This document shows positions 1-64,000 of a stretch of DNA of 64,000 bases, piece by piece. The notes beneath the pieces were generated by a model. It was not told the DNA's origin and did not search any database. It saw only the letters and a program-made list of their open reading frames with translations. The first letter of the stretch is position 1, and every line of letters starts with the position of its first letter. Origin of the DNA: Polyangiales bacterium (GTDB taxonomy: Bacteria; Myxococcota_A; Polyangia; Polyangiales; Ga0077539). The stretch is taken from assembly GCA_044229975.1 (NCBI GenBank), contig JBGARZ010000001.1, positions 608,001 to 672,000 on the forward strand, read 5' to 3'. A program made the translations under genes and the position numbers.

Positions 1-2
1 TC

Positions 3-983
3 GAGCCCAACGTGGGCGACGTGGCCGTCCCGGAGCCCCGCCTGGAGGTGCTCGCGAAGATCGCCTCGTCGAAGGAGATCATCCCGGCGCGCATCAACTT
101 CGTCGACATCGCCGGGCTCGTGCGCGGGGCGTCCAAGGGCGAGGGGCTCGGCAACAAGTTTCTCGCCAACATCCGCGACTGCGACGCCGTGGCCTTCGTG
201 GCGCGCTGCTTCGTCGACACCGACATCATCCACGTCGAGAACCGCATCGACCCGCTCTCCGACCTCGAGATCATCGAGACGGAGCTCATGCTGGCCGACC
301 TGGAGAGCCTGGAGAAGCGCTCGGCCGCGCTGGAGAAGCGGATGCGCGGCGGCGACAAGGAGGCCATCCAGACGCTGCGCCTGGTGAAGGTGGCGATCGA
401 CCTGCTCAACGCCGGCAAGCCTGCGCGCGTCGCCGTCATCGAGAAGGAGGACGAGAAGGCCTGGGCGATGCTCCAGCTCATCACGTCGCTCCCCGCGCTG
501 TACGTGTGCAACGTCGACGAGGGCTCCGCGGACAAGGGCAACGCCCTCTCCGACAAGGTCGCCGCGCGCGCGGCGCAGGACGGCTCGCGCTCGGTGGTCA
601 TCTCCGCGAAGATCGAGAGCGAGATCGCCCTGCTCGCGGCCGACGAGCGCAAGGACTTCCTGGAGACGCTCGGGCTCGCCGAGCCGGGGCTCAACCGGCT
701 CATCCGCGAGGCGTACACGCTGCTCGGGCTGCGGACGTACTTCACCGTCGGCCCGAAGGAGACGCGGGCCTGGACCATCCGCGTGGGCGACACGGCGCCG
801 CAGGCCGCGGGGGTCATCCACACGGACTTCGAGAAGGGCTTCATCCGCGCCGAGACCATCGCGTACGAGGACTACGCGAAGTACAAGGGCGAGGCCGGGG
901 CGCGTGATGCGGGGAAGTTCCGCCTGGAAGGCAAGGAGTATCTGGTGCAGGACGGCGACGTGATGCACTTCCGCTTCACCTGA
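3..983 (+). CDS. ychF: Redox-regulated ATPase YchF (5' end outside window)
   Basis: DIAGLVRGASKGEGLGNKFL, TYFTVGPKETRAWT, AAGVIHTDFEKGFIRAE and GRLEGKEY-like C-terminal TGS motifs. Confidence 0.97.
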   Translation, partial: EPNVGDVAVPEPRLEVLAKIASSKEIIPARINFVDIAGLVRGASKGEGLGNKFLANIRDCDAVAFVARCFVDTDIIHVENRIDPLSDLEIIETELMLADLESLEKRSAALEKRMRGGDKEAIQTLRLVKVAIDLLNAGKPARVAVIEKEDEKAWAMLQLITSLPALYVCNVDEGSADKGNALSDKVAARAAQDGSRSVVISAKIESEIALLAADERKDFLETLGLAEPGLNRLIREAYTLLGLRTYFTVGPKETRAWTIRVGDTAPQAAGVIHTDFEKGFIRAETIAYEDYAKYKGEAGARDAGKFRLEGKEYLVQDGDVMHFRFT

Positions 984-1059
984 TGCGCCACCGCCTGCCT
1001 CCGCCGCGCACATGGCGTGCCGGGGGCGCGCAGGCGGTGATACAGTGCCGCCCGCCACC

Positions 1060-2172
1060 GTGAGTCTCCTGTCCCCGCCCTGGCTCGTAGACCCGCTGCC
1101 CTGGGAGGCCGCGGCGTCCCCCATCGAGATTCCCCGCGCACCCATCGACCCGGAGACGGAGTCGGCGTTGCAGCTCGGGCGGTACGTTCCGCTCTTCGGG
1201 TGGGGCGCGACGCAGGATGAGGCGCGGCGCGTGGTCGCCCTCGTGGCCCGGGCGTTTTCGACCGAGGCCGACCCGCGCAGCTTCGACGGCCTGTCGGCCA
1301 TGCTGCTGCACCCGACCCTCGGAACGCGCCCCGTCACCTACCTCGCCGACGCCATCCGGCACGGTCGCGCGCCGTCCTCGTGGGGGTCCGTCGCCCTCGG
1401 CGCCGCGGGCCTGCTCGGGGCAGGCGACGCGCTGCGCTCCGAGTTCGGCGAGTGCCTGCTGGACTGTCCGACGGTGCGGGCCGACGCGCTCCGCACGGTG
1501 GTGGTCGCGGGGGCCGAGCGGTACACGTTTCCCGAGTCGTACGCGCGGCTCTGCGCGGCCGAGAAGGAGATGGCGGGGACGCGCGAGTCGGAGCCCTTCA
1601 CGGCGCTGCGGGCGTGGTTCGAGCTGGTGGTGGCGCGGCGGTGGTCGGCCCTCGACGTGCTGCGCGAGACCCGGCTGGAGAAGCTGCCCGCGGCGGACGC
1701 GTGGCTGGTGTCGGCGGGGCTCTTCCTCGTGGGCGACGAGAGCGCGCGGTCGCGGATGACCGAGTACGCCGCGATGGCACTGGAGGGCCTGCACCCGGTG
1801 GCGCCGAAGGCGGTGGCGATGCTGGCGCGCGAGCTCGCCGAGCTGGTGTCGCAGCCCTGGTCGCTGCGATGGGACCACCTGCGCTGCGCGGCGGCGAAGG
1901 ACCACGCGGCGGCCGCCGTGCGCGCGTGGCTGAGCGCGGCACTGTACGAGCCGCACGACGAGGTGACGGGGCACGACACGCTGGGGCCCGAGCTCACACG
2001 CGCGGCGAAGGAAGCGCGGGCGCTGGTGGGGGGCTTCCTGCTCGACTGGTTCGTGCACGACCGCGAGGCGCGCTCGCGCATCGATCACTGGGTGGGGGAC
2101 GTGCTGCGGGTCTACCACCGGCTGCACGGCGCTTCGCTGTTGGGCGCGGCGCTGGACGAGGTGATCGGGTGA
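1060..2172 (+). CDS. Hypothetical protein
   Basis: Long ORF with GC3-rich codons; start uncertain (GTG 1060); stop overlaps next start (GTGA). Confidence 0.7.
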   Translation: MSLLSPPWLVDPLPWEAAASPIEIPRAPIDPETESALQLGRYVPLFGWGATQDEARRVVALVARAFSTEADPRSFDGLSAMLLHPTLGTRPVTYLADAIRHGRAPSSWGSVALGAAGLLGAGDALRSEFGECLLDCPTVRADALRTVVVAGAERYTFPESYARLCAAEKEMAGTRESEPFTALRAWFELVVARRWSALDVLRETRLEKLPAADAWLVSAGLFLVGDESARSRMTEYAAMALEGLHPVAPKAVAMLARELAELVSQPWSLRWDHLRCAAAKDHAAAAVRAWLSAALYEPHDEVTGHDTLGPELTRAAKEARALVGGFLLDWFVHDREARSRIDHWVGDVLRVYHRLHGASLLGAALDEVIG

Positions 2173-3218
2173 GCTCCTTCGACGACGCCATCGACGCCCT
2201 CCACGAGTGCACGACCGGCTGGAACCGCGGTGCCACGCCCGGCACCATCTCCCGCTGCGCGGTGTTGTTCGATGCGGCGGCGAAGTGTGGTGATCCGCGT
2301 GCGGCCGTCGGGGCCGCGGTGGCGCGTGGGCTCGCGGGCGACCACGAGGGCGGCCGTCGTCGCTTGCTGGAGGCGACCGAGCGCTGGCCCGAGCACGCGG
2401 GCTCGTACGTGGCGCTGGGGATGCTGGCGCTGCGCTCCAACGACGTGCTGGCCAATGCCGCGGAGGCGTCATGGGCGTTGACGGCAGCGCGCTCGCTGGC
2501 CCCGTCGGTGGGGTGCATCGAGCGCTCGCTGGCGCAGGCGCTGGCGGCGCAGGGCGAGTTCATGGGGGCGCTGCAGTCGGCGCGGGCGGCCCTGGCCATC
2601 GACCACGACGACGACGAGGCGCGGCTCTGGTCGTCGCTGATGCGGCTGTATTTCGGGGGCGACGTGTCGGCCTCGGCGGTGCTGGTGGAGCTCCCGGGCG
2701 AGGCCCTCCTGCGTGGCCGCTCGACGGCGGTGTGGCTCGGCGCGGTGGCGGGGTACTACGCGCGCGGGGAGTTTCACGAGGCGCGGGTGACGCTGCGCAA
2801 GGCCATCGCGCCCTTCAAGGCGGGGCCATCGCCCGAGAAGCCGCTGGTCGACAGCGCGCGGCGGTGGTTTCGCGAGCTGCGCGGGTTTGGCGGGGGCGTT
2901 CCGATGACGGGCGAGCGCTGGGTGCGCGACGTGGGCGGGGCGCAGAGCGAGTACGTGCGCACGCGCGGGGCGCTGTCGGCCTTTCGCGACGCCATCGCGC
3001 AAGCGGGGGCGCGGCCGCAGGCGGAGGGCGTGACGGTGCTCGACGTCGACGGCGCGCTCGGCGCGATGGAGGCGCGGGCGCGGCGCGGGATGCTGGAGTA
3101 CGGCGCGCGGCTGATGGTCCGCGGGTTCGCGGAGGCGTACCTGCCGATGGTGGCGTGCCTCGAACCGCCGCCGCTGGAGATGCTCGCCGCGATGGGGTTG
3201 GTGCGGCTCGACGGATGA
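2169..3218 (+). CDS. Hypothetical TPR-like helical protein
   Basis: GTG overlaps upstream TGA; TPR-like segments (LAQALAAQGEFMGALQSARAALAIDHDD). Confidence 0.7.
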   Translation: MSSFDDAIDALHECTTGWNRGATPGTISRCAVLFDAAAKCGDPRAAVGAAVARGLAGDHEGGRRRLLEATERWPEHAGSYVALGMLALRSNDVLANAAEASWALTAARSLAPSVGCIERSLAQALAAQGEFMGALQSARAALAIDHDDDEARLWSSLMRLYFGGDVSASAVLVELPGEALLRGRSTAVWLGAVAGYYARGEFHEARVTLRKAIAPFKAGPSPEKPLVDSARRWFRELRGFGGGVPMTGERWVRDVGGAQSEYVRTRGALSAFRDAIAQAGARPQAEGVTVLDVDGALGAMEARARRGMLEYGARLMVRGFAEAYLPMVACLEPPPLEMLAAMGLVRLDG

Positions 3219-3251
3219 CTTCACCGATCGAAAGGGTCTAGGGTTGCGGGC

Positions 3252-5282
3252 GTGATCCGACTCGAGGTCGAGAGTGGCGAGGCGAAGGGGCGGGTCTTCG
3301 AGCGGGACGTGGCCGAGGTCGCGCTGGGTCGTGCGCCCAACGCCGACCTGCTCATCCCCGACTGGCACGTGTCGGGCGCGCACGGGGTCATCACGGTGGC
3401 GCCGGAGAGCGGCGTGGTGCGCTACCGCGACCTGAAGAGCACCAACGGATCACGGGTCGTACGCGCGGGGCAGACGCTCTCCGTGGACTCCACGGTGGGC
3501 TTCGAGGTCACGCTGAAGGACGGCGATCGGCTCCAGCTCGGCGACCACGACCGGCCCGTCCTGGTGGGCGTCGCGATCCAGGTGCTGCCGGCGACGACGC
3601 CGTTTCTGCCGACGACGGGCTCGATGCTGTCGGCGACGATTCCGCCGCGGGCGGATGGGATCTCGGTGCTGCGCGCGCCGACGGTTCCGACGCCGGACGA
3701 GCCCGAGGCCAAGGTGCTGGTGATGCGCCCGGTCGAGGCCGTGGCGGAGATTCAGCGCAGCGTCGAGAGCGACCCCGGGTCACTCAAGGGGCTGCTCTCG
3801 GTGCTGCGAAAGCTGACGGGTGGCATCGACCTCGACGAGGTCTTTGACGCCATCGAGCACGCGGTCTTCGAGGCGGTGCCGAAGGCGACGCACCTGACGC
3901 TGGCGCTGCGCGACGACAGCACGGAGAAGCCGACCTACGTGCCGGTGACGACGCGGGTGCGCGGGGGCACCGGGAAGCCGGGTGAGCCGGTTCCGGTGTC
4001 CAAGAGTGTCGTGAAGAAGGTGGTCGAGCAGCGGGCGGCGGTGCTCGCGGCCGACGCGATGCGCGAGGTGGGCGAGACCGCGAGCATCATGGGGGCGAAG
4101 ATCCTGTCGACGATGGGGGTTCCGCTCTGGAAGGGCGACGAGATCCTCGGGGTGTTGCAGGTGGACAACCGCGCGCAGCCCGGGATGTTCAAAGACCGCG
4201 ACCTCGACCTGCTGATGCTGGTGGGCCAGCAGGCGAGCCTGGCGGTGCACAACGCGCGGCTCTACCGGCAGGTGAAGCAGTCGGAGATGAGCGCGCGGAC
4301 GGAGAACTCCTTCCTCAAGCAGCGCGCGCAGAAGAAGTTCGAGGGGATCATCGGCGACTCGCGCGAGATGAAGTCGCTCTTCGACAAGATCGCGAAGGTG
4401 GTCGACACGCGGGTGAGCGTGCTGATCGAGGGCGAGACGGGCACCGGCAAGGAGCTCGTCGCGAGCGCGATGCACTACCAGTCGCGGCGGAAGGACCGGC
4501 TCTTCATCGCGCAGAACTGCGCGGCGCTGCCGGAGACGCTGCTGGAGAGCGAGCTCTTCGGGCACAAGAAGGGCGCGTTTACGGGCGCGACGGAGGACAA
4601 GAAGGGCCTCTTCGAGCTGGCCGACGGCGGGACGCTCTTCCTCGACGAGATCGGCGAGATGCCGCTCGGGTTGCAGGCGAAGATCCTGCGGACGTTGCAG
4701 GAGGGCGAGGTCCGGCCGCTGGGCAGCGGGCACGTGCGCAACGTGGACGTGCGCATCGTCGCAGCGACCAACCGGCGGCTCGAAGACGAGGTGTCCGCGG
4801 GGAGGTTTCGGCAGGACCTCTACTACCGGTTGCAGGTGTTTCCGGTGCGGATTCCGGCGTTGCGCGAGCGGCGCGAGGACATCCCCACGCTCGCGCAGCA
4901 CTTCCTCAAGCGGTACACGCAGGAGATGGGCAAGCCCGTCGCGGGCTTCTCGCAGCAGGCGATGGAGCTGCTGATGTCCTACGAGTTTCCGGGCAACGTG
5001 CGGGAGCTCGAAAACGAGGTGCAGCGGCTGGTGATCCAGTGCGAGCCGAGCGGGTACGTGATGGCCGAGCACCTGTCGCCGCGCATCCGCAACATCGAGG
5101 GCCTGCTCGATCGCATCCGTCCGCCGCGCGGGACGCTCAAGGACATGATGGAGCACATCGAGAAGTGGATGCTCATCGAGGCGCTGCGCGAGCACGGCAA
5201 CAACAAGAGCGCGACCGCGAAGACGCTGGGCATCACCCGCGAGGGCCTGCACAAGAAGCTCAAGGGCTACGGCATCAGCTGA
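3252..5282 (+). CDS. Sigma54-dependent enhancer-binding protein, FHA-GAF-AAA+-Fis HTH
   Basis: FHA (GRAP..VSGAHG..DLKSTNGS), GAF, GETGTGKE, ESELFGHKKGAFTGA, LFLDEIGEM, FRQDLYYRL, C-terminal HTH. Confidence 0.95.
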   Translation: MIRLEVESGEAKGRVFERDVAEVALGRAPNADLLIPDWHVSGAHGVITVAPESGVVRYRDLKSTNGSRVVRAGQTLSVDSTVGFEVTLKDGDRLQLGDHDRPVLVGVAIQVLPATTPFLPTTGSMLSATIPPRADGISVLRAPTVPTPDEPEAKVLVMRPVEAVAEIQRSVESDPGSLKGLLSVLRKLTGGIDLDEVFDAIEHAVFEAVPKATHLTLALRDDSTEKPTYVPVTTRVRGGTGKPGEPVPVSKSVVKKVVEQRAAVLAADAMREVGETASIMGAKILSTMGVPLWKGDEILGVLQVDNRAQPGMFKDRDLDLLMLVGQQASLAVHNARLYRQVKQSEMSARTENSFLKQRAQKKFEGIIGDSREMKSLFDKIAKVVDTRVSVLIEGETGTGKELVASAMHYQSRRKDRLFIAQNCAALPETLLESELFGHKKGAFTGATEDKKGLFELADGGTLFLDEIGEMPLGLQAKILRTLQEGEVRPLGSGHVRNVDVRIVAATNRRLEDEVSAGRFRQDLYYRLQVFPVRIPALRERREDIPTLAQHFLKRYTQEMGKPVAGFSQQAMELLMSYEFPGNVRELENEVQRLVIQCEPSGYVMAEHLSPRIRNIEGLLDRIRPPRGTLKDMMEHIEKWMLIEALREHGNNKSATAKTLGITREGLHKKLKGYGIS

Positions 5283-5289
5283 GCGGGGC

Positions 5290-5985
5290 CTACTCTTCGG
5301 GCGTCGCAGGGATGGTCGCCATCCTCGCTTCGATGACGTCCCTCGACGGATCGTTGACCTGCATCGCGTCGAGCCAGCGGGCGCGCGGCACGGGGCGGTC
5401 GCGGAGCCATTGAAGCGCACGAGGCCAGGCGCGCTCGACCGAAGGTCCATAGGCCGCGCGTGCCTTGCTCCAGGCGGCCTCGGGAAGATTGCCGAGGGTG
5501 TGCTCCAGCACCAGCAGGTCGATGACGTCGCGCCCCATGGTGGCGTCGTCCCAGAGGCGGTCTTCGTTGGCGAGGAGCTTCTCTGCCACGAGGTCGACGT
5601 CGTCGAGCCGCGCGACGGGCAGCGCGGGGTCGTCGGTTCCGACGAGGTCGATGCGCCCTTCGCTGACGATCTCCAGCTTGACGGGCGCGCCATCGACGTC
5701 GACCGCCATCCGGATGCCGTAGCGGTCGACGCGTGGCTCGCGCACGAGCGCAACGGGGGCGCGGAAGAGCCCACGCGCCCCGTCGTGATGGACGCGCTCG
5801 CGCAGCAGTCGGTAGCCGTCGCGCGACGAGCAGAGGAAGTCGACGTCGCGGGAGACGCGAAACTCCCCGCAGCGGAGCGACACCGCGGACCCGCCACCAA
5901 ACCAGCAGCCCGCGGCGCGGAAGAGGTCGGCGTCGACGAGGTCGAGCAGCGCGACGACGCGTCGGTTCTCGGGGCGCTCAGCCAA
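5290..5985 (-). CDS. Nucleotidyltransferase AbiEii/AbiGii-family toxin
   Basis: FGGGSAVSL...RVSRDVDF, DRYGIR, KLEIVSEGRI, EKLLANEDR..RDVIDL; TTG start overlaps upstream small ORF. Confidence 0.85.
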   Translation of the reverse strand: MAERPENRRVVALLDLVDADLFRAAGCWFGGGSAVSLRCGEFRVSRDVDFLCSSRDGYRLLRERVHHDGARGLFRAPVALVREPRVDRYGIRMAVDVDGAPVKLEIVSEGRIDLVGTDDPALPVARLDDVDLVAEKLLANEDRLWDDATMGRDVIDLLVLEHTLGNLPEAAWSKARAAYGPSVERAWPRALQWLRDRPVPRARWLDAMQVNDPSRDVIEARMATIPATPEE

Positions 5986-6175
5986 GGAAGACTCCGCGGC
6001 CGATGCGGGCGACGAGGTCATCGAAGAAGCGCCGCTCATACGGGGTCATCCTGGCGGGCTCGACCCATTGCCGGTTGGCCTCGTAGAGGGCGAGGGCCTC
6101 CTCCTCGGAGATCTCGTCGGACGAGCGGCTCCAGAGAAGGAAACGAAGCTGGGGGAGGTCGTCGCCGACGCGCAT
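5978..6175 (-). CDS. Small putative antitoxin partner of the AbiEii-type toxin (65 aa)
   Basis: PQLRFLLWS..EEALALYEANRQWVE..MTPYER pattern; translationally coupled to the toxin. Confidence 0.7.
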   Translation of the reverse strand: MRVGDDLPQLRFLLWSRSSDEISEEEALALYEANRQWVEPARMTPYERRFFDDLVARIGRGVFLG

Positions 6176-6221
6176 GATGGGCGGCGGAGAGTATAGACTC
6201 GGCCACGAGGAGCGAACGACG

Positions 6222-7289
6222 TTGATCAAGGAGTTCACGGCGCAGGGTTACGGGTGCCTATCGGGCACGACAGTGAGAGATCTCACTCCGTTGCATGCGT
6301 TCATCGGTCCCAACGACAGCGGAAAGAGCACGTTGTTGAAGGCAGTGCGAGCGCTGTGCATCGCCGCAAGTCGGACAGAAGGGCTGGCTCGCACTCCGCT
6401 GGTGTCGGATGCCCTCGTGCAAGCGGCTCCGCGTACCAACCGCCCGCTATCGCTTCGAGCCAGCATCGCGAGTGGCGAGCAATACAACGTCAGTTGGAGT
6501 CGCAATTGGTGGGAGTCGAGAGTCCACGGGACCAGCCATCAGAACGGTGACACCGACGAAGCAAGTCTGCTTTTGCGTCAGAGGCAGCCGGGCATCGATG
6601 ACCCTTTGCTGCTCGCACTCTCTGGGGTCCGCATGGTGCGCCTGCGGCCGGAGGATCTTCGGCAAGCAACTCCGCTGTTGGATGGCGACTTGCTGTTGGA
6701 ATTCCGCAACGAACGTGGTCTCGGCCTTGGTGCCGTGCTCGACGCCGTCCGTGACCGAAATGAAGACGCATGGAGAGCGTTGCTCGAAGACGTGAGGGCT
6801 CACTTTCCAAACGTTCGTCGCCTTCAGTTGCAGGTCCATGGGGACGGGAAGACCGTCGCTGCTGAGCTCCTCGACGGGACCCGCGTTGGAGTCGACGAAC
6901 TCAGCGAGGGTTTCCTCTACTACCTCGCGTTCGCGGCGATGCGACACCTCGACCCGGTGGCCATTCTCTGCGTCGAAGAACCAGAGAACGGCCTGCACCC
7001 CGCACGCATCCGCGAGGTCATGGGCATCCTCCGCGCGATCAGCGCAGCGGGCACGCAGGTGCTGCTCACTACGCACAGCCCCCTTCTCGTGAACGAGCTG
7101 TTGCCGACCGAGGTGACCGTACTCACACGGCCGAAGGACGGTGGAACTGTCGCGACGCGAATGGCCGACATCCCGCTCTACCGCGAGCGCATCGAGAGGG
7201 ATGCGTTGATGCCCGGCGAGTTCTGGGCGAGCTACTGTGACGGGAAGTTCGAGGAGCCGATGCTCAAACCAACCCCACTGGAGAGCTGA
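6222..7289 (+). CDS. ABC-type (AAA_21/AAA_15-like) ATPase
   Basis: Walker A GPNDSGKST, LSEG signature, Walker B/D-loop VEEPENGLHP, TTHSP H-loop; GAGGAG RBS before TTG. Confidence 0.9.
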   Translation: MIKEFTAQGYGCLSGTTVRDLTPLHAFIGPNDSGKSTLLKAVRALCIAASRTEGLARTPLVSDALVQAAPRTNRPLSLRASIASGEQYNVSWSRNWWESRVHGTSHQNGDTDEASLLLRQRQPGIDDPLLLALSGVRMVRLRPEDLRQATPLLDGDLLLEFRNERGLGLGAVLDAVRDRNEDAWRALLEDVRAHFPNVRRLQLQVHGDGKTVAAELLDGTRVGVDELSEGFLYYLAFAAMRHLDPVAILCVEEPENGLHPARIREVMGILRAISAAGTQVLLTTHSPLLVNELLPTEVTVLTRPKDGGTVATRMADIPLYRERIERDALMPGEFWASYCDGKFEEPMLKPTPLES

Positions 7290-7291
7290 CC

Positions 7292-7696
7292 GTGCAGACC
7301 ACCGTCGAAAGCATCGCCAACGAGTGGAAGCGGAAGCGACTCCGTCTCGGAGAGGAGCGTTCGCCGATCAAGCGCATGTCCATTGTCGCAGCGGTCAATG
7401 AGCTCGCGTCTCTTGGTAGCGCTGAGCGTGAAGCGAAGGCATTGGAGTTCTTGGTGGACGTCATCGACTCTGCGCTTGAGGTGGGAGACTACGGTTGGTG
7501 CGGCGACTTCCTCGACGCTCTCGACGTGTCCTCGCTACGCGACGACGTCGCGCTCTCGCCCTTGGTGGGAACCTTCATCGCTCGATCGCCTCTGCGCGAT
7601 CCGAGAGAACGCTACGCTGACCGTTTGCGGAGGGTGTTGACCAGGCGAGCCTGGGCGCCCACCGAGATCGCGCACGCCATCGACGATCTGATGTAG
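7292..7696 (+). CDS. Hypothetical alpha-helical protein
   Basis: 134-aa ORF 2 bp after the ATPase stop; atypical codon usage. Confidence 0.7.
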   Translation: MQTTVESIANEWKRKRLRLGEERSPIKRMSIVAAVNELASLGSAEREAKALEFLVDVIDSALEVGDYGWCGDFLDALDVSSLRDDVALSPLVGTFIARSPLRDPRERYADRLRRVLTRRAWAPTEIAHAIDDLM

Positions 7697-7704
7697 CTCG
7701 ACTC

Positions 7705-8388
7705 GTGGACCTCGATCGCATCAAGACCGGCGAGGAAGTCACCGCGACCTTTGGTCGCGAAGGGCAGCCTACGTTCGCCCTGTGGTTGCAGTGCGATGGA
7801 TTTGCCGGTCCCTGGCACATGGGCGTCGCGTTTCGTGAGGTCGGACGATCGACGATCACTCGACTGGAGCAACTCGCCCACGGCCTGCGGCTTGGTCAGA
7901 ACATCGACCCCGGCACACGCTGGTGGATCTTCCTGCCGACCGACCGCGCGACTCGCGTCCGCGTCGGAAACGCCATGCGGCGATTGCGGCGCGCTGCCGC
8001 GCAACAGCATCCACTCCCATATGGCTGCCTCTACTCGGGCGGACTCATCGACGATGCGGGTATGTACCAAGCCGCTCCGGAGGAGATGGGCCTGATTTGC
8101 GTGAGCCTCGTGCTCGCTGTCTTCGAGGGCGTCGGCTGGCCGCTCGTCGACCGATCGACTTGGATCGCGCGCGAACTCCCCGAAGCGCTCGTGACGGCCT
8201 TGCGCCACGATCTCCCCGACGTCGAGTACGAGCGCTTCCTCGCCGACCAGAGCCTCCTCGTGCTTCCTTCGGAAGTCGCTGGCGCCTGCCTCTTCACGCT
8301 TCCACGCGTCCCACTTTCGCAGGCCCGTGTCGGCGCCGAGCACTTCGAAGAGCAAGCCCGCCTTCGCGCGACGACCACCGCCTCCTGA
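7705..8388 (+). CDS. Hypothetical protein, possible permuted papain-like (NlpC/P60, YiiX-like) enzyme
   Basis: N-terminal HMGV, central PYG, then GLICVSLVLAVFEGVG (His-before-Cys order). Confidence 0.55.
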   Translation: MDLDRIKTGEEVTATFGREGQPTFALWLQCDGFAGPWHMGVAFREVGRSTITRLEQLAHGLRLGQNIDPGTRWWIFLPTDRATRVRVGNAMRRLRRAAAQQHPLPYGCLYSGGLIDDAGMYQAAPEEMGLICVSLVLAVFEGVGWPLVDRSTWIARELPEALVTALRHDLPDVEYERFLADQSLLVLPSEVAGACLFTLPRVPLSQARVGAEHFEEQARLRATTTAS

Positions 8389-8444
8389 CGCCCCTCTGCC
8401 AGATACCTCCGCCCCTCCCCGCGCCGTCGATACACTCCCTCCCC

Positions 8445-10166
8445 ATGCGCGTCCGATCGCCATGGCCCACCTTCCTTCTCCTCTCGGCCCTGCTCTCCGC
8501 CTGTGACACCGGCCGCTCGGTCGTCGGCGGCCCCCTCCTCGACGTGCCCGATTCGCTCGACGCCCCCGACGTCCCCTCCCCCCTCGATGCGCCCGACGTG
8601 CCTGCCCCCATCGACACGCCCGACGTCCCCGACGTCCCGCCCGCGCCCATCGACCTCCCGCCCCTCCGCTGCACCGCCGACGCCGACTGCGTCGGCAGCG
8701 CCGCCGGGCCCGCCTGCGACATCCCGTCGGGCCTTTGCGTCGCCTGCACCGCCGCCTCCGATCGTTGCCCCGCTGGCCAGTACTGCGTCGTCTCCATGCA
8801 CCGCTGCGCCGCCGGCTGCCGCGACGACGCCGCGTGCGCCTCCGCCTCCGACGCCGGCGTCTCCGCCACCCGCTGCGACCCCACCAGCCACGCCTGCGTC
8901 GCGTGCCTCACCGACGCCCACTGCCCCACCGGAACCCTCTGCGTCGGCAACACCTGCGTCGTCGGCTGCACCTCCTCCGATCGTTGCCCCACCGGCCACG
9001 CGTGCTGCTCCGGCGCCTGCGTCGACCCGCAGTCCAACGTCGCCCACTGCGGCGCCTGCGACCGCGTCTGCTCCGTCCCCAACGGCTCGCCCGCGTGCCG
9101 CAACGCCCTCTGCGCCGTCGGCGCGTGCACCGCTCCCTTCGCCGACTGCGATGGCCTCCCCTCCAACGGATGCGAGGTCGACACCGCCTCCTCGGCCGAC
9201 CACTGCGGCGCCTGCAACCGCCCCTGCGCCGCGCGACCGCACGCCACCGCGCGCTGCTCAGGCGCAGCCTGCGCGTACACCTGCGAGACCGGCTTCGCTG
9301 ACTGCGACGGCGACACCACCAACGGCTGCGAGGCCGACACGCGCACCAGCACCGACCACTGCGGCGCCTGCACCAACCGCTGCGCCATCCCCAACGCGAC
9401 GGCCGCCTGCGTCGCCGGGAGCTGCGCCATCGCCGCGTGCACCACCGGCCGCGCCAACTGCAACGCCGACCTCACCGACGGCTGCGAGGCCGCCACCGCC
9501 ACCGACGCCACCCACTGCGGCGCCTGCGGAACCGTCTGCCCCGAGGTCGGCGGCGCCCGTCGGTGCATCGCGGGGAGCTGCTCGGCCCGGAACTGCGCCG
9601 CAGTGCTCTCGGCGCTCCCCGGAGCGACGAGCGGACCGTACCTCCTCGACCTCGACGGCGACGGACCGAGCGTCGCGCGCATCTTCTCCTGCGACATGCG
9701 CGATGGGGGATGGACCATCGTGGCCAACCAGGTTCCGGCGGAGCTGCTCGCGGACGTGAACGACACCGTCGGGGAGACGGTGTTTGGTCAGCTCGATCAC
9801 TCGTGGCGGCTGGGCAACCCGGACATCACCCGCGTGCGTCCGACCGTCGCGTGGCGCCTCTCCGACGAGCTGACCAACGCGTACGTGGTGCCCGCGTGCA
9901 TCGTCGACTGGAGCCGCAACTACACCGACGTGATGTTCGCGACCGAGTGCACCATCGGGTACACGACCCCGGCGCTCAACGTCGTCCTCAACGGCGCGTG
10001 GGTCTACTGCTCCGCCCGCGGCATCGGCATCAACAACACGGCCCGCCACTGCTCCATCCGCATGAACGAAGGCGGCTTCGGGCGAGCCGGCGGAGCGCTC
10101 GCCAACGGGCGCGCCTACACCTGCGACTACAACACCGTGCGACGCGTCTCGCTCGCGTTTCGCTGA
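8445..10166 (+). CDS. Cys-rich repeat lipoprotein with C-terminal fibrinogen-like domain start
   Basis: Lipobox LLSAC; HCGAC and DCDG..NGCE repeats; SGPYLLDLDGDG..CDM..GGWT motif. Confidence 0.85.
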   Translation: MRVRSPWPTFLLLSALLSACDTGRSVVGGPLLDVPDSLDAPDVPSPLDAPDVPAPIDTPDVPDVPPAPIDLPPLRCTADADCVGSAAGPACDIPSGLCVACTAASDRCPAGQYCVVSMHRCAAGCRDDAACASASDAGVSATRCDPTSHACVACLTDAHCPTGTLCVGNTCVVGCTSSDRCPTGHACCSGACVDPQSNVAHCGACDRVCSVPNGSPACRNALCAVGACTAPFADCDGLPSNGCEVDTASSADHCGACNRPCAARPHATARCSGAACAYTCETGFADCDGDTTNGCEADTRTSTDHCGACTNRCAIPNATAACVAGSCAIAACTTGRANCNADLTDGCEAATATDATHCGACGTVCPEVGGARRCIAGSCSARNCAAVLSALPGATSGPYLLDLDGDGPSVARIFSCDMRDGGWTIVANQVPAELLADVNDTVGETVFGQLDHSWRLGNPDITRVRPTVAWRLSDELTNAYVVPACIVDWSRNYTDVMFATECTIGYTTPALNVVLNGAWVYCSARGIGINNTARHCSIRMNEGGFGRAGGALANGRAYTCDYNTVRRVSLAFR

Positions 10167-10170
10167 GCGA

Positions 10171-10740
10171 TCAGAAGGTGACGGGGAAGCCCACGCTGCG
10201 CGGCTCGGTGCCCGGCGACGGGAAGGCCATGCCCCGGAAGGCCGCCATCAGGCACGCGTCGGGGGAGGTGCCGGCCTCTTGCGCCGCGCTCACCTGGGTG
10301 ACCTCACCCGCCGGGCTGATGATGAAGGTGACGTCCGTTGGCGACGCGGCGCCCGCCGCAGCGAGGCAGCGCCCGAGCGCCGGGATCAGCGGCCGCACCA
10401 TGTTGGCGATGTCGATGCCGTAGTCACCGCTCGACGCCGGGAAGCGGTTGTTGCCGCGCGTCACGGGCACGTCGCGATGCGCCTCCGCGTCGTAGTCGCG
10501 CTCGCTGTACGTCGGCATCGTCCACACGAAGACGTCGGCGGCCCCGGCGTCGATCGACGCGGGCGACGGGGGTGGCGTCGTCGGCGTCGCGACCCGCGTA
10601 GGCGCGGGCGTCGGTCGGGGAGTGGATGGTCGACGGAGCTGCGTGGCGAAGAGGAGCACGCCCACGGTGGTGACGCCGAGTCCGACCATCACCCTCCGCT
10701 CAATGGAACCGCGCTGCGACGAGTCTCGACGAGGGCTCAT
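10171..10740 (-). CDS. Membrane-anchored protein, AgmX/PglI/TonB-C-terminal-like domain
   Basis: Single TM, Pro-rich linker, C..FIISPAGEV..C..FP..FPVTF pattern. Confidence 0.6.
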   Translation of the reverse strand: MSPRRDSSQRGSIERRVMVGLGVTTVGVLLFATQLRRPSTPRPTPAPTRVATPTTPPPSPASIDAGAADVFVWTMPTYSERDYDAEAHRDVPVTRGNNRFPASSGDYGIDIANMVRPLIPALGRCLAAAGAASPTDVTFIISPAGEVTQVSAAQEAGTSPDACLMAAFRGMAFPSPGTEPRSVGFPVTF

Positions 10741-10772
10741 GGAGTGGAGCGCACACTACTACGCCCCATCGG

Positions 10773-11345
10773 TCACGGCGATGAGGGCAGGCTGCCGCGA
10801 AGCATCACGAACACCAGCACCCCGGTGATCGAGACGTAGAGCCAGATGGGCGCGAGCCAGCGGGTGACCTTCCGGTGCCGCGCGAACTGCCGCCGGTAGG
10901 CGAAGTAGAAGGCCACCAGCGCCATCGGCACCACCGGCATGGAGAGCAGCACGTGGCTCGCCAGCAGCAGGAGGTAGGCGACCTTCATCGGCCCGTGACC
11001 GGCGTAGCGCGTGTCGCCGTGGACGTAGTGATAGGTCAGGTAGCTCACCAGAAAGAGCGCCGACGCCGCGAAGGCCCCGATCATCAGGAACTTGTGGACC
11101 CGCTGCTGCTTGCGGCGGATGGCCACCCAGCCCGCGAGCAGGAGCGTGGCCGCGGTGGCGTTGAGGCACGCGTTGAGAGCCGGGAGGAAGCGCAGGTCGA
11201 CGCCCCCCGCACCGCCGCGCCGGATGAGCAGCAGCCACGCGATGAACGCGAGCGCGGCTGCCGAAACGACGCCCGTGAACGCGAAGAACGCCCGGTCAGG
11301 AGCGGTGGAGTTTTCGGTGGGTCCGGTCTCGGCGAGGGGTTCCAT
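10773..11345 (-). CDS. DUF420 family membrane protein
   Basis: LPALNACLN, HKFLM, FLVSYLTYH, HRKVTRW..PIWLYVSITG. Confidence 0.9.
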   Translation of the reverse strand: MEPLAETGPTENSTAPDRAFFAFTGVVSAAALAFIAWLLLIRRGGAGGVDLRFLPALNACLNATAATLLLAGWVAIRRKQQRVHKFLMIGAFAASALFLVSYLTYHYVHGDTRYAGHGPMKVAYLLLLASHVLLSMPVVPMALVAFYFAYRRQFARHRKVTRWLAPIWLYVSITGVLVFVMLRGSLPSSP

Positions 11346-11395
11346 GGCGGGGCGCCTTATAGGCCCGCTCGCGCGGCGAGAACAGACCGCGACCG

Positions 11396-12757
11396 TCAGG
11401 TCATCCGCCGCCACCAGCACGCCACGCGCTGCCACCGGGTCATCGGCGCGCGCACCGCCTCGTAGGCCCGCACCGCGTGTTCCTCCAACGCATCCACCAC
11501 CCCGGCCGGGATGCCCAGACCAAAGCGCACCCGATCGACCTCGGCCGCCGCCGCCACCAGCTCGGGGATGGGCCCGAGCCCCTTGGCCTCGCGCTGCGCG
11601 TTGACCTTCGCCACCAGCTCATCGACCGTGTCGCCCGGCAACACCCGGATGCCCACGTCGGCCAGCGCGACCGTCACGTAGTCCCACCGCCGGAGCGCCC
11701 GCTTGGTGGGCTCGTCCGCTCGTCCGCCGTGCCGCATGCGACGCAGCCGCCACCACCGACGCACCGGCCGGTTGAGCAGAAACAAGGGCACCAGCGGAAG
11801 CACGCCGCCCGCCTGTTCGCCCGCCTTCCGCGCCGCGCGCCGCAGCGCCTCGCGCAGCACGTGGGCGTCGGGCCGCGGACGCCCCCGCGTCTCGTGATCG
11901 GGCTCGTTGTCGTTGGCGGGACGACCCGGCGTGCGAGGGTCGCTCGCTCCGTGACCGTCGCGGTGTCCCTCCCGAGGCGCGGTGCGCCAGAGGTACGGCG
12001 CGATCCACGCGGTGGTCATCGTCGCCACGAGCGCGAGCAGCACCAGGGCCAGCGCGCCGCGGCGGGTCAAGCGCAGCGCCTCGCCGCGGTGGTGGCGGGT
12101 GAGCATGGTGGGGGAGTCTGTTCCGCCGGCCGACCACACGGCGCTGTGGTAGCGCGCCTGACCCGCCAGAAAGGCGAAGTACAACCCCACGAGCGCGCCG
12201 AGGAGGGCGAGCGCCGTCGGGTCCCACACGCCCTCCCGGGCGCCGGTCTCCCAGCGACGCACGCCGTCGTGCTGCTGGATGACCGTGAGCATCGCGCCGA
12301 CCCAGCACACCGCCGGCACCCACAGCGTCGTCAGCAGCGAGCGCCGTTGCAGCGCCGCGTGCCCGCAGCTCACGCCCGTGAGGAAGGCGACGACGCCGCC
12401 CGCGAGCTGAGGGCCCGCCGCGATGGCCACCGTGCACGACATCGCGATGGCGAACCACACGCCCGACTGCACCACCCAGGCCCGCAGTCGCAGCAGCGCG
12501 AGGAGGTTGCCCAGCGCCACGCCCACGGTGCTCGCGCCCACCAGCACGGGCAGCAGCACCAGAAACTCCTGGTCGGCGCCCCAGTAGCGAAAAGCAACTC
12601 CGAGCAGCGCGACGTAGCCCGACACCAGCAGGAGCCAGTACGTGGCGAGCAGCCAGCGGGCGCGCGAGAAGGCCTCCGACAGCGGCTCCCGGGGTGATCC
12701 ACCGCGCCACCAGGGCGGCAGGATCATCGGGCGGCGGAGGTCGTCGGCGGGGGTCAC
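11396..12757 (-). CDS. Multi-pass membrane protein with DUF4129-like C-terminus
   Basis: About 8 hydrophobic helices; start overlaps the pyk stop. Confidence 0.7.
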   Translation of the reverse strand: MTPADDLRRPMILPPWWRGGSPREPLSEAFSRARWLLATYWLLLVSGYVALLGVAFRYWGADQEFLVLLPVLVGASTVGVALGNLLALLRLRAWVVQSGVWFAIAMSCTVAIAAGPQLAGGVVAFLTGVSCGHAALQRRSLLTTLWVPAVCWVGAMLTVIQQHDGVRRWETGAREGVWDPTALALLGALVGLYFAFLAGQARYHSAVWSAGGTDSPTMLTRHHRGEALRLTRRGALALVLLALVATMTTAWIAPYLWRTAPREGHRDGHGASDPRTPGRPANDNEPDHETRGRPRPDAHVLREALRRAARKAGEQAGGVLPLVPLFLLNRPVRRWWRLRRMRHGGRADEPTKRALRRWDYVTVALADVGIRVLPGDTVDELVAKVNAQREAKGLGPIPELVAAAAEVDRVRFGLGIPAGVVDALEEHAVRAYEAVRAPMTRWQRVACWWRRMT

Positions 12758-14160
12758 GTCGTCGGTTGGAGCGTGTGCAGGATGAAGGACTTGGTTCCGC
12801 TGTCCTTCTGGCTGCCGAACACGATGCCGATGGTGTCACCGTCGCGCAGCGGGAGGGTCTCGCGGGCGATGCGCGCCGACACCGTGAGCATCTCGTTGGG
12901 CGTCTCCGGGAGCGTGTGCACCACCGGGATGACACCCCACTGGAGCGCCATGCGCTGGGCCACCTCGCGCGTCGACGTCACCGCCAGGATGGGCGCCCTC
13001 GGGCGAAACTCCGCCACCATGTCGGCCGTGTGCCCCGCGCGCGTGAACACCACGATGGCCGCGAGCTTCGCGTGCCGCGAGGTGAGCGCCACGGCGGCCG
13101 CGCACGCGTGCGTGAAGTCCCACTCCACCTGGTCGAGCGTCGGCTCGGTGAGCTTCTCGAAGAGGGCCGACACCTCGATCTCGCGGATGATGGTGTCCAT
13201 CATCTGCACGGCCATCACGGGGTAGCGCCCGCTCGCCGTCTCGCCCGAGAGCATCAGCACGTCGGTCGCGTCGAGCACGGCGTTGGCCACGTCTGCAGCC
13301 TCGGCCCGCGTCGGCCGCGGCGAGCGGATCATCGAGTCCAGCATCTGCGTCGCCGTCACCACCAGCCGCCCGTGACGGTTGGCCAGCGCGATGGCCTGCT
13401 TCTGCGCCAGCGGAACCTTCTCCGAACCGAGCTCCACCCCGAGGTCGCCGCGCGCCACCATGATGCCCTCGCACGCGAGCACGATGGCTTCGAGGTTGTC
13501 GATGGCCTCGGGCTTCTCGATCTTCGCGATGATGGGAATCCCCTCGCCCACGGCGGCGCGCGCCTCGTGGAGATCGTTCGGGTGGCGAACGAACGACAGC
13601 GCGAGGTAGTCGACGCCGAGCTCGCGCGCGAGCAACGCGTCGGAGCGGTCCTTGTCCGTGAGCGCGGGCACCGAGAGCTTCGCGCCGGGGACGTTGATGC
13701 CCTTGCGATCGGAGAGCGGGCCGCCCACCTCCACCACGCAGTCGACGTCCTCGTCGTGCACGTTGGTGACGCGCAGCCGCAGCACGCCGTCGTCGAGCAG
13801 CACCGGGTCGCCGACGCGCAGGTCCTTCCACAACGGGTAGGTGATGGAGACGGCCGTGACGTCGCCGGGGACGTCGCGCGTGGTGAGCGTGAAGGCCGCG
13901 CCGTCGACGAGCTCGACCGGCCCGTGCGCGAAGGTGCGGCAGCGGATCTTCGGCCCCGAGAGGTCGCCGAGGATGGCCACGTTGCGCCCCGCGCGGGCGG
14001 CGGCGGCGCGGAGGTTCTTCACGGCGGCGCGGTGGTCGTCGGGGACGCCGTGGGAGAAGTTCACCCGGAAGGCATCGACGCCCGCGGCGAGCAGCGCGTC
14101 GAGGACGGACGGATCGCGGCAGGCGGGCCCCACGGTCGCCAGGATCTTGGCTTTGCGCAT
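12754..14160 (-). CDS. pyk: Pyruvate kinase
   Basis: KILATVGP, RVNFSHG, DLSGPKIR, AKIEK, MVARGDLGVE, ATQMLDSM, MLSGETA. Confidence 0.98.
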   Translation of the reverse strand: MRKAKILATVGPACRDPSVLDALLAAGVDAFRVNFSHGVPDDHRAAVKNLRAAAARAGRNVAILGDLSGPKIRCRTFAHGPVELVDGAAFTLTTRDVPGDVTAVSITYPLWKDLRVGDPVLLDDGVLRLRVTNVHDEDVDCVVEVGGPLSDRKGINVPGAKLSVPALTDKDRSDALLARELGVDYLALSFVRHPNDLHEARAAVGEGIPIIAKIEKPEAIDNLEAIVLACEGIMVARGDLGVELGSEKVPLAQKQAIALANRHGRLVVTATQMLDSMIRSPRPTRAEAADVANAVLDATDVLMLSGETASGRYPVMAVQMMDTIIREIEVSALFEKLTEPTLDQVEWDFTHACAAAVALTSRHAKLAAIVVFTRAGHTADMVAEFRPRAPILAVTSTREVAQRMALQWGVIPVVHTLPETPNEMLTVSARIARETLPLRDGDTIGIVFGSQKDSGTKSFILHTLQPTT

Positions 14161-14217
14161 CGTCGGACGATCGCACGCGCCACCCGACGCCGACAATGGC
14201 GCGGCGTCGTCGGGTGC

Positions 14218-14261
14218 CAGCGCTCGTGTCAGCGCTCGTGTCAGCGCCCGTGTCAGCGCTC
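14218..14261 (+). repeat. 12-bp tandem repeat (CAGCGCTCGTGT), about 3.7 copies, in divergent intergenic region
   Basis: Units at 14218, 14230, 14242 (one mismatch), partial at 14254. Confidence 0.9.
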
Positions 14262-14320
14262 TCGCCGCCGCGCCGAGCGTCCACCGCTGCGGCGCCGCGG
14301 AAATCAGGCTCGCTTCCGCA

Positions 14321-14336
14321 TGGCACGGGGCTCGCT
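14321..14336 (+). promoter_or_regulatory. Putative sigma54 -24/-12 promoter for the terpene synthase
   Basis: TGGCACGGGGCTCGCT: TGGCAC plus exact GG-N10-GC spacing, about 60 bp before ATG 14398. Confidence 0.65.
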
Positions 14337-14397
14337 GAGACCTCGAATCACCGCGCCGCACCGATCCGCCGGTGACGCCGCTTCTTCGAGGTCGACC

Positions 14398-15279
14398 ATG
14401 CACAACGCCCACACCACTCCTTCGGCTCTGCTCTCCTCGCACCGCAGCCGTCCGGTGGACGCCCGCCTCGTCCTCGCGCGCATCGCCGCTTCCCAGATCC
14501 TCCCTCCGGCGCTCGTGCGCACGGGCCGCTCGGAGTCCATCGCCTCCATCGTGGCGCACGCGGGGTCCGGTCTGCCGATGCGGGTGCTCTCGCTGGTCGC
14601 CGACGCGGGCCTGGTGCTCTTTGCCATCGACGACCTCCTCGACGACTCCGGCGTGTGCGTCGAAGAGGGCTCGCTGCGCATCGAGCAGTACAGCGCCGTC
14701 GCCCGCGGCGAGCTCTGCCCCGAGGTCGCCTTCGACCCCATCGCGCGGGCCCTCGCGAGCCTTCGTAGCCGCGTCGCCGCGACCGACCCCGACGGCGACA
14801 TGGTCGACGCGTGGGCCGACGCGATGGTCCGCATGCTCGCCGGAATGGGCGCCGAGCTCCGCCGCGACGGCGACGTCGTCGGGACGAGTCTGGAGCGCTA
14901 CCTCGCGAGCGCCCGCGACAGCATCGGCGTCGAGATGATCGCGTTCACCGCGTGGGCCGCGATGGGCGCCGGCGCCACGCGCGCGATGCTCCCCTCGCTC
15001 CGGCGCGCCGAGCGATCGTTCTCCACGGCGGTGCGCCTCGCCAACGACCTGCGCACCTGTGAGCGCGAGCGCGCCGAGGGCCGCGTCAACGCCGTCACCC
15101 TCCTCGGGGACGACGCGCGCCCCCACCTGCACGACCTCTGCGACGACGCCCTCGCCGAGGCGCGAGAGTCCCTCGCCGCCGCGGGCATCGCGGACACCGC
15201 ACAGGGTCGCTTCATCGACCGCTTCGCTGGCGCGATCGTCGCGATGTACGTGACCCGCGACTTCGAACAGGCCGCCTAG
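14398..15279 (+). CDS. Class I terpene synthase family protein (293 aa)
   Basis: DDLLDD aspartate-rich motif, RDSIG, NSE/DTE-type RLANDLRTCERE. Confidence 0.85.
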   Translation: MHNAHTTPSALLSSHRSRPVDARLVLARIAASQILPPALVRTGRSESIASIVAHAGSGLPMRVLSLVADAGLVLFAIDDLLDDSGVCVEEGSLRIEQYSAVARGELCPEVAFDPIARALASLRSRVAATDPDGDMVDAWADAMVRMLAGMGAELRRDGDVVGTSLERYLASARDSIGVEMIAFTAWAAMGAGATRAMLPSLRRAERSFSTAVRLANDLRTCERERAEGRVNAVTLLGDDARPHLHDLCDDALAEARESLAAAGIADTAQGRFIDRFAGAIVAMYVTRDFEQAA

Positions 15280-15306
15280 TACCTCCCCACAGGGGACTTG
15301 AAGGGT

Positions 15307-16455
15307 TCAGGCGGCGACGTCGGGAGCCGCCTCCTGGCGGGCCTTCGCCAACGGTCGGTAGACCCGACCCAGCTTCTCTCTCGCGCGCTCGGTCGTGAAC
15401 ATCCAGCGGATGCGTGCGCCCGCCGCGTTGCGCCCTCGCTCCCAGGCTGCGATCTCCCGGATCAAGCTCTCGCGGTCGGCGATGCGGCGGTCCAAGCACT
15501 GTCGCTTGAGCACGCCGATCTCGATCTCCACCATGTTCAACCAGCTCGCGTGCTTGGGCACGTAGTGGATCTCCAACTTGCGCAGCAGACGACGAGCCTC
15601 CGCGGGTTCGAAGGTGTCGTAGAGCGCGGCCGCGCTGTGCGTCGAGAGGTTGTCCATCACCACGCGAATGCGCTCCGCGTCGGGGTAGTGCTCATCCACC
15701 AGCGACCTCATCTGGTGAGCGAACTGGCGCGAGGCGCGCTGCTCGGTCACGTCGACGTGACGCCACCCGCGGTGGACGTCGAGCACTACGAACAGGTTCG
15801 CCGTGCCATGGCGCTGGTACTCGTAGTCGACGCGGGCGGGCGCGCCGGGCGCCACGGGTTGCGGCTCGCGAACCTCGCCGATCAACTGCGTGGGGCTCTC
15901 GTCGAAGCAGAGCACCGGGCGCTTGGGGTCGGCCGGCTCTGCGTACAGATCGAGCACGTCCTCCATCCGCGCGACGTACTCGCTGTTGAGGGTGGGGACG
16001 CACCACATCTTCTGCTGCCACGGCTTGAGCTCGTTGTCCGCGAGCCGCCGTCGCACGGTCTCGTCGCTCACGCGCTCGTGATCCGTCAGCGCGACCATCC
16101 GATCAGCCAGCAGGTCCAGGGTCCACCGCGCGCGTCCCTCCGGCGGTGCGCTGCACGCCGTGGCGATGAGGAGCGCCTCCTCCTTGCCCGAGAGCTTGCG
16201 AGTGCCGCCCGGCCGTGGGGCGTCGTGCAGGGCGGCCTCCAAGCCCTCTTCGACGAAGCACCGCTTGGTGCGGTAGATCGTGGCGGGGCTGGTTCCGACC
16301 GCCTTGGCGATCTGCGCCTCGTCCTGCGCGGCGGCCGCCGCGAGCAGGATCTGGGCGCGTTTGACCTCGCGAACCTTGGTGCGTCCGCGCGCCACGAGGG
16401 CTTCCAGGCGGGCGCGCTCGGGCTCGCTCAGGGTGACGCGATACCGTACGTTCAT
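15307..16455 (-). CDS. IS630 family transposase
   Basis: HTH region, CFDESP, VMDNLSTH, PKHASWLNMVEIE (DDE). Confidence 0.96.
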   Translation of the reverse strand: MNVRYRVTLSEPERARLEALVARGRTKVREVKRAQILLAAAAAQDEAQIAKAVGTSPATIYRTKRCFVEEGLEAALHDAPRPGGTRKLSGKEEALLIATACSAPPEGRARWTLDLLADRMVALTDHERVSDETVRRRLADNELKPWQQKMWCVPTLNSEYVARMEDVLDLYAEPADPKRPVLCFDESPTQLIGEVREPQPVAPGAPARVDYEYQRHGTANLFVVLDVHRGWRHVDVTEQRASRQFAHQMRSLVDEHYPDAERIRVVMDNLSTHSAAALYDTFEPAEARRLLRKLEIHYVPKHASWLNMVEIEIGVLKRQCLDRRIADRESLIREIAAWERGRNAAGARIRWMFTTERAREKLGRVYRPLAKARQEAAPDVAA

Positions 16456-16497
16456 CGGGCGAATCCTCCGTGCTGGGCACGGAGCTCTCGCCGGAGG

Positions 16498-16767
16498 ATG
16501 ATGTCGAGCGCGAACGACAACGCGGCCCGCTGGACCCCGAAGCAGGGGCAGTACCTGGCGTTCATCTACGCGTACACGACGATCCACCGACAGGCGCCCG
16601 CCGAGCGCGACATGGAGCGGTTCTTCCGCACCTCGCCGCCGACGATTCACACCATGATCAAGACGCTGGAGCGCGAGGGCTTCATCCGCCGACAGCCGGG
16701 TGTCGCGCGCTCGATCCAACTGCTCGTCGAGGCCGACTCGCTGCCTCTCCTCGTGCAGCCAGCGTGA
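16498..16767 (+). CDS. LexA/MarR-like winged-HTH DNA-binding protein (IS passenger)
   Basis: TPKQGQYLAFI..PAERDM..SPPTIHTMIKTLEREGFIRRQPGVARSI resembles the LexA N-terminal domain; GGAGG RBS. Confidence 0.85.
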   Translation: MMSSANDNAARWTPKQGQYLAFIYAYTTIHRQAPAERDMERFFRTSPPTIHTMIKTLEREGFIRRQPGVARSIQLLVEADSLPLLVQPA

Positions 16768-16817
16768 GGTTCACTGAACCCTTCAAATCCCCTGTGGCGA
16801 GGTACTAGTACCTCGCC

Positions 16818-17708
16818 ATGACCAACGCCCGCGCGCCCCGCTTTCGCGTCCCTGCGGCGAAGTCCGAGGCCTTCAAGCAGCTCGCCCGCGTGCCCGCCGT
16901 CGCCGCGCCGACGCTGGTCGCGCTGCTGGTCGCGGCCATCGGGCTCCCGTGCGTCGCGGTCGCGCACTTGAATGGCGTGCTTCCCGGCTGGGCGGCCAGC
17001 GCGTGCGCGACGGCGCTCATGTACGGTCTGTTCACGGTGGTGCACGACGCGCTGCACGGCTCCTTCGCGCGCAACCGCCGCCTCAATGACGGCCTCGGCG
17101 CCCTCGGCCTGCTGCTCTTCGCGCCGCACGCGAGCCTCGGGCTCTTCCGCTGGGCGCATATGCAGCACCACCGGCACACCAACGACGACCGCGACCCGGA
17201 TCAGTGGTCCCACGACGGCGGCCTCACGCTGCCGCTGCGCTGGGCGACCATTGACGTCGCGTACGTCGTTCATGTGCTCCGCCACGGCGACGCGGTGGCC
17301 CGCCGCCATCTCCTCGGAGCGCTGCCGCACCTCGCCGCCACGCTCGCGGTCATCGCGCTGCTCGTGCACGCCGGCTTCGGTCGCGAGGTCGTGCTGCTCT
17401 GGCTCATCCCCTCGCGGCTGACCTTCGTGATCGCGGGCTGCGTGTTCTTCTGGCTACCGCACGTCGGCGCCGAGACCACCGCCGAGGAGGACGTGCTGCG
17501 CTCCACCACCATCCGGCTCGGCCACGAGTGGCTGCTGGCGCCGCTGCTCCAATTTCACAACTACCACCTCGTGCACCACCTCTTCCCCGCGCTGCCCTCC
17601 AGCCGCCACGCCGATGTGTACCGCCTCATCGCCGACGACCTGCACGCGCGCCCGCTGCTCATCCAGCGCGGCCTGGCCATCCGCCCCGAGGCCAGCGCCT
17701 TCGCGTGA
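16818..17708 (+). CDS. Membrane fatty-acid desaturase/hydroxylase family protein
   Basis: His boxes HDALH, HMQHHRH, HLVHH. Confidence 0.92.
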   Translation: MTNARAPRFRVPAAKSEAFKQLARVPAVAAPTLVALLVAAIGLPCVAVAHLNGVLPGWAASACATALMYGLFTVVHDALHGSFARNRRLNDGLGALGLLLFAPHASLGLFRWAHMQHHRHTNDDRDPDQWSHDGGLTLPLRWATIDVAYVVHVLRHGDAVARRHLLGALPHLAATLAVIALLVHAGFGREVVLLWLIPSRLTFVIAGCVFFWLPHVGAETTAEEDVLRSTTIRLGHEWLLAPLLQFHNYHLVHHLFPALPSSRHADVYRLIADDLHARPLLIQRGLAIRPEASAFA

Positions 17709-17714
17709 AGAAGG

Positions 17715-17963
17715 TCAGCGCGACGTGGTGAGACCGTCCGGCACGGGCAGGTGCACCCGCTGGGGAACACCGGCGGTGTGCGGAGGCGGTGGTGGCGGTG
17801 GTGGTGGCGGAGGCGGAGTGCGGACGCCACCGTCACGCGATGGCGGCTGCTGGGCGTGAGCGTCCGTGATGCAGCCCTCAACGGCGACGCCTGCTGCGAG
17901 CAGGCCGAGGAGCGTCGGGATGGCGGTGCTGCGCGACGAGGCAACGGGGCGACGTGGGCTCAT
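17715..17963 (-). CDS. Small secreted/lipoprotein with poly-Pro tract
   Basis: Hydrophobic signal ending VEGC, 12-Pro run. Confidence 0.5.
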   Translation of the reverse strand: MSPRRPVASSRSTAIPTLLGLLAAGVAVEGCITDAHAQQPPSRDGGVRTPPPPPPPPPPPPHTAGVPQRVHLPVPDGLTTSR

Positions 17964-18134
17964 GACTACGAGGATCGCATGAAGATCGAGGTCGTCGCAC
18001 GGTGAGCCCGGACGACCACTGATGCAGCGCCGACCCGGTCGCGAGAGGGAATCGCCCGACGCCCGGAATAGCCACGATCCCACACCTGGTTGTGCCTCGG
18101 TCGGCAGGGGATCTTCCGCCGCCGACCGACCCGA

Positions 18135-18557
18135 ATGCGCTCGCTGGTCCTCGCCCTCTGCGCCGCGTTCGCCGTGCTGCTCACGGCCATGCCCGCGCAC
18201 GCGCAGACGCCGCGGCGCTGGTGTGTCGGCGCCTTCGCCAGCTACCGGCATCTCGACCGCGACCAAGCGACCTCCTTCGTCCGCGCGGACGCACCCGTCG
18301 CGGCACCCGCTACACCGCAGCGCTCCCAAGCACCGACGCTGTGTGACGACCCTCGCCGACCGGGCTGTCACATCGACCGCCCCGACGCCCCGAGACATCA
18401 CACGTCGTGGGATCTCCACCACGAACCGATGGCGCTGACGAGCGCCGTGCCCGAGGTCCCGCCGCGATCGGCCGATGACGTCACGACCGACCCGTTGCTT
18501 CGCGGTGGACCGCGCGTCGCGACGACCCGATCGCCCTGGCGCCCGCCCAACGCCTGA
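18135..18557 (+). CDS. Secreted hypothetical protein
   Basis: Signal peptide MRSLVLALCAAFAVLLTAMPAHA. Confidence 0.55.
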   Translation: MRSLVLALCAAFAVLLTAMPAHAQTPRRWCVGAFASYRHLDRDQATSFVRADAPVAAPATPQRSQAPTLCDDPRRPGCHIDRPDAPRHHTSWDLHHEPMALTSAVPEVPPRSADDVTTDPLLRGGPRVATTRSPWRPPNA

Positions 18558-18673
18558 ACGCGTCTCCGCGTAGGCATCGACGCGCGATCGCTCTGGGAGG
18601 AGCGGCGCGCGGCGACCGGGTCGCGTCTTGCGCGCTCCCGGGTGGGTCGTCGTGCAGGCAGTCGGAGGATCTC

Positions 18674-20671
18674 GTGAGTAAGGGAAGCATCGCCGTCTCC
18701 GCGCTATTGGCGCTGATCGTCAGTTTCTTCGCGGGCTACGCCACGACACCGCGGAGTCGATCGCGATGGCGCGATTGGTCCCGCTTCACGGTCGCAGACC
18801 GCCGGGTCGCTCACCCGATGGACGACGCCGAACGCATTCCCATCGGCGCGTCCCCAATGCTCGGCCCCGAAGATGCGCTCGTCACCATCGTGCAGTTTGG
18901 AGACTTCGAGTGTCCGTTCTGCGCGCGCGTCGAGCAGACGCTCCAACAGATCCGCCAGCAGTACGGGCGCGACGTCCGCGTCGTCTGGAAGAACGCTCCA
19001 CTGCCCTTCCACCAGAACGCCGTCCCCGCGGCCGAGGCCGCGATGGAGGCGATGGCCCAGTGCGGTCACGACGGGTTCTGGCGGATGCACGACCTGCTCT
19101 ATCGCGAGCAGCAGAAACTCAGCACGGCCACCCTGGAGCACCTCGCGCTCGAAGCCGGCCTCGACCTCACCCGCTCCCGCGCGGCCCTCCACGACCACCG
19201 GCACCGGGCCTCCATCGATCGCGACGTGGCCCTCGCGCAGACCCTCAGCGCACAGGGCACGCCCAACTTCTTCATCAACGGAACCCAGGTCACCGGCGCC
19301 CAGCCCTTCGACCGATTCCAGAGCGTCATCGACCGCGTGATCGCCCGCGCGCGCACCATCGAGCCGCGCCGACATGCCTACGCCGCCATGGTCGTCGACC
19401 CGGTGAACGTCTCGGATCCGCATCGTGAGCCGCCCGCGTGCGGAGGAGGACTCTGGCCGCAGGAGGACTTCCCCGGTCGATGGCGCGTGCCGGTGGAGCA
19501 CTCGCCGGTGCAGGGACCGAGCACGGCGCTCGTGACGATGGTGATGTTCGGGGACTTCGAGTGCCCCTTCTGCGCGCGGGCGAGAGGCACCGTGGCGCAG
19601 CTCCGCGCCCGCTACGGCAACGACCTCCGAGTGGTGTGGAAGAACGAACCCCTGCCCTTCCACACGGCGTCGCGCCCGGCGGCCGAGCTCGCGATGGAAG
19701 CCTTCGCCCAACGCGGCAACGAAGGGTTCTGGCGGATGCACGACCTCCTCTTCGCACACCAGAGCGCCCTCGATCGCGCTCACCTCGATGGGTACGCCCT
19801 GCGGTCGGGCCTCGACATGGACCGCTACACCGCAGCGATGAACGCCCACACCCACGGCGCCGCCATCGACGCCGACCACGCCCTCGGCCAGACGGTCCGG
19901 GCCAACGGCGTCCCGCACTTCTTCCTCAACGGCTTTCGTCTCGTCGGCGCCCAACCGCTCGACACCTTCGTCCGCGCCATCGACGAGGAACGGAGGCGGG
20001 CGGCGGAGTTCATGCGGGCCCACCCCGACGTCACCCGCGCCGATCTCTACGAGCGCATGGTGCTCAACCCTCCACCGCCCCCTCCGGCGCTGCCCGCCGA
20101 CGAGGAGGGCCGCGTCTACCCCGTGCGCGACAACCCGCATGCCCCGAGCTTCGGCCCGGCCAACGCACGCGTCGTGATCCAGCACTTCGCGGACTACCAG
20201 TGCCCGTTCTCGTCGCGCGTCGGGCCGGCCATCGCGCGCATCCGCCAGCGCTACGGCGACCGCGTGCGCTTCGTGTGGCGGGACTATCCGCTGCCCTTCC
20301 ATCCCGCGGCGATGCCCGCCGCCGAGGCTGCTCGCGAGGCGTACGCCCAGCGCGGAAACGCGGGCTTCTGGCGCTTTCACGACTACCTCTTCGAACACCA
20401 GCAGCACATCGAGCGCGAGGACCTCGAACGCTACGCCCGCGAGCAGGGACTCGACGTCGACCGCTTCCGCGCCGCGCTCGATCGCCACATCCACAAGCGC
20501 GGCATCGAGGAGGACATGGCCGCCGCCGACGCCACCGGCGCCTCCATCGGCACGCCCGCCTTCTTCATCGGGGGAAGGTTCGTCGCGGGCGCGTTGGCGT
20601 TCGAGGAGTACGAGCGGCGCATCGACGCCGCGCTCGCCGCCACCACGTGGGTGGTGCTCCCGCATCGGTAG
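18674..20671 (+). CDS. Triple-domain DsbA/thioredoxin-fold protein
   Basis: Three repeats: DFECPFC, DFECPFC, DYQCPFS, each with PLPFH and GTP/GVP..FF. Confidence 0.93.
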   Translation: MSKGSIAVSALLALIVSFFAGYATTPRSRSRWRDWSRFTVADRRVAHPMDDAERIPIGASPMLGPEDALVTIVQFGDFECPFCARVEQTLQQIRQQYGRDVRVVWKNAPLPFHQNAVPAAEAAMEAMAQCGHDGFWRMHDLLYREQQKLSTATLEHLALEAGLDLTRSRAALHDHRHRASIDRDVALAQTLSAQGTPNFFINGTQVTGAQPFDRFQSVIDRVIARARTIEPRRHAYAAMVVDPVNVSDPHREPPACGGGLWPQEDFPGRWRVPVEHSPVQGPSTALVTMVMFGDFECPFCARARGTVAQLRARYGNDLRVVWKNEPLPFHTASRPAAELAMEAFAQRGNEGFWRMHDLLFAHQSALDRAHLDGYALRSGLDMDRYTAAMNAHTHGAAIDADHALGQTVRANGVPHFFLNGFRLVGAQPLDTFVRAIDEERRRAAEFMRAHPDVTRADLYERMVLNPPPPPPALPADEEGRVYPVRDNPHAPSFGPANARVVIQHFADYQCPFSSRVGPAIARIRQRYGDRVRFVWRDYPLPFHPAAMPAAEAAREAYAQRGNAGFWRFHDYLFEHQQHIEREDLERYAREQGLDVDRFRAALDRHIHKRGIEEDMAAADATGASIGTPAFFIGGRFVAGALAFEEYERRIDAALAATTWVVLPHR

Positions 20672-20791
20672 CGGTGCTCTCGCGTGCCCGCGCCGGCCCG
20701 ACCGATCGGCGCGCTCCACCGCAACGCGAGCAACCAGTATCCGGGCCGTCGCGCAGCAGCGCCGCGCGTTCGCCCCATCGCCCGCTGCCGA

Positions 20792-21115
20792 CTACCGGTC
20801 GGCGCCCATTGCGTCGGGCGCGTCGTCGGGGGTTGCATCCACCGCGGCGTCGCCCGCATCGACTTCCCAGACGCTGCATTGCGCGGGCGGGCACCCGTAC
20901 GCAGGCACCGGGGTGGCACCGCAGCCGTCGAGCGCAGCGCTGGCCGCCATCGTCGCGCCGACGACGAACGCGACCGCCCGAAGGGTGCGTGTGCCGCCCG
21001 TCGCGCCTTCAGGCGCGCTCGTTGGCGCCACGGGGCAAGCGCAGAACGGACACACGGCGGCCGATGTGTCGACGTGTCGAGAGCAGGACGGACAGGGGCT
21101 GAGCTGGGTGCGCAT
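20792..21115 (-). CDS. Small Cys-motif lipoprotein-like protein with PAYG-x-PP motif
   Basis: CPSCSRHV..CPFC, hydrophobic segment, LDGC, PVPAYGCPP. Confidence 0.7.
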   Translation of the reverse strand: MRTQLSPCPSCSRHVDTSAAVCPFCACPVAPTSAPEGATGGTRTLRAVAFVVGATMAASAALDGCGATPVPAYGCPPAQCSVWEVDAGDAAVDATPDDAPDAMGADR

Positions 21116-21217
21116 CGTCGAACACTACCTCCGCTTCACTCCCCGTCACCGCCTCTCGGCCTTGCCCTCCGTCGCCGACTCCGCGGAGGCCACACGTTCA
21201 TGCCGTATCGTCGTCGC

Positions 21218-21760
21218 GTGAAGCCGCCCGCCGCCCCATCGACGTCTCCGTGTCCGCTCTTCTTGTTCATGAGTGCCTTGGCCATCGCCTGCGTCGCACG
21301 CCCGCCACAGGCCGCGCCCGCGATGACGGTGGTCGCCGTGTCGCCGACCCCGGATGCGACGGTCACCCTCGACGCAGCCATGAGCACCCCCGACGTCGGG
21401 GCGCCACGCGATGCCCCGACGGTCGACGTCCGGCGGGTTCGCCGAAACGGATGCTTTCTCGGCTCGGCGCTGTTCAGCCCGTGCCACGGCATCCCGCTGC
21501 CGGCCCCGCCGACGCCGATGGCGGTCGCCGTGTGCGACGGGTGCCGCGACGACGCCGACTGCACGACAAGCCGTAGTGGGCGCTGCGTGCTGGTGATGGG
21601 CAACACCTGCACGCCTCCAGCGCACGCGTGCCGCTACCCCGACGACGACTGCGCGCGACGATGCCAGTCCTCGCAGGGCGCGCTCCACTGCGTCCACGAC
21701 GGGCGGGGCCACGCGACCTGCCAACCACCCGCTGCGCCTCCGCCCGCAGCGCCGCATTGA
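21218..21760 (+). CDS. Cys-rich lipoprotein-like hypothetical protein
   Basis: LAIAC lipobox, C-terminal Cys cluster; start uncertain. Confidence 0.5.
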   Translation: MKPPAAPSTSPCPLFLFMSALAIACVARPPQAAPAMTVVAVSPTPDATVTLDAAMSTPDVGAPRDAPTVDVRRVRRNGCFLGSALFSPCHGIPLPAPPTPMAVAVCDGCRDDADCTTSRSGRCVLVMGNTCTPPAHACRYPDDDCARRCQSSQGALHCVHDGRGHATCQPPAAPPPAAPH

Positions 21761-21794
21761 CCGACCCGTCCGCGCCGCACCAGCGACGCAGCGG

Positions 21795-22265
21795 CTACCG
21801 CAGCGGTTGGGCGACGGCGGCAGCGCGGCGGAGGCGCGAGCGGACGACCTCCTGGCCCGACCATGTCCAGTCCATGGAATCGGCGTCGCAGCGGGCGTCG
21901 ATGCGGCCCGCGGGCGCGCAGGTGCCGGGGTTGTGCGTGTAGACCTCGGTCCAGGTGACGACGAGGCCGTTGCGGCGACAGTTCACGAGGTAGCCGCCGC
22001 AGCCGAGCGACGGGTACTCGATGGTCCCGCAGCGGGCGCCCTCCTCGGACGTGACGACCATGTCGATGCTCCACGGGCTGCCGCTGCTACCGCTCCCCGT
22101 CCCCTGCCAGCGTCCCAGGCACGACGGACCGGGCGCAGGCGTCGGCACCACGGGCGGCGCGGGCGGCGGCGGCGAGTTGATGGGCGCAACCGGCCGGTCG
22201 GCGAAGGCCACCGCCGGGACGACGAGCAGGACGAGCAGGGCGAGCGGTCGACGCGGGTGGTTCAT
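21795..22265 (-). CDS. Secreted hypothetical protein
   Basis: Signal peptide, WQGTG..IEYPSLGCGG beta-rich domain. Confidence 0.7.
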   Translation of the reverse strand: MNHPRRPLALLVLLVVPAVAFADRPVAPINSPPPPAPPVVPTPAPGPSCLGRWQGTGSGSSGSPWSIDMVVTSEEGARCGTIEYPSLGCGGYLVNCRRNGLVVTWTEVYTHNPGTCAPAGRIDARCDADSMDWTWSGQEVVRSRLRRAAAVAQPLR

Positions 22266-22454
22266 GGCACCGCGAGTGTACGGCCGAAGGGCCCGGCAGA
22301 ATGTACTGGCGCGGCTTCGTAGCCACGCAGAAGGCCATCGGATTGGCGCTTGTGCTTCGTCAGGGGTGCCGTCGACTATTCAGCCTCCACCGGTTGAGAC
22401 GCGTCGGGTGAGCCGGGCAGCGTCTCCGCGGGTGCACCAGCAGGAGGCGAATAG

Positions 22455-24956
22455 ATGGAGACGAAGCAACGCGCTCAACGATGGGTCGCGGTCGTGTCGG
22501 TTGTCGGGTTCGCGATGGCGTGCAACCCCGACCCGGTGGCGACCCCGACGGACGTTCCCGCCGCCGACGGAGGCGGTGGCGACACCGGCGGCGACACGGG
22601 GACCGTGGACGATCAGGGCACCGCGGAGGACAGACCCGCCGTCGACACCGGCGGGTTCGACGCCCCGTCGCAGGACATCGGAGGAGGCCCGGACGTCGTC
22701 GTCGACATGGACTCGTCCATCGACGCGGGCGGAGGCAGCGACGCGACGGACATCGACGCGCCCGACGTCCTGACCTGCGGCGCCGACCTCACCGCGTGCG
22801 GCGCCACGTGCGTCGACACCCGCTCCAGCAGCGCCAACTGCGGCGCGTGCGGCACCGCCTGTACCGGCGGCACGAGCTGTACCGCCGGGACCTGCACCTG
22901 CCCCGCGGGCCAGGTCTCGTGCAGCGGAACCTGCGTCGACACCACCAGCAGCGCCACCAACTGCGGCGCGTGCGGCACCGCGTGCGCCGCCGGGCAGGTG
23001 TGCTCGGCGGGCGTCTGCGGAAGCTCCTGCGGCGCCGGGCTGATCTCGTGCGGCGGCGCGTGCGTCGACACCCAGTCGAACAACGCCCACTGCGGCGGCT
23101 GCGGCGTCGCCTGCACCGGCGGCACGACCTGCGTCTCGGGCGGATGCGCCTGCCCGAGCGGACTCACCCGCTGCGGTGACGCGTGCGTCGACACGCGCAG
23201 CGCCGCGGCCAACTGCGGTACCTGCGGCACGGCTTGCTCCGCGGGCCAGGTGTGCTCGGCGGGCGTGTGCGCCACGAGCTGCGCGACCGGCACCACCAAC
23301 TGCTCCGGCGCGTGCGTCGACACGACCTCCAGCGCCACCAACTGCGGCGCGTGCGGCGTCTCGTGCACCGGCGGCACCGCGTGCGTCGCGGGCGCCTGCG
23401 CCTGCCCGGCGGGCCAGAGCCTCTGCGGCGGCGTGTGCACTGCGACCTCGACCGACTCGCGCAACTGCGGCGCGTGCGGCCGGGCGTGCAGCGTCGGCCA
23501 GGCGTGCGCGGCGGGGAGCTGCGTCGTCGAGTGCCCGGCCGGGACCACCAACTGCGGCGGCGTCTGCTTCGACCTCGGCACCAGCGCGGGCAACTGCGGC
23601 GCGTGCGGCGTAGCCTGCACCGGCGGGCGCACCTGCACCGGCGGGAGCTGCGTCTGCGCGGCGGGCCTCACGAGCTGCTCGGGCGCCTGCGCCAACACCC
23701 AGACCGACGGCGCCAACTGCGGCGCCTGCGGGCGCACCTGCGGCGCGAGCCAGCTCTGCTCGGCGGGCGTCTGCACGCTCGTCTGCGCAGCGGGCACCAC
23801 CAACTGCGGCGGGTCGTGCGTCAACCAGCAGACCGACAGCGCCAACTGCGGCGCGTGCGGGGCGGCGTGCACCGGCGGCCAGGTCTGCACCGCGGGCGCC
23901 TGCGGGTGCCCGACGGGTCAGCTCCTCTGCGGCGGCGTCTGCATCAACCCGCAGACCAACAACACCAACTGCGGCATCTGCGGAAACCTCTGCGCGGGCG
24001 CCACGACGTGCACGGCGGGCGTCTGCGCGTGCCCGACCGGCCAGGGCCTCTGCGGCGGCGCGTGCACCGACCTGACCAACAGCCGCACCAACTGCGGCGC
24101 CTGCGGGCGCAACTGCATGGGCGGTCAGGTCTGCAACGCGGGCGTCTGCGGCGCGACCTGCGCCACGGGGCTCACCAACTGCAACGGCAACTGCATCAAC
24201 ACGCAGACCAGCACCGCCAACTGCGGCGCCTGCAACCGCGCCTGCGGCGGCACGGCGACCTGCGCGGCGGGCGCCTGCACCTGCGCGACGGGGCAGAACT
24301 ACTGCGCGGGCGGCGGCGGTGGTGGCGGCGGCGGCGCGGGCTGCTTCGACCTCCAGAGCAACTCGCTCCACTGCGGCACCTGCGCGACCACCTGCACTGG
24401 AGGAACGGTCTGCACGGCGGGCGTCTGCGCGTGCCCGGCCGGCCAGACGCGCTGCGGGGCGACCTGCGTCAACACGCAGACCAGCAACACCAACTGCGGC
24501 GCCTGCGGCCGCACCTGCGGGACGGGTCAGACCTGCACCGCGGGCGTGTGCGTGTGCCCGACGGGCAACACGATGTGCGGCTCGGCGTGCGTCAACCTCC
24601 AGACGTCGAGCACCAACTGCGGCCTGTGCGGCAACACCTGCGCGGGCGGCACGGCGTGCTCGGCGGGGCGCTGCACCTGCCCGGCTGGCCAGATGCTCTG
24701 CGGCTCGGCGTGCGTCAACACCACGACCAGCACCGCCAACTGCGGCGCCTGCGGGCGCACCTGCGGCGACGGCCAGGTCTGCACCGCGGGCGCCTGCGCC
24801 TGCGCCACGGGCGGCATCACGGGCAGCCTCACCAACTGCGGCGCCGATGGTGGTGCTCTGGCCTGCTTCAACCTCAACTTCAGCAACTCCAACTGCGGGG
24901 CGTGCGGTCGCGCCTGCGCCGCTGGCCAGCGCTGCCTCCTCGGCGTCTGCCGCTGA
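22455..24956 (+). CDS. Large Cys-rich repeat lipoprotein (Stig1/MXAN_6577-like repeats)
   Basis: Lipobox AMAC; 17 C-x8-(N/H)CGxC units. Confidence 0.9.
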   Translation: METKQRAQRWVAVVSVVGFAMACNPDPVATPTDVPAADGGGGDTGGDTGTVDDQGTAEDRPAVDTGGFDAPSQDIGGGPDVVVDMDSSIDAGGGSDATDIDAPDVLTCGADLTACGATCVDTRSSSANCGACGTACTGGTSCTAGTCTCPAGQVSCSGTCVDTTSSATNCGACGTACAAGQVCSAGVCGSSCGAGLISCGGACVDTQSNNAHCGGCGVACTGGTTCVSGGCACPSGLTRCGDACVDTRSAAANCGTCGTACSAGQVCSAGVCATSCATGTTNCSGACVDTTSSATNCGACGVSCTGGTACVAGACACPAGQSLCGGVCTATSTDSRNCGACGRACSVGQACAAGSCVVECPAGTTNCGGVCFDLGTSAGNCGACGVACTGGRTCTGGSCVCAAGLTSCSGACANTQTDGANCGACGRTCGASQLCSAGVCTLVCAAGTTNCGGSCVNQQTDSANCGACGAACTGGQVCTAGACGCPTGQLLCGGVCINPQTNNTNCGICGNLCAGATTCTAGVCACPTGQGLCGGACTDLTNSRTNCGACGRNCMGGQVCNAGVCGATCATGLTNCNGNCINTQTSTANCGACNRACGGTATCAAGACTCATGQNYCAGGGGGGGGGAGCFDLQSNSLHCGTCATTCTGGTVCTAGVCACPAGQTRCGATCVNTQTSNTNCGACGRTCGTGQTCTAGVCVCPTGNTMCGSACVNLQTSSTNCGLCGNTCAGGTACSAGRCTCPAGQMLCGSACVNTTTSTANCGACGRTCGDGQVCTAGACACATGGITGSLTNCGADGGALACFNLNFSNSNCGACGRACAAGQRCLLGVCR

Positions 24957-25030
24957 GACCCTGAAGCCTCGCAACGGTGCGGCGGCGCTACTCCCTCCCT
25001 CCGGGCGGGAGGAGTATCGTCGCCGCCATC

Positions 25031-26596
25031 ATGCTGACCCGACGAGACCTGTTGAGCGGAGTGGGCGCCTCGGTGGCCTTGGGTACGGTGACCGCGGGCT
25101 GCGGCGGCGACGGCGACCCGGCTCCGGCGTCCATCGACGTGGACTTCCTCCATGGCGTCGCGAGCGGCGACCCGATGCCCGACAAGGTCATCCTCTGGAC
25201 CCGGGTCACGCCGCGCGCCGGAGCGTCAGGCACCGCGGTGGTGCGCTGGGAGGTCTCGCGCACGCTCGACTTCGCGGCGCTCGTCGCGTCGGGGTCGTTC
25301 AGCACCACGGCCGAGCGCGACTACACCGTCAAGGTCGACGCGAGCGGCCTGCCCGCCGGCACGACGCTCTACTACCGCTTCAGCGTCAACGCGACGCGCT
25401 CACCCATCGGCCGCACCCGCACCGCGGCGTCGGGCGCGCTCGATCGGCTGCGGCTCGCGCTCGTGTCGTGCTCCAGCTACGCGCACGGGTATTTCCACGT
25501 CTACCGCGACGTCGCGGAGATCGCCGACCTCGACGCGGTCGTCCACCTCGGCGACTACATCTACGAGTTCCAGAACTTCCTCTACGGCAACGTCCGCACG
25601 TACGACCCGCCCGAGGCGGTGTACACGCTCGCGGGCTACCGTCGACGGCACGCGTACTACAAGCGCGACGCGGACGTGCGGGCGCTCCACCAGCAGCACC
25701 CGATGATCGCGGTCTGGGACGACCACGAGTTCGCCAACAACACGTGGATGACGGGCGCGGACAACCACTCCGAGGAGTTCGAGGGCGCGTGGGCGACGCG
25801 CAAGGCCGCCGCGCAGAAGGCGTACTTCGAGTGGATGCCCATCCGCGAGCAGGCCAACGGCGCCATCTGGCGCAAGCTCTCCTTCGGCAACCTCGTCGAC
25901 CTGATGATGCTCGACACGCGCGTCTGGGCGCGCAGCATGCAGATGGTCGAGCCCGTCGTAAACGACGCGCAGCGCACCCTCCTCGGCAACGACCAGGAGC
26001 AGTGGCTGCTCAACGCGGTGATGACCTCGACCGCGCGCTGGAAGCTCCTCGGTCAGCAGGTGGCCATGGGCCCCATCCACCCGTACCCCAACCCCGATGC
26101 GTGGGAGGGGTACGCCACGGCGCGCACGCGCTTCCTCCAGGCGCTCGCGACGATGCGCGCGTCCAACGTGGCGGTGCTCACGGGCGATATCCATTCGTCG
26201 TGGGCGATGGACGTCGCCATCGACCCGTTCACGCCGTCGGCCTACGACCCGGCGACGGGGCGCGGATCGCTCGGGGTGGAGTTCATCACGCCGGCCGTGA
26301 CGTCACCGGGCGACGAGCCCGACGCGGTGGCCGCCACCATCGTCGCGCAAAACCCCCACATGCGGTACGCCGAGCCGGGCCTGCGCGGGTATGTGCTGCT
26401 CGACTGCACGCCCGAGCGCGCGCACGGCTCCTGGTACCACCTCGCGGCGGGCAGCATCGAGCGACGCGAGCGCCAGCGAACGACCTTCAGCAGCGCATGG
26501 ATGACGCTCAACGACGCCAACCATCTCGTCGCGGGCGGCGATGCTCCAGCGCCTCGGGCCAACGCGGCGGCGCTGGTTCCGTTCGAGCCGGCGTGA
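25031..26596 (+). CDS. phoD: Alkaline phosphatase D family protein, Tat-exported
   Basis: TRRDLL Tat motif, FLHGVASGDP, HLGDYIYE, WDDHE, LDTR, TGDIH. Confidence 0.95.
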   Translation: MLTRRDLLSGVGASVALGTVTAGCGGDGDPAPASIDVDFLHGVASGDPMPDKVILWTRVTPRAGASGTAVVRWEVSRTLDFAALVASGSFSTTAERDYTVKVDASGLPAGTTLYYRFSVNATRSPIGRTRTAASGALDRLRLALVSCSSYAHGYFHVYRDVAEIADLDAVVHLGDYIYEFQNFLYGNVRTYDPPEAVYTLAGYRRRHAYYKRDADVRALHQQHPMIAVWDDHEFANNTWMTGADNHSEEFEGAWATRKAAAQKAYFEWMPIREQANGAIWRKLSFGNLVDLMMLDTRVWARSMQMVEPVVNDAQRTLLGNDQEQWLLNAVMTSTARWKLLGQQVAMGPIHPYPNPDAWEGYATARTRFLQALATMRASNVAVLTGDIHSSWAMDVAIDPFTPSAYDPATGRGSLGVEFITPAVTSPGDEPDAVAATIVAQNPHMRYAEPGLRGYVLLDCTPERAHGSWYHLAAGSIERRERQRTTFSSAWMTLNDANHLVAGGDAPAPRANAAALVPFEPA

Positions 26597-27345
26597 GCGA
26601 GCGGCCGCACCTGTCGCTGGTGATCCCGGCCTTCAACGAGGCCCGGCGGCTGCCGGCGACGATGCGCCGCATCGCGGAGTACGGCGACGGCTTCGGGTGC
26701 TCGGTCGAGGTGCTCGTGGTGGTCGAGCGCAGCACCGATGACACGCTCGCGCTGGCGCGAGACGTGGCGAAGAGCGCCCGGTGCTTCGAGGTGATCGACA
26801 ACGAGGTGCAGCGGGGCAAGGGGTACGCGGTGCGCTCGGGCGTGCTGCGCGCGCGGGGCGAGCACGTGCTCTACATGGACGCCGATTTGAGTGTTCCGCT
26901 GGAGGACGTGGTGGCCTTCGTGGAGCACTTCGGCGCGCACCCCGAGGTGGACGTGCTGGTGGGCAACCGGCAGCACGCGCAGAGCCACATCGTGCGGCGG
27001 CAGTCGTGGCTGCGCGAGCGCATGGGGCGGACCTTCAACCGGGCGCTGCGGTCGCTGTCGCTGCTGGATCTGCGCGACACGCAGTGCGGGTTCAAGGCCT
27101 TTCGCGCGGGCGCGGCGCGGCGGATCTTCTCGCGGCAGCGGCTCGACGGCTTTGCCTTCGACGTGGAGGTGCTGCTGCTGGCCGAAGCGCTGGGGCACCG
27201 GGTGGGTGACCTGCCGGTGCGCTGGGTGAACTCGCCCGAGTCGAAGGTGGGGATGCTGCGCGACAGCGCGCGGATGCTGGCGGACGCAGTGCGGGTGCGA
27301 CGCCTGGTGGCGGAGACGATGCGGGCGCGACCGGCGGAGGAGTGA
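26593..27345 (+). CDS. GT2 dolichyl-phosphate beta-glucosyltransferase-like protein
   Basis: SLVIPAFNE, GKGYAVRSG, MDAD, DTQCGFK, FAFDVE. Confidence 0.92.
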   Translation: MSERPHLSLVIPAFNEARRLPATMRRIAEYGDGFGCSVEVLVVVERSTDDTLALARDVAKSARCFEVIDNEVQRGKGYAVRSGVLRARGEHVLYMDADLSVPLEDVVAFVEHFGAHPEVDVLVGNRQHAQSHIVRRQSWLRERMGRTFNRALRSLSLLDLRDTQCGFKAFRAGAARRIFSRQRLDGFAFDVEVLLLAEALGHRVGDLPVRWVNSPESKVGMLRDSARMLADAVRVRRLVAETMRARPAEE

Positions 27346-27400
27346 GCGGGGATTCGATCCCCTGTGCGCGTCGCGAATCCCTTGGTAGCGTGCGCGCATC

Positions 27401-27910
27401 ATGGCGAACCCCACCGCACTCCTCGAGACGTCCCTCGGCAACATCAGGGTCGAACTCTTCGTCGACCAGATGCCCATCACGGCCGGCAACTTCGTGAAGC
27501 TCGCGAAGTCCGGCTTCTACGATGGCCTGCACTTCCACCGCGTGATCAACGCCTTCATGCTCCAGTTCGGCTGCCCGTACAGCAAGGACCCCAAGAGCGG
27601 TCGCGCGGGTACCGGCGACGGCCCCGACGGCAACATCAAGGACGAGTTCGCCGCGAAGCTCTCCAACGAGGTCGGCACGCTCTCCATGGCGAACACCGGC
27701 GCCCCCAACAGCGGGTCGAGCCAGTTCTTCATCAACACCAAGCACAACGCCTTCCTCGACTGGTTTTCGCCCGGCGCGTCGAAGCACCCGGTGTTCGGCA
27801 AGGTCATCGAGGGCATGGACGTCGTGAAGAAGATCGAGACGACCCCGACCGACGCCAACGACCGCCCGCGCACCCCGGTGCAGATGATCCGCGTGACCGT
27901 CCAGGAGTGA
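27401..27910 (+). CDS. Cyclophilin-type peptidyl-prolyl isomerase
   Basis: [31 protein letters not shown]. Confidence 0.96.
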
Positions 27911-27992
27911 GCCGCGCCGCGCATTCGACGCGGCGAACGCCGACCGTCTGAAGGGTTGCGTCCCTCCCTCGCAAATGGGGGGGTGAGGTGCC

Positions 27993-28376
27993 ATGCAACG
28001 ACCCCCGATGACGCGACACCGCGTCGGCCTCGCGACCTTAGTTCTTGCCGGATGCGTCAACTCAGCCACCATCACCAGCTCGCGCGACGCGTCGCCTGAC
28101 GCCGGCGTCGGCCTCTCCGATGTCTTCGTCGACGCGGGGCTGCCGTCACGCGACGCTTCGACCACCGACCAACCAGTGTTCGTCGTCACCGACGGGGTCG
28201 TCGTTGTCAGCGACGCCCGACCCGCCGTCGACGCGTCGTCACCCGATGCCATCGCGACGTGCGCGGGCGTCCGTTGCGCCGCGGGTGAGTCGTGGGCGCC
28301 TGCCCATAGGCGCGTTGGATCAGTGCCGCGTCATGGTGTCCCTACAAACCGAATAACTTTTCGAGGAACTCGCTGA
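27993..28376 (+). pseudogene. Probably truncated lipoprotein gene
   Basis: LAGC lipobox and DA-rich linker; a Cys domain starts (CAGVRCAAGES) then runs into the convergent gene. Confidence 0.4.
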
Positions 28377-29127
28377 CGGCGACGATGCGCGGGAGCTTGA
28401 GCGTGTCGCCCTTGAGCCAACGGTTGTCCTGGATGGACACCTGCACCGCCTTGCCGGGCCTCAGCACGTTGGCGACACACGCAACCATCGCCTTCTTGGG
28501 ACCAGCTGGCGCCCCGAAGGCTTTTCGATCATCACGATCGAACGCCGGGCCTTCGAGAGACACGCCCTCCACGTACGATCGTGCGCCCGCGAGGAGTGCC
28601 GGGTAGGTCACCTCAGCAGCTTCGATCAGCAAGTCTTCCAGCGTGCCCGCGGACGTGTTGTCGGGGAGCACGAAGACTCCGCACCGAGGAGAGCTCATCG
28701 ACACGTTGCCTGACACATCGGGAAGGGTCAGGCCGAGCGCTGCGAGGCCACCCCGGATGGCGGCAAACCGCGTGGTCGGCAACGCGTCGCCGTCGGCGTC
28801 GAGCAGAACGCCCACACCGCCAAGATCGGCCATGCCGTTCGGTAGCAAGGCGAGACTCTCTTCCACGGTGCCAACGAGGCGCGTATCGCCAACGGCTGCC
28901 TGCACCGCGATCGAGTGCGTGCCACTCGCGAAGAACACGGGGACAGGCATGCGCTTGAGAAGATCCTCACCGTCCGACGGGAAGTTCCGCGGCACGAGAG
29001 GCAACCAGAAAGGGTCGAGCGCTGACAGGGTCTTGATCCGAGCCAGGCCGAATGGCTTCAGCAGACGGCCGACGAACTCGACGTCGTGCGGACCTTCGAC
29101 GACAAGGTAGCTGCGGTTCGTCGTCAC
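28342..29127 (-). CDS. DUF3226-like (TOPRIM-like) protein
   Basis: VVEGPHD, LDAD, FVLPDN..GTLEDLL motifs; GTG overlaps the ATPase stop. Confidence 0.8.
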   Translation of the reverse strand: MTTNRSYLVVEGPHDVEFVGRLLKPFGLARIKTLSALDPFWLPLVPRNFPSDGEDLLKRMPVPVFFASGTHSIAVQAAVGDTRLVGTVEESLALLPNGMADLGGVGVLLDADGDALPTTRFAAIRGGLAALGLTLPDVSGNVSMSSPRCGVFVLPDNTSAGTLEDLLIEAAEVTYPALLAGARSYVEGVSLEGPAFDRDDRKAFGAPAGPKKAMVACVANVLRPGKAVQVSIQDNRWLKGDTLKLPRIVAVSEFLEKLFGL

Positions 29128-30242
29128 CGAACGTCGAGGCCCCGCTCGTGGCGGAGGCGATAGAGCATGTCGCCGCCATAGCGCTTCACGGTGCCGGAGC
29201 GACCGACCACGCCGAGGTGATACCCAGCGATCTGGTCCCGGTGCCCGTCGCCCGCCTTGAGCACGGCGTCGAGAGCTTCGAGACTGTGGGTCGTGGCGAA
29301 GAGCTGCACGTCGTACTCGTGACACGCCTCGACGAGCCACCCGAACACCCCGCCGAGCGCCGAGACGTGGATCGCCGTCTCGAGTTCATCAATCAGCAAC
29401 ACACCACCGCGCAATGGAGGGAGCGTGAGCGCATACATGAGCGCGCGGCGTACCCCGTCGCCGAAGGCTGAGATCGGCACGAGGCCCTGCGTGGCATGAC
29501 GCAGGTACAGGCGCGGCTGCGTGCCCGTTGGAGAGAGGATCACGAGGTCGCGGATGTTGTCGTCGACGCGCCGAATGAGGTCGATGACCGCCGGCTTGAA
29601 GTCGCCGAAGTGGGCTTCGGAGAGCTGCTGAAGCTGCAAGCGCTCGATGCGGTGCGAGAACGGGGTGACGGTCGCGCTGGGCAACGAGGGGTGCTTCGCC
29701 CCCCGCTGCCGGGTGATGAACTCGTCCTCCCAGAACTGGAAGGTCTCGTGCTCCTCACCAACGAGATTGATCGGCAGACCCTCCGCGGAGAGCGACAGCA
29801 ACAAGCCACGTTGCGGCGCAAGGAACATCTCAAATTCGGGTTGTTGTCCTATCCTCAGGGGCACCTGTGACGCCCTCCGAGGCGCGCCTTCATTCTCTTC
29901 GAGCAAGCCCCTCGAAGCTCGAACGGGGAAACTGCCAGTCCCCAGGACCTCGGTCCGGAACACCTGGGTGCCCCTCGCCTCGTCTTCATCGACGAGTTGA
30001 GGGAACATCCACTTGAGCGACTCCAATCGCGTGCCACGAGCGGACCCGACCTCGCGACGCCACGCGGTCGTCGCCCACTCCAACGGATCCAACGGCCGAC
30101 AGAAGGTCGCGACCGCCTCCAACACGCTCGTCTTGCCCGAGTTGTTCGCCCCCACCAACAGATTGACGCGAGCGAGACGCGCCAGCTCAACGTCCCGAAG
30201 GCCCCGAAACGCACGGATCGTCAACGACTCCAACGCGTTCAC
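29124..30242 (-). CDS. ABC-type (AAA_15/AAA_21-like) ATPase
   Basis: GANNSGKTS, FGDG, LLIDELETAIH, ATTHS. Confidence 0.92.
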   Translation of the reverse strand: MNALESLTIRAFRGLRDVELARLARVNLLVGANNSGKTSVLEAVATFCRPLDPLEWATTAWRREVGSARGTRLESLKWMFPQLVDEDEARGTQVFRTEVLGTGSFPVRASRGLLEENEGAPRRASQVPLRIGQQPEFEMFLAPQRGLLLSLSAEGLPINLVGEEHETFQFWEDEFITRQRGAKHPSLPSATVTPFSHRIERLQLQQLSEAHFGDFKPAVIDLIRRVDDNIRDLVILSPTGTQPRLYLRHATQGLVPISAFGDGVRRALMYALTLPPLRGGVLLIDELETAIHVSALGGVFGWLVEACHEYDVQLFATTHSLEALDAVLKAGDGHRDQIAGYHLGVVGRSGTVKRYGGDMLYRLRHERGLDVR

Positions 30243-30345
30243 GTTGACCTCATCAGAGGACTCGCTCCGTTCGTGTGCCCGGTTCTCATCGCCGCAACGA
30301 CTGTACTACCGCTCGTCGCGCCACCGCGCGCACTTCAGTCCGACG

Positions 30346-31167
30346 TCACCGCCCAGCGAGCAGCGCCTGCACCCGACGACCCTCGTCGGTCAGCGCCCGC
30401 TTCGGCCCGCCTTCCTCCACGAACAACCCCTCCAGCGGCCCGATGAACACCGCGTCGAACCCGCCGCCGAGCGCGTCGTCGTTGACCGACTCGCAGCGCC
30501 CGAAGCGCGGCCCCTCACTCGCGCGATCGTTGAGATCGGTCTCGATCGCGTCGAGCCCCGCCTCGGCCAGCGCGGCCCTGAACTCCGCCTGCGTCCCCGT
30601 CGTCACCAGCGTCCCCGGTCGCGCCGCGCGCACCGCGTCCGCGCTCGCCCGCAGGAAGCCCGCCAGCGCGGGCCACGTCACCCCGTCGCCGATGAGCGCC
30701 TCGGGCGCGTGCATCAGCTCCACCGCCAGCGTCACGTCCGCGCTCAGCGCCCGCGCGATGGGCGCCGCGACCCGCTCCGCGAAGCGCTCCGGCGCCGCCA
30801 CCAGCTCGCGATAGAACGCCCGGTCTTCCGCCCCGTCGGCGTTGCCGTCGAGCAGCGTCCACACCACGCGCAGCCCCGTGAGCCGCGCGCCGTCCTCCAC
30901 GGCCTTCACCGCGTCGAGCAGCGCCGGGTGAACGCCCTCCACCGCACCATCGCGCGTGACGATGCCTTCGCCCGCTTCGCACAGCCACACGCGCACGGCC
31001 TCGAAGCCCAGCTCGCGCGCCTCGACCAGCGCGCCGTACGCCTTGAAGGCGTCGAAGTCCGACGGCCACCCGTCGCGTCGCTCGTTGGGCGCCATGTCGT
31101 GCCCGTAGGCGCCTGCAAACCACGGGAGCTCGACGCCCATCAACGGTCGGTTGGTCTGGTCAGTCAT
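30346..31167 (-). CDS. Glycoside-hydrolase (GH5/clan A)-like TIM-barrel protein, possibly degenerate
   Basis: GVELPWF..YGHD, GFEAVRVWL, ELMHAPE where NEP is expected. Confidence 0.55.
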   Translation of the reverse strand: MTDQTNRPLMGVELPWFAGAYGHDMAPNERRDGWPSDFDAFKAYGALVEARELGFEAVRVWLCEAGEGIVTRDGAVEGVHPALLDAVKAVEDGARLTGLRVVWTLLDGNADGAEDRAFYRELVAAPERFAERVAAPIARALSADVTLAVELMHAPEALIGDGVTWPALAGFLRASADAVRAARPGTLVTTGTQAEFRAALAEAGLDAIETDLNDRASEGPRFGRCESVNDDALGGGFDAVFIGPLEGLFVEEGGPKRALTDEGRRVQALLAGR

Positions 31168-32338
31168 CGTGCATGTCGATGGTGTTGCCCGACGGCGCCC
31201 CCACGCTCTTCTTCCGCGTCGGAATCCGCAACGGAACCACCCCCGACTCCACGCTCTCGCCCGCGAGAGAGCTCGCGAGCATGCCGGCGTTCCACTCGTC
31301 GTCCCAGGCGTAGTTGAAGCTGTTGCAGGCGACGCACTTCTTCTCCAACCCCTCGCGGACGATGTCGCGCGCGAGGTCGGTGGAGAGCGCGTCGATGAGG
31401 GAGTCGCTCTTGATGTTTCGCCCCTGGTGCCAGCACAGGTAGAAGCCGTGATCGCTGAAGCCGATGAACTTCTGCGGAATCTTGCAGCCGCCCGCGGGCC
31501 GGTAGCGCCGGTCTTTCCGCGCGTAGAGCGCGAAGTGGTCGAGCAGCAGCGTCTTCTCGTTGAACCAGGTATTGGTCTCGGCACACTCGCGCTCGATGCG
31601 AACCAACTGCGCGTGGGCGAGCGCCTCCTGCTCGCGCGTCATCTGGTACTGCGCCGTCTCGGGCACCACCTCGACGTGGGAGAAGCCGCAGTACGCGTAG
31701 CGGTGACCACCAATCCCCTGGATGTGCTTGAAGAGGTCGTAGAGCTGGTGGGCGTTGTCCTTCTGCATCACCGTGTTGGTGCCCCAGCAGAGCTTCGTCT
31801 CCGCCAGCCACGTGAGCGTGCGCTCGGTGCGCTTGAAGGTGCCCACCCGCTGCCGGATGTGGTCGTGCGTGTCGGCGAGACCGTCGACGGACACCGTCAT
31901 CGAGTCGAGCTGCGACAGGAAGTCGAGGCGCTCGCGCTTGATGAGCGTTCCGTTGGTGACGAGCTGCACCTTCACGCCGAGCGAAAACGCGTGCTCCAGA
32001 AGTTCGTAGATGGCCGGGTGCACGAAGGGCTCGCCGCCCGAAAACGACACCACCTCGACGCCCACCGCGACGGCCTCGTCGAGCGCGCGCTTGCAGACCT
32101 CCTTCTCCATGAAGAGCGTCTCGGAGGGCCGACGACACATCTGACAGGTGAGGTTGCAGTACTCGCTCAGCGCGATGTCCATGCGCGCGTACGACGTGAA
32201 CAGAACATCCTTCCCGCACGCCGGACACGCCTCGCGCTCCAGCGCCTCGCGGCCCGACATCGTGTGCGTCACCTTCGTCCCGCACGAGCACGCGCGGGTC
32301 TTGGTGGCGGTGGTCGACGCGCTTGGGGTAGCGCTCAC
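31160..32338 (-). CDS. Radical SAM protein with N-terminal Zn-ribbon-like and C-terminal Cys motifs
   Basis: CSCG..CPACG; CNLTCQMC; SGGEP; TNG; SVDG; C-terminal CKIP..C..CVAC. Confidence 0.92.
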   Translation of the reverse strand: MSATPSASTTATKTRACSCGTKVTHTMSGREALEREACPACGKDVLFTSYARMDIALSEYCNLTCQMCRRPSETLFMEKEVCKRALDEAVAVGVEVVSFSGGEPFVHPAIYELLEHAFSLGVKVQLVTNGTLIKRERLDFLSQLDSMTVSVDGLADTHDHIRQRVGTFKRTERTLTWLAETKLCWGTNTVMQKDNAHQLYDLFKHIQGIGGHRYAYCGFSHVEVVPETAQYQMTREQEALAHAQLVRIERECAETNTWFNEKTLLLDHFALYARKDRRYRPAGGCKIPQKFIGFSDHGFYLCWHQGRNIKSDSLIDALSTDLARDIVREGLEKKCVACNSFNYAWDDEWNAGMLASSLAGESVESGVVPLRIPTRKKSVGAPSGNTIDMHDD

Positions 32339-33354
32339 AGCGCGGCCTCGGCGAGCTCCGGCGACGCGGCGACGTGCGCGAAGGTCTCGACGTCCGAGCA
32401 GGCCGCGAGGCACCCCGGGCAGCGCTCGGTGAGGGCGAGCACCTGCAACTGCTTGTGGTGCCGCGAGTGCCAGATGTCGCGGATGCTGTCGTTGTAGACG
32501 TTGCCCAGGCGGTCGTTGTCCTGGCGCATGAAGAAGCAGGGGTAGACGTCGCCCGTGTAGTTCACGAGGAGAAACTTCGACGGCAGGTAGCAGCCGCCCG
32601 GTGGAATGGGCCGCTTGCCGTCGATGAGGTAGTCGGGAATCACCCCGAACATCGCCTCGGTGAAGATCTTCACGCCGCGCTCGCGGGCATGCTCGCGCAA
32701 GAACTCCAACCGGCGAATGAGCTCAGCGCGCTGCGGGCGCAGGAGCGAGAAGCGGTTGAGGTCCTTCTCGGGGCCAGAGATCTCCATCTGGAACGGCTGG
32801 AACGACACCTCGCCCACGCCGAGCTCGGCCGCGAGATCGACGAGCGCCGTGAGGTGCGGCAGCGTCTCGCGCAGGATCACCCCCGACAGCCCCACCCGCA
32901 CGCCGCGCGCGATGGCCTTGCGCACGGTGGCGACGCACTTGTCGTAGACGCCTTCGCCGCGCAGGTCGTCCTGCACTTCGCGCGGGCCGTCGATGGAGAC
33001 GTGGAGCTGCACCGACGGGCACTTCACCAGGCGGTCGAAGTGGGCGTCGGTGAGCATCGTCCCGTTGGTGACGATCTCCTGCATCGTGTAGCCGAGCGCG
33101 TGGGCGTACTCGACGATGTCGAGGAAGTCCTTGCGCATGAACGACTCGGCCCCGCACGGAACGAACGTCCGCGCACCAAGGGCGTAGGCGTCGTCGAGGA
33201 GCTTCTTGGCGAGGTCGAGCGGCACGCCGTGCTCGCGGATCTCCCACACGCTGCACATCTTGCACTGGAGGTTGCAGTACACGGTGAGCTCGACGGCGAG
33301 CTGATCGAGGGGGCGGGTGAGAACGCGTGCCGGGAGCAATGGTGCGAAGGACAT
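32335..33354 (-). CDS. Radical SAM protein with SPASM/twitch domain
   Basis: CNLQCKMC; TNG; SIDG; CYLP..GDVYPC..LGN..IW..CPGC..C. Confidence 0.93.
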   Translation of the reverse strand: MSFAPLLPARVLTRPLDQLAVELTVYCNLQCKMCSVWEIREHGVPLDLAKKLLDDAYALGARTFVPCGAESFMRKDFLDIVEYAHALGYTMQEIVTNGTMLTDAHFDRLVKCPSVQLHVSIDGPREVQDDLRGEGVYDKCVATVRKAIARGVRVGLSGVILRETLPHLTALVDLAAELGVGEVSFQPFQMEISGPEKDLNRFSLLRPQRAELIRRLEFLREHARERGVKIFTEAMFGVIPDYLIDGKRPIPPGGCYLPSKFLLVNYTGDVYPCFFMRQDNDRLGNVYNDSIRDIWHSRHHKQLQVLALTERCPGCLAACSDVETFAHVAASPELAEAAL

Positions 33355-33355
33355 C

Positions 33356-34306
33356 TCAGTCTCCAACCGCGCTCGCGGTGTTGTCGCTCGTCGAAGCCGC
33401 GCGGGACTCGCGCTCGCGGTCGCGCCGGCACCACGCGAGCACGAACTCGACGTCGTTGGCGTAGCCGTTTTTCACCCACGCGCCGCGCGCTTCGTCGCGC
33501 ACGAACCACCGCACGTCCTGCCGCACGAGGGCGGCGAGGGCGCGGTCGTGGGGGTACTTGTCCATGAAGTAGACCGAGTTGCGCACGTAGCTGTCGTAGG
33601 TGGGCGCGAGCTGCCGCACCTCGCAGCGAAACGGGTCGCGCGGCTTCGGGTCTTCGAGGTGCAACGCGCGGGCGGTGGGCGCCGCGACGACCTCGTAGCC
33701 CCGGGCGTGGAGCTGGTAGCCGTACTCGATGTCCTCCATGCCCCAGCCGACAAACCCCGAGTCGAAGCGCGGGAGCGAGGCCGACAGCGGCACCGAGAAG
33801 TTGCACGAGTACACGAAGAACCAGGGCGTCGCGTGCGCGGTGACGAGCGCCCCGTCGGCGCCGAGCACCTCGGTGCGGTCGTCGGGCTCGGACACCACGA
33901 TCTCGTCCCAGGTCGGCCGCTCGCGGTCGAACGCGAAGGTGCGATGGCGGTACCCGATGGCGACGCGCGGCGTGCTCGATGCGGCGTGGGCGCGGAGGTG
34001 CGAGGACACGAAGTCGGGCGCGACCAGCACGTCGTCGTCGAGGAAGATCACCACGTCGCCGATGGCGCGGGCGAGGCCCATGTTGCGCGCCTGCCCCGCG
34101 CGGAAGCCGCGGTTCTCCTGATGGCAGTACACGAGCGGGAGCGCGTCTGCGAACGAACGGGCCACGGCCGCGGTGTCGTCGGACGATCCGTCGTCGCAGA
34201 CGACCACGCGGGCGAGCGCGTCGCCGGTCTGCCCCGCGAGACAGCGCAACAGGCGCCCCAGGTGCGCCGAGCGGTTGAAGGTCGGGATGACCACCGTCGC
34301 CTTCAT
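33356..34306 (-). CDS. GT2 glycosyltransferase
   Basis: VVIPTFNR, DDGS, ARNMG, FLDDD, GWGMEDIE. Confidence 0.93.
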   Translation of the reverse strand: MKATVVIPTFNRSAHLGRLLRCLAGQTGDALARVVVCDDGSSDDTAAVARSFADALPLVYCHQENRGFRAGQARNMGLARAIGDVVIFLDDDVLVAPDFVSSHLRAHAASSTPRVAIGYRHRTFAFDRERPTWDEIVVSEPDDRTEVLGADGALVTAHATPWFFVYSCNFSVPLSASLPRFDSGFVGWGMEDIEYGYQLHARGYEVVAAPTARALHLEDPKPRDPFRCEVRQLAPTYDSYVRNSVYFMDKYPHDRALAALVRQDVRWFVRDEARGAWVKNGYANDVEFVLAWCRRDRERESRAASTSDNTASAVGD

Positions 34307-34417
34307 CCCACCGCCTCCGCTCGCCTGACCGTCTTCCATTGGGGTTCGTAGGTGCCGGTGGCCCACCGTCGCCAGCAGCGGCGGCGTTTGTATCACAACC
34401 CCGGTGGTCGTTCGCGG

Positions 34418-36586
34418 CTACGGTCTGACCAGCACCACCGTCGCCCCACTGCCTGCGACGGCCGCCTCCGCGACCGCGAGGTTGCCTTCCCCCACGACGG
34501 CCACCTCGTCGACGCGAACGTCCTCCATGGCGAGCCGCTTGAGGGTCTCGGCCAGCGCCGTCACCGTCTCATCGGCGACGATCACCCGCGCCGTGCGACG
34601 AACGCCCGCCTCCTTCAGCGCCGCGAAGCCCCGCTCGAAGCGCGCAAACGCCTCGGGCCGACGGGTGGCCCGCGCGAAGGTCTCGTGGTCGAAGCCGTAG
34701 ACCTCCACCGTGACCTGATCGAGCCCTGCCTCGCGCGCGGCCTGCGCCAGCGCTCCGTCGCCAAACGGAACGGCCGTCGTCTGCACCGTCGCCCACCGCA
34801 CGCCCGCGCGCCGCGCCTCGCGCAGCAGCGTGAGGAAGCCGGGGTGCTCCGCGGGTTCGCCACCGAGGATGTAGATCTGCGTCGCGCCCACCTTGCGGAC
34901 GTATTCGAGGCGGTCGAGCACCTCGCGCGTCGACATGCCCCCGGGCTGCACCCGGTGCAGCGCGCGGTGAAACGGGACGTCGAGTGACGAAGCGCCACCC
35001 ACCTCGACGCCCACGCACGAGGGTCGCCCGCAGGTCTCGTCGACGTCCGAGAGCGACTGCGCATGGAAGCGCTCGATGACCGGGTCGCCTGGGTGGAGCG
35101 ACCGCAAGCGATCGAGGTTGGTGAGGTATCCCGCGAAGCGCTCGCGCGTCGGTGACGGGTGGCGGAAGGGGTTGCGGGGCGGTCCTTCGGTGGGGTCGAC
35201 GAGGTGGTAGCCGACGGCGAAGCGACCGAAGACCCAGGTGGCGCCGGCGCGGTGCAGTCGATACCCGAGGTCGATGTCTTCGAGGCCCCAGCCCGTGAAG
35301 TCCTGCGCGAACCCGCCGATCTCCGTGAGCAGCGCGCGAGGCAGCGACAGGTTGCCCGTGTACGCGAGGCGCCACGGCTCGGCGAGCCAGTCGATGTTGT
35401 CGAGGCATCCACGCAGCGTGGGCTCGCGCGAGCGATCGGGAATCACCGCCAGCGCTCCGTCGGGGTCGTCGACACCGCGCAGGTCGTCGAGCGTGTGGAC
35501 GAAGCCCGCGTCGTGGAGGTTGTAGCCGGAGAGGTAGCCCAGCACGACGGCGCGCGGCGCGCGGCGATGAACCCAGTCGAGGGCCCATAGGTAGTCGCGG
35601 CCCACCACCACGTCGGCATCGAGGAAGGCCAGCGTGTCGAAGCGTGCTTCCGCCGCGCCTCGCTGCCGCGCGCGCCCCGCGCCGAAGACCCCGCGCTCGC
35701 CCGCATCGGAGACGAGCCGCACGTTGGCGGGTGCGCCCGCGAGCGCCACGGAGAGATCATCGCGCGATCCGTCGTCGACGACGAGCACCTCGAAGCGGTC
35801 GTCGGGGTAGCTCTGCGCGCCCAGACGTCGCACCACTTCGGCGAGAATCTCCACGCGATCACACGCCGGGATCACCACCGAGATGGCCACCGGTGGACCA
35901 TCGAGCGGACGCACCAGGCCGAGCGCCTCCTGCCCATCGAGTCTCGGGATGGCCAGCGCGTCGCCGTCCCAGCGCAGCGTGTCGGAGACGGTGAAGGCAG
36001 CTCGATAGCCAGCGCGTCGCACGGCCTCGCGTGCGGCGGGGGGTGCCTCGCCGTAGGGGTACGCGAAGAGGGCGACGTCGACGCCGAGCTCGCGCTGCAT
36101 CACCTCGCGGGAGCGGGCGCACTCCTCGTCGAGGCGGGCGGCGTACGCGGCGGCGTCTTCGTCGTAGAGGCGCCAGCTCATGCGGGGGTGCGTGACGGTG
36201 TGGGAGCCGAGGGTCCAACCGAGATCGCGCAGGGCGCGGAGCTCGTCCCAGGAGAGAAACTCATCGCTGGTCCCGACGCTCCCGGTCGGCACGAAGAGTG
36301 TCGCGGGGACGTCGAGCGAGCGCAGCAAGGGCGCGGCGTGGGTGAGCACCGAGCGCTGGGCGTCGTCGAAGGCGAGGGCGTAGCGGTCGGCGGAGAGCGG
36401 CGCTCGGAGGTACTCGTCGAGCGCGGCGGGACGGCGGCCCTCGACGGCGAAGCGCTCCACGGCGGCGCGGAGCTGCGCGGGCGTCACCGCGAGGCGACGG
36501 CCGGACGAGGCGGGTTCGACGTAGTGGAGACAGAGGTTGAGCGCGGTGTTCATGGCGACTGCGGAGGGGGCGGACGATGCCGCCAT
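34418..36586 (-). CDS. Fusion: polysaccharide deacetylase (NodB) + GT2 + degenerate radical-SAM-like domain
   Basis: AFDD, GSHTVTH, FAYPYG; VVIP, DDGS, FLDAD, GWGLED; C-terminal GGEP barrel lacking CxxxCxxC. Confidence 0.88.
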   Translation of the reverse strand: MAASSAPSAVAMNTALNLCLHYVEPASSGRRLAVTPAQLRAAVERFAVEGRRPAALDEYLRAPLSADRYALAFDDAQRSVLTHAAPLLRSLDVPATLFVPTGSVGTSDEFLSWDELRALRDLGWTLGSHTVTHPRMSWRLYDEDAAAYAARLDEECARSREVMQRELGVDVALFAYPYGEAPPAAREAVRRAGYRAAFTVSDTLRWDGDALAIPRLDGQEALGLVRPLDGPPVAISVVIPACDRVEILAEVVRRLGAQSYPDDRFEVLVVDDGSRDDLSVALAGAPANVRLVSDAGERGVFGAGRARQRGAAEARFDTLAFLDADVVVGRDYLWALDWVHRRAPRAVVLGYLSGYNLHDAGFVHTLDDLRGVDDPDGALAVIPDRSREPTLRGCLDNIDWLAEPWRLAYTGNLSLPRALLTEIGGFAQDFTGWGLEDIDLGYRLHRAGATWVFGRFAVGYHLVDPTEGPPRNPFRHPSPTRERFAGYLTNLDRLRSLHPGDPVIERFHAQSLSDVDETCGRPSCVGVEVGGASSLDVPFHRALHRVQPGGMSTREVLDRLEYVRKVGATQIYILGGEPAEHPGFLTLLREARRAGVRWATVQTTAVPFGDGALAQAAREAGLDQVTVEVYGFDHETFARATRRPEAFARFERGFAALKEAGVRRTARVIVADETVTALAETLKRLAMEDVRVDEVAVVGEGNLAVAEAAVAGSGATVVLVRP

Positions 36587-37743
36587 CACCACGCCGGTGT
36601 CACGGGGGAGTGAGACCTCCCGCCCAGGGTGCCGTTGCCGAGCGCGCCGTACACGTTGCTTCCCCAGCACCGGACCGAGCGATCGCGCAGCAACGCGCAG
36701 GCGAAGCCCTCCGCCGCGACCAGCGTGTCCACGTCGGCACCGAGCTCCACCAGCGTCTCGCGGGGGATCACCTGCTCGTCGACGTCGCCCAGCTGGAGCT
36801 GCCGGGTATCGTTGCGCCCCGCCGCAACCCAACGCCCATCGCGGCCGTGCGCGAAGGTGGAGCCGCCGCCCGCGAACACCTGCGTGACGTCGCGTGCGAA
36901 GTCCGAGCGCGTCGCTCGGAAGGCGTCCGCCACGTTGCCCACCATGAGCTGACCGTACTCGTTGGCCCCCCAGCACCAGAGCACCGACGCGCCGTCGACC
37001 GCGCACGCGTGCTCGCTGCCGCTGGACAACCCGACCGCCCCGGCGAGCCCGTCGACCTCGTTGATGCCGCGGTCGTCGACCGCCGTCACCAGGCCGCGCT
37101 GCCCGCGCTCGTTGCGACCGAAGCACGACACCCGACCGTCTTCCCGCAGCGCGCAGAACCCGTCACGCAGCGCGCCGACATCGCGCACTCGCGGCAGCCC
37201 CGGGAAGGGCTCCGTCGCTGCACCATGGCCCTCCCAGCAGACGACCGCGCCCGTCTCGCGGAGCGCGCACGCCTGGCCCGCACCCACGGCGATCTGCCGT
37301 GCGTCGACGAGACCCGCAACCGTGGTCGGTCCACCGGGAGTGACCTTTCCCGCCGAGGCGTCGGCGAGCCCCCAGCACTGCACGACACCGTCGGCGCGGC
37401 GACCGCAGGTGCGGCCCCAGCCCGCCGTCACCGCGACCGCCGTGACGCCCTCCACCCGCCGCGGTCGGGCGATGGCACTGTCGACGAGGTCGGGCGCCGA
37501 CTCGCCGCGGAGGTTGGACCCCCAGCACCAGACCGCGTGGGCCTCGTCGACGGCGCACACGTGCCTGCCCGACGCCGAGAGTTGCACGATGCGCGGCGCA
37601 CACCCGCATTCCGCCGCGTCGGCGCGCGCGGCGGGGGCGTCGACGGAGGCGTCACCCGCGAGCACCGGGAGCTGCGCGCACGCCGCGACAGTCGCCGCCC
37701 AACCGACGACGGCGAGGCGGAGCGGGCTCGGCCGACGCGACAT
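36586..37743 (-). CDS. RCC1/BLIP-II repeat lipoprotein
   Basis: Repeated HxCA..CWG.N..G motifs; VAAC lipobox; TGA overlaps next ATG. Confidence 0.88.
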   Translation of the reverse strand: MSRRPSPLRLAVVGWAATVAACAQLPVLAGDASVDAPAARADAAECGCAPRIVQLSASGRHVCAVDEAHAVWCWGSNLRGESAPDLVDSAIARPRRVEGVTAVAVTAGWGRTCGRRADGVVQCWGLADASAGKVTPGGPTTVAGLVDARQIAVGAGQACALRETGAVVCWEGHGAATEPFPGLPRVRDVGALRDGFCALREDGRVSCFGRNERGQRGLVTAVDDRGINEVDGLAGAVGLSSGSEHACAVDGASVLWCWGANEYGQLMVGNVADAFRATRSDFARDVTQVFAGGGSTFAHGRDGRWVAAGRNDTRQLQLGDVDEQVIPRETLVELGADVDTLVAAEGFACALLRDRSVRCWGSNVYGALGNGTLGGRSHSPVTPAW

Positions 37744-37804
37744 CGCAGGGATGCTACACGCCGGGGCGCGGCGTCGTGATTCGGGCGTGATAGGTATGCC
37801 GATC

Positions 37805-38350
37805 ATGTCGGCGGCGCGGCTCACGGCTCGGTCTCGGGGTTGGCTTTCGGTGCTGCTGGTGGCGGTCGGGTGCTCGACGGTTCCGACCCTCAGCACGCAG
37901 CGCGCCGACGCGGGCGGGACCGACACGAGCGTGCCAGACGTCGTCACCAAGGACGTCGCGGTCGAGGACACGCCGACACCGACCGTCGACGCACCAGACC
38001 CCTATGGACAGTGCGGGGAGATGGCCTATCAGGCGCTCTGCGCGTGCACGACGATCGCCGACGTGGCGGAGCTCGGGCGCTGCCAGCAGCGGGTGTTCGC
38101 GCGGTTTCCGGAGTGCTCGCGGTGCCTCAGCGTGACCATCTCGCGCGGATGCTGCGAGGAGACCTACGAGGCCACGCAGGCCTGCGCGACGACCCACGCG
38201 TGCGGCGATCAGCCGTGCATCGATGCTCACTGCGGCGAGGAGTCGGCGGCGTTCATCCGGTGCCAGATGACGGCGCAGGCGCTGCCGTCGTGCCAGGCGG
38301 CGCTGCGGGTGTGCATCGCGGACTTCCCACGATTGATGATGTGCCCGTGA
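37805..38350 (+). CDS. Cys-rich lipoprotein
   Basis: AVGC lipobox, multiple Cys. Confidence 0.65.
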   Translation: MSAARLTARSRGWLSVLLVAVGCSTVPTLSTQRADAGGTDTSVPDVVTKDVAVEDTPTPTVDAPDPYGQCGEMAYQALCACTTIADVAELGRCQQRVFARFPECSRCLSVTISRGCCEETYEATQACATTHACGDQPCIDAHCGEESAAFIRCQMTAQALPSCQAALRVCIADFPRLMMCP

Positions 38351-38433
38351 GCGTGGCGCCCACGCCACGACCGACGCGCCGGCGCACCGACGCGCCGACG
38401 TTGATTCCACCGCACACTGCGCGCCCGCGACGG

Positions 38434-38449
38434 TGGCACGGCCCCTGAT
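38434..38449 (+). promoter_or_regulatory. Possible sigma54-like promoter upstream of the kinase
   Basis: TGGCACGGCCCCTGAT: good -24 element, but -12 is GA rather than GC. Confidence 0.3.
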
Positions 38450-38544
38450 GGAGCCGCTCCCATCACAAGCCTGCGAGGACCCCATGAAGCACCCCCCGCC
38501 CTCCCCCATCACCACGCCTCGTCACGCTGCGGGAGTCGCGCGCC

Positions 38545-40563
38545 ATGGATGACGCCGGCACGCTCCCTCCCGGCACCGTGCTCGGCGGCGAGTACGAGAT
38601 CGTGCGCGAGCTGGCGCGCGGCGGCATGGGCGCCCTCTTCGTCGCCCGGCACCGCGGCTCGGACAAGCTCCGCGCCGTCAAGACGATGCATCGGAAGTAC
38701 GTCCCCGATGACATGATGCGCGCCCGCTTCGCCCGCGAGGCGAGGGTGAGCGCGCAGATCGAGAGCGACCACGTCGTCGAGGTGTTCGGCGCCGGCGTCG
38801 ACGACGCAACGGGCGTCCCGTGGATGGCCATGGAACTCCTCGACGGCGAAGACCTCTCGCACCTCATCGATCGCCGCGGCGCGATGGGGGCCGACGAGAC
38901 GGCGACGGTCATGGCGCAGCTCGGTCACTGCCTCGGCGCCGCCCATCGGGTGGGCATCGTTCACCGCGACCTGAAGGCCGCCAACGTCTTCCTCGCGGCG
39001 TCCCGTCGGCAGGGCGCGCCCTTCGTCGCGAAGGTGCTCGACTTCGGCATCGCGAAATTCCTCCACGTCGCCACCACGAGCGCGACGACCAGCGCCATCG
39101 GCTCGCCCTTGTGGATGGCGCCCGAGCAGACCAACCCCGAGTCGCCCATCTCGCCCGCGACGGACGTGTGGTCCATGGGGTTGCTGGCGTTCTTCCTGCT
39201 CACGGGGAAGTGCTTCTGGCTCACGCCCACGCACCCCAACGCGAGCATCGCCGCGCTGCTCGGCGAGCTGCTGATGTTGCCCATCCCCTCGGCGTCGTCG
39301 CGGGCCATCGCGCTTGGTGCGACGGGGCGCATCCCGCCGGGCTTCGACGAGTGGTTCGCCCGGTGTCTCTCGCGAGATCCCGCGCAGCGCTTCGCCGACG
39401 CCAACGCCGCCATCCCCCCGCTGCTCGCGGTGCTCCAGGCCGCCGCGCCCGTCGTCGGCGCCGCGGCCCCGGTGCCGGTCGCGCAGGCCGCGCACTCGGC
39501 GAAGGCGATGCTGAGCGCCACGCAGATGCTCCCGCAGACGCCGGCTCCGCCGACCAGCCCCAACCTCCGCGTCAACGCGCCCGCGACGGTGGCGATGCCC
39601 GTCTCCGCGCTGCCGGGTCACACCACCGGATCGCTCGGGATGCCCTCGTCCCCCGCGCCGCGAGCGATGACCGCGCAGCCGATGACGTTCACGCAAGGGG
39701 TGCCGCGCCCCGAGGCGCCGTCGCGCAGTCCGCGGTCGAGCGCCGCCATCGTCGGCGGCGTGGCCGTCGTGACCATCGCCCTCGCCGCGGTGGGCGTCTG
39801 GGCCTTCCAGAAGCGGAGCGACGATCATCGCAGCGCACCAACGGTCGCCGCCCCGACGCTCGCGCGTCCGGCGCCGGTCGGTCCGCTGCTCGCTGCCGCG
39901 CCGAAGCCTGCGCCGCTGCTGCCTGCTGCACCGATCGCGGCACCCACTGCGACACCGATGATGGCGCCCGGCACGGAGACCGAACCGCGCCGCAGCCTCC
40001 GCGCCAACGAACGCCCGCCGATGCCCGGAGCGCCCACCTACGCCGACGTGCCGGTGTTCCAGATACCGACCACCGGCCCGACGCCAGCGCCGATGCCGAC
40101 GCCCGCGCCAGCCCCTGCGCCGATGCCGACCCCTGCGCCTACGCCAGTCGTCGCGCCGACTCCCGCTCCCGCTCCCGCTCCCGCTCCCGCTCCCGCTCCC
40201 GCTCCCGCTCCCGCTCCCGCTCCCGCTCCCGCGCCGACGCCTGAGCCGACGCCTGCTCCCACACCGACGCCTGCTCCCGCGCCGACGCCCGCTCCTGCTC
40301 CCGCGCCGACGCCGACGCCGACGCCGACGCCCGCGCCCCCACCGGCAGAACCTCCCGCCGACGAGCGCGACGAGCACGGGCGCATCGTGACCTCATCGAC
40401 CTCGCTCCACGGCGGGCAGCGCATCCGCATCCGCTGGGGTGGAGGCTGGTACCCAGGGCGGGTCGTTCACCTCAACGACAACGGAACCGTCTACGTGCAC
40501 TACGACGGATGGAGCGACGGCCAGGACGCCAACGTCTCGCGCTCGGAGTTGCGCCTCCCCTGA
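38545..40563 (+). CDS. Ser/Thr protein kinase with TM, Pro/Ala linker and C-terminal Tudor-like domain
   Basis: [27 protein letters not shown]-terminal [17 protein letters not shown]. Confidence 0.95.
40165..40230 (+). repeat. Perfect coding microsatellite (GCTCCC)x11
   Basis: Encodes the (AP)n linker of the kinase. Confidence 0.92.
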
Positions 40564-41207
40564 TGCTCCACCTCGACCTCCTCACACCACCACTCCCGCT
40601 GCTCGTCCCCGCCGAGACCTTCGATGGCTTCGGCTGGGCCGCGAGCACCTCCCTCATGTGGCGCTGCCCCGTCGACGCACCCGCGCTCAACGCCTTCGCC
40701 GATCAGCTCCCCCTCGGCATGGCCTTCGTCCTGCGCGCCCCGTGGGGTCTTATCCCCACCGAGCTCGCGTGGCTGCACGTCGGCCGCGCGCGCGCCGCGA
40801 CGCTCGGCCTCACCGACCACCTCGCCCTCGCGCCCTACGCCATCGACGACGCGACCGATCTCCTCTTCGCGGAGAGGCGCCCTCCCGCGGAGACGTTCTG
40901 GCTCGCGGCCGACAACACCAACGCCCTCTACTGGGCGCTCCACGACTGGTCGCACTTCCACAACCACGGCGAGTTCACCGACCGCCCGTCCACCGAGCTC
41001 CAGTGCGACGCCGCGGCCCTCGTGTGGCTCTGGATCAACCGCCAGCGCGTCGGCCTGCCCGACACGCTCTGGGACGACTACCGACGCGACGCGCTGGCCA
41101 ACCACCTCGTGCTGCGAGAGACGCTGCCCGACACGCGCTGCCCGGCGCCGCGGGTGCTCGCCGATGCGGGCGAGCTGCGACGACTCGCCGAGCGGCTCAT
41201 CGGGTAG
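40563..41207 (+). CDS. Hypothetical protein, possible metal-binding HDxxH motif
   Basis: TGATG coupling to the kinase; LHDWSHFHNHG..E. Confidence 0.7.
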   Translation: MLHLDLLTPPLPLLVPAETFDGFGWAASTSLMWRCPVDAPALNAFADQLPLGMAFVLRAPWGLIPTELAWLHVGRARAATLGLTDHLALAPYAIDDATDLLFAERRPPAETFWLAADNTNALYWALHDWSHFHNHGEFTDRPSTELQCDAAALVWLWINRQRVGLPDTLWDDYRRDALANHLVLRETLPDTRCPAPRVLADAGELRRLAERLIG

Positions 41208-41317
41208 ACGCGCCCCTCCGCTTCGCTCCGGGTGAGCGGTGCGCGGGGAGGGGCTGAGCGATGGATTGAAGAGGAGACGGAGGAGGAAGGGAGGGGGCGG
41301 TCAGCGCGGGCGACGGC

Positions 41318-41944
41318 TCAGGGCGAGCCGAAGACCTGAACGCCGATTTCGCCTTCGCCGCGGGCCATGCGGATCTCGAGCTGCGCCGACTGGTTGCCCA
41401 TGCCCGCCGGGAGGCAGAGCTGGCGGTCGAGGCCGATGACCGGGAAGTTGTCGGGCGCGCGATCCTGATCGATCACGTTGCCGGTGAGGTCGCGGAGGTA
41501 GAGGTCGAGGTCGCCCACGCCCGCGCCGCCGACGCCGATGATGCGGTAGCAGTGGCCGCCGACGACGGCCGCGACGACGGTGCGGCGCTCGCCGTGGCGC
41601 ATCGCGCCGCGCACGAGGTCGGTCACCGCGATGAAGCCGTTGGCGAACTGACGCGCGCGCAGCGTCATGTGGTTGGAGACGAAGTCGGAGACGTTGTAGC
41701 CGGTCGCCGTCCAGGTCTGCGTGACCATGGAGCCCGCGCTGCCGGAGCCCGTCGCCGTGGTCGTGGTCTGCATCATCGCGGGACCGGTCTGAACCGGCGC
41801 GGGCGCCACCGTCGCCTGCACCGGCGCGGCCTGCACCGACACGGTCGGCGTCGGCACCGTCGCCGAAGCCGTGCAGCCGGAGATGATGGACCCGCCGAGC
41901 GCGAGGCCCGCACAGACCGACAGAGAGAGCATCGAAGTCTTCAT
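41318..41944 (-). CDS. Lipoprotein with PPC-like beta-sandwich domain
   Basis: ISGC lipobox; DLDLYL..G..DQD..P. Confidence 0.7.
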   Translation of the reverse strand: MKTSMLSLSVCAGLALGGSIISGCTASATVPTPTVSVQAAPVQATVAPAPVQTGPAMMQTTTTATGSGSAGSMVTQTWTATGYNVSDFVSNHMTLRARQFANGFIAVTDLVRGAMRHGERRTVVAAVVGGHCYRIIGVGGAGVGDLDLYLRDLTGNVIDQDRAPDNFPVIGLDRQLCLPAGMGNQSAQLEIRMARGEGEIGVQVFGSP

Positions 41945-42098
41945 CGTCACATTTACCTCGTGTTTGGCGCCGGAGGCACTTCCCTGTCCCACCGTTGCGG
42001 CGCGCGATCCTCACACCTCATACGCTCGTCTGTCAAAGCCCTTTGCGACCCTCCGAGGGCCTTCCTTCGATGTGCGTCCAGGTGTTACCTCTTCATGT

Positions 42099-42395
42099 AT
42101 GCCAGTCAGCAAGCGTGACCTCGTCGACGATCTCCGTGGCGCCCACCCGGAGCTCACCCGCAAGCAGGCGACCGCGTTCGTCAACGACCTGCTCTCCACC
42201 GTCACCGCTGCGCTGAAGCGCGGCGACAGCGTGCGCCTCCTCGGCTTCGGGAGCTTCGACGTGCGACCCCGCGCCGCGCGCACCGCGTCCAACCCTGTCA
42301 CCCGGCAACCCGTCGCCGTGCCCGCCAGCAAGGCAGTTCGCTTCCGCGCGTCGACGGCCCTCAAGAAGGCCGTCAACAAGAAGTCGAAGGGCTGA
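42099..42395 (+). CDS. HU family DNA-binding protein
   Basis: LKRGDSVRLLGFGSF..R..NPVT..VPASKAVRF. Confidence 0.93.
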   Translation: MPVSKRDLVDDLRGAHPELTRKQATAFVNDLLSTVTAALKRGDSVRLLGFGSFDVRPRAARTASNPVTRQPVAVPASKAVRFRASTALKKAVNKKSKG

Positions 42396-42404
42396 GAGCT
42401 CCTC

Positions 42405-43232
42405 TCACTGCATCATCGGGCGCACGCTCACGCGGCGCTTGCGGATGTCATCGAGCGCCTCGGTCACCTTCGCAGTGTCCTTCGCGTCGGGCCGCGCGTT
42501 GAGGTAGGCGCGCAGGTCCGACGACGCCGCCTCCAGCGCGCCCAGCGCCAGCGCGTGCATCCCGCGATCGCGCCTCGGCTCCGGCGCGCCCGTGAGGTCG
42601 ACGAGACGATCGCACACCACCAGCGCCTTCGCGTGGTCGCCGCGGCGCTCGTGGGTGTTCTTGAGGTTCACCAGCATGCGAACCGCGACGGCGCGCGCAC
42701 CCACCACGGCGGTGTGCTCGTCCTGCAACGCGACGGTCTCGCCGGTCACGCGCTGGAGCAGCTTCGTGAGGTCGTCCATGTGGAGCACCCGCGCCCGGAA
42801 GAACGGGTCGACGTACACCCCCGACGGACCACCGAGGCGCACGAGGAAGTGCCCCGGAAAGCCAACGCCCTCGACGTCCATCCCCGCGCGCCGACCCAGC
42901 GCCGCGAGCAGCACCGCGAGCGTGATGGGGATGCCCCTCCGCCGCGCGATCACCATGGGCAGGTAGCTGTTGCGCGGGTCGTCGTAGGTCTCCTCATCGC
43001 CCGCGAACCCAAGCTCGTCGTAGACGTAGGTCCCGAGCAGCGCGGCCTGGTCGATGGGCCGGTGCAGCAGCGCCCCGCGGCTCTTGAGCGGCGCCGCGAG
43101 CTCATCGAGCGCGAGGGCCTCCCGCTCGGGATCGATGTCGGGCAGCGCGTCGCACGCGATGGCCAGCGCCACGTCCTCCAACGGCGGCTCCGGGTCGATG
43201 GCAAACAGCTCGATCACGTCTCTCGCTCGCAT
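42405..43232 (-). CDS. SirB1/transglutaminase-like TPR protein
   Basis: GF.GDEETYDDPRNSYL, RRGIPITL, GVGFPGHFLV, DPF, RMLVNLK. Confidence 0.9.
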   Translation of the reverse strand: MRARDVIELFAIDPEPPLEDVALAIACDALPDIDPEREALALDELAAPLKSRGALLHRPIDQAALLGTYVYDELGFAGDEETYDDPRNSYLPMVIARRRGIPITLAVLLAALGRRAGMDVEGVGFPGHFLVRLGGPSGVYVDPFFRARVLHMDDLTKLLQRVTGETVALQDEHTAVVGARAVAVRMLVNLKNTHERRGDHAKALVVCDRLVDLTGAPEPRRDRGMHALALGALEAASSDLRAYLNARPDAKDTAKVTEALDDIRKRRVSVRPMMQ

Positions 43233-43300
43233 GGCGCGCCGAGCATGTGCCCCACGCCTGTCACTTACCAGTGGTGTGTCTTTGGGTACGCTCGCCGACC

Positions 43301-44566
43301 ATGCGCCTCGCCCTCGCCGCCTCCCTCGCGCTCGCCGCCTGCAGCACCACCCCGACGCCCGCGACCGACGCCGCGACCGACGCTCCCACCGTCGCCGACG
43401 CGTCCCCCGAAGACGTCGCGCCCGCACCGCCCTTGTCCGAGCCGGGGCGCCACATCGTCACCGTCACCGAGACCCGCGCGGTGGTCCCCGGCCCGGGGCT
43501 GCCGATGGAGACGCCGCCCGGCAACTCCAACAACAACCTCGACGTCGTGCGCCACGATGGCCGCGTCTACCTCGCCTGGCGCGCTGCCCCCGACCACTTC
43601 GCCTCCGCCTCCACGCGCATCTTCGTCGTGAGCTCCAACGACGAACTCACCTGGCGCTATGAGGCCACCTTCTCGCTCGACACCGACCTGCGCGAGCCGC
43701 GCTTCCTGTCCTTCAACGGGCGCCTCTTCCTCTACGTCGCCCGCCTCGGAACCAACGCCCTCTCCTTCGACCCGCAGGGCATGTCCGTCACCGAGCGCCG
43801 CGCCGACGGAACCTGGTCCACCCTCGACCCCTTCTATCAACCAGGCTTCATTCCCTGGCGCGCCCGCGTCGTGCGCGGAACCCCGTACCTCCTCGCGTAC
43901 GTCGGCGGCGAGCACATCTACCGCTTCGACAACCTGCCCCTCGACGTTCACTTCCTGACCACCACTGACGGCCGCCACTTCACGGGCGTCGACCCCGCGA
44001 TGCCCACCGTCTATCGCGGCGGCGGCAGCGAGACCGACTTCGCCTTGAGCGACGCGGGCGACCTCTTCGCCGTCATCCGCAACGAGGCCGGTGACGAGAC
44101 GGGTTGGGGCTCCAAGGTCTGCCACGCCCCCGCGGGCAACCTCGCGCGGTGGAGCTGCGTGAGCGACCCGCGCAAGTACGACTCACCGGTGATGTTCTGG
44201 CACGACGGCGAGGCCTACCTCATCGGCCGCCGCAACGTCACCGCGACGGGCAACTACGACCTCGGCCAGCGCACCTTCGACCGCACCCGCCAGACGGTGA
44301 ACTACCAGGTCGACTACTCGCGCCAGCCCAAGCGCTGCTCGCTGTGGCGCTACGTCCAGGCCGAGCACCGCATCGCCTTCGTGATGGACCTCCCCTCCCG
44401 CGGCGACACCTGCTTCCCCGCCGTGATGGAGGGCGCGCGACCCGACGAGCGCATCGTCTACAACTACTCCTCGCCGGTCGATGGCCCCGACCTCCCCTGG
44501 TACCTCGGCCAGCGCGGGCTCACGCTCGTCTACCGCCACGTCCTGCGATTCGACCCGCGACGATAG
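43301..44566 (+). CDS. Lipoprotein, probable beta-propeller
   Basis: LAAC lipobox; DLREPRF, SETD, GDTCFP patterns. Confidence 0.75.
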   Translation: MRLALAASLALAACSTTPTPATDAATDAPTVADASPEDVAPAPPLSEPGRHIVTVTETRAVVPGPGLPMETPPGNSNNNLDVVRHDGRVYLAWRAAPDHFASASTRIFVVSSNDELTWRYEATFSLDTDLREPRFLSFNGRLFLYVARLGTNALSFDPQGMSVTERRADGTWSTLDPFYQPGFIPWRARVVRGTPYLLAYVGGEHIYRFDNLPLDVHFLTTTDGRHFTGVDPAMPTVYRGGGSETDFALSDAGDLFAVIRNEAGDETGWGSKVCHAPAGNLARWSCVSDPRKYDSPVMFWHDGEAYLIGRRNVTATGNYDLGQRTFDRTRQTVNYQVDYSRQPKRCSLWRYVQAEHRIAFVMDLPSRGDTCFPAVMEGARPDERIVYNYSSPVDGPDLPWYLGQRGLTLVYRHVLRFDPRR

Positions 44567-44596
44567 CCACCGCTCTCCCCTAGACTCAGCCTCGCC

Positions 44597-46060
44597 GTGA
44601 ACCCCACCGACGACGCCTCCACCTCGCTGCTCACCGACCTCTACCAGCTCACCATGGCCTGCGGGTACTGGCGCGCGGGCATCGCCGAGCGCGAGGCCGT
44701 CTTCCACCTCCACTTCCGCAAGAACCCCTTCCAGGGCGGCTACGCCATCGCCTGCGGCCTCCACGCGGCCATCGACTGGCTCGACCGGCTGCGCTTCACC
44801 GAGAGCGACATCGCCTTCCTCGCGACCCTCAAGGGCAACGACGACAAGACGCTCTTCCCGGTGGAGTTTCTGGAGTGGCTCGGCCGCATGCCCCTCGCGC
44901 TCGACATATGCGCCATGCCCGAGGGCACGGCCGTCTTCGCGCACGAGCCGCTCATGCGCGTGCGCGGTCCGCTGCTCCAGTGCCAGCTCGTGGAGACGGC
45001 GCTGCTCAACATCCTCAACTTCCAGACGCTCATCGCCACCAAGGCGTCGCGGGTCTGCGCCGCCGCTCAGGGCGATCAGGTGCTGGAGTTCGGCCTGCGT
45101 CGCGCGCAGGGCGTCGATGGATCGCTCGCGGCCAGCTACGCGGCCTACGTCGGCGGCTGCCATGCGACGTCCAACGTGCTGGCGGGCAAGCGCTTCGGCG
45201 TTCCTGTGCGCGGCACCCACGCGCACGCCTGGGTGATGGCCTTCGGCGACGAGCGCGAGTCCTTCCGCGAGTACGCCCGAACGCTCCCCAACAACTGCGT
45301 CTTCCTCGTCGACACCTTCGACACGCTCCAGGGCGTTCGGCATGCGTGCGAGGTCGGCGCGTGGTTGAAGGAGCAGGGACACAAGCTCGGCGGCATCCGA
45401 CTCGACTCGGGCGACCTCGCGTATCTGTCCGTCGAGGCGCGCAAGATCCTCGATGAGCACGGCTTCACCGGCGCCGCCATCGTCGCGAGCAACGACCTCG
45501 ACGAGCGGCTCATCCAGAGCTTGAAGCAGCAGGGCGCGGCCATCACCGTGTGGGGCGTCGGCACCAAGCTGGTCACCGCCTACGATCAGCCCGCGCTCGG
45601 CGGCGTGTACAAGCTCAGCGCCATCCGCGACGAGCGGGGCGCGTGGCAGCACCGCATCAAGCTGAGCGAGCAGGCCGCCAAGGTCTCGACGCCGGGCATC
45701 CATCAGGTGCGGCGCTTCTCCGCGGACGGTCTCTTCACCGGCGACATGATCGTCGACGAGAGCGCGGCGACGGCCCCGACGCGCACCATGATCGACCCGC
45801 TCGACCCGACGCGGCGACGCACCTTCGCGACGGAGCTCGCGCACGAAGACCTGCTGGTTCCCATCTACCAGGGCGGGAAGCGCGTGTACGAGATGCCGAC
45901 CATCCACGAGGCGCGCGCGCGGGCGACGACCCAGGTGGCGTCGCTGCATCCGACCATCCGCCGCTTCGATCATCCGCACGGCTACCCCGTCGGGCTGGAG
46001 CAGGGTCTCCACGCGCTGCGCACGCGGCTCGTGCTCGAAGCGCGCGGGCACGCGGACTGA
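44597..46060 (+). CDS. pncB: Nicotinate phosphoribosyltransferase
   Basis: [46 protein letters not shown]. Confidence 0.96.
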
Positions 46061-46270
46061 GGCTGCACACGACGTCGATTACTTGGCGTCGGCGTCGGCG
46101 TCAGAGGGTGACTCCGCGACCGAGCACGAAGCCGTCGCGAAGCGGGTGCGCAGCGGGGACGAGGCGCGTCTGACTGCGGGTACAACCTGTGAGATGTTCG
46201 CAGGGTCACGGGTCCGTTCGACGACTGCGCGGGATGTGCTGGTCGTCTGCTTCGCCCAACGGAGGACACC

Positions 46271-47227
46271 ATGGGACGGTTCGACGAGAGTTCGGTGCTG
46301 GTCACGCGCGGACCTGCCCCGGCCTGGATCGCGGCGTCAGCGGCGACTGCCGTCACGGTGCTCGTGACGCGGGTGGCCGCCTTCAACGGCGGGGTTGCGC
46401 CCGAGTATCAACGGCACGAGTTCTTCCTGACGGGCGCCCTCTTCGCGGTCACCGCGCTCGGCCACACGGCGCTGCTCGCGCTCGTCGCGCGGTTCCGCTC
46501 GACGGTCGTGGGGGTCGCCGCGCTGGTGTTGGGCGCGATCGCCCTGCCGCGGGTTTCCGACGCGCTCCGGCCCTACACCGGGCGGGCGATGGCGGCCGCG
46601 CTGCCTCGCTACTGCGCCGATCTGCCCGAGCTCTGTCCGCCGCCCGCGTGGGACGTCGCGCAGAGCGTCGTCGCGGCCCTCTGTCTCGCGCCCTTCCTCG
46701 TCGCGCTGATGGAGGTGCGCGCCCGCGACGCGCTCGACGGCCGCGCCCGGGTCGCGTGGGCCTCCGGGCTGATGATGATCGTCGCGGCGGGCGTGATCCC
46801 GTGCTTCGGCAGGGCCTCCCCGGTGGCAGCGCCGGTGACGTACGTCGCGGGCGTCGCGCTCATGGCGCTCGCGACGGCCGAGAACGCGAGGCGCCTCGCG
46901 TGGGTCGCCGCGCGGTTGGGCGACGGCGGCGCGTGGATCGTCGAGCGCACGCCGGGCGCCCACGACGGCCTGCGCCCGCTCTGCGCACCCGAGACGCTCG
47001 ACCTGCAAGACGGCGTGCTGGTGGTGCGTGAGAGGGCGCCCAATGCGATGTACCGCGCGGCGCTCCACGGCACGCCCATCGCGACGCTGAGCGTCGACGG
47101 CGGGTCGACGCTGGACGCGATGCGAGGTCGGTTGAGGAAGCAGCGGCGGGCGCTCGCCGTGGCTGCGGTGGGAGCAACGGCGGTCGGGGTCGCGACGCTG
47201 GTGGTGCGGGTCATCCAGGGCTCATAG
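46271..47227 (+). CDS. Membrane hypothetical protein
   Basis: GGAGG RBS; several TM helices. Confidence 0.65.
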   Translation: MGRFDESSVLVTRGPAPAWIAASAATAVTVLVTRVAAFNGGVAPEYQRHEFFLTGALFAVTALGHTALLALVARFRSTVVGVAALVLGAIALPRVSDALRPYTGRAMAAALPRYCADLPELCPPPAWDVAQSVVAALCLAPFLVALMEVRARDALDGRARVAWASGLMMIVAAGVIPCFGRASPVAAPVTYVAGVALMALATAENARRLAWVAARLGDGGAWIVERTPGAHDGLRPLCAPETLDLQDGVLVVRERAPNAMYRAALHGTPIATLSVDGGSTLDAMRGRLRKQRRALAVAAVGATAVGVATLVVRVIQGS

Positions 47228-47540
47228 GAGACTCGGCGGGGCACCACCGTCGGCGTGGATCGGCTCTGGTTGCAGACTGCGCTCGGCCCCTATCGCCTCG
47301 CACGGCGCCACAACGCCGCCAGCGCCAGCGTCCACCACCATCCCGTCTCGCGCGCGGCGCCCACCGCGCGGCAGCCGCAGCCCGACACCACCACCGCGCC
47401 CGTCGGCGACGACCGCGAGATCGCGGCAGCGCTCGTTCGGGCAGCGAGCGTACCCTGGGCGAGCGCGCGATCGCGACGAGGTTGATGCAGGACGTCCGGC
47501 TGGGCTTCGACCTGCGCGCCCCGGCCACCTCGGGAGGACC

Positions 47541-48029
47541 ATGAGCACCAACAACAACGCGACGGTCATGTGGAGGGATCTGGAGGCGGCCTACGATCGG
47601 ATGATCGCGAGGGAGGCCCAGTTCTTCCGCTCCTGGAAGGCGGGCGACCTACCAGTCGCCGACGTCGTCGAGGCGGTGCGTCGCTCGCTCGATGCGGGCT
47701 CGTGGGCCGCGTTTCGCTACGCGGACCAACTGGGGCCCGAGGTCGTTCGTGGACTGCTGCCGACCCTCCTCCGGTTCGCCACGGGCGGCGGGATCGTCGG
47801 GCGGTCACACGAGATCATCCTGACGCTCCCGCGGGAGGTCCTCCTGCGCGACGCGGTGCCGACGATCCGCTCGCTGCTGTTCGACGGCGACGACCAGACC
47901 TACTCGTGCCTCATGTCCTTGTGCGAGAGCATCGACCCGGCGCTCGCCACGGAGCTCGCGGCAGAGGCGAGGTCGCACCCCGACCCGGCGGTCCGCGCGG
48001 TCGCGGAGGAGTACGCCGCAGAGGAGTGA
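47541..48029 (+). CDS. Putative polymorphic-toxin immunity-like helical protein
   Basis: GGAGG RBS; HEAT-like C-terminus (A.SHPDPAVRAVAEEY); ATGA overlap with an upstream fragment. Confidence 0.55.
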   Translation: MSTNNNATVMWRDLEAAYDRMIAREAQFFRSWKAGDLPVADVVEAVRRSLDAGSWAAFRYADQLGPEVVRGLLPTLLRFATGGGIVGRSHEIILTLPREVLLRDAVPTIRSLLFDGDDQTYSCLMSLCESIDPALATELAAEARSHPDPAVRAVAEEYAAEE

Positions 48030-48118
48030 CGGAGCTGGTAGCGTGCGTCGTGATCGAGCTCGCGCAGGAAGGTCTGGTGAGCGATTCCCGCGGGCGCTCG
48101 CCTGCCGCAGGGAGCGCG

Positions 48119-48578
48119 ATGAGGCGCCTCGCCGGCTACGCCCTGATCGTGGCGACGTGGTGCGCGTCGCGCACGACGGCGTTCGCGCAGTCGGGCGCGG
48201 TGGAGTGCGACTGCGACGCCGAGGTGTGCGTCGCGTACGGGGACGAGCTCCGCGTCGAAGGGACCGTGTCGCGACGGCGCTACACGCTCCACCATCCGAC
48301 GATCGGGCGGATGCCGCAGGAGGTGTACGTGCTGCGCGTCGCTCGCCCGGTCTGCGGCTTTCGCAACGTCGACGGCGGGAGGGTCGACGACAGACCCCAC
48401 GTCCGCGAGATGGTCATCAGCGCGCGGACGGACGACGACCCGCTGCGTCGGCTCGTCGGGCGGCGTGGGCGGTGGCAGGTGCGCGTGTCGACGCGAGACG
48501 GCGTATCCGCTGACCGCGCTCCTCGCGGAGTTCATTAGGTACGAGGCGGTGCGGCGCGGCGGTGCGGTCTTGCGGTAG
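48119..48578 (+). pseudogene. Secreted protein (DUF4431-like), probable frameshift near 48490
   Basis: Signal peptide; GC3-rich codons switch frame near 48490 and continue to TAG 48576. Confidence 0.45.
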
Positions 48579-48679
48579 GGGAGCGGCGGAGGAGAGCGGT
48601 CAGGGGGACGGTTCGGGGGCTGGGTGCGGCTGGCTGACGCGGCCAGGCGCGACGGCCAAGCGTCGCCGAGCGGTAGCTG

Positions 48680-50047
48680 CTATCGCCAGCGCATCCGAAG
48701 CGCGACACCGTCGTCGCGCATGTTCGGCATCGGGTTCCCCGTGCGCAGGACTGCGCAGAGCGTATCCGTCGGGTCGGGCAGGTCGGCGTAACGGCAACCG
48801 TCCGCGGGCAGCGAGACGCCTCCGCGTGGCTCGACGCGGTCCCCCCGCGAGACGCGGTACCGCCACATCGCTCGCAGCGCCAGCGCCACGTCCATGCCGG
48901 TGGCGAGTGCGCGACTGTAGCCACCCGTGAGCCACTCGCCGTCGACGCGGAACAACGCCGCGCGTCCCGCTTCGAGACCGAACGACAGCGCCTCACGGAA
49001 GGCGGAGGGGATCGCGGGCACGCGTCGTTCGCGGGCGTGACGCCCCGACAGCCATGTCACGCACCGGCCCATGTATCCCCATGGGTGCAAGCGTTCCATG
49101 AGCTCCCGGGCGAGGCGGTCGGCTTCCATCAACGACGGCAGACACCCGGCCACCAGCCACGCGTCGCGCACCGTGCACGGGGTCGTTCCGCGGACCCAGC
49201 CGTCCCGCCCGCACTCCGGGCACGACTCCGCGCGATCGACGGGCGACGCCCATCGGTGGGGCCGATCACGACGCAGCGGACACACCACGCCGATCGCGCG
49301 GGCGTCGCCGTCGAACAGGTCCAGCGGCACGTCACCCTGGCGCGCGAGCTGCTGCCAGTACGCGCCCGCGTCGCCCCGCCACTCCGGGTGCTCGACGCGG
49401 CGGGAGATGGGCGTACGGAGTCGGCGGGACCGCGGTCGATCGGCCGCCGTCTCCTCGATGAGCGCGACGAGGCGGTGGCCCTCGCGGAGCGCCCCGTCGA
49501 GCCACGACTCGAACCACGCGAAGAAGCCTTGCTCGCCATGGGTCCCGCCGAGTGGCTCGCTGTGCTCCTCCCAGAAGGTCCAGATGTGACCGCGCGTGGG
49601 GCCGTCGAGGACGATCCCGTCGAAGCCGGCGCAGCCGTGGTGGGCGAGCAGGAGCACTCCGGCATCGAGGGTGCCGACGAAGGGCGCTGCGAGGCGGGAG
49701 GGTGGCCGAAGCGGCACGTCCAGGGCTGTGTTCGGGGCGAGGCGGTGGCTGTCCTTCGGGGAGGTCACCTCCCCGACCCGGCCGAGCTGGAAGAGGCCGT
49801 AGCCGGGGCCTGCGATGCCGTCCGCCACTTCGGTGACGAAGCGTCGGTACTCCGCCGGGAGCTCGACGCCGACCGCACGCTCGAAGGCCGCCACGTCGCC
49901 CTCGGGGAGCGGCGGTCGGAACCGGAACCGGTGCCCCTCCCACCCGTGGTCGAAGCTCGGGGAGAGGGTCGCCGCGCCCGCCCGCGCGACCAGGCGGAGC
50001 AACTCGTCACGCTTGTCGCGAATCCGCCCAATCGCTCCGTCGGTCAT
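48680..50047 (-). CDS. SMI1/KNR4 (SUKH) family protein with long C-terminal extension
   Basis: PPLPEGDVAAFERAVGVELPAEYRRFV..G.GPGYGL, HGCA..G.IW. Confidence 0.8.
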   Translation of the reverse strand: MTDGAIGRIRDKRDELLRLVARAGAATLSPSFDHGWEGHRFRFRPPLPEGDVAAFERAVGVELPAEYRRFVTEVADGIAGPGYGLFQLGRVGEVTSPKDSHRLAPNTALDVPLRPPSRLAAPFVGTLDAGVLLLAHHGCAGFDGIVLDGPTRGHIWTFWEEHSEPLGGTHGEQGFFAWFESWLDGALREGHRLVALIEETAADRPRSRRLRTPISRRVEHPEWRGDAGAYWQQLARQGDVPLDLFDGDARAIGVVCPLRRDRPHRWASPVDRAESCPECGRDGWVRGTTPCTVRDAWLVAGCLPSLMEADRLARELMERLHPWGYMGRCVTWLSGRHARERRVPAIPSAFREALSFGLEAGRAALFRVDGEWLTGGYSRALATGMDVALALRAMWRYRVSRGDRVEPRGGVSLPADGCRYADLPDPTDTLCAVLRTGNPMPNMRDDGVALRMRWR

Positions 50048-50222
50048 CCGCGAATGAGGATGCCCCAGGTCGTCGAGCACGTATCGCAACAGCCCGCGTT
50101 GATTGCATGGACAGCCCCCGCGCCGTGGTCCATCGCTTGGCGCGCCGACGAGCACCGCCCTCCGCGACGCCCCGCAGCGCGCTTGCCTTCATGCTGACGG
50201 CCGCCGGGTGCTTCGCGCTCAT

Positions 50223-50298
50223 GAACCCAGAGTGCGACGTGCCCCTCTCGGTGACGTCTGTCGGAAACTCCACGCGCACCCGTTGGAGAGCTCGCTGA
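50223..50298. repeat. Dispersed intergenic repeat, copy 1
   Basis: Aligns to copy 2 at about 52/64 positions; core GACGT..GG.AACTCC.CGCGCACC.GTTGGAGAG.TCGCTG. Confidence 0.85.
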
Positions 50299-50311
50299 GC
50301 GACACGACCCG

Positions 50312-50866
50312 TCACCCGCCCGCGTCGTCACCCTCGTACACGTCGTCGACCGCGAGCCTCCCCCCGAACTCCGGCAACGCGAGAACCTCGCCCGCCGTGA
50401 CGACGGTGAGCGTCCAGGTGCCGTCGGGGTTGCGGCGGTAGTGCTCGATGCGGCGCCGCCCGACGGACACCATCAGGTAGTGCCGCAGCGACTCGAGGAG
50501 CTGGTAGTCGGCGAACTTGTCGCCGCGGTCGAAGCGTTCGGTCGAGGGCGAGAGCACCTCGACGATCAGGGTCGGGTTGGTGACGGCGACCGTGTCGACG
50601 GCATCGCGTGCGAGGGGGCCGCATACGACCGTGCCGTCGGCGTAGTAGGCGTTGCCTGACGCGGGGACGCGCACCTTGAGGTCGGACGAGAAGACGCGGC
50701 ACGGCCCGCCCCGCATGAGCTGCCGCAGCTCCGCGCCGACGGAGAGCGCGAGCCGCGCGTGCTCCGGCTCGCCGCCGGCCATCGCGCACGCGAAGCCGCC
50801 GACGAACTCGTGACGCACACCCGACGAGCGCTCCAGCGCGAGGTACTCGGCGTAGGTGGTCCTCAA
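50312..50866 (-). CDS. Uma2 family endonuclease
   Basis: EYL..RHEFVGG..AMAGG..H, SDLKVRV, NPTLIVEVLSPSTERFDRGDKF; start uncertain (TTG 50866; ACG at 50884 where ATG would be expected). Confidence 0.9.
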   Translation of the reverse strand: MRTTYAEYLALERSSGVRHEFVGGFACAMAGGEPEHARLALSVGAELRQLMRGGPCRVFSSDLKVRVPASGNAYYADGTVVCGPLARDAVDTVAVTNPTLIVEVLSPSTERFDRGDKFADYQLLESLRHYLMVSVGRRRIEHYRRNPDGTWTLTVVTAGEVLALPEFGGRLAVDDVYEGDDAGG

Positions 50867-51078
50867 CTTCTCCGCCGCGCTCGTCGGCCGCGATGGTAGG
50901 CGACGCGCGTGGTGGTGAACAGTCGCAGGGCGACGACTCGCCCGCGAGACCGACGGTCGGCCCCCATCAACAACCTGGCGTCGATCTCCAGCAGGTCGAC
51001 CAGCGGCCCAGGGAAGGTCACGCGCCAGCGGAACCACCTCACCCGCCCGTCGCGGCTCTGCCTCGCCTCAAGCATCGC

Positions 51079-51603
51079 CTACGGCACGCCCGCGGGGCGC
51101 GGGGGGAGAGTCGCCTCCCAGTCGGCGATGTGGATGTGTCGCATCCGTTCTCCGGGGCGGAGCGTGATCACGATCGACACGTGATGCGCGCCGCGGCAGC
51201 AATCGCCGCGATGCCCGCATGTCGCCATGCACGCAACCGAATCGGTGAATCCACCCGCACGCGTTCGTCCGGCGGCGTCGAGCGCGTAGCCGACGAGCAC
51301 ATAGGTTCCGGCGGGTAGGCCCCGCACGGCGAATCGATTGTCCCGGGCGATCGTGACGAAGTACGCGCACGATCCGGGTGCGTCCTGACGGATCGCGACG
51401 ACCTGCACCGGGAGCCGAACGCCGACCGGGCGATAGAACGACCCTTCGATGGTTGCAGTGTCCGCTGGCGTGCGCGGCGTGCACGTCGTCGTGGCGGTGG
51501 CCATCGCAGTCGCGCTCGGCGAAGGCGACTGCGCCCACGCGGGTGCCGCCCGTTGCAGGGAGAGCAACACGACCGAGGCGACGGGCAGCGGCTGGGTGTT
51601 CAC
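51079..51603 (-). CDS. Secreted hypothetical protein (carboxypeptidase-regulatory-like fold)
   Basis: FAVRGLPAGTYVL motif; signal-like N-terminus. Confidence 0.55.
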   Translation of the reverse strand: MNTQPLPVASVVLLSLQRAAPAWAQSPSPSATAMATATTTCTPRTPADTATIEGSFYRPVGVRLPVQVVAIRQDAPGSCAYFVTIARDNRFAVRGLPAGTYVLVGYALDAAGRTRAGGFTDSVACMATCGHRGDCCRGAHHVSIVITLRPGERMRHIHIADWEATLPPRPAGVP

Positions 51604-51753
51604 GAAGCGAGGGTGACATCGCTGCGGCGAGGAGGTTCCGCGAGGCCGCGCATCACGGCGCCGCTCGGGCGCTCACGCACGCGTTGCGGGCGAGCGCACT
51701 CGACCTGCGCCGAGTGCGGGACGAACACGTCGAAGTCGCGCTCGTCATCGCGG

Positions 51754-51834
51754 ACCGAACTCCCATGTCTACGAAGTACCTCTCTCGTTGACGTGCGCCG
51801 GGAACTCCGCGCGCACCGTTGGAGAGTTCGCTGG
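51754..51834. repeat. Dispersed intergenic repeat, copy 2
   Basis: ACCGAACTCCCA...TGGAGAGTTCGCT, imperfect inverted ends. Confidence 0.85.
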
Positions 51835-51884
51835 CTCCTGCCACCAGCCTCGATCGGTTCATGGTCACTCGCCCGCGACGCCTC

Positions 51885-52940
51885 CTACGCCACGCTCCCG
51901 CGGACGGCCGTCGCGACCTTCACCCACTCGCCGCCCGCCGAGCGCTTGTAGATCACCGACTGCCACACCGTGCGGTCGTCCTCCTCCGCGACGATCTCCG
52001 GAAACCCGTCGCCGTCCAGGTCGAACACCGCGATCGGGCGGACGAACGACCCGTCGCTGCGGGGCCTCACGCGCTCGACCTGCCAGTCGCCCCTCTCCCA
52101 CCGCGCGATGATGATGCCGGCCCGCCCGAACACCAGCCGGACGGTCGGCGCCCCGTCGTCCCGGCCGCGCGGCGCGTCGGACGCCCGGAAGAAGAGCGCC
52201 CGGCTGTGCAGCGGAAGGGGCACCGGGTCGTGGTCGCCCGTCTCCTGCGCGTGGAGGCGGTCGTCCAGGGTGAGCGCCGCGGCCCACTGGTCGAGATCGG
52301 GGTCGTGCCGCGCCGAGGGCGGCGGGCGCCACGGCCCGGACGTCGACGCGAACAGCCCCGACGACCCGTGGTGCTCTGGAACCAGCGTGAGCTCGTCGCA
52401 GTTGGTGACGTCGTAGTACTGGCCGTCCCAGAGCGTCGACTCGCCGACGACCTGACCCCAGCGGTCGATCTCGCGCCAGCGGGTTCCGTGGACGGCGAAG
52501 GGCTCGCAGCAGGGCTGACCCGCGCGCTCGATGCCGCGCGCCGTGACGCGCGCCAGCGGGACGTGCGGCGCGTGCGACAGCCACATCGTCACGCCCGCGC
52601 CGACGGGGCACCGCGGCGAAGCGGGCCGCGACGTCGGTAGCGTCGGGGGCCACTCCGCGTAGAGGAAGTCGTCGCCGTCGAAGAGGGACATCGGGTGCCG
52701 CAGGGTGCGCGGGTTGAGGTCGATCGCCGCGGCCAGACCGCCGTCCACCGCGGAGGCGTCAGGGGCCGACGCGTCGCTCGCGGGCGCGACGGCGACCGAC
52801 GCGTCGACCCGCTGGACGCGGCGCGCGGGCGACCGGTGGGGGTGACAGCCGACGGCTACCAGCGCGAGCCACGCCCCGACGCCCGCGACGCTGAGGGCGC
52901 AGGGCATTCCGGTGCGTAGGCTCTCCCGGCGCGCGTCCAT
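51885..52940 (-). CDS. Lipoprotein-like hypothetical protein with FG-GAP-like motif
   Basis: AVGC lipobox; FDLDGDGFPEIV. Confidence 0.65.
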   Translation of the reverse strand: MDARRESLRTGMPCALSVAGVGAWLALVAVGCHPHRSPARRVQRVDASVAVAPASDASAPDASAVDGGLAAAIDLNPRTLRHPMSLFDGDDFLYAEWPPTLPTSRPASPRCPVGAGVTMWLSHAPHVPLARVTARGIERAGQPCCEPFAVHGTRWREIDRWGQVVGESTLWDGQYYDVTNCDELTLVPEHHGSSGLFASTSGPWRPPPSARHDPDLDQWAAALTLDDRLHAQETGDHDPVPLPLHSRALFFRASDAPRGRDDGAPTVRLVFGRAGIIIARWERGDWQVERVRPRSDGSFVRPIAVFDLDGDGFPEIVAEEDDRTVWQSVIYKRSAGGEWVKVATAVRGSVA

Positions 52941-53125
52941 CGGCCGACGGTACACCGCGCCCCCCGATCGCCTGGCACGAACCGGATCGGCCCGCTGCGA
53001 GTGGTCGAGCCGCTGCTGCTTGCCGGGCTGCGATGGGGCTGTGCGGCTTCGAGCAGTGAGCCACGCGCGAGGGCCGATCGGAGGTCCAGCGGGGCACGAT
53101 CATCGGCACGGATCTGCTGCGGTTG

Positions 53126-53207
53126 ACCGAACGCCCAGACCGCGAGGTTCACCTGTCAGCGACGTACACCGGGAGCTCAGCGCCCGCCCGCTGGAGAGCT
53201 ACGCTGG
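53126..53207. repeat. Dispersed intergenic repeat, copy 3
   Basis: ACCGAACGCCCA...GACGTACACCGGGAGCTC...GCTGGAGAGCTACGCTGG. Confidence 0.85.
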
Positions 53208-53273
53208 CCGCCGCCAGGCCCGCCGACGCGGTGTGCTCCGACGCCAACGCGCTCGTCTGCCGCTCGCGACCCG

Positions 53274-54266
53274 CTACGCCCCGCGCTCGAACCGCAGGCG
53301 CAGCACCTCGTCGTCGAGCTCGCGAGCGATCGCGAGCGCCCGCCGCCGCGCGTCGGCCCCCTCCTCGCCGCCGACGATGCGCCCGAGCATCTGGAGCGCC
53401 ATCGCGCGCATGCGGATGTGGCCACCGTCGCCCGCGTGCCGACACGCCTCGCGGGCCAGCGCCGCGCCCTCATCGGCGAAGCCCTGCTTCCAGCGCGCGT
53501 AGGCGAGCCCGTTCGCCCGTCGACAGCGCGCGAAGGCCGGCGCCCCCTCCGTCGGGATCAGGTGGTACAGCGCCTCCGCGGCGGCCGGGTCGGGCGGTCG
53601 ACCGCCGCGGGCGCGGTTGCGCTCGTACGCGTGGTGGTCGATCCAGCGGGCGTGCAGGCACGCGCGGTCGTGCGCGGGCATCGGGTGCGCGAGCAGGGGC
53701 TCGGCCTCGGCCAGCAGCGATGGCACGCGCGCGGGGTCGTCGCGGCTCGCGAGGAAGGCCTCGACGAGGAGGTGCTCGGCGCGCGCGTCGGCGGGCGCCC
53801 GCGACAGCACCGGGCGGACGCGGGCGAGGTGCGCGCGGGCGGCGTCGCGGTCGTCCGAGCGCAGCGCGCAGGTGACGTGGGCGAGCGCGAGGAAGACGTG
53901 CGAGGCGAGCTCCTCGCTCACGGGCGGACGGTCCCAGAGGCGCACGAGGTCGACGCACAGCGGCACCGGGAGGTCGGTGTAGCGCGAGTGGTACGAGCCC
54001 ATCCAGCGGGCACGCTCGGAGAGGGCGCCGGGCAGACCGAAGGCCGCCAGCGCCCGCGCGCCCCACGCGCCGCCGTCGCCCTGGCCGCGGGTGCGCAGGC
54101 GGCGCAGGGCGCGCTCGATCGAGGCCACGTCGTCCTCGTAGCCGCGGAGCGCCGAAAGGCGCCCGGCCACGGCGGCCAGCGAGCCCTCGCGGGCGACGAG
54201 CCACGCGACGTATTCGCCCCAGGAGAAGCCGGCGGCGTAGCCATGTCCGAAATCGTGTCCGGGCAT
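53274..54266 (-). CDS. Hypothetical helical (HTH/TPR-like) protein
   Basis: 330-aa GC3-rich ORF. Confidence 0.7.
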   Translation of the reverse strand: MPGHDFGHGYAAGFSWGEYVAWLVAREGSLAAVAGRLSALRGYEDDVASIERALRRLRTRGQGDGGAWGARALAAFGLPGALSERARWMGSYHSRYTDLPVPLCVDLVRLWDRPPVSEELASHVFLALAHVTCALRSDDRDAARAHLARVRPVLSRAPADARAEHLLVEAFLASRDDPARVPSLLAEAEPLLAHPMPAHDRACLHARWIDHHAYERNRARGGRPPDPAAAEALYHLIPTEGAPAFARCRRANGLAYARWKQGFADEGAALAREACRHAGDGGHIRMRAMALQMLGRIVGGEEGADARRRALAIARELDDEVLRLRFERGA

Positions 54267-54319
54267 CGGGGAGGCCCGGAGGATATCAACGGTCCGGGCG
54301 CACGAAGGAGCGCCATCGC

Positions 54320-54883
54320 ATGACCACCCGACCCGCCTTCTTCCTCGTCATCGACCTCGAGGCGACCTGCGACGACACCGGTGCCATCCCCCCGAAGATC
54401 ATGGAGATCATCGAGATCGGCGCCGTGCTCGTCGACGCCGCCTCCCTCGCGCCCGTCGCGGAGTTCTGGACCTTCGTGCGTCCGGTGATCCGCCCGACGC
54501 TCACGCGGTTCTGCACCGGGCTCACGACCATCGCGCAGGCCGACGTCGACGCGGCGCCGACCTTCCCCGCGGCCGTCGAGGCGCTCGGCCGCTTCGTCGG
54601 CGACCGCGACGCGCTCTTCTGCTCGTGGGGCGACTACGACCGCAACCAGTTCGCCATCGACGCGGCGCGCTGGGGCGTCACCCTCCCGCTCCGCGGCCAC
54701 ATGAACGTCAAGAAGCGCTTCTCCGCCGCCCTCGGCGAGACCCAGCGTTACGGCATGTCGGCCGCTCTCGAGCGGCTCGGGCTCCCGCTCGTCGGCACGC
54801 ACCACCGGGGCATCGACGACGCCCGCAACATCGCGCGCATCCTCCCGTACGGCGTCGGCCGGGTTCCCATTCCCGGCCGGTGA
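54320..54883 (+). CDS. DEDDh 3'-5' exonuclease (KapD/ERI1-like)
   Basis: IDLEATC, EIIEIGAV, SWGDYD, HHRGIDDA. Confidence 0.93.
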   Translation: MTTRPAFFLVIDLEATCDDTGAIPPKIMEIIEIGAVLVDAASLAPVAEFWTFVRPVIRPTLTRFCTGLTTIAQADVDAAPTFPAAVEALGRFVGDRDALFCSWGDYDRNQFAIDAARWGVTLPLRGHMNVKKRFSAALGETQRYGMSAALERLGLPLVGTHHRGIDDARNIARILPYGVGRVPIPGR

Positions 54884-55166
54884 GCGCCCGCGTCGAGGCC
54901 GAGCACCCGCTCGCGCGTCTCGCCGAGCGCGGTGAGCATGAGGATGGGCGTGCTCACTCCGGCGCGCCGCAGCTCGCGGCAGACGGAGAGGCCATCGAGG
55001 TCGGGCAGCATCCAGTCGAGGGCGATGACGTCGTAGAGGCCGTCCGCGGCCTGGGCGAGGGCGTCGGCGCCGCGGCGCAGGTGTCGGCCGCGAAGCCCTC
55101 CTCGGCGAACACCCTGGCGAGGAAGCGCGCGACCTTCCGGTCGTCCTCGACGACGAGCAGCTTCAT
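54884..55166 (-). pseudogene. OmpR-type response regulator remnant
   Basis: MKLLVVEDD..; frameshift near 55073; LDWMLP..PILMLTA..GLDAGA then truncated before DDY and the DNA-binding domain. Confidence 0.88.
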
Positions 55167-55383
55167 CGCGCCGACCTTGGCGCCTGTTCGAACCCTGCAC
55201 AGGTGCACCATGCACCTTGCACACGTGTCACGGACTCCGCGCTGACTCGTCGCCGCAGCGCTGCCGCGCACCTTCGCCCACGCGCCCGTATGCGAGTCAC
55301 CTTCGCGCCGGTCACCCAACGCGCACCTGCGGCATCCGTGGACGCGTACGTCGGCCCGGCGTTCGCTGTGCACACGGATCGTT

Positions 55384-56559
55384 GTGAAGAACTTGCTCGC
55401 ACCCAGGTGGCCGCGTCGCTTCGCGCTCGCCGCCCTCATGTCCGTGACGGCCGCTTGTGGCAACGAGGTTGAGCCCATGCGCGACCACGGGTGGCAGGAC
55501 GACTCGGGCGGCGGCAACCCCGACATGGAGGCCACCGGGAGCGCCACCGTGGGACCTCCCATGCAGCGCGACGCGGGGCAGGTCCCCGATCAGCCCGCGG
55601 TCGACCCTGCGGACGCGTCGCCCAACGGCAACAACCCGGGGCCGGACGCAAACGCCGTCGCGAGCATCGCGGGGCGGTCGTGTGGGCGCGGCCTCATGTG
55701 CAACGGCCACTCGTGCTGCGAGACCATCTCCGTCCCTGGCGGAACGCTCCTCTACGGTCGCTCGGTCGCAGGCCAGGACGCGTACAACGTCCCCAACCCG
55801 GAGGAGCTGCCCGAACACCCCGTGACGATCCCGGACTTCTATCTCGACCGCTACGAGGTGACGGTCGGGCGCTTCCGCAAGTTCGTCGAGGCGTGGACGG
55901 GTGCCCCCATTCCGGCTGGCGCTGGCGCCCACCCCGCGGTGCCCGGCAGCGGCTGGCAGGCCGAGTGGAACCGTCAGCTCCCGCCGGACCGCGACGCCTT
56001 TATCGGTGCGCTCCACTGCGCCGGGGGCCTTGAGTCGTGGCACGACGAGGAGGGACCCGACGACGCGCGGCCCATCGGTTGTCTCGACTGGTACGAAGCG
56101 TTCGCGTTCTGCATCTGGGATGGTGGTCGCCTGCCCGTCGAGTCGGAGTGGGAGTACGCCGCGGCCGGCGGCTCGCAGAACCGCCTGTACCCCTGGGGCT
56201 CCGACGAGCCCGACTGCACCCGGGTTCGCCCCTTCGGCAACTGCGCCGGGGCGTCGGACATCCTCGCTCCGGTCGGCACCCGCCCCGCGGGCGCGGGCCT
56301 CTGGGGTCACGAAGACTTCGCGGGCGGTGCCATGGAGTGGGTGCTCGACTACTACGAGAACTACGTCGTCGACCTGCCCGGCCTGCACGCCCGCCTCGAC
56401 CCGCCGTACCGCGCCATGTCGCGGCGCGCGCTGCGGGGTCTGAGCTTCCACGGAGGCGGCGGCGACATGCGCAACACCGACCGCGGCAACGCGCTGCCCA
56501 GCTCCCGCTACGAGCGCTTCGGTGTCCGCTGCGCGCGCAACGTCGCGCCGACCCCGTAG
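55384..56559 (+). CDS. FGE-sulfatase (SUMF1) domain lipoprotein
   Basis: TAAC lipobox; FYLDRYEVTVGRF, RLP.ESEWEYAA, YPWG, EWV.D, FGVRCAR. Confidence 0.9.
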   Translation: MKNLLAPRWPRRFALAALMSVTAACGNEVEPMRDHGWQDDSGGGNPDMEATGSATVGPPMQRDAGQVPDQPAVDPADASPNGNNPGPDANAVASIAGRSCGRGLMCNGHSCCETISVPGGTLLYGRSVAGQDAYNVPNPEELPEHPVTIPDFYLDRYEVTVGRFRKFVEAWTGAPIPAGAGAHPAVPGSGWQAEWNRQLPPDRDAFIGALHCAGGLESWHDEEGPDDARPIGCLDWYEAFAFCIWDGGRLPVESEWEYAAAGGSQNRLYPWGSDEPDCTRVRPFGNCAGASDILAPVGTRPAGAGLWGHEDFAGGAMEWVLDYYENYVVDLPGLHARLDPPYRAMSRRALRGLSFHGGGGDMRNTDRGNALPSSRYERFGVRCARNVAPTP

Positions 56560-56575
56560 CGCGAGCTCGGTTGCA

Positions 56576-56638
56576 TCACCCATGAGCGACGTACACCGGG
56601 AGCGCCCCGCCCGGCCGCCCGCTGGAGAGCTACGCTGG
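56576..56638. repeat. Dispersed intergenic repeat, copy 4
   Basis: AGCGACGTACACCGGGAGC and GCCCGCTGGAGAGCTACGCTGG are identical to copy 3. Confidence 0.88.
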
Positions 56639-56683
56639 ATCTTCAGATACGATCACAGGTAGGCGTCGTCCCGGATCCGAGTC

Positions 56684-57253
56684 ATGACTTCCAGCGATCT
56701 CGACGAGCAGCTTAGCAGCAAGGAGAGTCTCTTCCCGGAGCTGTTCAAACACTTCCGGGCTGGAGGTTGGTCTGAGACGTGGCGCGCCCGACCCTCCGAG
56801 GTTGAACGCGAGCCTGTCGACTGGGTAGTCCCATTCCCGATGCACGAACTCGCGAGGGCAATACTGGAACGCTTCCTTGGGCGGCAGTTCCGGACTGTGG
56901 ACGTGCATTTTGGGACTTCGCATCACTGCACGGCCAAGAGCCTGCAGGTGATCAAGCCCTATGAGGTCGAGGAGTACCTCTTGGGAGAGCGCCCCCCTAC
57001 GAAGAGTCGCCCTCCGGCGTTCCCCGTGTGCATGTCGAACTCTTTCGTCATGTTCCTGCGCGAGGACTGGTCGACGGTCATGGTGAGCTACTGCTGGGCG
57101 GAGTTCGTAGTCGTCGACAACCTGTTCGAGATTCTGAACGCGTTCACCACCCACACGTCTCCGTTCCTTCGCGACACGACCCTCTGGACTCTCATCACGG
57201 AGCCCAGCCAGGTTCCGGACCGCGTCCAGAAGACCATCTACCTCACGCCCTGA
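56684..57253 (+). CDS. Hypothetical protein, atypical composition
   Basis: 189-aa ORF, visibly more AT-rich codons than its neighbours. Confidence 0.65.
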   Translation: MTSSDLDEQLSSKESLFPELFKHFRAGGWSETWRARPSEVEREPVDWVVPFPMHELARAILERFLGRQFRTVDVHFGTSHHCTAKSLQVIKPYEVEEYLLGERPPTKSRPPAFPVCMSNSFVMFLREDWSTVMVSYCWAEFVVVDNLFEILNAFTTHTSPFLRDTTLWTLITEPSQVPDRVQKTIYLTP

Positions 57254-57430
57254 CTGCACGCGTGCCCTGACGATCCGGGACCGAGAACCCCGAGCCGAGC
57301 GTGAGCTGCTCGACGTCGCGCAGGCCGGGGATCTCCCTCGGCGAGGCTCTCCAGCGGCAGTCAGTTGGTAGGGGGAGAGTCGTACATTGCCGGGCTGTTG
57401 CGGCGATCGCGCGGGAGCATGCAACAACAA

Positions 57431-57476
57431 CTGGGAGCGCCGCGCCCGCCCGTTGGAGCGCTGGAGAACTCGCTGG
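57431..57476. repeat. Dispersed intergenic repeat, partial copy 5
   Basis: GGGAGCGCCGCGCCCGCCCGTTGGAG..CTGGAGAACTCGCTGG. Confidence 0.65.
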
Positions 57477-57521
57477 CGCGTCGAACGGAAAGCGCGTCCT
57501 CGGGGCCCCGCCGAAAAGCGA

Positions 57522-57706
57522 CCGCCCACGCCCGCGGTACGCGGACTTACCCGGAGGGACGCACCCGCCCACGCCCGCGGTCGTCGACTCCGTCGTAGGG
57601 TTAAGGGTGCGGGGAGCAGACGACCGCGGGCGTGGACGGGCGCTTCCCTCCGGGTAAGTCCGCGTACCGCGGGCGTGGACGGGCGCGTCCCTCCGGGTAA
57701 GTCCGC
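57522..57706. repeat. Long inverted repeat built from 43-bp units
   Basis: 57522-57585 pairs with 57619-57682 (4 mismatches in 64); units at 57623 and 57666 are tandem. Confidence 0.92.
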
Positions 57707-57868
57707 ATTGGGAGGCGTGAGTGGAGCGCGCCGGAGCGTCCCCGCTGCTCCGTCCGCACCTTCCGCCCTCTCGCGAAGCCCCCGTCGCCCGCCGTCCATC
57801 CCGTCCGACGTCCTCCGTCCACTCCGCGGCCCGTCCCCACTCGCCGCCATCGGCCACCGGAGCGTCCG

Positions 57869-57899
57869 GGACGCGATGGAAGCCCCTCCCATCGCGTCC
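57869..57899 (-). terminator. 11-bp perfect stem-loop just downstream of the 57927 stop
   Basis: GGACGCGATGG-9 nt-CCATCGCGTCC; no U-tract. Confidence 0.45.
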
Positions 57900-57926
57900 A
57901 GAACACATCCACCTACATCCGCAGGA

Positions 57927-58685
57927 CTACCCCTTGGCGGGACCATCGACCGGCGGGGTCACGGGCTCATCCTCGGTCGCCGCGGTGGCCCGGCCGATGG
58001 CCTTGTGCACCCGCGCGGCGCTCTCCGCGTCGCCCAGGAACTCGTACAGCCCCTGGAGGATCCGCGCGAGCCCCACGCGCCGGGCGCGCGCCACTCGCAG
58101 CGTCTTGTCGCGCTTCACCAGCGCGGCCGACTCCTCGCGCGCCTCGCGGGCGAGCGCCTTCAGCGTCTTGTCGAGCGCCGCGGCGTCGTCGGCGATGCCC
58201 GCGACGAGCTTCGGCACGTCGAGCGTCACGCCGCCGCGGGTGGCCTTCGGCGGGTGTGTCTTCACCCGCGCCAGAACGCTTCCTGCCAGCGCGATGAGCG
58301 CGGCCTCGCGCTCGGGGGTGGCGCCGACGAAACCGAGCTCCGTGACGACGGTCTCGTCGCACACCGAGTCGATGGTCTTGCGCAGGCCCACGAGGCGCGC
58401 CGAGAGGGAACCACGCTGCCGTTCGCGGTCGGCGAGGAGGGGCGCGTCGTCGGCGCGCTCGGCCTCCAGCGCGCGCTGCGCCACCTCGGCGTCGCGCGCG
58501 GCGGCGTCGGTGGAGCGGGCGAGCCACGCGAGCACGGGGCCCAGCAACGGGACGCGCTCCTTGGCGTGGGCGACCTCGGCGAAGATCTCGGCGACCTCGT
58601 CGGCGACGCGATCGCCCGCGGTCTCCACGAGCTTCGACAGGTCGAGCGAGGCTTCGGCCGTGCGTGCGGTGTCCTTGGCAGTCAT
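57927..58685 (-). CDS. Hypothetical coiled-coil protein
   Basis: GGAGG RBS; E.ADD, LGF.G.TP, ARE.RE motifs. Confidence 0.8.
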   Translation of the reverse strand: MTAKDTARTAEASLDLSKLVETAGDRVADEVAEIFAEVAHAKERVPLLGPVLAWLARSTDAAARDAEVAQRALEAERADDAPLLADRERQRGSLSARLVGLRKTIDSVCDETVVTELGFVGATPEREAALIALAGSVLARVKTHPPKATRGGVTLDVPKLVAGIADDAAALDKTLKALAREAREESAALVKRDKTLRVARARRVGLARILQGLYEFLGDAESAARVHKAIGRATAATEDEPVTPPVDGPAKG

Positions 58686-59006
58686 CGATGCACCTCCCAG
58701 TGTGTGAGCGCCGCAGCTCCCTCGCGCGGACGCTTGTCGAGTAAAGCGGTAACAGGGAGACGCGGCGCTGGTGAAGGGCGAACGCGCCAACGGGGCACTT
58801 CGTGGGGGCGCTGTGGGAGCGGCGGGGCGTGGGCCTACATCGAAAGCGGTGGTGTCCGTTGTGACCTTGAGAGGCAGGCCATTCAGGGGCAGTTGAGTCG
58901 CGCCGCCTCGTCCGGTCGCAGACCTCCCACCCGTGACGTTGCAGTCCCTCATACCCCGACGCACCCGATAGAGCCCTGCGCCGATCCGTGCTCCCCTCCA
59001 ACGCGC

Positions 59007-59684
59007 ATGCGCCGCTTCAACTTCGCGACCATCACCCTGGACGACCTCCGCAGCGCCGTCACCCTCCACGATCGCGGGTTGCAGCGTGCCCCGTAGGATG
59101 AGTTCGCCCGCGGTGACCTCTCCGTCGAGGAGCAGCAGACCGTCGACCGACTGAGCGCTGACCTCCGGCGCTACCAGCCCAGCCTCGTCAACGAGGCCAC
59201 GGTCTTCGCGCGCTCCGTGTACCCACTCCTCGTGCTCGCTGAGGCCAACGGGGTGCAGGCGTTGGCATGCGTCGCCCTCTCGGCGCAGGTGGGCGACGTC
59301 GAGTTCGCCGGACTCGCCGACGCTGCGATCGGTCGACCGATGGCGGGAGAGCTACGCGCGCCCTTCCTGGTGGTCGTCGAAGCAAAGCGCGGCGTCGAAG
59401 GCGCCAACCCCGTCGCACAACTGTACGCAGAGCTGCTCGCGGCCGCGTGCCTCAATGCGCGCGAGACACCACCGGCGACCGGTCCGGTCTACGGCTCCTA
59501 CACCGTCGCCGACAGTTGGACCTTCGTCGAGCTCACCGCGGAGGGCATCGACACGCCCCGCCCCACGATCTCCATGGTCACTTCACCCGAGTACAGCGAG
59601 AAGGTCGAGGCAGGAACCATCGCGCGCATCCTCAAGTCCGTCGTCGCTGCCTGGCCGCGGCCGACGTACCCACCGCTCGCCTGA
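59007..59684 (+). pseudogene. PD-(D/E)XK-like protein interrupted by in-frame TAG (59094-59096)
   Basis: Frame is continuous across one TAG; AD..VVEAKRG..AQL motifs. Confidence 0.75.
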
Positions 59685-59693
59685 CCCCCACCG

Positions 59694-61163
59694 CTACCGA
59701 TCGCTCGCGAAGACCACCTTCCCCAGCCGCGCCTCCGCCTCCGTCGCCGCCTCGCGGTCCTGCGCCGCGGCCGCGTCGTCGGCCTCCATCTCGGCGAACC
59801 GATACTGCACCTCGCCCGCCTCGCTCACCACCGCGTCGCCCCCGAGCTCCGCCACGCGCACGGACACCTCGCGCGACGTCGGCTCGCGCCCCGTCGCCAC
59901 GCGCACCGCCGTCCGCAGCGCGGCGTCGTCCACCGCCTCGCCCTTCGCGGCGTGCGTGACCACCTCGCGCAGCACACCCAGCCGCGCCTTCTCTTCGTCG
60001 AGCGCCTGCTGCTCTCGCCGACGCCACAGCGCCCGTGCGATGGGCAACACGAACAGCGCCGCCGAGAACACCACCGGAACCAACCCCAGCACCAGCGGAA
60101 CCCCACCCGGCACCGGAACGTACGGCTGCGTACGATCGAGCATGCGCGCGAGGTTCTCAAGCGTGACGTCGTTGGCGATGGCCCACAGACCCGCCAGCAG
60201 GTTGAAGCCGTTGAGCGCGGCGATGCCCGCGTTGGCGCCGCCGCTGTTGCCCGTGAGCGGTGGCAGCACGGTGGGGCGCTGCCACGCCGGGGCCGGTCGA
60301 GCCGTCGGCGCGCCGTCTGACGCAGCGGTCTTCCGCAGCGCTTCGAAGCGGTAGTAGATGCCGCCGCTCTCGCTGACCTCGACGGTTCCGTCGTGGTCGA
60401 GCATCAGCCTCGCCATCAGCGGGTCGGCCTCCGAGCGCGGGAGACCCGTCACACGCATCACGTCGGCGAGGGCGATGCGCCCCTTCAGCGCGCGCACCTC
60501 GGCGAGCACACGCGCCCTCTCCGCGTGGGGATCGGGCGCCGTCGCCGGAGGTCCCCACACGAAGCGGTTGACCTTCTCGTAGAGCGGAACCTCCTCCTCT
60601 TCGGCCGCCGCCCGCATGCGCCGCTGCGCGCGAGGCGAGACCACGCCGTAGTCGTCGTAGCGGTGGTAGGCGAGCGGCGAGAACGGGTGAAACGTCCACC
60701 ACGCCGCCTCGGCGATCAGCCGCAGCAGGCCACCAATGATCGAGGAGCCCGGTCCGTCGTCGCGGTCGCTGCCGCGCCCCGAGGAGAGCGCGATGCCGAT
60801 GGCGACGAAGGCCAGCGCGTAGCCGACGATCGCGATGAGCAGCCACGCGCGCACCAGCAGCCGCCCCGCCGCCGCGAGCACCGAGCCCGCGCGCGCCATC
60901 CAGCGCCCGACGGTCTCCTTCGTCTCCCAGGGCTTCGTGAACCCGTGCGGAAACACATGCACGAGGTCGCCCGCCTCGGTCACCCGATACTGCCCACGGT
61001 ATTCGCTCGCGAGCCACGTGAGGCCGGCCTCCGCGTCGCGTAGCGCGAGGCCGCTCCGCACCGAAGCGTCGGCCACCGTGAGCAACGGAAGCGGTTGGGG
61101 CAGCGTGCGTCGCAGCACCGCGGCCGCGGCGGCGGGGTCCATCGAAGAGGGGGCGTCAGGCAT
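59694..61163 (-). CDS. Membrane protein resembling the At5g03900/cyanobacterial family
   Basis: Repeated TVAD..GL...G...VSE.G...Y.F winged modules around TM helices. Confidence 0.7.
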   Translation of the reverse strand: MPDAPSSMDPAAAAAVLRRTLPQPLPLLTVADASVRSGLALRDAEAGLTWLASEYRGQYRVTEAGDLVHVFPHGFTKPWETKETVGRWMARAGSVLAAAGRLLVRAWLLIAIVGYALAFVAIGIALSSGRGSDRDDGPGSSIIGGLLRLIAEAAWWTFHPFSPLAYHRYDDYGVVSPRAQRRMRAAAEEEEVPLYEKVNRFVWGPPATAPDPHAERARVLAEVRALKGRIALADVMRVTGLPRSEADPLMARLMLDHDGTVEVSESGGIYYRFEALRKTAASDGAPTARPAPAWQRPTVLPPLTGNSGGANAGIAALNGFNLLAGLWAIANDVTLENLARMLDRTQPYVPVPGGVPLVLGLVPVVFSAALFVLPIARALWRRREQQALDEEKARLGVLREVVTHAAKGEAVDDAALRTAVRVATGREPTSREVSVRVAELGGDAVVSEAGEVQYRFAEMEADDAAAAQDREAATEAEARLGKVVFASDR

Positions 61164-61259
61164 CGGAGGTCCGGGCCCGATCGTGCCCGCTCCCGGGCTG
61201 CGAAGCCCGTGCAACCGCCTTGACACTGCGTTCGCCCGCGAGATAGGTCGGCCATGGCG

Positions 61260-61280
61260 TTGTGAGAACGGCTCCCACAA
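61260..61280. promoter_or_regulatory. Palindromic operator, Fur/iron-box-like
   Basis: TTGTGAGAACGGCTCCCACAA imperfect palindrome upstream of iron-uptake genes. Confidence 0.45.
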
Positions 61281-61317
61281 TCAGCCGACGCCCCTTTCCG
61301 CCTCAGGAGAATTGTTG

Positions 61318-63450
61318 ATGCACTTTGCGCCATCGCTCACCGAGGCCGTCACGGCGCTCGGCCGACCGCTCTCCTCGTTGCTCGACCCGAGCACGCGCGT
61401 GTTCGGGCCCTTTCTGCTGGGCGCGGCGGGCATCGCGCTCGTCGCGTTGGTGCTGCGCGGGATGAGCCTCGGCCTGGCCGCGCGCGAGCTGCTGTCGCCG
61501 CGGGTGTGGCTGCACCGATCGGCCCTCGCGGACTACCGGCTCATCGCCGCCCGCGCCGCGCTGCGGGCGCTCCTCGTCGGCGTGCGCGGTGTGTCGACGC
61601 TGGTGGTCGCGGCCCTCGTGATGTCGTGGCTGCGGCGTCACCTCGGGCTGCCCGGCGTGCACGCGTCGGCGGTGCTGGTGGGCGCGGCGTTCGTGCTGGC
61701 GGCCTTCGTCGCGGAGGACGCGGTGCGCTTCGCACTGCACCGGGTGATGCATCGGGTGTCGTGGCTGTGGGAGTTTCACAAGGTGCACCACTCGGCGGAG
61801 GTGCTCACGCCCTTCACCCTCTACCGAACGCACCCCGTCGAGGCGGCCATCAACGGCGCCGGCAACACCCTCGCCGTCGGCCTCGTCACGGGCCTCTTCG
61901 CGTGGACCTTCGGGCCGTCCATCCGCGCCTGGGAGATCTTCGGCGTCGACGCCATCGGCTTCGTGTGGACCCTCTGCGGCGCCAACCTCCGCCACTCGCA
62001 CGTCTGGCTCTCGTACGGCCCGCGCGTCGAGCGCTTCTTCCTCAGCCCCGCCCAGCACCAGGTGCACCACAGCACCGACCCCCGCCACGTCGATCGCAAC
62101 TTCGGCACCGCGCTCTCCCTCTGGGACCGCCTCGCCGGTTCGCTCTACGTGACTTCTCCCCAGCCCGAGGCGCTCACCTTCGGTCTGCCCGCGGGTGAGG
62201 CAGGCCCCGCGCACACCGTCGGGTCGCTGCTGCTCTCGCCCTTCGCCGCCGTGGCCCGTCGCGCTCGCGCCGTGATCGCTCCGCGCCCGTCGCCGGTGCG
62301 CCTCGGGATCGCCCAGCGCTTCGCCCTCGTCGCCGCCGCGATGGTGATGTCCGCCTGCACCAAAGAGGAGCCCTTCGACCGCGTCACGCTCCTCCAGGCC
62401 TTCGGGCGTTGCACCGTCACGACGTACGACCAGTTCCAGGCGACGACGCCGGGGCTCGTGGCCGCGACGACCGCCTACGCCGCCGCGCCGACCGACGCCA
62501 ACCGCGCCGCCGCTCGCACGGCGTGGGAGCGCGCCATCGACCTCTGGGAGCAGGCCGAGCTGCTGCGCTACGGGCCCGCGGCGACCTTCGACACCATCGG
62601 CGGTCAGAACCTCCGCGAGGGCATCTACGCGTGGCCCGACGTCAACCGCTGCCTCATCGAGCAGCAGGTCGTCTCGCGCGCCTACGACACGGCGATGTTC
62701 AGCAGCCTCTCCACCAGCACCCGCGGCCTCGCGGCGCTCGAGTACCTGCTCTTCTACGAGGGCGCCGACAACGCCTGCCAGGCCACCGACGCCATCAACG
62801 CGATGGGAACCTGGGCGGCCCTCTCGCCCGACGAGCTGCGACAGCGCAAGGCCGCGTACGCGCGCGCCATCGCCGTCGACGTCGAGGCCAACGCGCAGCG
62901 CCTCATCGCGGCGTGGCACCCCAACGGCTTCCAGAACCAGATCGAGACCGCCGGGCTCGGCAGCTCGCTCTTCGCGACGCAGCAGGTCGCCTTCAGCGTC
63001 ATCGCGGAGGGTGCGTTCTACCTCGACACCGACGTGAAGGACCTGCGCCTCGGGCGCCCGCTCGGCCTCGTCAACTGCACCACGGGCACCTGCCCCGGCG
63101 CGCTCGAATCGCAGTGGGCCGACCGCGGCCGCGAGCACCTCCGCAACAACATGCGCGGCCTGCGCACGCTCATGGAGGGCTGCGCCGCGGGCAACAACCA
63201 GGGCTTCGACGACCGCCTCGAGGCCGCCGGCGCGGGTGCGCTCGCGACGCAGCTGCGCGCCGACCTCGACGCCGCCGACGCCGCGATCAACGCCATCCCC
63301 GGCACCAGCCTGCGCGATGCGCTCGCCAACAACCCCGCCTCGCTGATGCGCGTGCACACCGCCATCAAGGAGCTCACCGACTTCCTGAAGATGGAGTTCT
63401 CGACGACGCTCCAGATCACCTCGGAGCGGGTCGCTGGGGACAACGATTGA
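61318..63450 (+). CDS. Sterol desaturase/fatty-acid hydroxylase fused to imelysin-like domain
   Basis: HRVMH, FHKVHHS, HQVHHS..NFG; then MSAC and imelysin motifs (YAWP, RGLAALEYLLF, ES.WA, GDND end). Confidence 0.88.
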   Translation: MHFAPSLTEAVTALGRPLSSLLDPSTRVFGPFLLGAAGIALVALVLRGMSLGLAARELLSPRVWLHRSALADYRLIAARAALRALLVGVRGVSTLVVAALVMSWLRRHLGLPGVHASAVLVGAAFVLAAFVAEDAVRFALHRVMHRVSWLWEFHKVHHSAEVLTPFTLYRTHPVEAAINGAGNTLAVGLVTGLFAWTFGPSIRAWEIFGVDAIGFVWTLCGANLRHSHVWLSYGPRVERFFLSPAQHQVHHSTDPRHVDRNFGTALSLWDRLAGSLYVTSPQPEALTFGLPAGEAGPAHTVGSLLLSPFAAVARRARAVIAPRPSPVRLGIAQRFALVAAAMVMSACTKEEPFDRVTLLQAFGRCTVTTYDQFQATTPGLVAATTAYAAAPTDANRAAARTAWERAIDLWEQAELLRYGPAATFDTIGGQNLREGIYAWPDVNRCLIEQQVVSRAYDTAMFSSLSTSTRGLAALEYLLFYEGADNACQATDAINAMGTWAALSPDELRQRKAAYARAIAVDVEANAQRLIAAWHPNGFQNQIETAGLGSSLFATQQVAFSVIAEGAFYLDTDVKDLRLGRPLGLVNCTTGTCPGALESQWADRGREHLRNNMRGLRTLMEGCAAGNNQGFDDRLEAAGAGALATQLRADLDAADAAINAIPGTSLRDALANNPASLMRVHTAIKELTDFLKMEFSTTLQITSERVAGDND

Positions 63451-63520
63451 CGCCATGGACGTCGAAGCGCGCCTCGTGAACCTCCACCTCGACTGAGCTC
63501 CCGCCCTCCCCTTCCGAGCC

Positions 63521-64000
63521 ATGAACACAACCCGCCGCCTCGGCCTTCTGGCGCTCGTCGTCTCCGGCGCCACCGCCCTGCCCGCGTCCGTCCTCGCGCA
63601 GCCCGTGCCCGCCAACCCGCCGCCCGCCGACCCGCCGCCCGCCGACCCGCCTCCGCCCGCGAGCCCGCCTCCGCCCGCCGACCCCGCGTCGCCGGACACG
63701 GGCGAAGTCCTCCCCAGCCAGGAGTACTATGTGCGGGGCCGGCGCACGCTCGACCAGGTCCCCGGCAGCCACACGCTCATCCGCCGCGAGGACATCCAGC
63801 AGCTCGCCCCGCAGAGCGGCGGCGACGTCCTGCGCACCGTCCCCGGCGTCAACGTCGTGAGCGAAGACCCGATGGGCCTGCGGCTCAACATCAGCATCCG
63901 CGGCCTCGACCCCAACCGCTCGCGCAAGGTGCTCGTCCTCGAAGACGGGATGCCCGTCTCGCTCAACCCCTACGGCTCCCCCGAGCTCTATTACACGCCG
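63521..64000 (+). CDS. FecA-like TonB-dependent receptor (runs off window; absent from ORF track)
   Basis: Signal peptide, plug motifs [39 protein letters not shown]. Confidence 0.92.

Follow-up and report, generated by a model that had tools for sequence, protein, structure and literature searches.

An architecture that combines a GT-A glycosyltransferase, a flippase and a GT-C glycosyltransferase of the YfhO or PMT-2 type is described in PMC8035078, and CsbB/GtcA/YfhO are treated there and in PMC11127046 as multi-component (three-component) transmembrane glycosylation systems. The known sugar-acting radical SAM relatives BlsE, NeoN and BtrN serve antibiotic pathways (PMC3715490, PMC10991966), the substrate of BlsE being a uronate derived from UDP-glucuronic acid (PMC3715490) and the hydrogen donor of NeoN being Cys249 (PMC10991966). 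The short auxiliary domains of such enzymes are distinguished in PMC11002830 by cluster content, with one auxiliary cluster in twitch domains and two in SPASM domains.

The window, that is, the whole stretch of 64,000 nucleotides of a Polyangiales genome that was analyzed, includes a cluster of six open reading frames (Table 1). A preliminary description presented these genes as co-directional and overlapping or abutting at four of the five junctions, and both statements are confirmed, with gaps of -1, +111, +1, -4 and -8 bases, the widest of which separates FUS from GT2. The GC3 of the six ORFs is 0.88-0.95, and no membrane segment was detected by hydropathy scan in any of the window enzymes; promoter and terminator scans gave signal at chance level.

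Table 1. Genes of the cluster and their positions in the window
Gene product	Positions	Strand	Length and domain evidence
RCC1-repeat predicted lipoprotein	36586..37743	minus	385 aa; Pfam RCC1 repeats; 1-base overlap with FUS
FUS, IcaB/PgaB-type carbohydrate deacetylase + chondroitin-synthase-like GT2 + cluster-less (pseudo) radical SAM domain	34418..36586	minus	722 aa; Pfam Polysacc_deac_1 + GT2 + Radical_SAM
GT2, soluble family-2 glycosyltransferase	33356..34306	minus	316 aa; Pfam GT2
RS1, twitch-type radical SAM enzyme	32335..33354	minus	339 aa; Pfam Radical_SAM + SPASM
RS2, radical SAM enzyme with N-terminal four-Cys (Zn-ribbon-like) extension	31160..32338	minus	392 aa; Pfam Radical_SAM
GH5-like protein, degenerate copy	30346..31167	minus	273 aa; family profile against GH5 (own sequence without Pfam hit)

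Without the RCC1 gene, the cluster is a conserved five-gene module. Co-conservation in other genomes, which the preliminary description had named as the check on its proposal, is found for RS1 in 38 of the 39 related loci that contain RS2, for GT2 in 30, for the GH5-like gene in 17 and for FUS in 16; at the level of whole genomes, FUS occurs in 39 of the 41 RS2-bearing ones and in none of four RS2-negative kin used as a control. The exception is the RCC1 lipoprotein, the membership of which was not borne out: matches of only 26-27% are present in 2/39 RS2 loci, the gene lies upstream of FUS in one of 23 genomes, namely the source genome, and the latter has 32 RCC1-like places. Not being conserved with the other window genes, it was rejected as a member of the pathway.

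The reading of FUS as a fusion of a deacetylase, a GT2 and a radical SAM-like domain stands insofar as Pfam recovers all three domains. The last of these, however, has to be considered a cluster-less pseudo-radical SAM domain because CxxxCxxC is present in none of the 25 genomes examined (a CxxxC remnant remains in 3) and yet the C-terminal domain still can be aligned to the radical SAM core. The deacetylase domain scores above the PF01522 cut-off, with the best solved match among IcaB/PgaB deacetylases (4wcj, E 1e-16), and its Asp-Asp and HxxxH metal motifs (D74, D75, H129, H133) are invariant in 13 rows; it falls short of the IcaB/PgaB equivalog cut-offs, and the hydropathy scan gave no export signal. 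The best solved match of the GT2 domain is the GT2 domain of K4 chondroitin synthase (2z87, E 1e-27), and the motifs FDDA, HxxxH, DAD and WGLED are all kept in FUS. The separate GT2 protein is a paralog of this domain (33%), and natural GT2-radical SAM fusions are found in L047 and P0378.

Both RS1 and RS2 exceed the PF04055 cut-off and keep CxxxCxxC, and their models match solved radical SAM enzymes at Z ~25, which places them in the radical SAM superfamily. The preliminary description was correct in regarding the two as radical SAM enzymes, but its SPASM label needs correction: about four auxiliary cysteines in each protein fit a half-SPASM (twitch) domain, not a full SPASM, and are predicted to bind a cluster. 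In RS1, these are C255, C273, C312 and C315, plus C319 (the PF13186 match includes four to five invariant cysteines), and in RS2, C285, C302, C335 and C338, at positions aligned with the auxiliary cysteines. The GGE motif of RS1 is replaced by PCGAE, which, together with CPGCLAAC, is present in all 41 genomes. At position 146, the window RS2 has a serine where 174 of the 180 rows have a cysteine.

The structure model of RS1 (pLDDT 82) matches SkfB, SuiB and BlsE with tied scores of Z ~25, and that of RS2 (pLDDT 84) has BlsE (7vob) as its best match, with Z 25.0 and rmsd 3.0 over 286 aligned positions, SkfB being level with it (Z 24.8, rmsd 4.6). Although BlsE also is the top sequence match of RS2, the identity is ~20-24%, and given the ties with the peptide-modifying SkfB (and, for RS1, SuiB), the reaction cannot be read from the fold. 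The C-terminal part of RS1 matches BtrN (E 8e-10), with lower structural scores (Z 15-16). Against TIGR04466, the BlsE cytosylglucuronate decarboxylase model, RS2 scores 63 bits compared with a cut-off of 400; the Atlas search returned only generic radical SAM clusters, and no characterized family cut-off was reached, in line with the preliminary description, which did not recognize the architecture. A viperin-like or defense role of the radical SAM enzymes was considered and rejected, the PADLOC hits being weak and core-only.

The GH-like gene is indeed a glycoside hydrolase relative, its family profile matching GH5 beta-mannanases as the best solved structures (E 3e-11), but the window copy lacks both catalytic glutamates, the NEP acid/base motif reading HAP and the nucleophile region being missing, so that this copy is predicted to be dead. 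Across the family as a whole, 41 of 45 rows contain the acid/base Glu and 40 the nucleophile Glu, with a truncated hit accounting for one more row, and an intact paralog is encoded on another contig of the same genome (G000:C20:66819-67883). No export signal was detected in GH5 by the hydropathy scan. RS2-GH5 fusions occur in two proteins that share 76% identity; a complex prediction for RS2 with the intact paralog scored 0.00 and was counted neither for nor against an association.

The window genes account for roughly half of a system that in this genome is split over at least three contigs. The partner families that flank the radical SAM pair in relatives are found together on contigs C20 and C11: a polyprenyl-phosphate GT2, a GT4, GT-C proteins of the YfhO and PMT types, a GDP-mannose-dehydrogenase-like enzyme, an ABC exporter and a methyltransferase. 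The dehydrogenase has AlgD, GDP-mannose 6-dehydrogenase, as its best solved match (E 7e-115), and its gene lies ~1.5 kb or less from GT4 in 20 of 30 loci. The best matches of the polyprenyl-phosphate GT2, the activity of which is predicted, are PpgS/AglJ/ArnC-type enzymes, under the cut-off. PF09586 (YfhO) is above its cut-off in the copies of two relatives and below it in the copy of the source genome, the match spanning only the C-terminal 40-70 residues; the PMT_2 match is below its cut-off, and the YfhO and PMT proteins contain 7-8 hydrophobic segments. The ABC exporter, which resembles MsbA-like exporters generally without reaching the flippase family cut-offs, has a 51% paralog elsewhere in the genome. 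Two further observations concern these neighborhoods: in three relatives, as in the source genome, the membrane genes have an NAD-dependent epimerase/dehydratase nearby, and a small secreted Cys-rich repeat protein, with a predicted export signal, travels with an SGNH gene in the cluster of six relatives and has no match at the system loci of the source genome. A DPM-synthase-like GT2 in the window (26593-27345) was rejected as the carrier-priming enzyme given that it is not a recurring neighbor.

The 41 RS2-bearing genomes are kin chosen by the presence of RS2, and among them, GT4 and the YfhO-type protein each are found in 40 and the polyprenyl-phosphate GT2 in 38. The AlgD-like enzyme (35/41), GH (37/41) and the methyltransferase (25/41) were counted within this RS2-chosen set. 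Across 401 genomes of the phylum, GT4 and RS2 are present in exactly the same eight, and the YfhO-type protein in 19 including all of these eight; the polyprenyl-phosphate GT2 is detected in 9 of 80 genomes, the five best scores being those of the five RS2-positive ones. Furthermore, a GT4-(GH5)-radical SAM core occurs in an actinobacterial MAG, the only one among 97 genomes of its family with GT4, and in Rhodobacter sp. TJ_12, GT4 and RS2 are two locus tags apart, in the region of CKO11_00830-00840. Plasmid searches with RS2 and GT4 returned nothing; viral contigs yielded two distant GT4 matches (24-30%) and, in the one record searched, no RS1.

Set against the described systems, the locus resembles transmembrane glycosylation systems in that the window genes co-occur with a putative polyprenyl-phosphate GT2, with a transporter and with multi-pass proteins of the YfhO and PMT_2 types. 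It differs from them in the host, Myxococcota, in the addition of three soluble glycosyltransferase domains, a deacetylase, GH5 and two radical SAM enzymes, and in the transporter: no GtrA-, Wzx- or MATE-type flippase is among the recurring neighbor families, and the MsbA-like ABC exporter recurs instead. As in BlsD/BlsE of blasticidin S biosynthesis, a glycosyltransferase is combined with a source of uronate and a radical SAM enzyme carrying an additional cluster (both predicted in this case), but the locus has no cytosine or peptidyl-nucleoside genes, and RS2 adds the four-Cys N-terminal domain. BtrN and NeoN likewise combine a radical SAM core with a short domain for an auxiliary cluster, and the spare invariant cysteines of RS1 are candidate hydrogen donors; unlike the case of these enzymes, aminoglycoside genes are absent. 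Finally, in contrast to AlgD- and PgaB-type systems, alginate- or PNAG-type synthase and secretion machinery is absent among the recurring neighbors.

These observations lead us to a reading to which we assign a slightly better than even chance: the five conserved window genes would constitute the cytoplasmic half of a pathway of about twelve genes, found in uncultured myxobacteria, for a small glycan containing mannose/mannuronate and aminosugar that would be edited by the radical SAM enzymes and carried across the membrane on polyprenyl phosphate to a surface acceptor, with substrate, reaction, carrier and acceptor all inferred. The AlgD-like dehydrogenase would supply a GDP-uronate; the polyprenyl-phosphate GT2 would prime the lipid carrier, with extension by GT4, GT2 and the GT2 domain of FUS. 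The deacetylase then would free an amine, which an optional SAM methyltransferase might cap. Fusions and co-occurrence suggest the partnerships RS1-GT2 and RS2-GH5/GT4, in which RS2 might take a hydrogen from the uronate and decarboxylate or dehydrate it in the manner of BlsE, whereas RS1 might epimerize, as NeoN does, using its spare invariant cysteines. Beta-mannosides would be trimmed or recycled by GH5, presumably the C20 copy, and the lipid-linked glycan would be flipped by the ABC exporter and transferred outside by the YfhO- and PMT-type GT-C enzymes. The preliminary description had proposed a radically tailored, aminosugar-containing glycan, glycolipid or small molecule. A sugar-building pathway with radical tailoring is retained here, and the partner set, with GT4, the GDP-mannose-dehydrogenase-like enzyme, the polyprenyl-phosphate GT2, the ABC exporter and two GT-C, argues for a lipid-carried surface glycan more than for a free small molecule and for mannose/uronate as much as for an aminosugar.

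What counts against the lipid-carried glycan is the absence of the membrane half from distant members of the system in the cases open to testing. Genome G439 has GT2-RS1, RS2, GT4, GH and a sulfotransferase and no matches to YfhO, the AlgD-like enzyme, the polyprenyl-phosphate GT2 or FUS; locus L107 consists, within 10 kb, only of sulfotransferase-GT4-GH5-RS2, and searches of G000, G197 and G267 gave no sulfotransferase. Such minimal cores could instead make a diffusible, antibiotic- or signal-like glycoside or oligosaccharide, exported by the ABC transporter and decorated by a deacetylase, methyltransferase or sulfotransferase, with the GT-C genes linked but separate. The antibiotic context of BlsE, NeoN and BtrN, the generic MsbA-like character of the exporter and the patchy distribution, with none of the sampled same-genus and same-family genomes positive, all agree with this scenario. 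Nevertheless, we consider it unlikely: the YfhO-type and polyprenyl-phosphate GT2 genes track the radical SAM genes and, in Myxococcota, are interleaved with them, and aglycone genes recur in no neighbor family.

Still less probable is that the radical SAM enzymes act on nucleotide-sugar donors, with GDP-mannuronate, for example, becoming a deoxy, keto or pentose sugar; the window genes would then be a rare-sugar supply unit serving different glycans in different hosts. The invariant basic residues of RS2 (R69, R70, K275 and R278, in 180 rows) would be suitable for a phosphate or carboxylate, the structural match lists are populated by BlsE and nucleotide-acting viperins, the core changes partners as it moves from phylum to phylum, and the epimerase/dehydratase mentioned above would be in place. 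Even so, the retaining glycosidase fused to RS2 and the deacetylase fused to GT2 would fit a glycoside substrate better.

In the logic of HpnI/HpnK/HpnJ, a GT2, a deacetylase and a radical SAM enzyme work in combination, and these activities also occur together here. By analogy, a membrane-lipid head group, hopanoid or sterol, could be glycosylated and radically remodeled, and HpnH-named Atlas clusters are among the neighbors by features; however, this is improbable, as all Hpn models score far below cut-off (HpnH, 55-62 against 225 bits; HpnB, 23-24 against 379), Pfam reports no B12-binding domain, and no triterpene genes recur in the neighborhoods. Least credible of all is a glyco-RiPP or protein maturation system, in which the radical SAM enzymes and the glycosyltransferases would modify the same peptide or protein: SkfB and SuiB do rank level with BlsE by structure and a Cys-rich protein is present in the six relatives, but that protein is of the exported, SGNH-associated kind unmatched at the source loci, the peptide-maturase models (SkfB, MftC, PqqE, AlbA and others) all are far under cut-off, the operon has no gap beyond 111 bases, and, just as the preliminary description maintained, no precursor peptide is evident among ORFs of at least 70 aa and recurring neighbors, where no small ORF family tracks the radical SAM pair.

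Returning to the lipid-carried surface glycan, we found in the literature searched no description of this pathway or of radical chemistry used for cell-surface sugars. We therefore raise, tentatively and as the more doubtful part of our proposal, the possibility of a new class of envelope glycosylation: every glycosyltransferase would have a radical SAM editor of its own (GT2 with RS1, GT4/GH5 with RS2, and a cluster-less third copy within FUS), the sugars would be epimerized, decarboxylated or deoxygenated on the lipid carrier, and the GT4-GH5-RS2 core would be a cassette portable between phyla. These predictions lend themselves to experiment, given that the enzymes are predicted to be soluble, the partner gene names GDP-uronate as the likely donor, and Rhodobacter sp. 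TJ_12 is a named strain with GT4 and RS2. If this hypothesis is true, the surface glycan of these bacteria would include residues beyond the reach of any nucleotide-sugar pathway; and if the coupling to the lipid carrier holds, radical sugar chemistry would extend to the cell envelope, through two new enzymes, one of them with a non-canonical PCGAE SAM-binding motif.

All six co-directional ORFs of the preliminary description, namely an RCC1-like lipoprotein, FUS (a deacetylase-GT2-pseudo-radical SAM fusion), GT2, the twitch-type radical SAM enzymes RS1 and RS2 (the twitch domain is defined in PMC11002830) and the GH5-like protein GH, are found on the minus strand, with GC3 of 0.88-0.95 and gaps of -1, +111, +1, -4 and -8 bases, that is, with four of the five junctions overlapping or abutting. 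Pfam agrees with the labels proposed for the first five, and an NCBIfam search returned no family at or above the cut-off for any of the six proteins. Scanning species genomes for RS2 yielded 41 loci, the named relatives being MAGs that carry the label Polyangiales, Sandaracinaceae, Polyangiaceae or Myxococcota; L048 (another fragment of an already counted genome) and L049 (28% identity, unrelated) were left out. At the remaining 39, many of which are short contigs, RS2 is accompanied by RS1 in 38, GT2 in 30, GH in 17 and FUS in 16, so that the proposed single unit stands for these five genes and has to be given up for RCC1. The lipoprotein is a bystander outside the conserved system, because RCC1-like matches occur at 2/39 RS2 loci (26-27% identity, neither upstream of FUS), the source genome holds 32 RCC1-like places, and RCC1 precedes FUS in this genome only among 23.

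Clustering of ORFs neighbouring RS2 loci revealed further recurring families: GT4, an NDP-sugar dehydrogenase, an ABC exporter, YfhO-type and PMT_2-type membrane proteins, a SAM methyltransferase, two SGNH proteins and a polyprenyl-phosphate-type GT2. In the source genome, these are located on contigs other than C32, where the window spans 608001-672000 (see the table). The best solved match of the dehydrogenase, which adjoins GT4 in 20/30 loci, is GDP-mannose 6-dehydrogenase (E 7e-115 vs 3e-62 for the next). No hydrophobic segments were found in the five conserved window proteins or in GT4.

Features of the window, the source genome and related loci (C, contigs of the source genome; L, loci)
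Feature	Location	Strand	Content
Six-gene group	window 30346-37743	-	RCC1, FUS, GT2, RS1, RS2, GH
AAA ATPase + DUF3226 pair	window 29124-30242, 28342-29127	-	directly downstream of the group; GC3 0.78-0.82, below that of the group; top PADLOC matches PDC-M38A (E 9e-63), PDC-M38B; candidate anti-phage system
Predicted lipoprotein	window 22455-24956	+	833 aa; many CGACGxxC cysteine-rich repeats
PhoD phosphatase	window 24977-26596		downstream of the lipoprotein
DPM-synthase-like GT2	window 26593-27345		same
Cyclophilin-like gene	window 27401-27910		same
Ser/Thr kinase	window 38545-40563	+	long tail of Pro-Ala/Pro-Thr repeats; oriented divergently from the group
Second locus	C20:58880-68686		ABC, GT4, dehydrogenase, YfhO-type, second GH, methyltransferase
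Third locus	C11:419989-423295		PMT-type gene, polyprenyl-phosphate GT2, NAD-dependent epimerase
SGNH gene	C27:48853-49893
Distant radical SAM homologs	C30 (L057-L059), C14:173333-176700		some paired or inside large multidomain ORFs
Small secreted repeat protein	L038:12098-12340, L039:12107-12334, L043:14096-14368, L051:15729-16109, L242:12665-13036, L016:16256-16516
Cassette on metagenome contig	L107:7111-11137		sulfotransferase-GT4-GH5-rSAM, amid restriction-modification-like genes
SAVED/HNH + SMODS pair	L107:18707-20751		CBASS-like

In 41 RS2-bearing genomes, which are related to each other, mostly incomplete MAGs and partly shared with the control sets, we found FUS in 39, GT4 in 40, GH in 37, the YfhO-type gene in 40, the dehydrogenase in 35, the polyprenyl-phosphate GT2 in 38 and the methyltransferase in 25; the unpublished genome G411 matched in all seven tallies, so that each is lower by one without it, and none of the claims hinges on this genome. 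Wide controls cover three of the seven families. Among 401 genomes of the phylum, GT4 and RS2 are confined to the same 8, and the YfhO-type gene is present in 19, including all 8; among 80 genomes, the polyprenyl-phosphate GT2 is present in 9, and its five top scorers are the RS2-positive genomes of that set, five in number. For the dehydrogenase, GH and the methyltransferase, the counts cover RS2-bearing genomes only. A search of four RS2-negative kin did not find FUS.

RS1 and RS2 are paralogs over their full length (probability 99.9). In RS1, PCGAE replaces GGE and CPGCLAAC is present (both 41/41). RS2 forms a tight family: seven representatives exceed 300 bits, and the next has 221. It carries a four-Cys extension at the N terminus and four auxiliary cysteines, and R69, R70, K275 and R278 are invariant in 180 aligned rows; residue 146, which adjoins the SAM-binding strand, is Ser in the window copy vs Cys in 174/180. 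The predicted models (pLDDT 84 for RS2, 82 for RS1) match BlsE, SkfB and SuiB; because BlsE (Z 25.0, rmsd 3.0) ties with SkfB (Z 24.8, rmsd 4.6) for RS2, and all three tie for RS1, the modelled fold does not give the reaction. BlsD and BlsE are treated in PMC3715490 and NeoN Cys249 in PMC10991966.

The deacetylase part of FUS retains intact Asp-Asp and HxxxH motifs, and the best solved match of its GT2 part is K4 chondroitin synthase (E 1e-27). The radical-SAM-like tail reads as a decayed domain, given that CxxxCxxC is found in 0/25 genomes and CxxxC is kept in three. Since the GT2 domain of FUS shares 33% identity with the free GT2 and natural GT2-rSAM fusions exist (L047, P0378), FUS probably originated from a duplicated GT2-rSAM unit. 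The GH profile matches GH5 beta-mannanases; the acid/base Glu is kept in 41/45 rows, and the four exceptions, including the window copy, belong to genomes that each hold a second, intact copy. The window copy might have been relaxed once a replacement arrived, or else be a non-catalytic binder.

So what could this system make? We lean slightly towards a scenario in which a glycan on polyprenyl phosphate, built with GDP-uronate, is edited by RS1 and RS2, flipped and transferred outside; what we observe directly is which genes are present, how they are linked and fused, and the state of their motifs, and the reaction steps are all ones that we infer. GDP-uronate would be the donor, and the glycan would be assembled on polyprenyl phosphate and N-deacetylated; by analogy, RS1 might perform a NeoN-like epimerisation and RS2 a BlsE-like decarboxylation or dehydration (BlsE was reportedly later described as a dehydratase); GH would trim, the ABC exporter would flip and the GT-C enzymes would transfer. 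The strongest point against this scenario is that the membrane half is missing in distant members; a diffusible glycoside as the product is unlikely, and editing of donors by the radical SAM enzymes is more doubtful still. HpnI/J/K tailor hopanoid head groups by a logic of GT2, deacetylase and radical SAM enzyme; lipid head-group tailoring by the present genes appears quite improbable. Peptide modification is the least credible. Multi-component systems are defined as GT-A, flippase and GT-C with YfhO or PMT-2 domains (PMC8035078), and a Gram-negative variant has auxiliary epimerases (PMC11127046).

In the gene cluster as found in six relatives, usually near the SGNH gene, there is a small predicted-secreted protein with 2-3 CGDxxCxPPEDCxxCxxDCG repeats and no Pfam match (weak matches only elsewhere in the source genome), a possible glycan acceptor.

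Beyond Myxococcota, an Acidimicrobiaceae-labelled MAG (G439, locus L047) groups sulfotransferase, GH, GT2-RS1, RS2 and GT4, and a search of it for membrane genes, FUS and the dehydrogenase gave no match. Metagenome contig L107 carries, within 10 kb on each side, sulfotransferase-GT4-GH-RS2 only; its restriction-modification-like and CBASS-like neighbours suggest that this minimal cassette resides on a mobile island. Rhodobacter sp. TJ_12 encodes GT4 (CKO11_00840) and RS2 (CKO11_00830) homologs (NCBI), presumably with GH in between. The RS2s of these three group in a single clade, separate from those of myxobacteria (32 chosen rows; FastTree support 1.0), and one further homolog is labelled Bacteroidetes. 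Low-GC (about 30%) loci (L114, L115; proteins P0297, P0301 and P0331), with at least three tandem radical SAM genes, a multi-pass membrane protein and rSAM domains fused to a GT2 of the chondroitin-synthase-like type seen in FUS, represent a more distant rSAM-plus-glycosyltransferase system.

Our full-text literature search, with most subscription papers and supplements (e.g. genome-mining tables) outside its reach, found no description of the pathway. Because of the gene content outside Myxococcota and the fusion of RS2 to intact GH in two proteins, the most widespread core is GT4-GH-RS2; GT2-RS1 makes up a second unit, and in myxobacteria the system is extended by FUS and the membrane genes. 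The pathway is real, conserved and apparently undescribed, and the window holds its radical-SAM half.

Follow-up and report, generated by a model that had tools for sequence, protein, structure and literature searches.

The 64,000-nucleotide stretch of Polyangiales DNA analysed here (the window) holds short intergenic repeats between unrelated genes, and the question is what they are and how they came to lie there. The initial annotation described five co-oriented homologous copies of 65-85 bp partitioning the region into single-gene units, and proposed a cassette or recombination site, a MITE/REP-type element or a structured RNA. The five copies were recovered at the places given, copies 1-3 by a repeat-family call and all five by alignment and by nhmmer with a seed profile of their own (E 4e-20 to 4e-6). 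Copy 5 is the faintest, with E 3.7e-6 in that search and E 1.5 with the full-length profile. Copies 1-3 lie, as described, 13, 50 and 66 bp from minus-strand stop codons. The unit itself is longer than was thought, at 134 bp, and copies 1, 2, 4 and 5 are 5' parts of it (Table 1). No copy had been noticed elsewhere in the window, where a sixth piece is now found; the left part of this 3' half may belong to another subfamily.

Table 1. Repeat copies and neighbouring features in the window
Feature	Position	Strand	Remarks
Sixth piece	47220..47276	-	3' half with ori tip (CTCCTAT+GAGC); E=0.005
455-aa ORF 3' of copy 1	48680..50047	-	weak SMI1/KNR4 match, E 0.002, below cut-off
Copy 1	50227..50297	-	5' part, to model position 79 of about 145
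Uma2 family gene (PF05685), unit between copies 2 and 1	50312..50866	-	E 1.3e-33
Cargo common to another species	51077..51745	-	174-aa ORF (51079-51603) without Pfam or NCBIfam match
Copy 2	51752..51833	-	5' part, to model position 89 of about 145
ORF of ~350 aa between copies 3 and 2	51885..52940	-	weak FG-GAP match
Copy 3	53073..53206	-	sole complete copy in the window; model 4-144, E 1.5e-32
Unit between copies 4 and 3	53274..54883		330-aa hypothetical (minus) and DEDD exonuclease (plus, PF00929)
Duplicate (88-93%) of C3:33878-35502	54884..56575		truncated response regulator and FGE-sulfatase-domain gene; stops exactly at copy 4
Copy 4	56576..56637	-	5' part, to model position 63 of about 145
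189-aa ORF between copies 5 and 4	56684..57253	+	no Pfam or NCBIfam match; strand opposite to the repeat
Copy 5	57429..57475	-	5' part, to model position 46; small internal duplication
Duplicate (92%) of C33:394221-395614	57516..58955		stops 40 bp away from copy 5's left end

Copy 3 starts at C|CAG and ends with the ori tip, in a CCGAT variant of CCTAT plus 4 nt. It matches the end of a complete insertion sequence on contig C14 at 82%, and contigs of runs X1 and X3 cross its tip junction. Copy 2 has lost the tip through a deletion of ~45 nt, for which the same junction in G005 serves as reference. Copy 1 is joined to an 88-bp fragment 83% like C28:11087-11174, and copy 4 abuts the duplicate of the C3 locus directly, a junction crossed by one contig of run X4.

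Judged by its sequence, the repeat corresponds to the distal part of oriIS in an insertion sequence of the ISCR type (IS91 family), a match to an insertion sequence end of the kind that the initial annotation had named as evidence against its own proposal. The match to the end of complete elements is seen directly, as are fixed left and right boundaries and the unrelated, mid-gene-cut DNA beyond them. The intact transposase ORF lies outside the window, at C14:204936-206390, and carries PF04986 (107.5 bits) and PF14319 (74.1 bits), both above cut-off, together with an HUH motif (HLH), a RYMARP motif and a single tyrosine. It is 38% identical to the TnpA of ISCR1 and ISCR2, and matches the NCBIfam ISCR clade Ia and IS91 models with scores below their cut-offs. 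The repeat begins ~110 bp after the transposase stop on C14 and ~100 bp after a transposase remnant on C15. The tip of the C14 element is found 240 nt after the stop, in GTTGGnnnnCCTATnnnC, and consists of CCTAT plus 4 nt; pairs of ISCR1 and of ISCR2 diverge 232 and 235 nt past their stops, directly after TTCCTAT plus 4 nt (an ISCR1 22-mer is given in PMC13023784).

The left boundary is fixed as well. Solo copies start at C|CA, just 3' of a conserved subterminal sequence termed box A. Among 27 distinct tnpA ends of this genome and related ones, 17 have it 72-117 nt 3' of the stop; the box A pattern was absent from all three plasmid ISCR types searched (ISCR1, ISCR2 and ISPps1). Of the bases flanking solo copies, only the C before the left end is conserved. 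It is present in 19 of 21 solos of this genome (a raw 18/23, corrected by removing two complete elements and re-anchoring one row by eye), and relatives show it in 48 of 52, against a background of 0.35. The left-end hairpin is 91% paired, with stem covariation not beyond that of shuffles. An alternative in which oriIS proper is box A, and an independent mini-element was inserted behind it, is disfavoured: it is the distal tip that matches ISCR1/ISCR2, both in sequence and in distance, and pairs of box A and tip recur with unrelated spacers.

IS91 and ISCR elements are characterized by a terIS with a subterminal palindrome upstream of tnpA, by the lack of target-site duplications and by rolling-circle transposition with single-stranded circles; in IS91, IS801 and IS1294 a tetranucleotide target adjoins oriIS. 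Here, many tnpA genes are preceded by a recurring G+C-rich palindrome or repeat of the GCCGCCATGGCGGC type, with no sharp left end defined. A copy of another subfamily was seen 172 bp upstream of tnpA at C14:35999. No target-site duplication was seen at the inspected junctions, which had no exact empty-site counterpart. Nor is there a fixed tetranucleotide at oriIS: the bases after the tip vary, as they do in ISCR1 and ISCR2.

Genome-wide, the family comprises 36 matches (35 at E<=0.05, plus copy 5), many of them truncated at scattered positions. They are clustered, 22 having a neighbour within 10 kb (random mean 2.4, maximum 10 in 2000 draws), and six of nine tnpA loci are followed downstream, on their own strand, by a copy no more than 10 kb away (random mean 0.12; 0/5000). 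Six flanks on the left and four on the right are truncated copies (69-99%) of sequences that run on without the repeat elsewhere in the genome. At C10:165 kb, ~1.8 kb of cargo plus a repeat are missing in G003 and G004, although the comparison does not place the left end. An exact empty site with contiguous flanks was not found; among the paralogous matches listed, no locus matched both flanks of one copy, and no usable excision joint came from the contigs of four low-share DNA runs.

Within the window, the DNA between copies forms neither the single-gene units first described nor co-oriented ones: copies 1 and 2 enclose two ORFs, copies 3 and 4 enclose four on both strands, and the ORF that separates copies 4 and 5 runs against the repeat. 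Positions 51077-51705 are 96% identical to DNA directly 3' of the ori tip behind a tnpA remnant in G005:C706, where the first bases of this cargo (from 51745) also adjoin the tip. The duplicate next to copy 5 also holds a separate palindromic repeat. No tnpA was found in the window or on its contig, C32, and four of the five copies are tipless, so that the window alone shows no clean units.

The same behaviour recurs in relatives, with four unrelated box A-to-tip segments spread over six further genomes of the family. G017, G022, G024 and G016 contain 44, 40, 33 and 13 matches, most of them bounded at query 129-290; G019 contains 31, with 18 alignments inspected, and the pattern recurs with unrelated segments in G012 and G011. 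The arrays are mostly co-oriented, with 60 of 66 copies in ten copy-rich regions on the majority strand and a median spacing of 2.3 kb. The spacers match ordinary loci in congeners, different from one spacer to the next, and are cut within genes at the ends of the repeat. In G024:C43, a spacer of 1.17 kb (66422-67584) shows 93% identity to a G022 locus that lacks the repeat, both of its breakpoints coinciding with repeat ends, and four further spacers match other repeat-free loci with one end exact. For G011, a search for cargo sources gave matches only to other dispersed repeats and distant paralogues. G012 contains an exact head-to-tail dimer, a hint of a junction between ori and left end.

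The arrays are polar with respect to the transposase gene. In ~106 kb on each side of tnpA, 14 extra copies lie downstream on the same strand, two downstream on the opposite strand and none upstream, a count that takes in seven regions chosen after the copies were seen and leaves out repeats of another subfamily, such as the copy upstream of tnpA at C14:35999; at 26 loci without the chosen regions the numbers are five, one and none. Identity falls steadily away from tnpA in G019:C9 and G000:C15, and does not in G017:C66 (100, 82, 97.5, 78, 81). All relatives are draft genomes of 60-1850 contigs, in which near-identical repeats could be misjoined.

The reading that we consider probable is that the repeat represents the transposase-less distal 134 bp of oriIS, and that its copies mark joints left by an HUH transposase in stacking captured DNA. 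TnpA, encoded elsewhere, would nick one strand at the ori tip and roll leftward. Box A would act as an internal stop, so that the box A-to-tip segment would be handled as a unit. A foreign or chromosomal single-stranded fragment, cut at C|N, would then be joined between the new left end and the old tip, giving repeat-cargo-repeat or, with zero cargo, a head-to-tail dimer. The window would be an old orphan array in which four of the five copies have since become tipless. All these steps are inferred from junctions, neither transposition nor a circle having been observed; right-end miniatures of IS801 do transpose in vivo (PMC3189936).

A variant within this explanation keeps the identity of the repeat and the enzyme and divides the process into two steps. 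Rolling would halt at box A and release a 134-nt mini-circle, which inserts at C|N; the mini-element, having no box A, would read through its left end in one-ended transposition, carry upstream DNA and re-insert at an existing tip ending in C. Only steps described for IS801 and IS91 are needed, namely right-end miniatures and upstream-DNA capture (PMC3189936, PMC13181058), and the variant accounts for the C|CA rule, for cargo starting at random points, for the dimer of G012 and for the insertion of cargo plus repeat at C10:165 kb. It predicts, however, a repeat at the source locus, and no examined source-like locus has one at the breakpoint, including three intragenomic copies at 95-99% (C15:189240, C4:102470 and C1:18788) and five loci matched by relatives' spacers. 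A transient or foreign donor would rescue it. We give this variant a substantial chance, somewhat short of even, and narrowly prefer the route in which each capture duplicates the repeat.

The main competing account, which we hold rather unlikely, is that the patchwork arose passively and without capture: IS-end remnants or single mini-insertions in horizontally acquired islands would later have been shuffled as RecA recombined, and deletions removed, DNA between repeats of 120-160 bp. Most genomic IS801 fragments are described as products of reorganisation that act as recombination substrates (PMC3189936), and the scattered truncations, the tip lost from copy 2 by deletion and the lack of an intact transposase near the window fit such a history. 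It would not readily yield 14 co-oriented copies within 33 kb whose spacers all come from different loci, nor the downstream-only polarity, nor a box A boundary shared by five segment families that are unrelated.

That the repeat is a structured non-coding RNA, belongs to a REP/RAYT element or derives from a decayed protein-coding family is very improbable. The copies are intergenic and one frame of the 3' half is open in several of them, but the reading frame is shifted or stopped from copy to copy and the DNA belongs to the non-coding tail of tnpA, for which reasons the decayed-gene idea was dropped. Rfam gave only four chance matches (E>=1.1), none on the strand and bounds of a copy; RNAalifold found no consensus structure for the 5' part, long folds are not conserved, and the four Y1/RAYT (PF01797) matches all lie 20 kb or more from any copy. 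A classical MITE was rejected, as the ends (CAGCG... and ...CCTATnnnC) are not inverted repeats and the inverted pair of 7-8 bp is internal.

Least credible is the integron reading, in which the copies are attC sites (CALIN) recombined by the IntI of this genome; it fails on fold, cassette orientation and integrase link, and is refuted by the continuity of the repeat with tnpA in complete elements. An attC site has R'' (RYYYAAC) and R' (GTTRRRY) boxes and a bottom-strand hairpin with paired L boxes and extrahelical bases. The repeat does contain an inner inverted pair, CTCCAAC...GTTGGAC, ~120 bp apart, which resembles R''/R', and the genome encodes an integron integrase (TIGR02249, 415 bits, C4:248 kb). 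Of this pair, GTTGGAC fits R', CTCCAAC misses the first purine of R'', and both are internal to the unit. The inverted ends reported for copy 2 are present and fold (z -4.6), but are private to it, and its left arm is an internal truncation point; copy 1 (z 0.83) and the full copy 3 (z 0.41 and 0.67) do not fold likewise. Full copies lack paired L boxes and a long hairpin (z 0.41, 0.67 and -0.78, against -3.13 for a true attC of C4), and seven of them range from z -1.2 to +0.9 (doublet shuffles). A second true C4 attC gave z -0.66 on a stretch short of the outer box, with the L-box stem still present. Spacer ORFs lie on both strands, many truncated or cut mid-gene; the C4 integron array has classical attC sites, with no match to the repeat profile, and none of the 12 PF00589 tyrosine recombinase matches in the genome adjoins a copy. 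The intuition of a recombination site was right as to fixed breakpoints between mobile units and cassette-like arrays in relatives, and wrong as to the content, which consists of arbitrary fragments rather than single-gene cassettes.

Among known systems, ISCR elements (ISCR1, ISCR2/ISVsa3, ISPps1/ISCR8, ISCR28) share the homologous single-tyrosine HUH transposase, an oriIS region of ~235 nt behind tnpA that ends in CCTAT plus 4 nt, and variable DNA at the tip; in ISCR28 an extra oriIS sandwiches a gene (PMC12772301). The genomes studied here differ in having tens of fixed-length transposase-less ends each, box A, and co-oriented arrays of arbitrary chromosomal fragments, whereas ISCR elements form single resistance modules. 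IS801 miniatures of 229, 360 and 679 nt, with the one-ended transposition of IS91 and IS1294, offer short ori-end fragments with a defined left end, transposase in trans and adjacent-DNA capture (PMC3189936). The ends of these miniatures are described as set by a target-like tetranucleotide with no other consensus, and few such copies have become fixed in a genome. In the present family, by contrast, segments that are unrelated share a left end determined by one conserved box, the sole target bias is the preceding C, and copies accumulate in arrays. Helitrons likewise combine an HUH enzyme, non-autonomous copies and read-through capture of gene fragments from many loci (PMC4778049), but the transposase here is of the bacterial IS91/ISCR type, judged by PF04986 and PF14319, and the repeated unit is the origin end. 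Integrons and CALINs also place an enzyme gene at one end of co-oriented short repeats between acquired DNA; they are set apart by the linked tyrosine recombinase, the attC fold and the respect for gene borders and strand, none of which is seen here.

The best reading is a variant of known IS91/ISCR behaviour and not a new cassette site. Such arrays were not found in a search of titles and abstract openings, in a literature set with few subscription journals. ISCR elements are blamed for the movement of resistance genes, and to our knowledge the route by which DNA is brought downstream of oriIS is unclear. A 2018 article (PMC6218425) states that no ISCR had yet been shown to transpose. These environmental arrays supply dozens of base-exact junctions, an intact transposase, a dimer with zero cargo, box A as a candidate internal stop and the C|CA rule of a single target base, which together make a defined substrate set for biochemical tests, the first of their kind. 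They also account for a group of intergenic, 'cassette-like' repeats that escape integron finders and Rfam. It is possible, if doubtful, that a clade of ISCR-type transposases in Myxococcota has turned its origin end into a DNA-collecting array with box A as leader, each capture duplicating a 110-180-bp end segment and placing a kilobase-sized piece of DNA, from kin or foreign, behind the transposase. If true, a single-strand HUH enzyme would run acquisition in the manner of integrons or CRISPR, and the window would hold an orphan, decaying array. The arrays suggest a route by which these myxobacteria may sample gene fragments of their relatives.

The five intergenic repeats reported in the initial annotation were confirmed by alignment and profile search to be present and mutually homologous. 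The proposed unit of about 65-85 bp proved too short, as an iterated profile over the 10-Mb genome, combined with flank extension, gave a full unit of about 134 bp, reading from CAGCGAGCTCTCC to GTTGGnnnnCCTATnnnC on the minus strand of the window, and a 3' half that had escaped notice by eye is also present there. In total, 35 matches at E<=0.05 plus copy 5 were found in the genome, and the full-length profile was built from 15 of the matches. The copies are clustered, 22 of the 36 having a neighbour less than 10 kb away (random mean 2.4), and they share the same strand in 23 of 31 close pairs. Instead of single-gene units, one to four ORFs on either strand lie between the window copies. Searches of eight congeners showed that similarity of the shared upstream block stops near position 46050 and resumes near 59700 at the next shared gene, so the window copies sit in a variable region.

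Coordinates of the repeat copies, associated elements and other features (C-numbers, contigs; L-numbers, fetched loci; G012, a related genome)
Feature	Position	Strand	Remarks
Copy 3	window 53073-53206	minus	complete unit
Copies 1, 2, 4, 5		minus	5' parts of the unit only
3' half of unit	window 47220-47276		
Duplicate of C3 locus	window 54884-56575		ends at copy 4
Duplicate of C33 locus	window 57516-58955		
Long palindromic repeat	window 57516-57720		separate repeat; about 34 matching places in genome
Probable recently active IS	window 15286-16822		1.5 kb; 100% identical to C14:131681-133204 and two contig ends
3-kb block	window 17714-20634		86% identical to C24:31590-34538, 4 kb from one repeat copy of C24
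Cys-rich coding tandem repeats	window 8800-9530, 22746-24955		period about 123-156 bp; presumably typical of myxobacterial surface proteins
Copies behind transposase gene or remnant	C14:206497, C15:192312		distance about 100-110 bp
Second box A-to-tip family	C14:37693-37872 (L030); also C14:41109, 48003		180 bp, less G+C-rich; 99-100% identity among three copies, of which one follows a tnpA and another is flanked by duplicates of C23 (87%) and C36 (99.5%) DNA
6.1-kb spacer	C15:183360-189470 (L031)		lies between two copies; 231 bp of a Uma2-like gene recur at both of its ends (99%), suggestive of copying off a circle through more than one round
Different IS91-family element	C19:433729-435793 (L002-L003)		tyrosine-recombinase gene directly upstream of PF04986+PF14319 transposase; repeat absent
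Genuine integron	C4:243000-251000 (L032)		IntI (TIGR02249, 415 bits); at least two near-identical classical attC at L032:2131 and 3791, a third probably near 1920
End-segment dimer	G012:C99:20809-21045 (L211)		exact head-to-tail dimer of 118 bp; third identical copy 1 kb off

Gene calling around each copy placed two of them behind an IS91-family transposase gene (tnpA) or its remnant. The transposase on contig C14 scores above the Pfam cut-offs for Y2_Tnp and Zn_Tnp_IS91 and below the NCBIfam cut-offs. It contains an HUH motif with a single catalytic-type tyrosine and shares 38% identity with the ISCR1 and ISCR2 transposases. The best-matching transposases come from records whose titles name uncultured Deltaproteobacteria, Myxococcales or Myxococcaceae. 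For comparison of the tips, i.e., the distal oriIS ends, two ISCR1 and two ISCR2 plasmid loci were used. Each pair splits 232 or 235 nt past the stop codon, directly after TTCCTAT and four bases, and these divergence points agree with the ISCR1 oriIS 22-mer and the 232-bp region given in the available text of PMC13023784 and PMC6218425. The repeat ends likewise, 240 nt past the C14 tnpA stop codon, which identifies it as the distal portion of the oriIS region of an ISCR-type element. The two firmly testable features of IS91/ISCR elements are both present in the parent element. Of the nine tnpA loci in the genome, six are followed on the same strand by a repeat copy less than 10 kb downstream, an outcome matched by 0 of 5000 random placements. 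The contig of the window carries none of these loci.

Directly before the repeat, complete elements carry a conserved subterminal box, box A (GTTGGAWTCGGT). Among 27 distinct tnpA ends compared across this genome and its relatives, 17 have the box 72-117 nt past the stop codon. The box A pattern was not detected in ISCR1, ISCR2 or ISPps1. The cultured Sorangium sp. So ce1128 (CP181432.1, L324) has a related tnpA (41%) ending in a TTCCTAT+4-nt tip, and the pattern was not found at this tnpA end. Box A-to-tip segments also occur without a transposase. The left end of these solos is the CA immediately after the box A position, and C precedes it in 19 of 21 solos of the genome (raw count 18 of 23; two complete elements were removed and one row was re-anchored). 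The generality of these boundaries was tested with four other elements, whose unrelated box A-to-tip segments served as queries. All four gave solos with the identical two boundaries in their own genomes (relatives G019, G012, G011, and G017), and the G017 segment had a further 40, 33, and 13 matches in G022, G024, and G016. Across ten copy-rich regions, picked for density, C precedes 48 of 52 solo left ends in relatives (background 0.35), 60 of 66 copies lie on the majority strand of their region, and the median copy spacing is 2.3 kb. An exact tip-to-CA dimer is found in G012; the 18 kb of sequence examined there contain no transposase.

The DNA between copies was compared with other loci. 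In this genome, six left and four right flanks are truncated duplicates of DNA that continues repeat-free at other places in the genome. The ORF at 51079-51603 shares 96% identity with DNA located behind a tnpA, box A and repeat in G005, another species; genes that the two genomes have in common are about 76% alike. The first bases of this cargo abut the tip in G005, and window copy 2 is missing about 45 nt across that tip. Contig C43 of G024, the most clear-cut example, carries 14 co-oriented copies in 33 kb. One of its spacers (1.17 kb) corresponds at 93% identity to a locus of G022 that lacks the repeat, and both breakpoints coincide with repeat ends. For four further spacers, the counterpart is another repeat-free locus and the match is exact at one end; one of these spacers is a gene cut just behind its start. 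Several others show internal matches only, and for some the search of six genomes gave no match. A 5.8-kb block of G019, 90% similar to another contig, begins at the tip of a solo with 100% identity that is located 8 kb behind the complete element. Within about 10 kb of a box A-linked copy, 14 extra copies lie downstream on the same strand, two downstream on the opposite strand, and none upstream; the corresponding numbers for the unselected 26 loci alone are 5, 1, and 0.

According to the available text of PMC13181058 and PMC3189936, TnpA of IS91 relatives nicks at oriIS, rolls toward terIS, works in trans, and often halts early or late, and single-stranded circles insert. Box A would probably act as an internal stop, so that the distal segment is copied as one block, and a piece of DNA cut at C|N would link the CA end of one copy to the tip of another. 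In the favoured version, the joining would occur at the element itself, with duplication of the repeat. The preference rests on the source-like loci: not one of them has the repeat at the breakpoint, and they include three in the same genome at 95-99%. Provided that the donors were transient or foreign, a two-step route would fit nearly as well: a mini-element inserts, one-ended capture follows, and the product re-inserts at a tip. Passive recombination among the minis accounts for truncated copies and may explain the present state of the window, but it does not explain the order, polarity, and mixed origin seen in G024. Several points count against the favoured reading: one copy lies upstream of a tnpA, the identity gradient is non-monotonic in G017:C66, movement is deduced from junctions, four of the five window copies have no tip, and no exact empty site was found for a copy. 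Draft assemblies could also contain repeat misjoins, although the copy 3 tip and the copy 4 junction are both covered by contigs from other runs.

In their likely mode of working, the arrays resemble ISCR capture, IS801 miniatures, and Helitron fragment capture as presented in the available text of PMC4778049. Integron arrays have a similar look, but here the cassettes are neither whole nor co-oriented and the repeat has no L-box hairpin, contrary to the attC-like reading first proposed; the inverted ends noted for copy 2 do exist and are peculiar to that copy. The genome's own integron has different, classical sites, and attC was rejected. The other initial suggestions fare no better, as the repeat has no terminal inverted repeats and is thus not a classical MITE, no RAYT is linked to it as a REP element, and no Rfam match indicates a structured RNA. 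Miniature derivatives of the ori end (PMC3189936) and the sandwiching of a gene by two oriIS (PMC12772301) have already been published. Among the papers listed by the literature searches, none describes in its title or the opening of its abstract fixed-end solo segments that form capture arrays. It is conceivable, if rather unlikely, that the arrays constitute a dedicated, polarised DNA-acquisition system.
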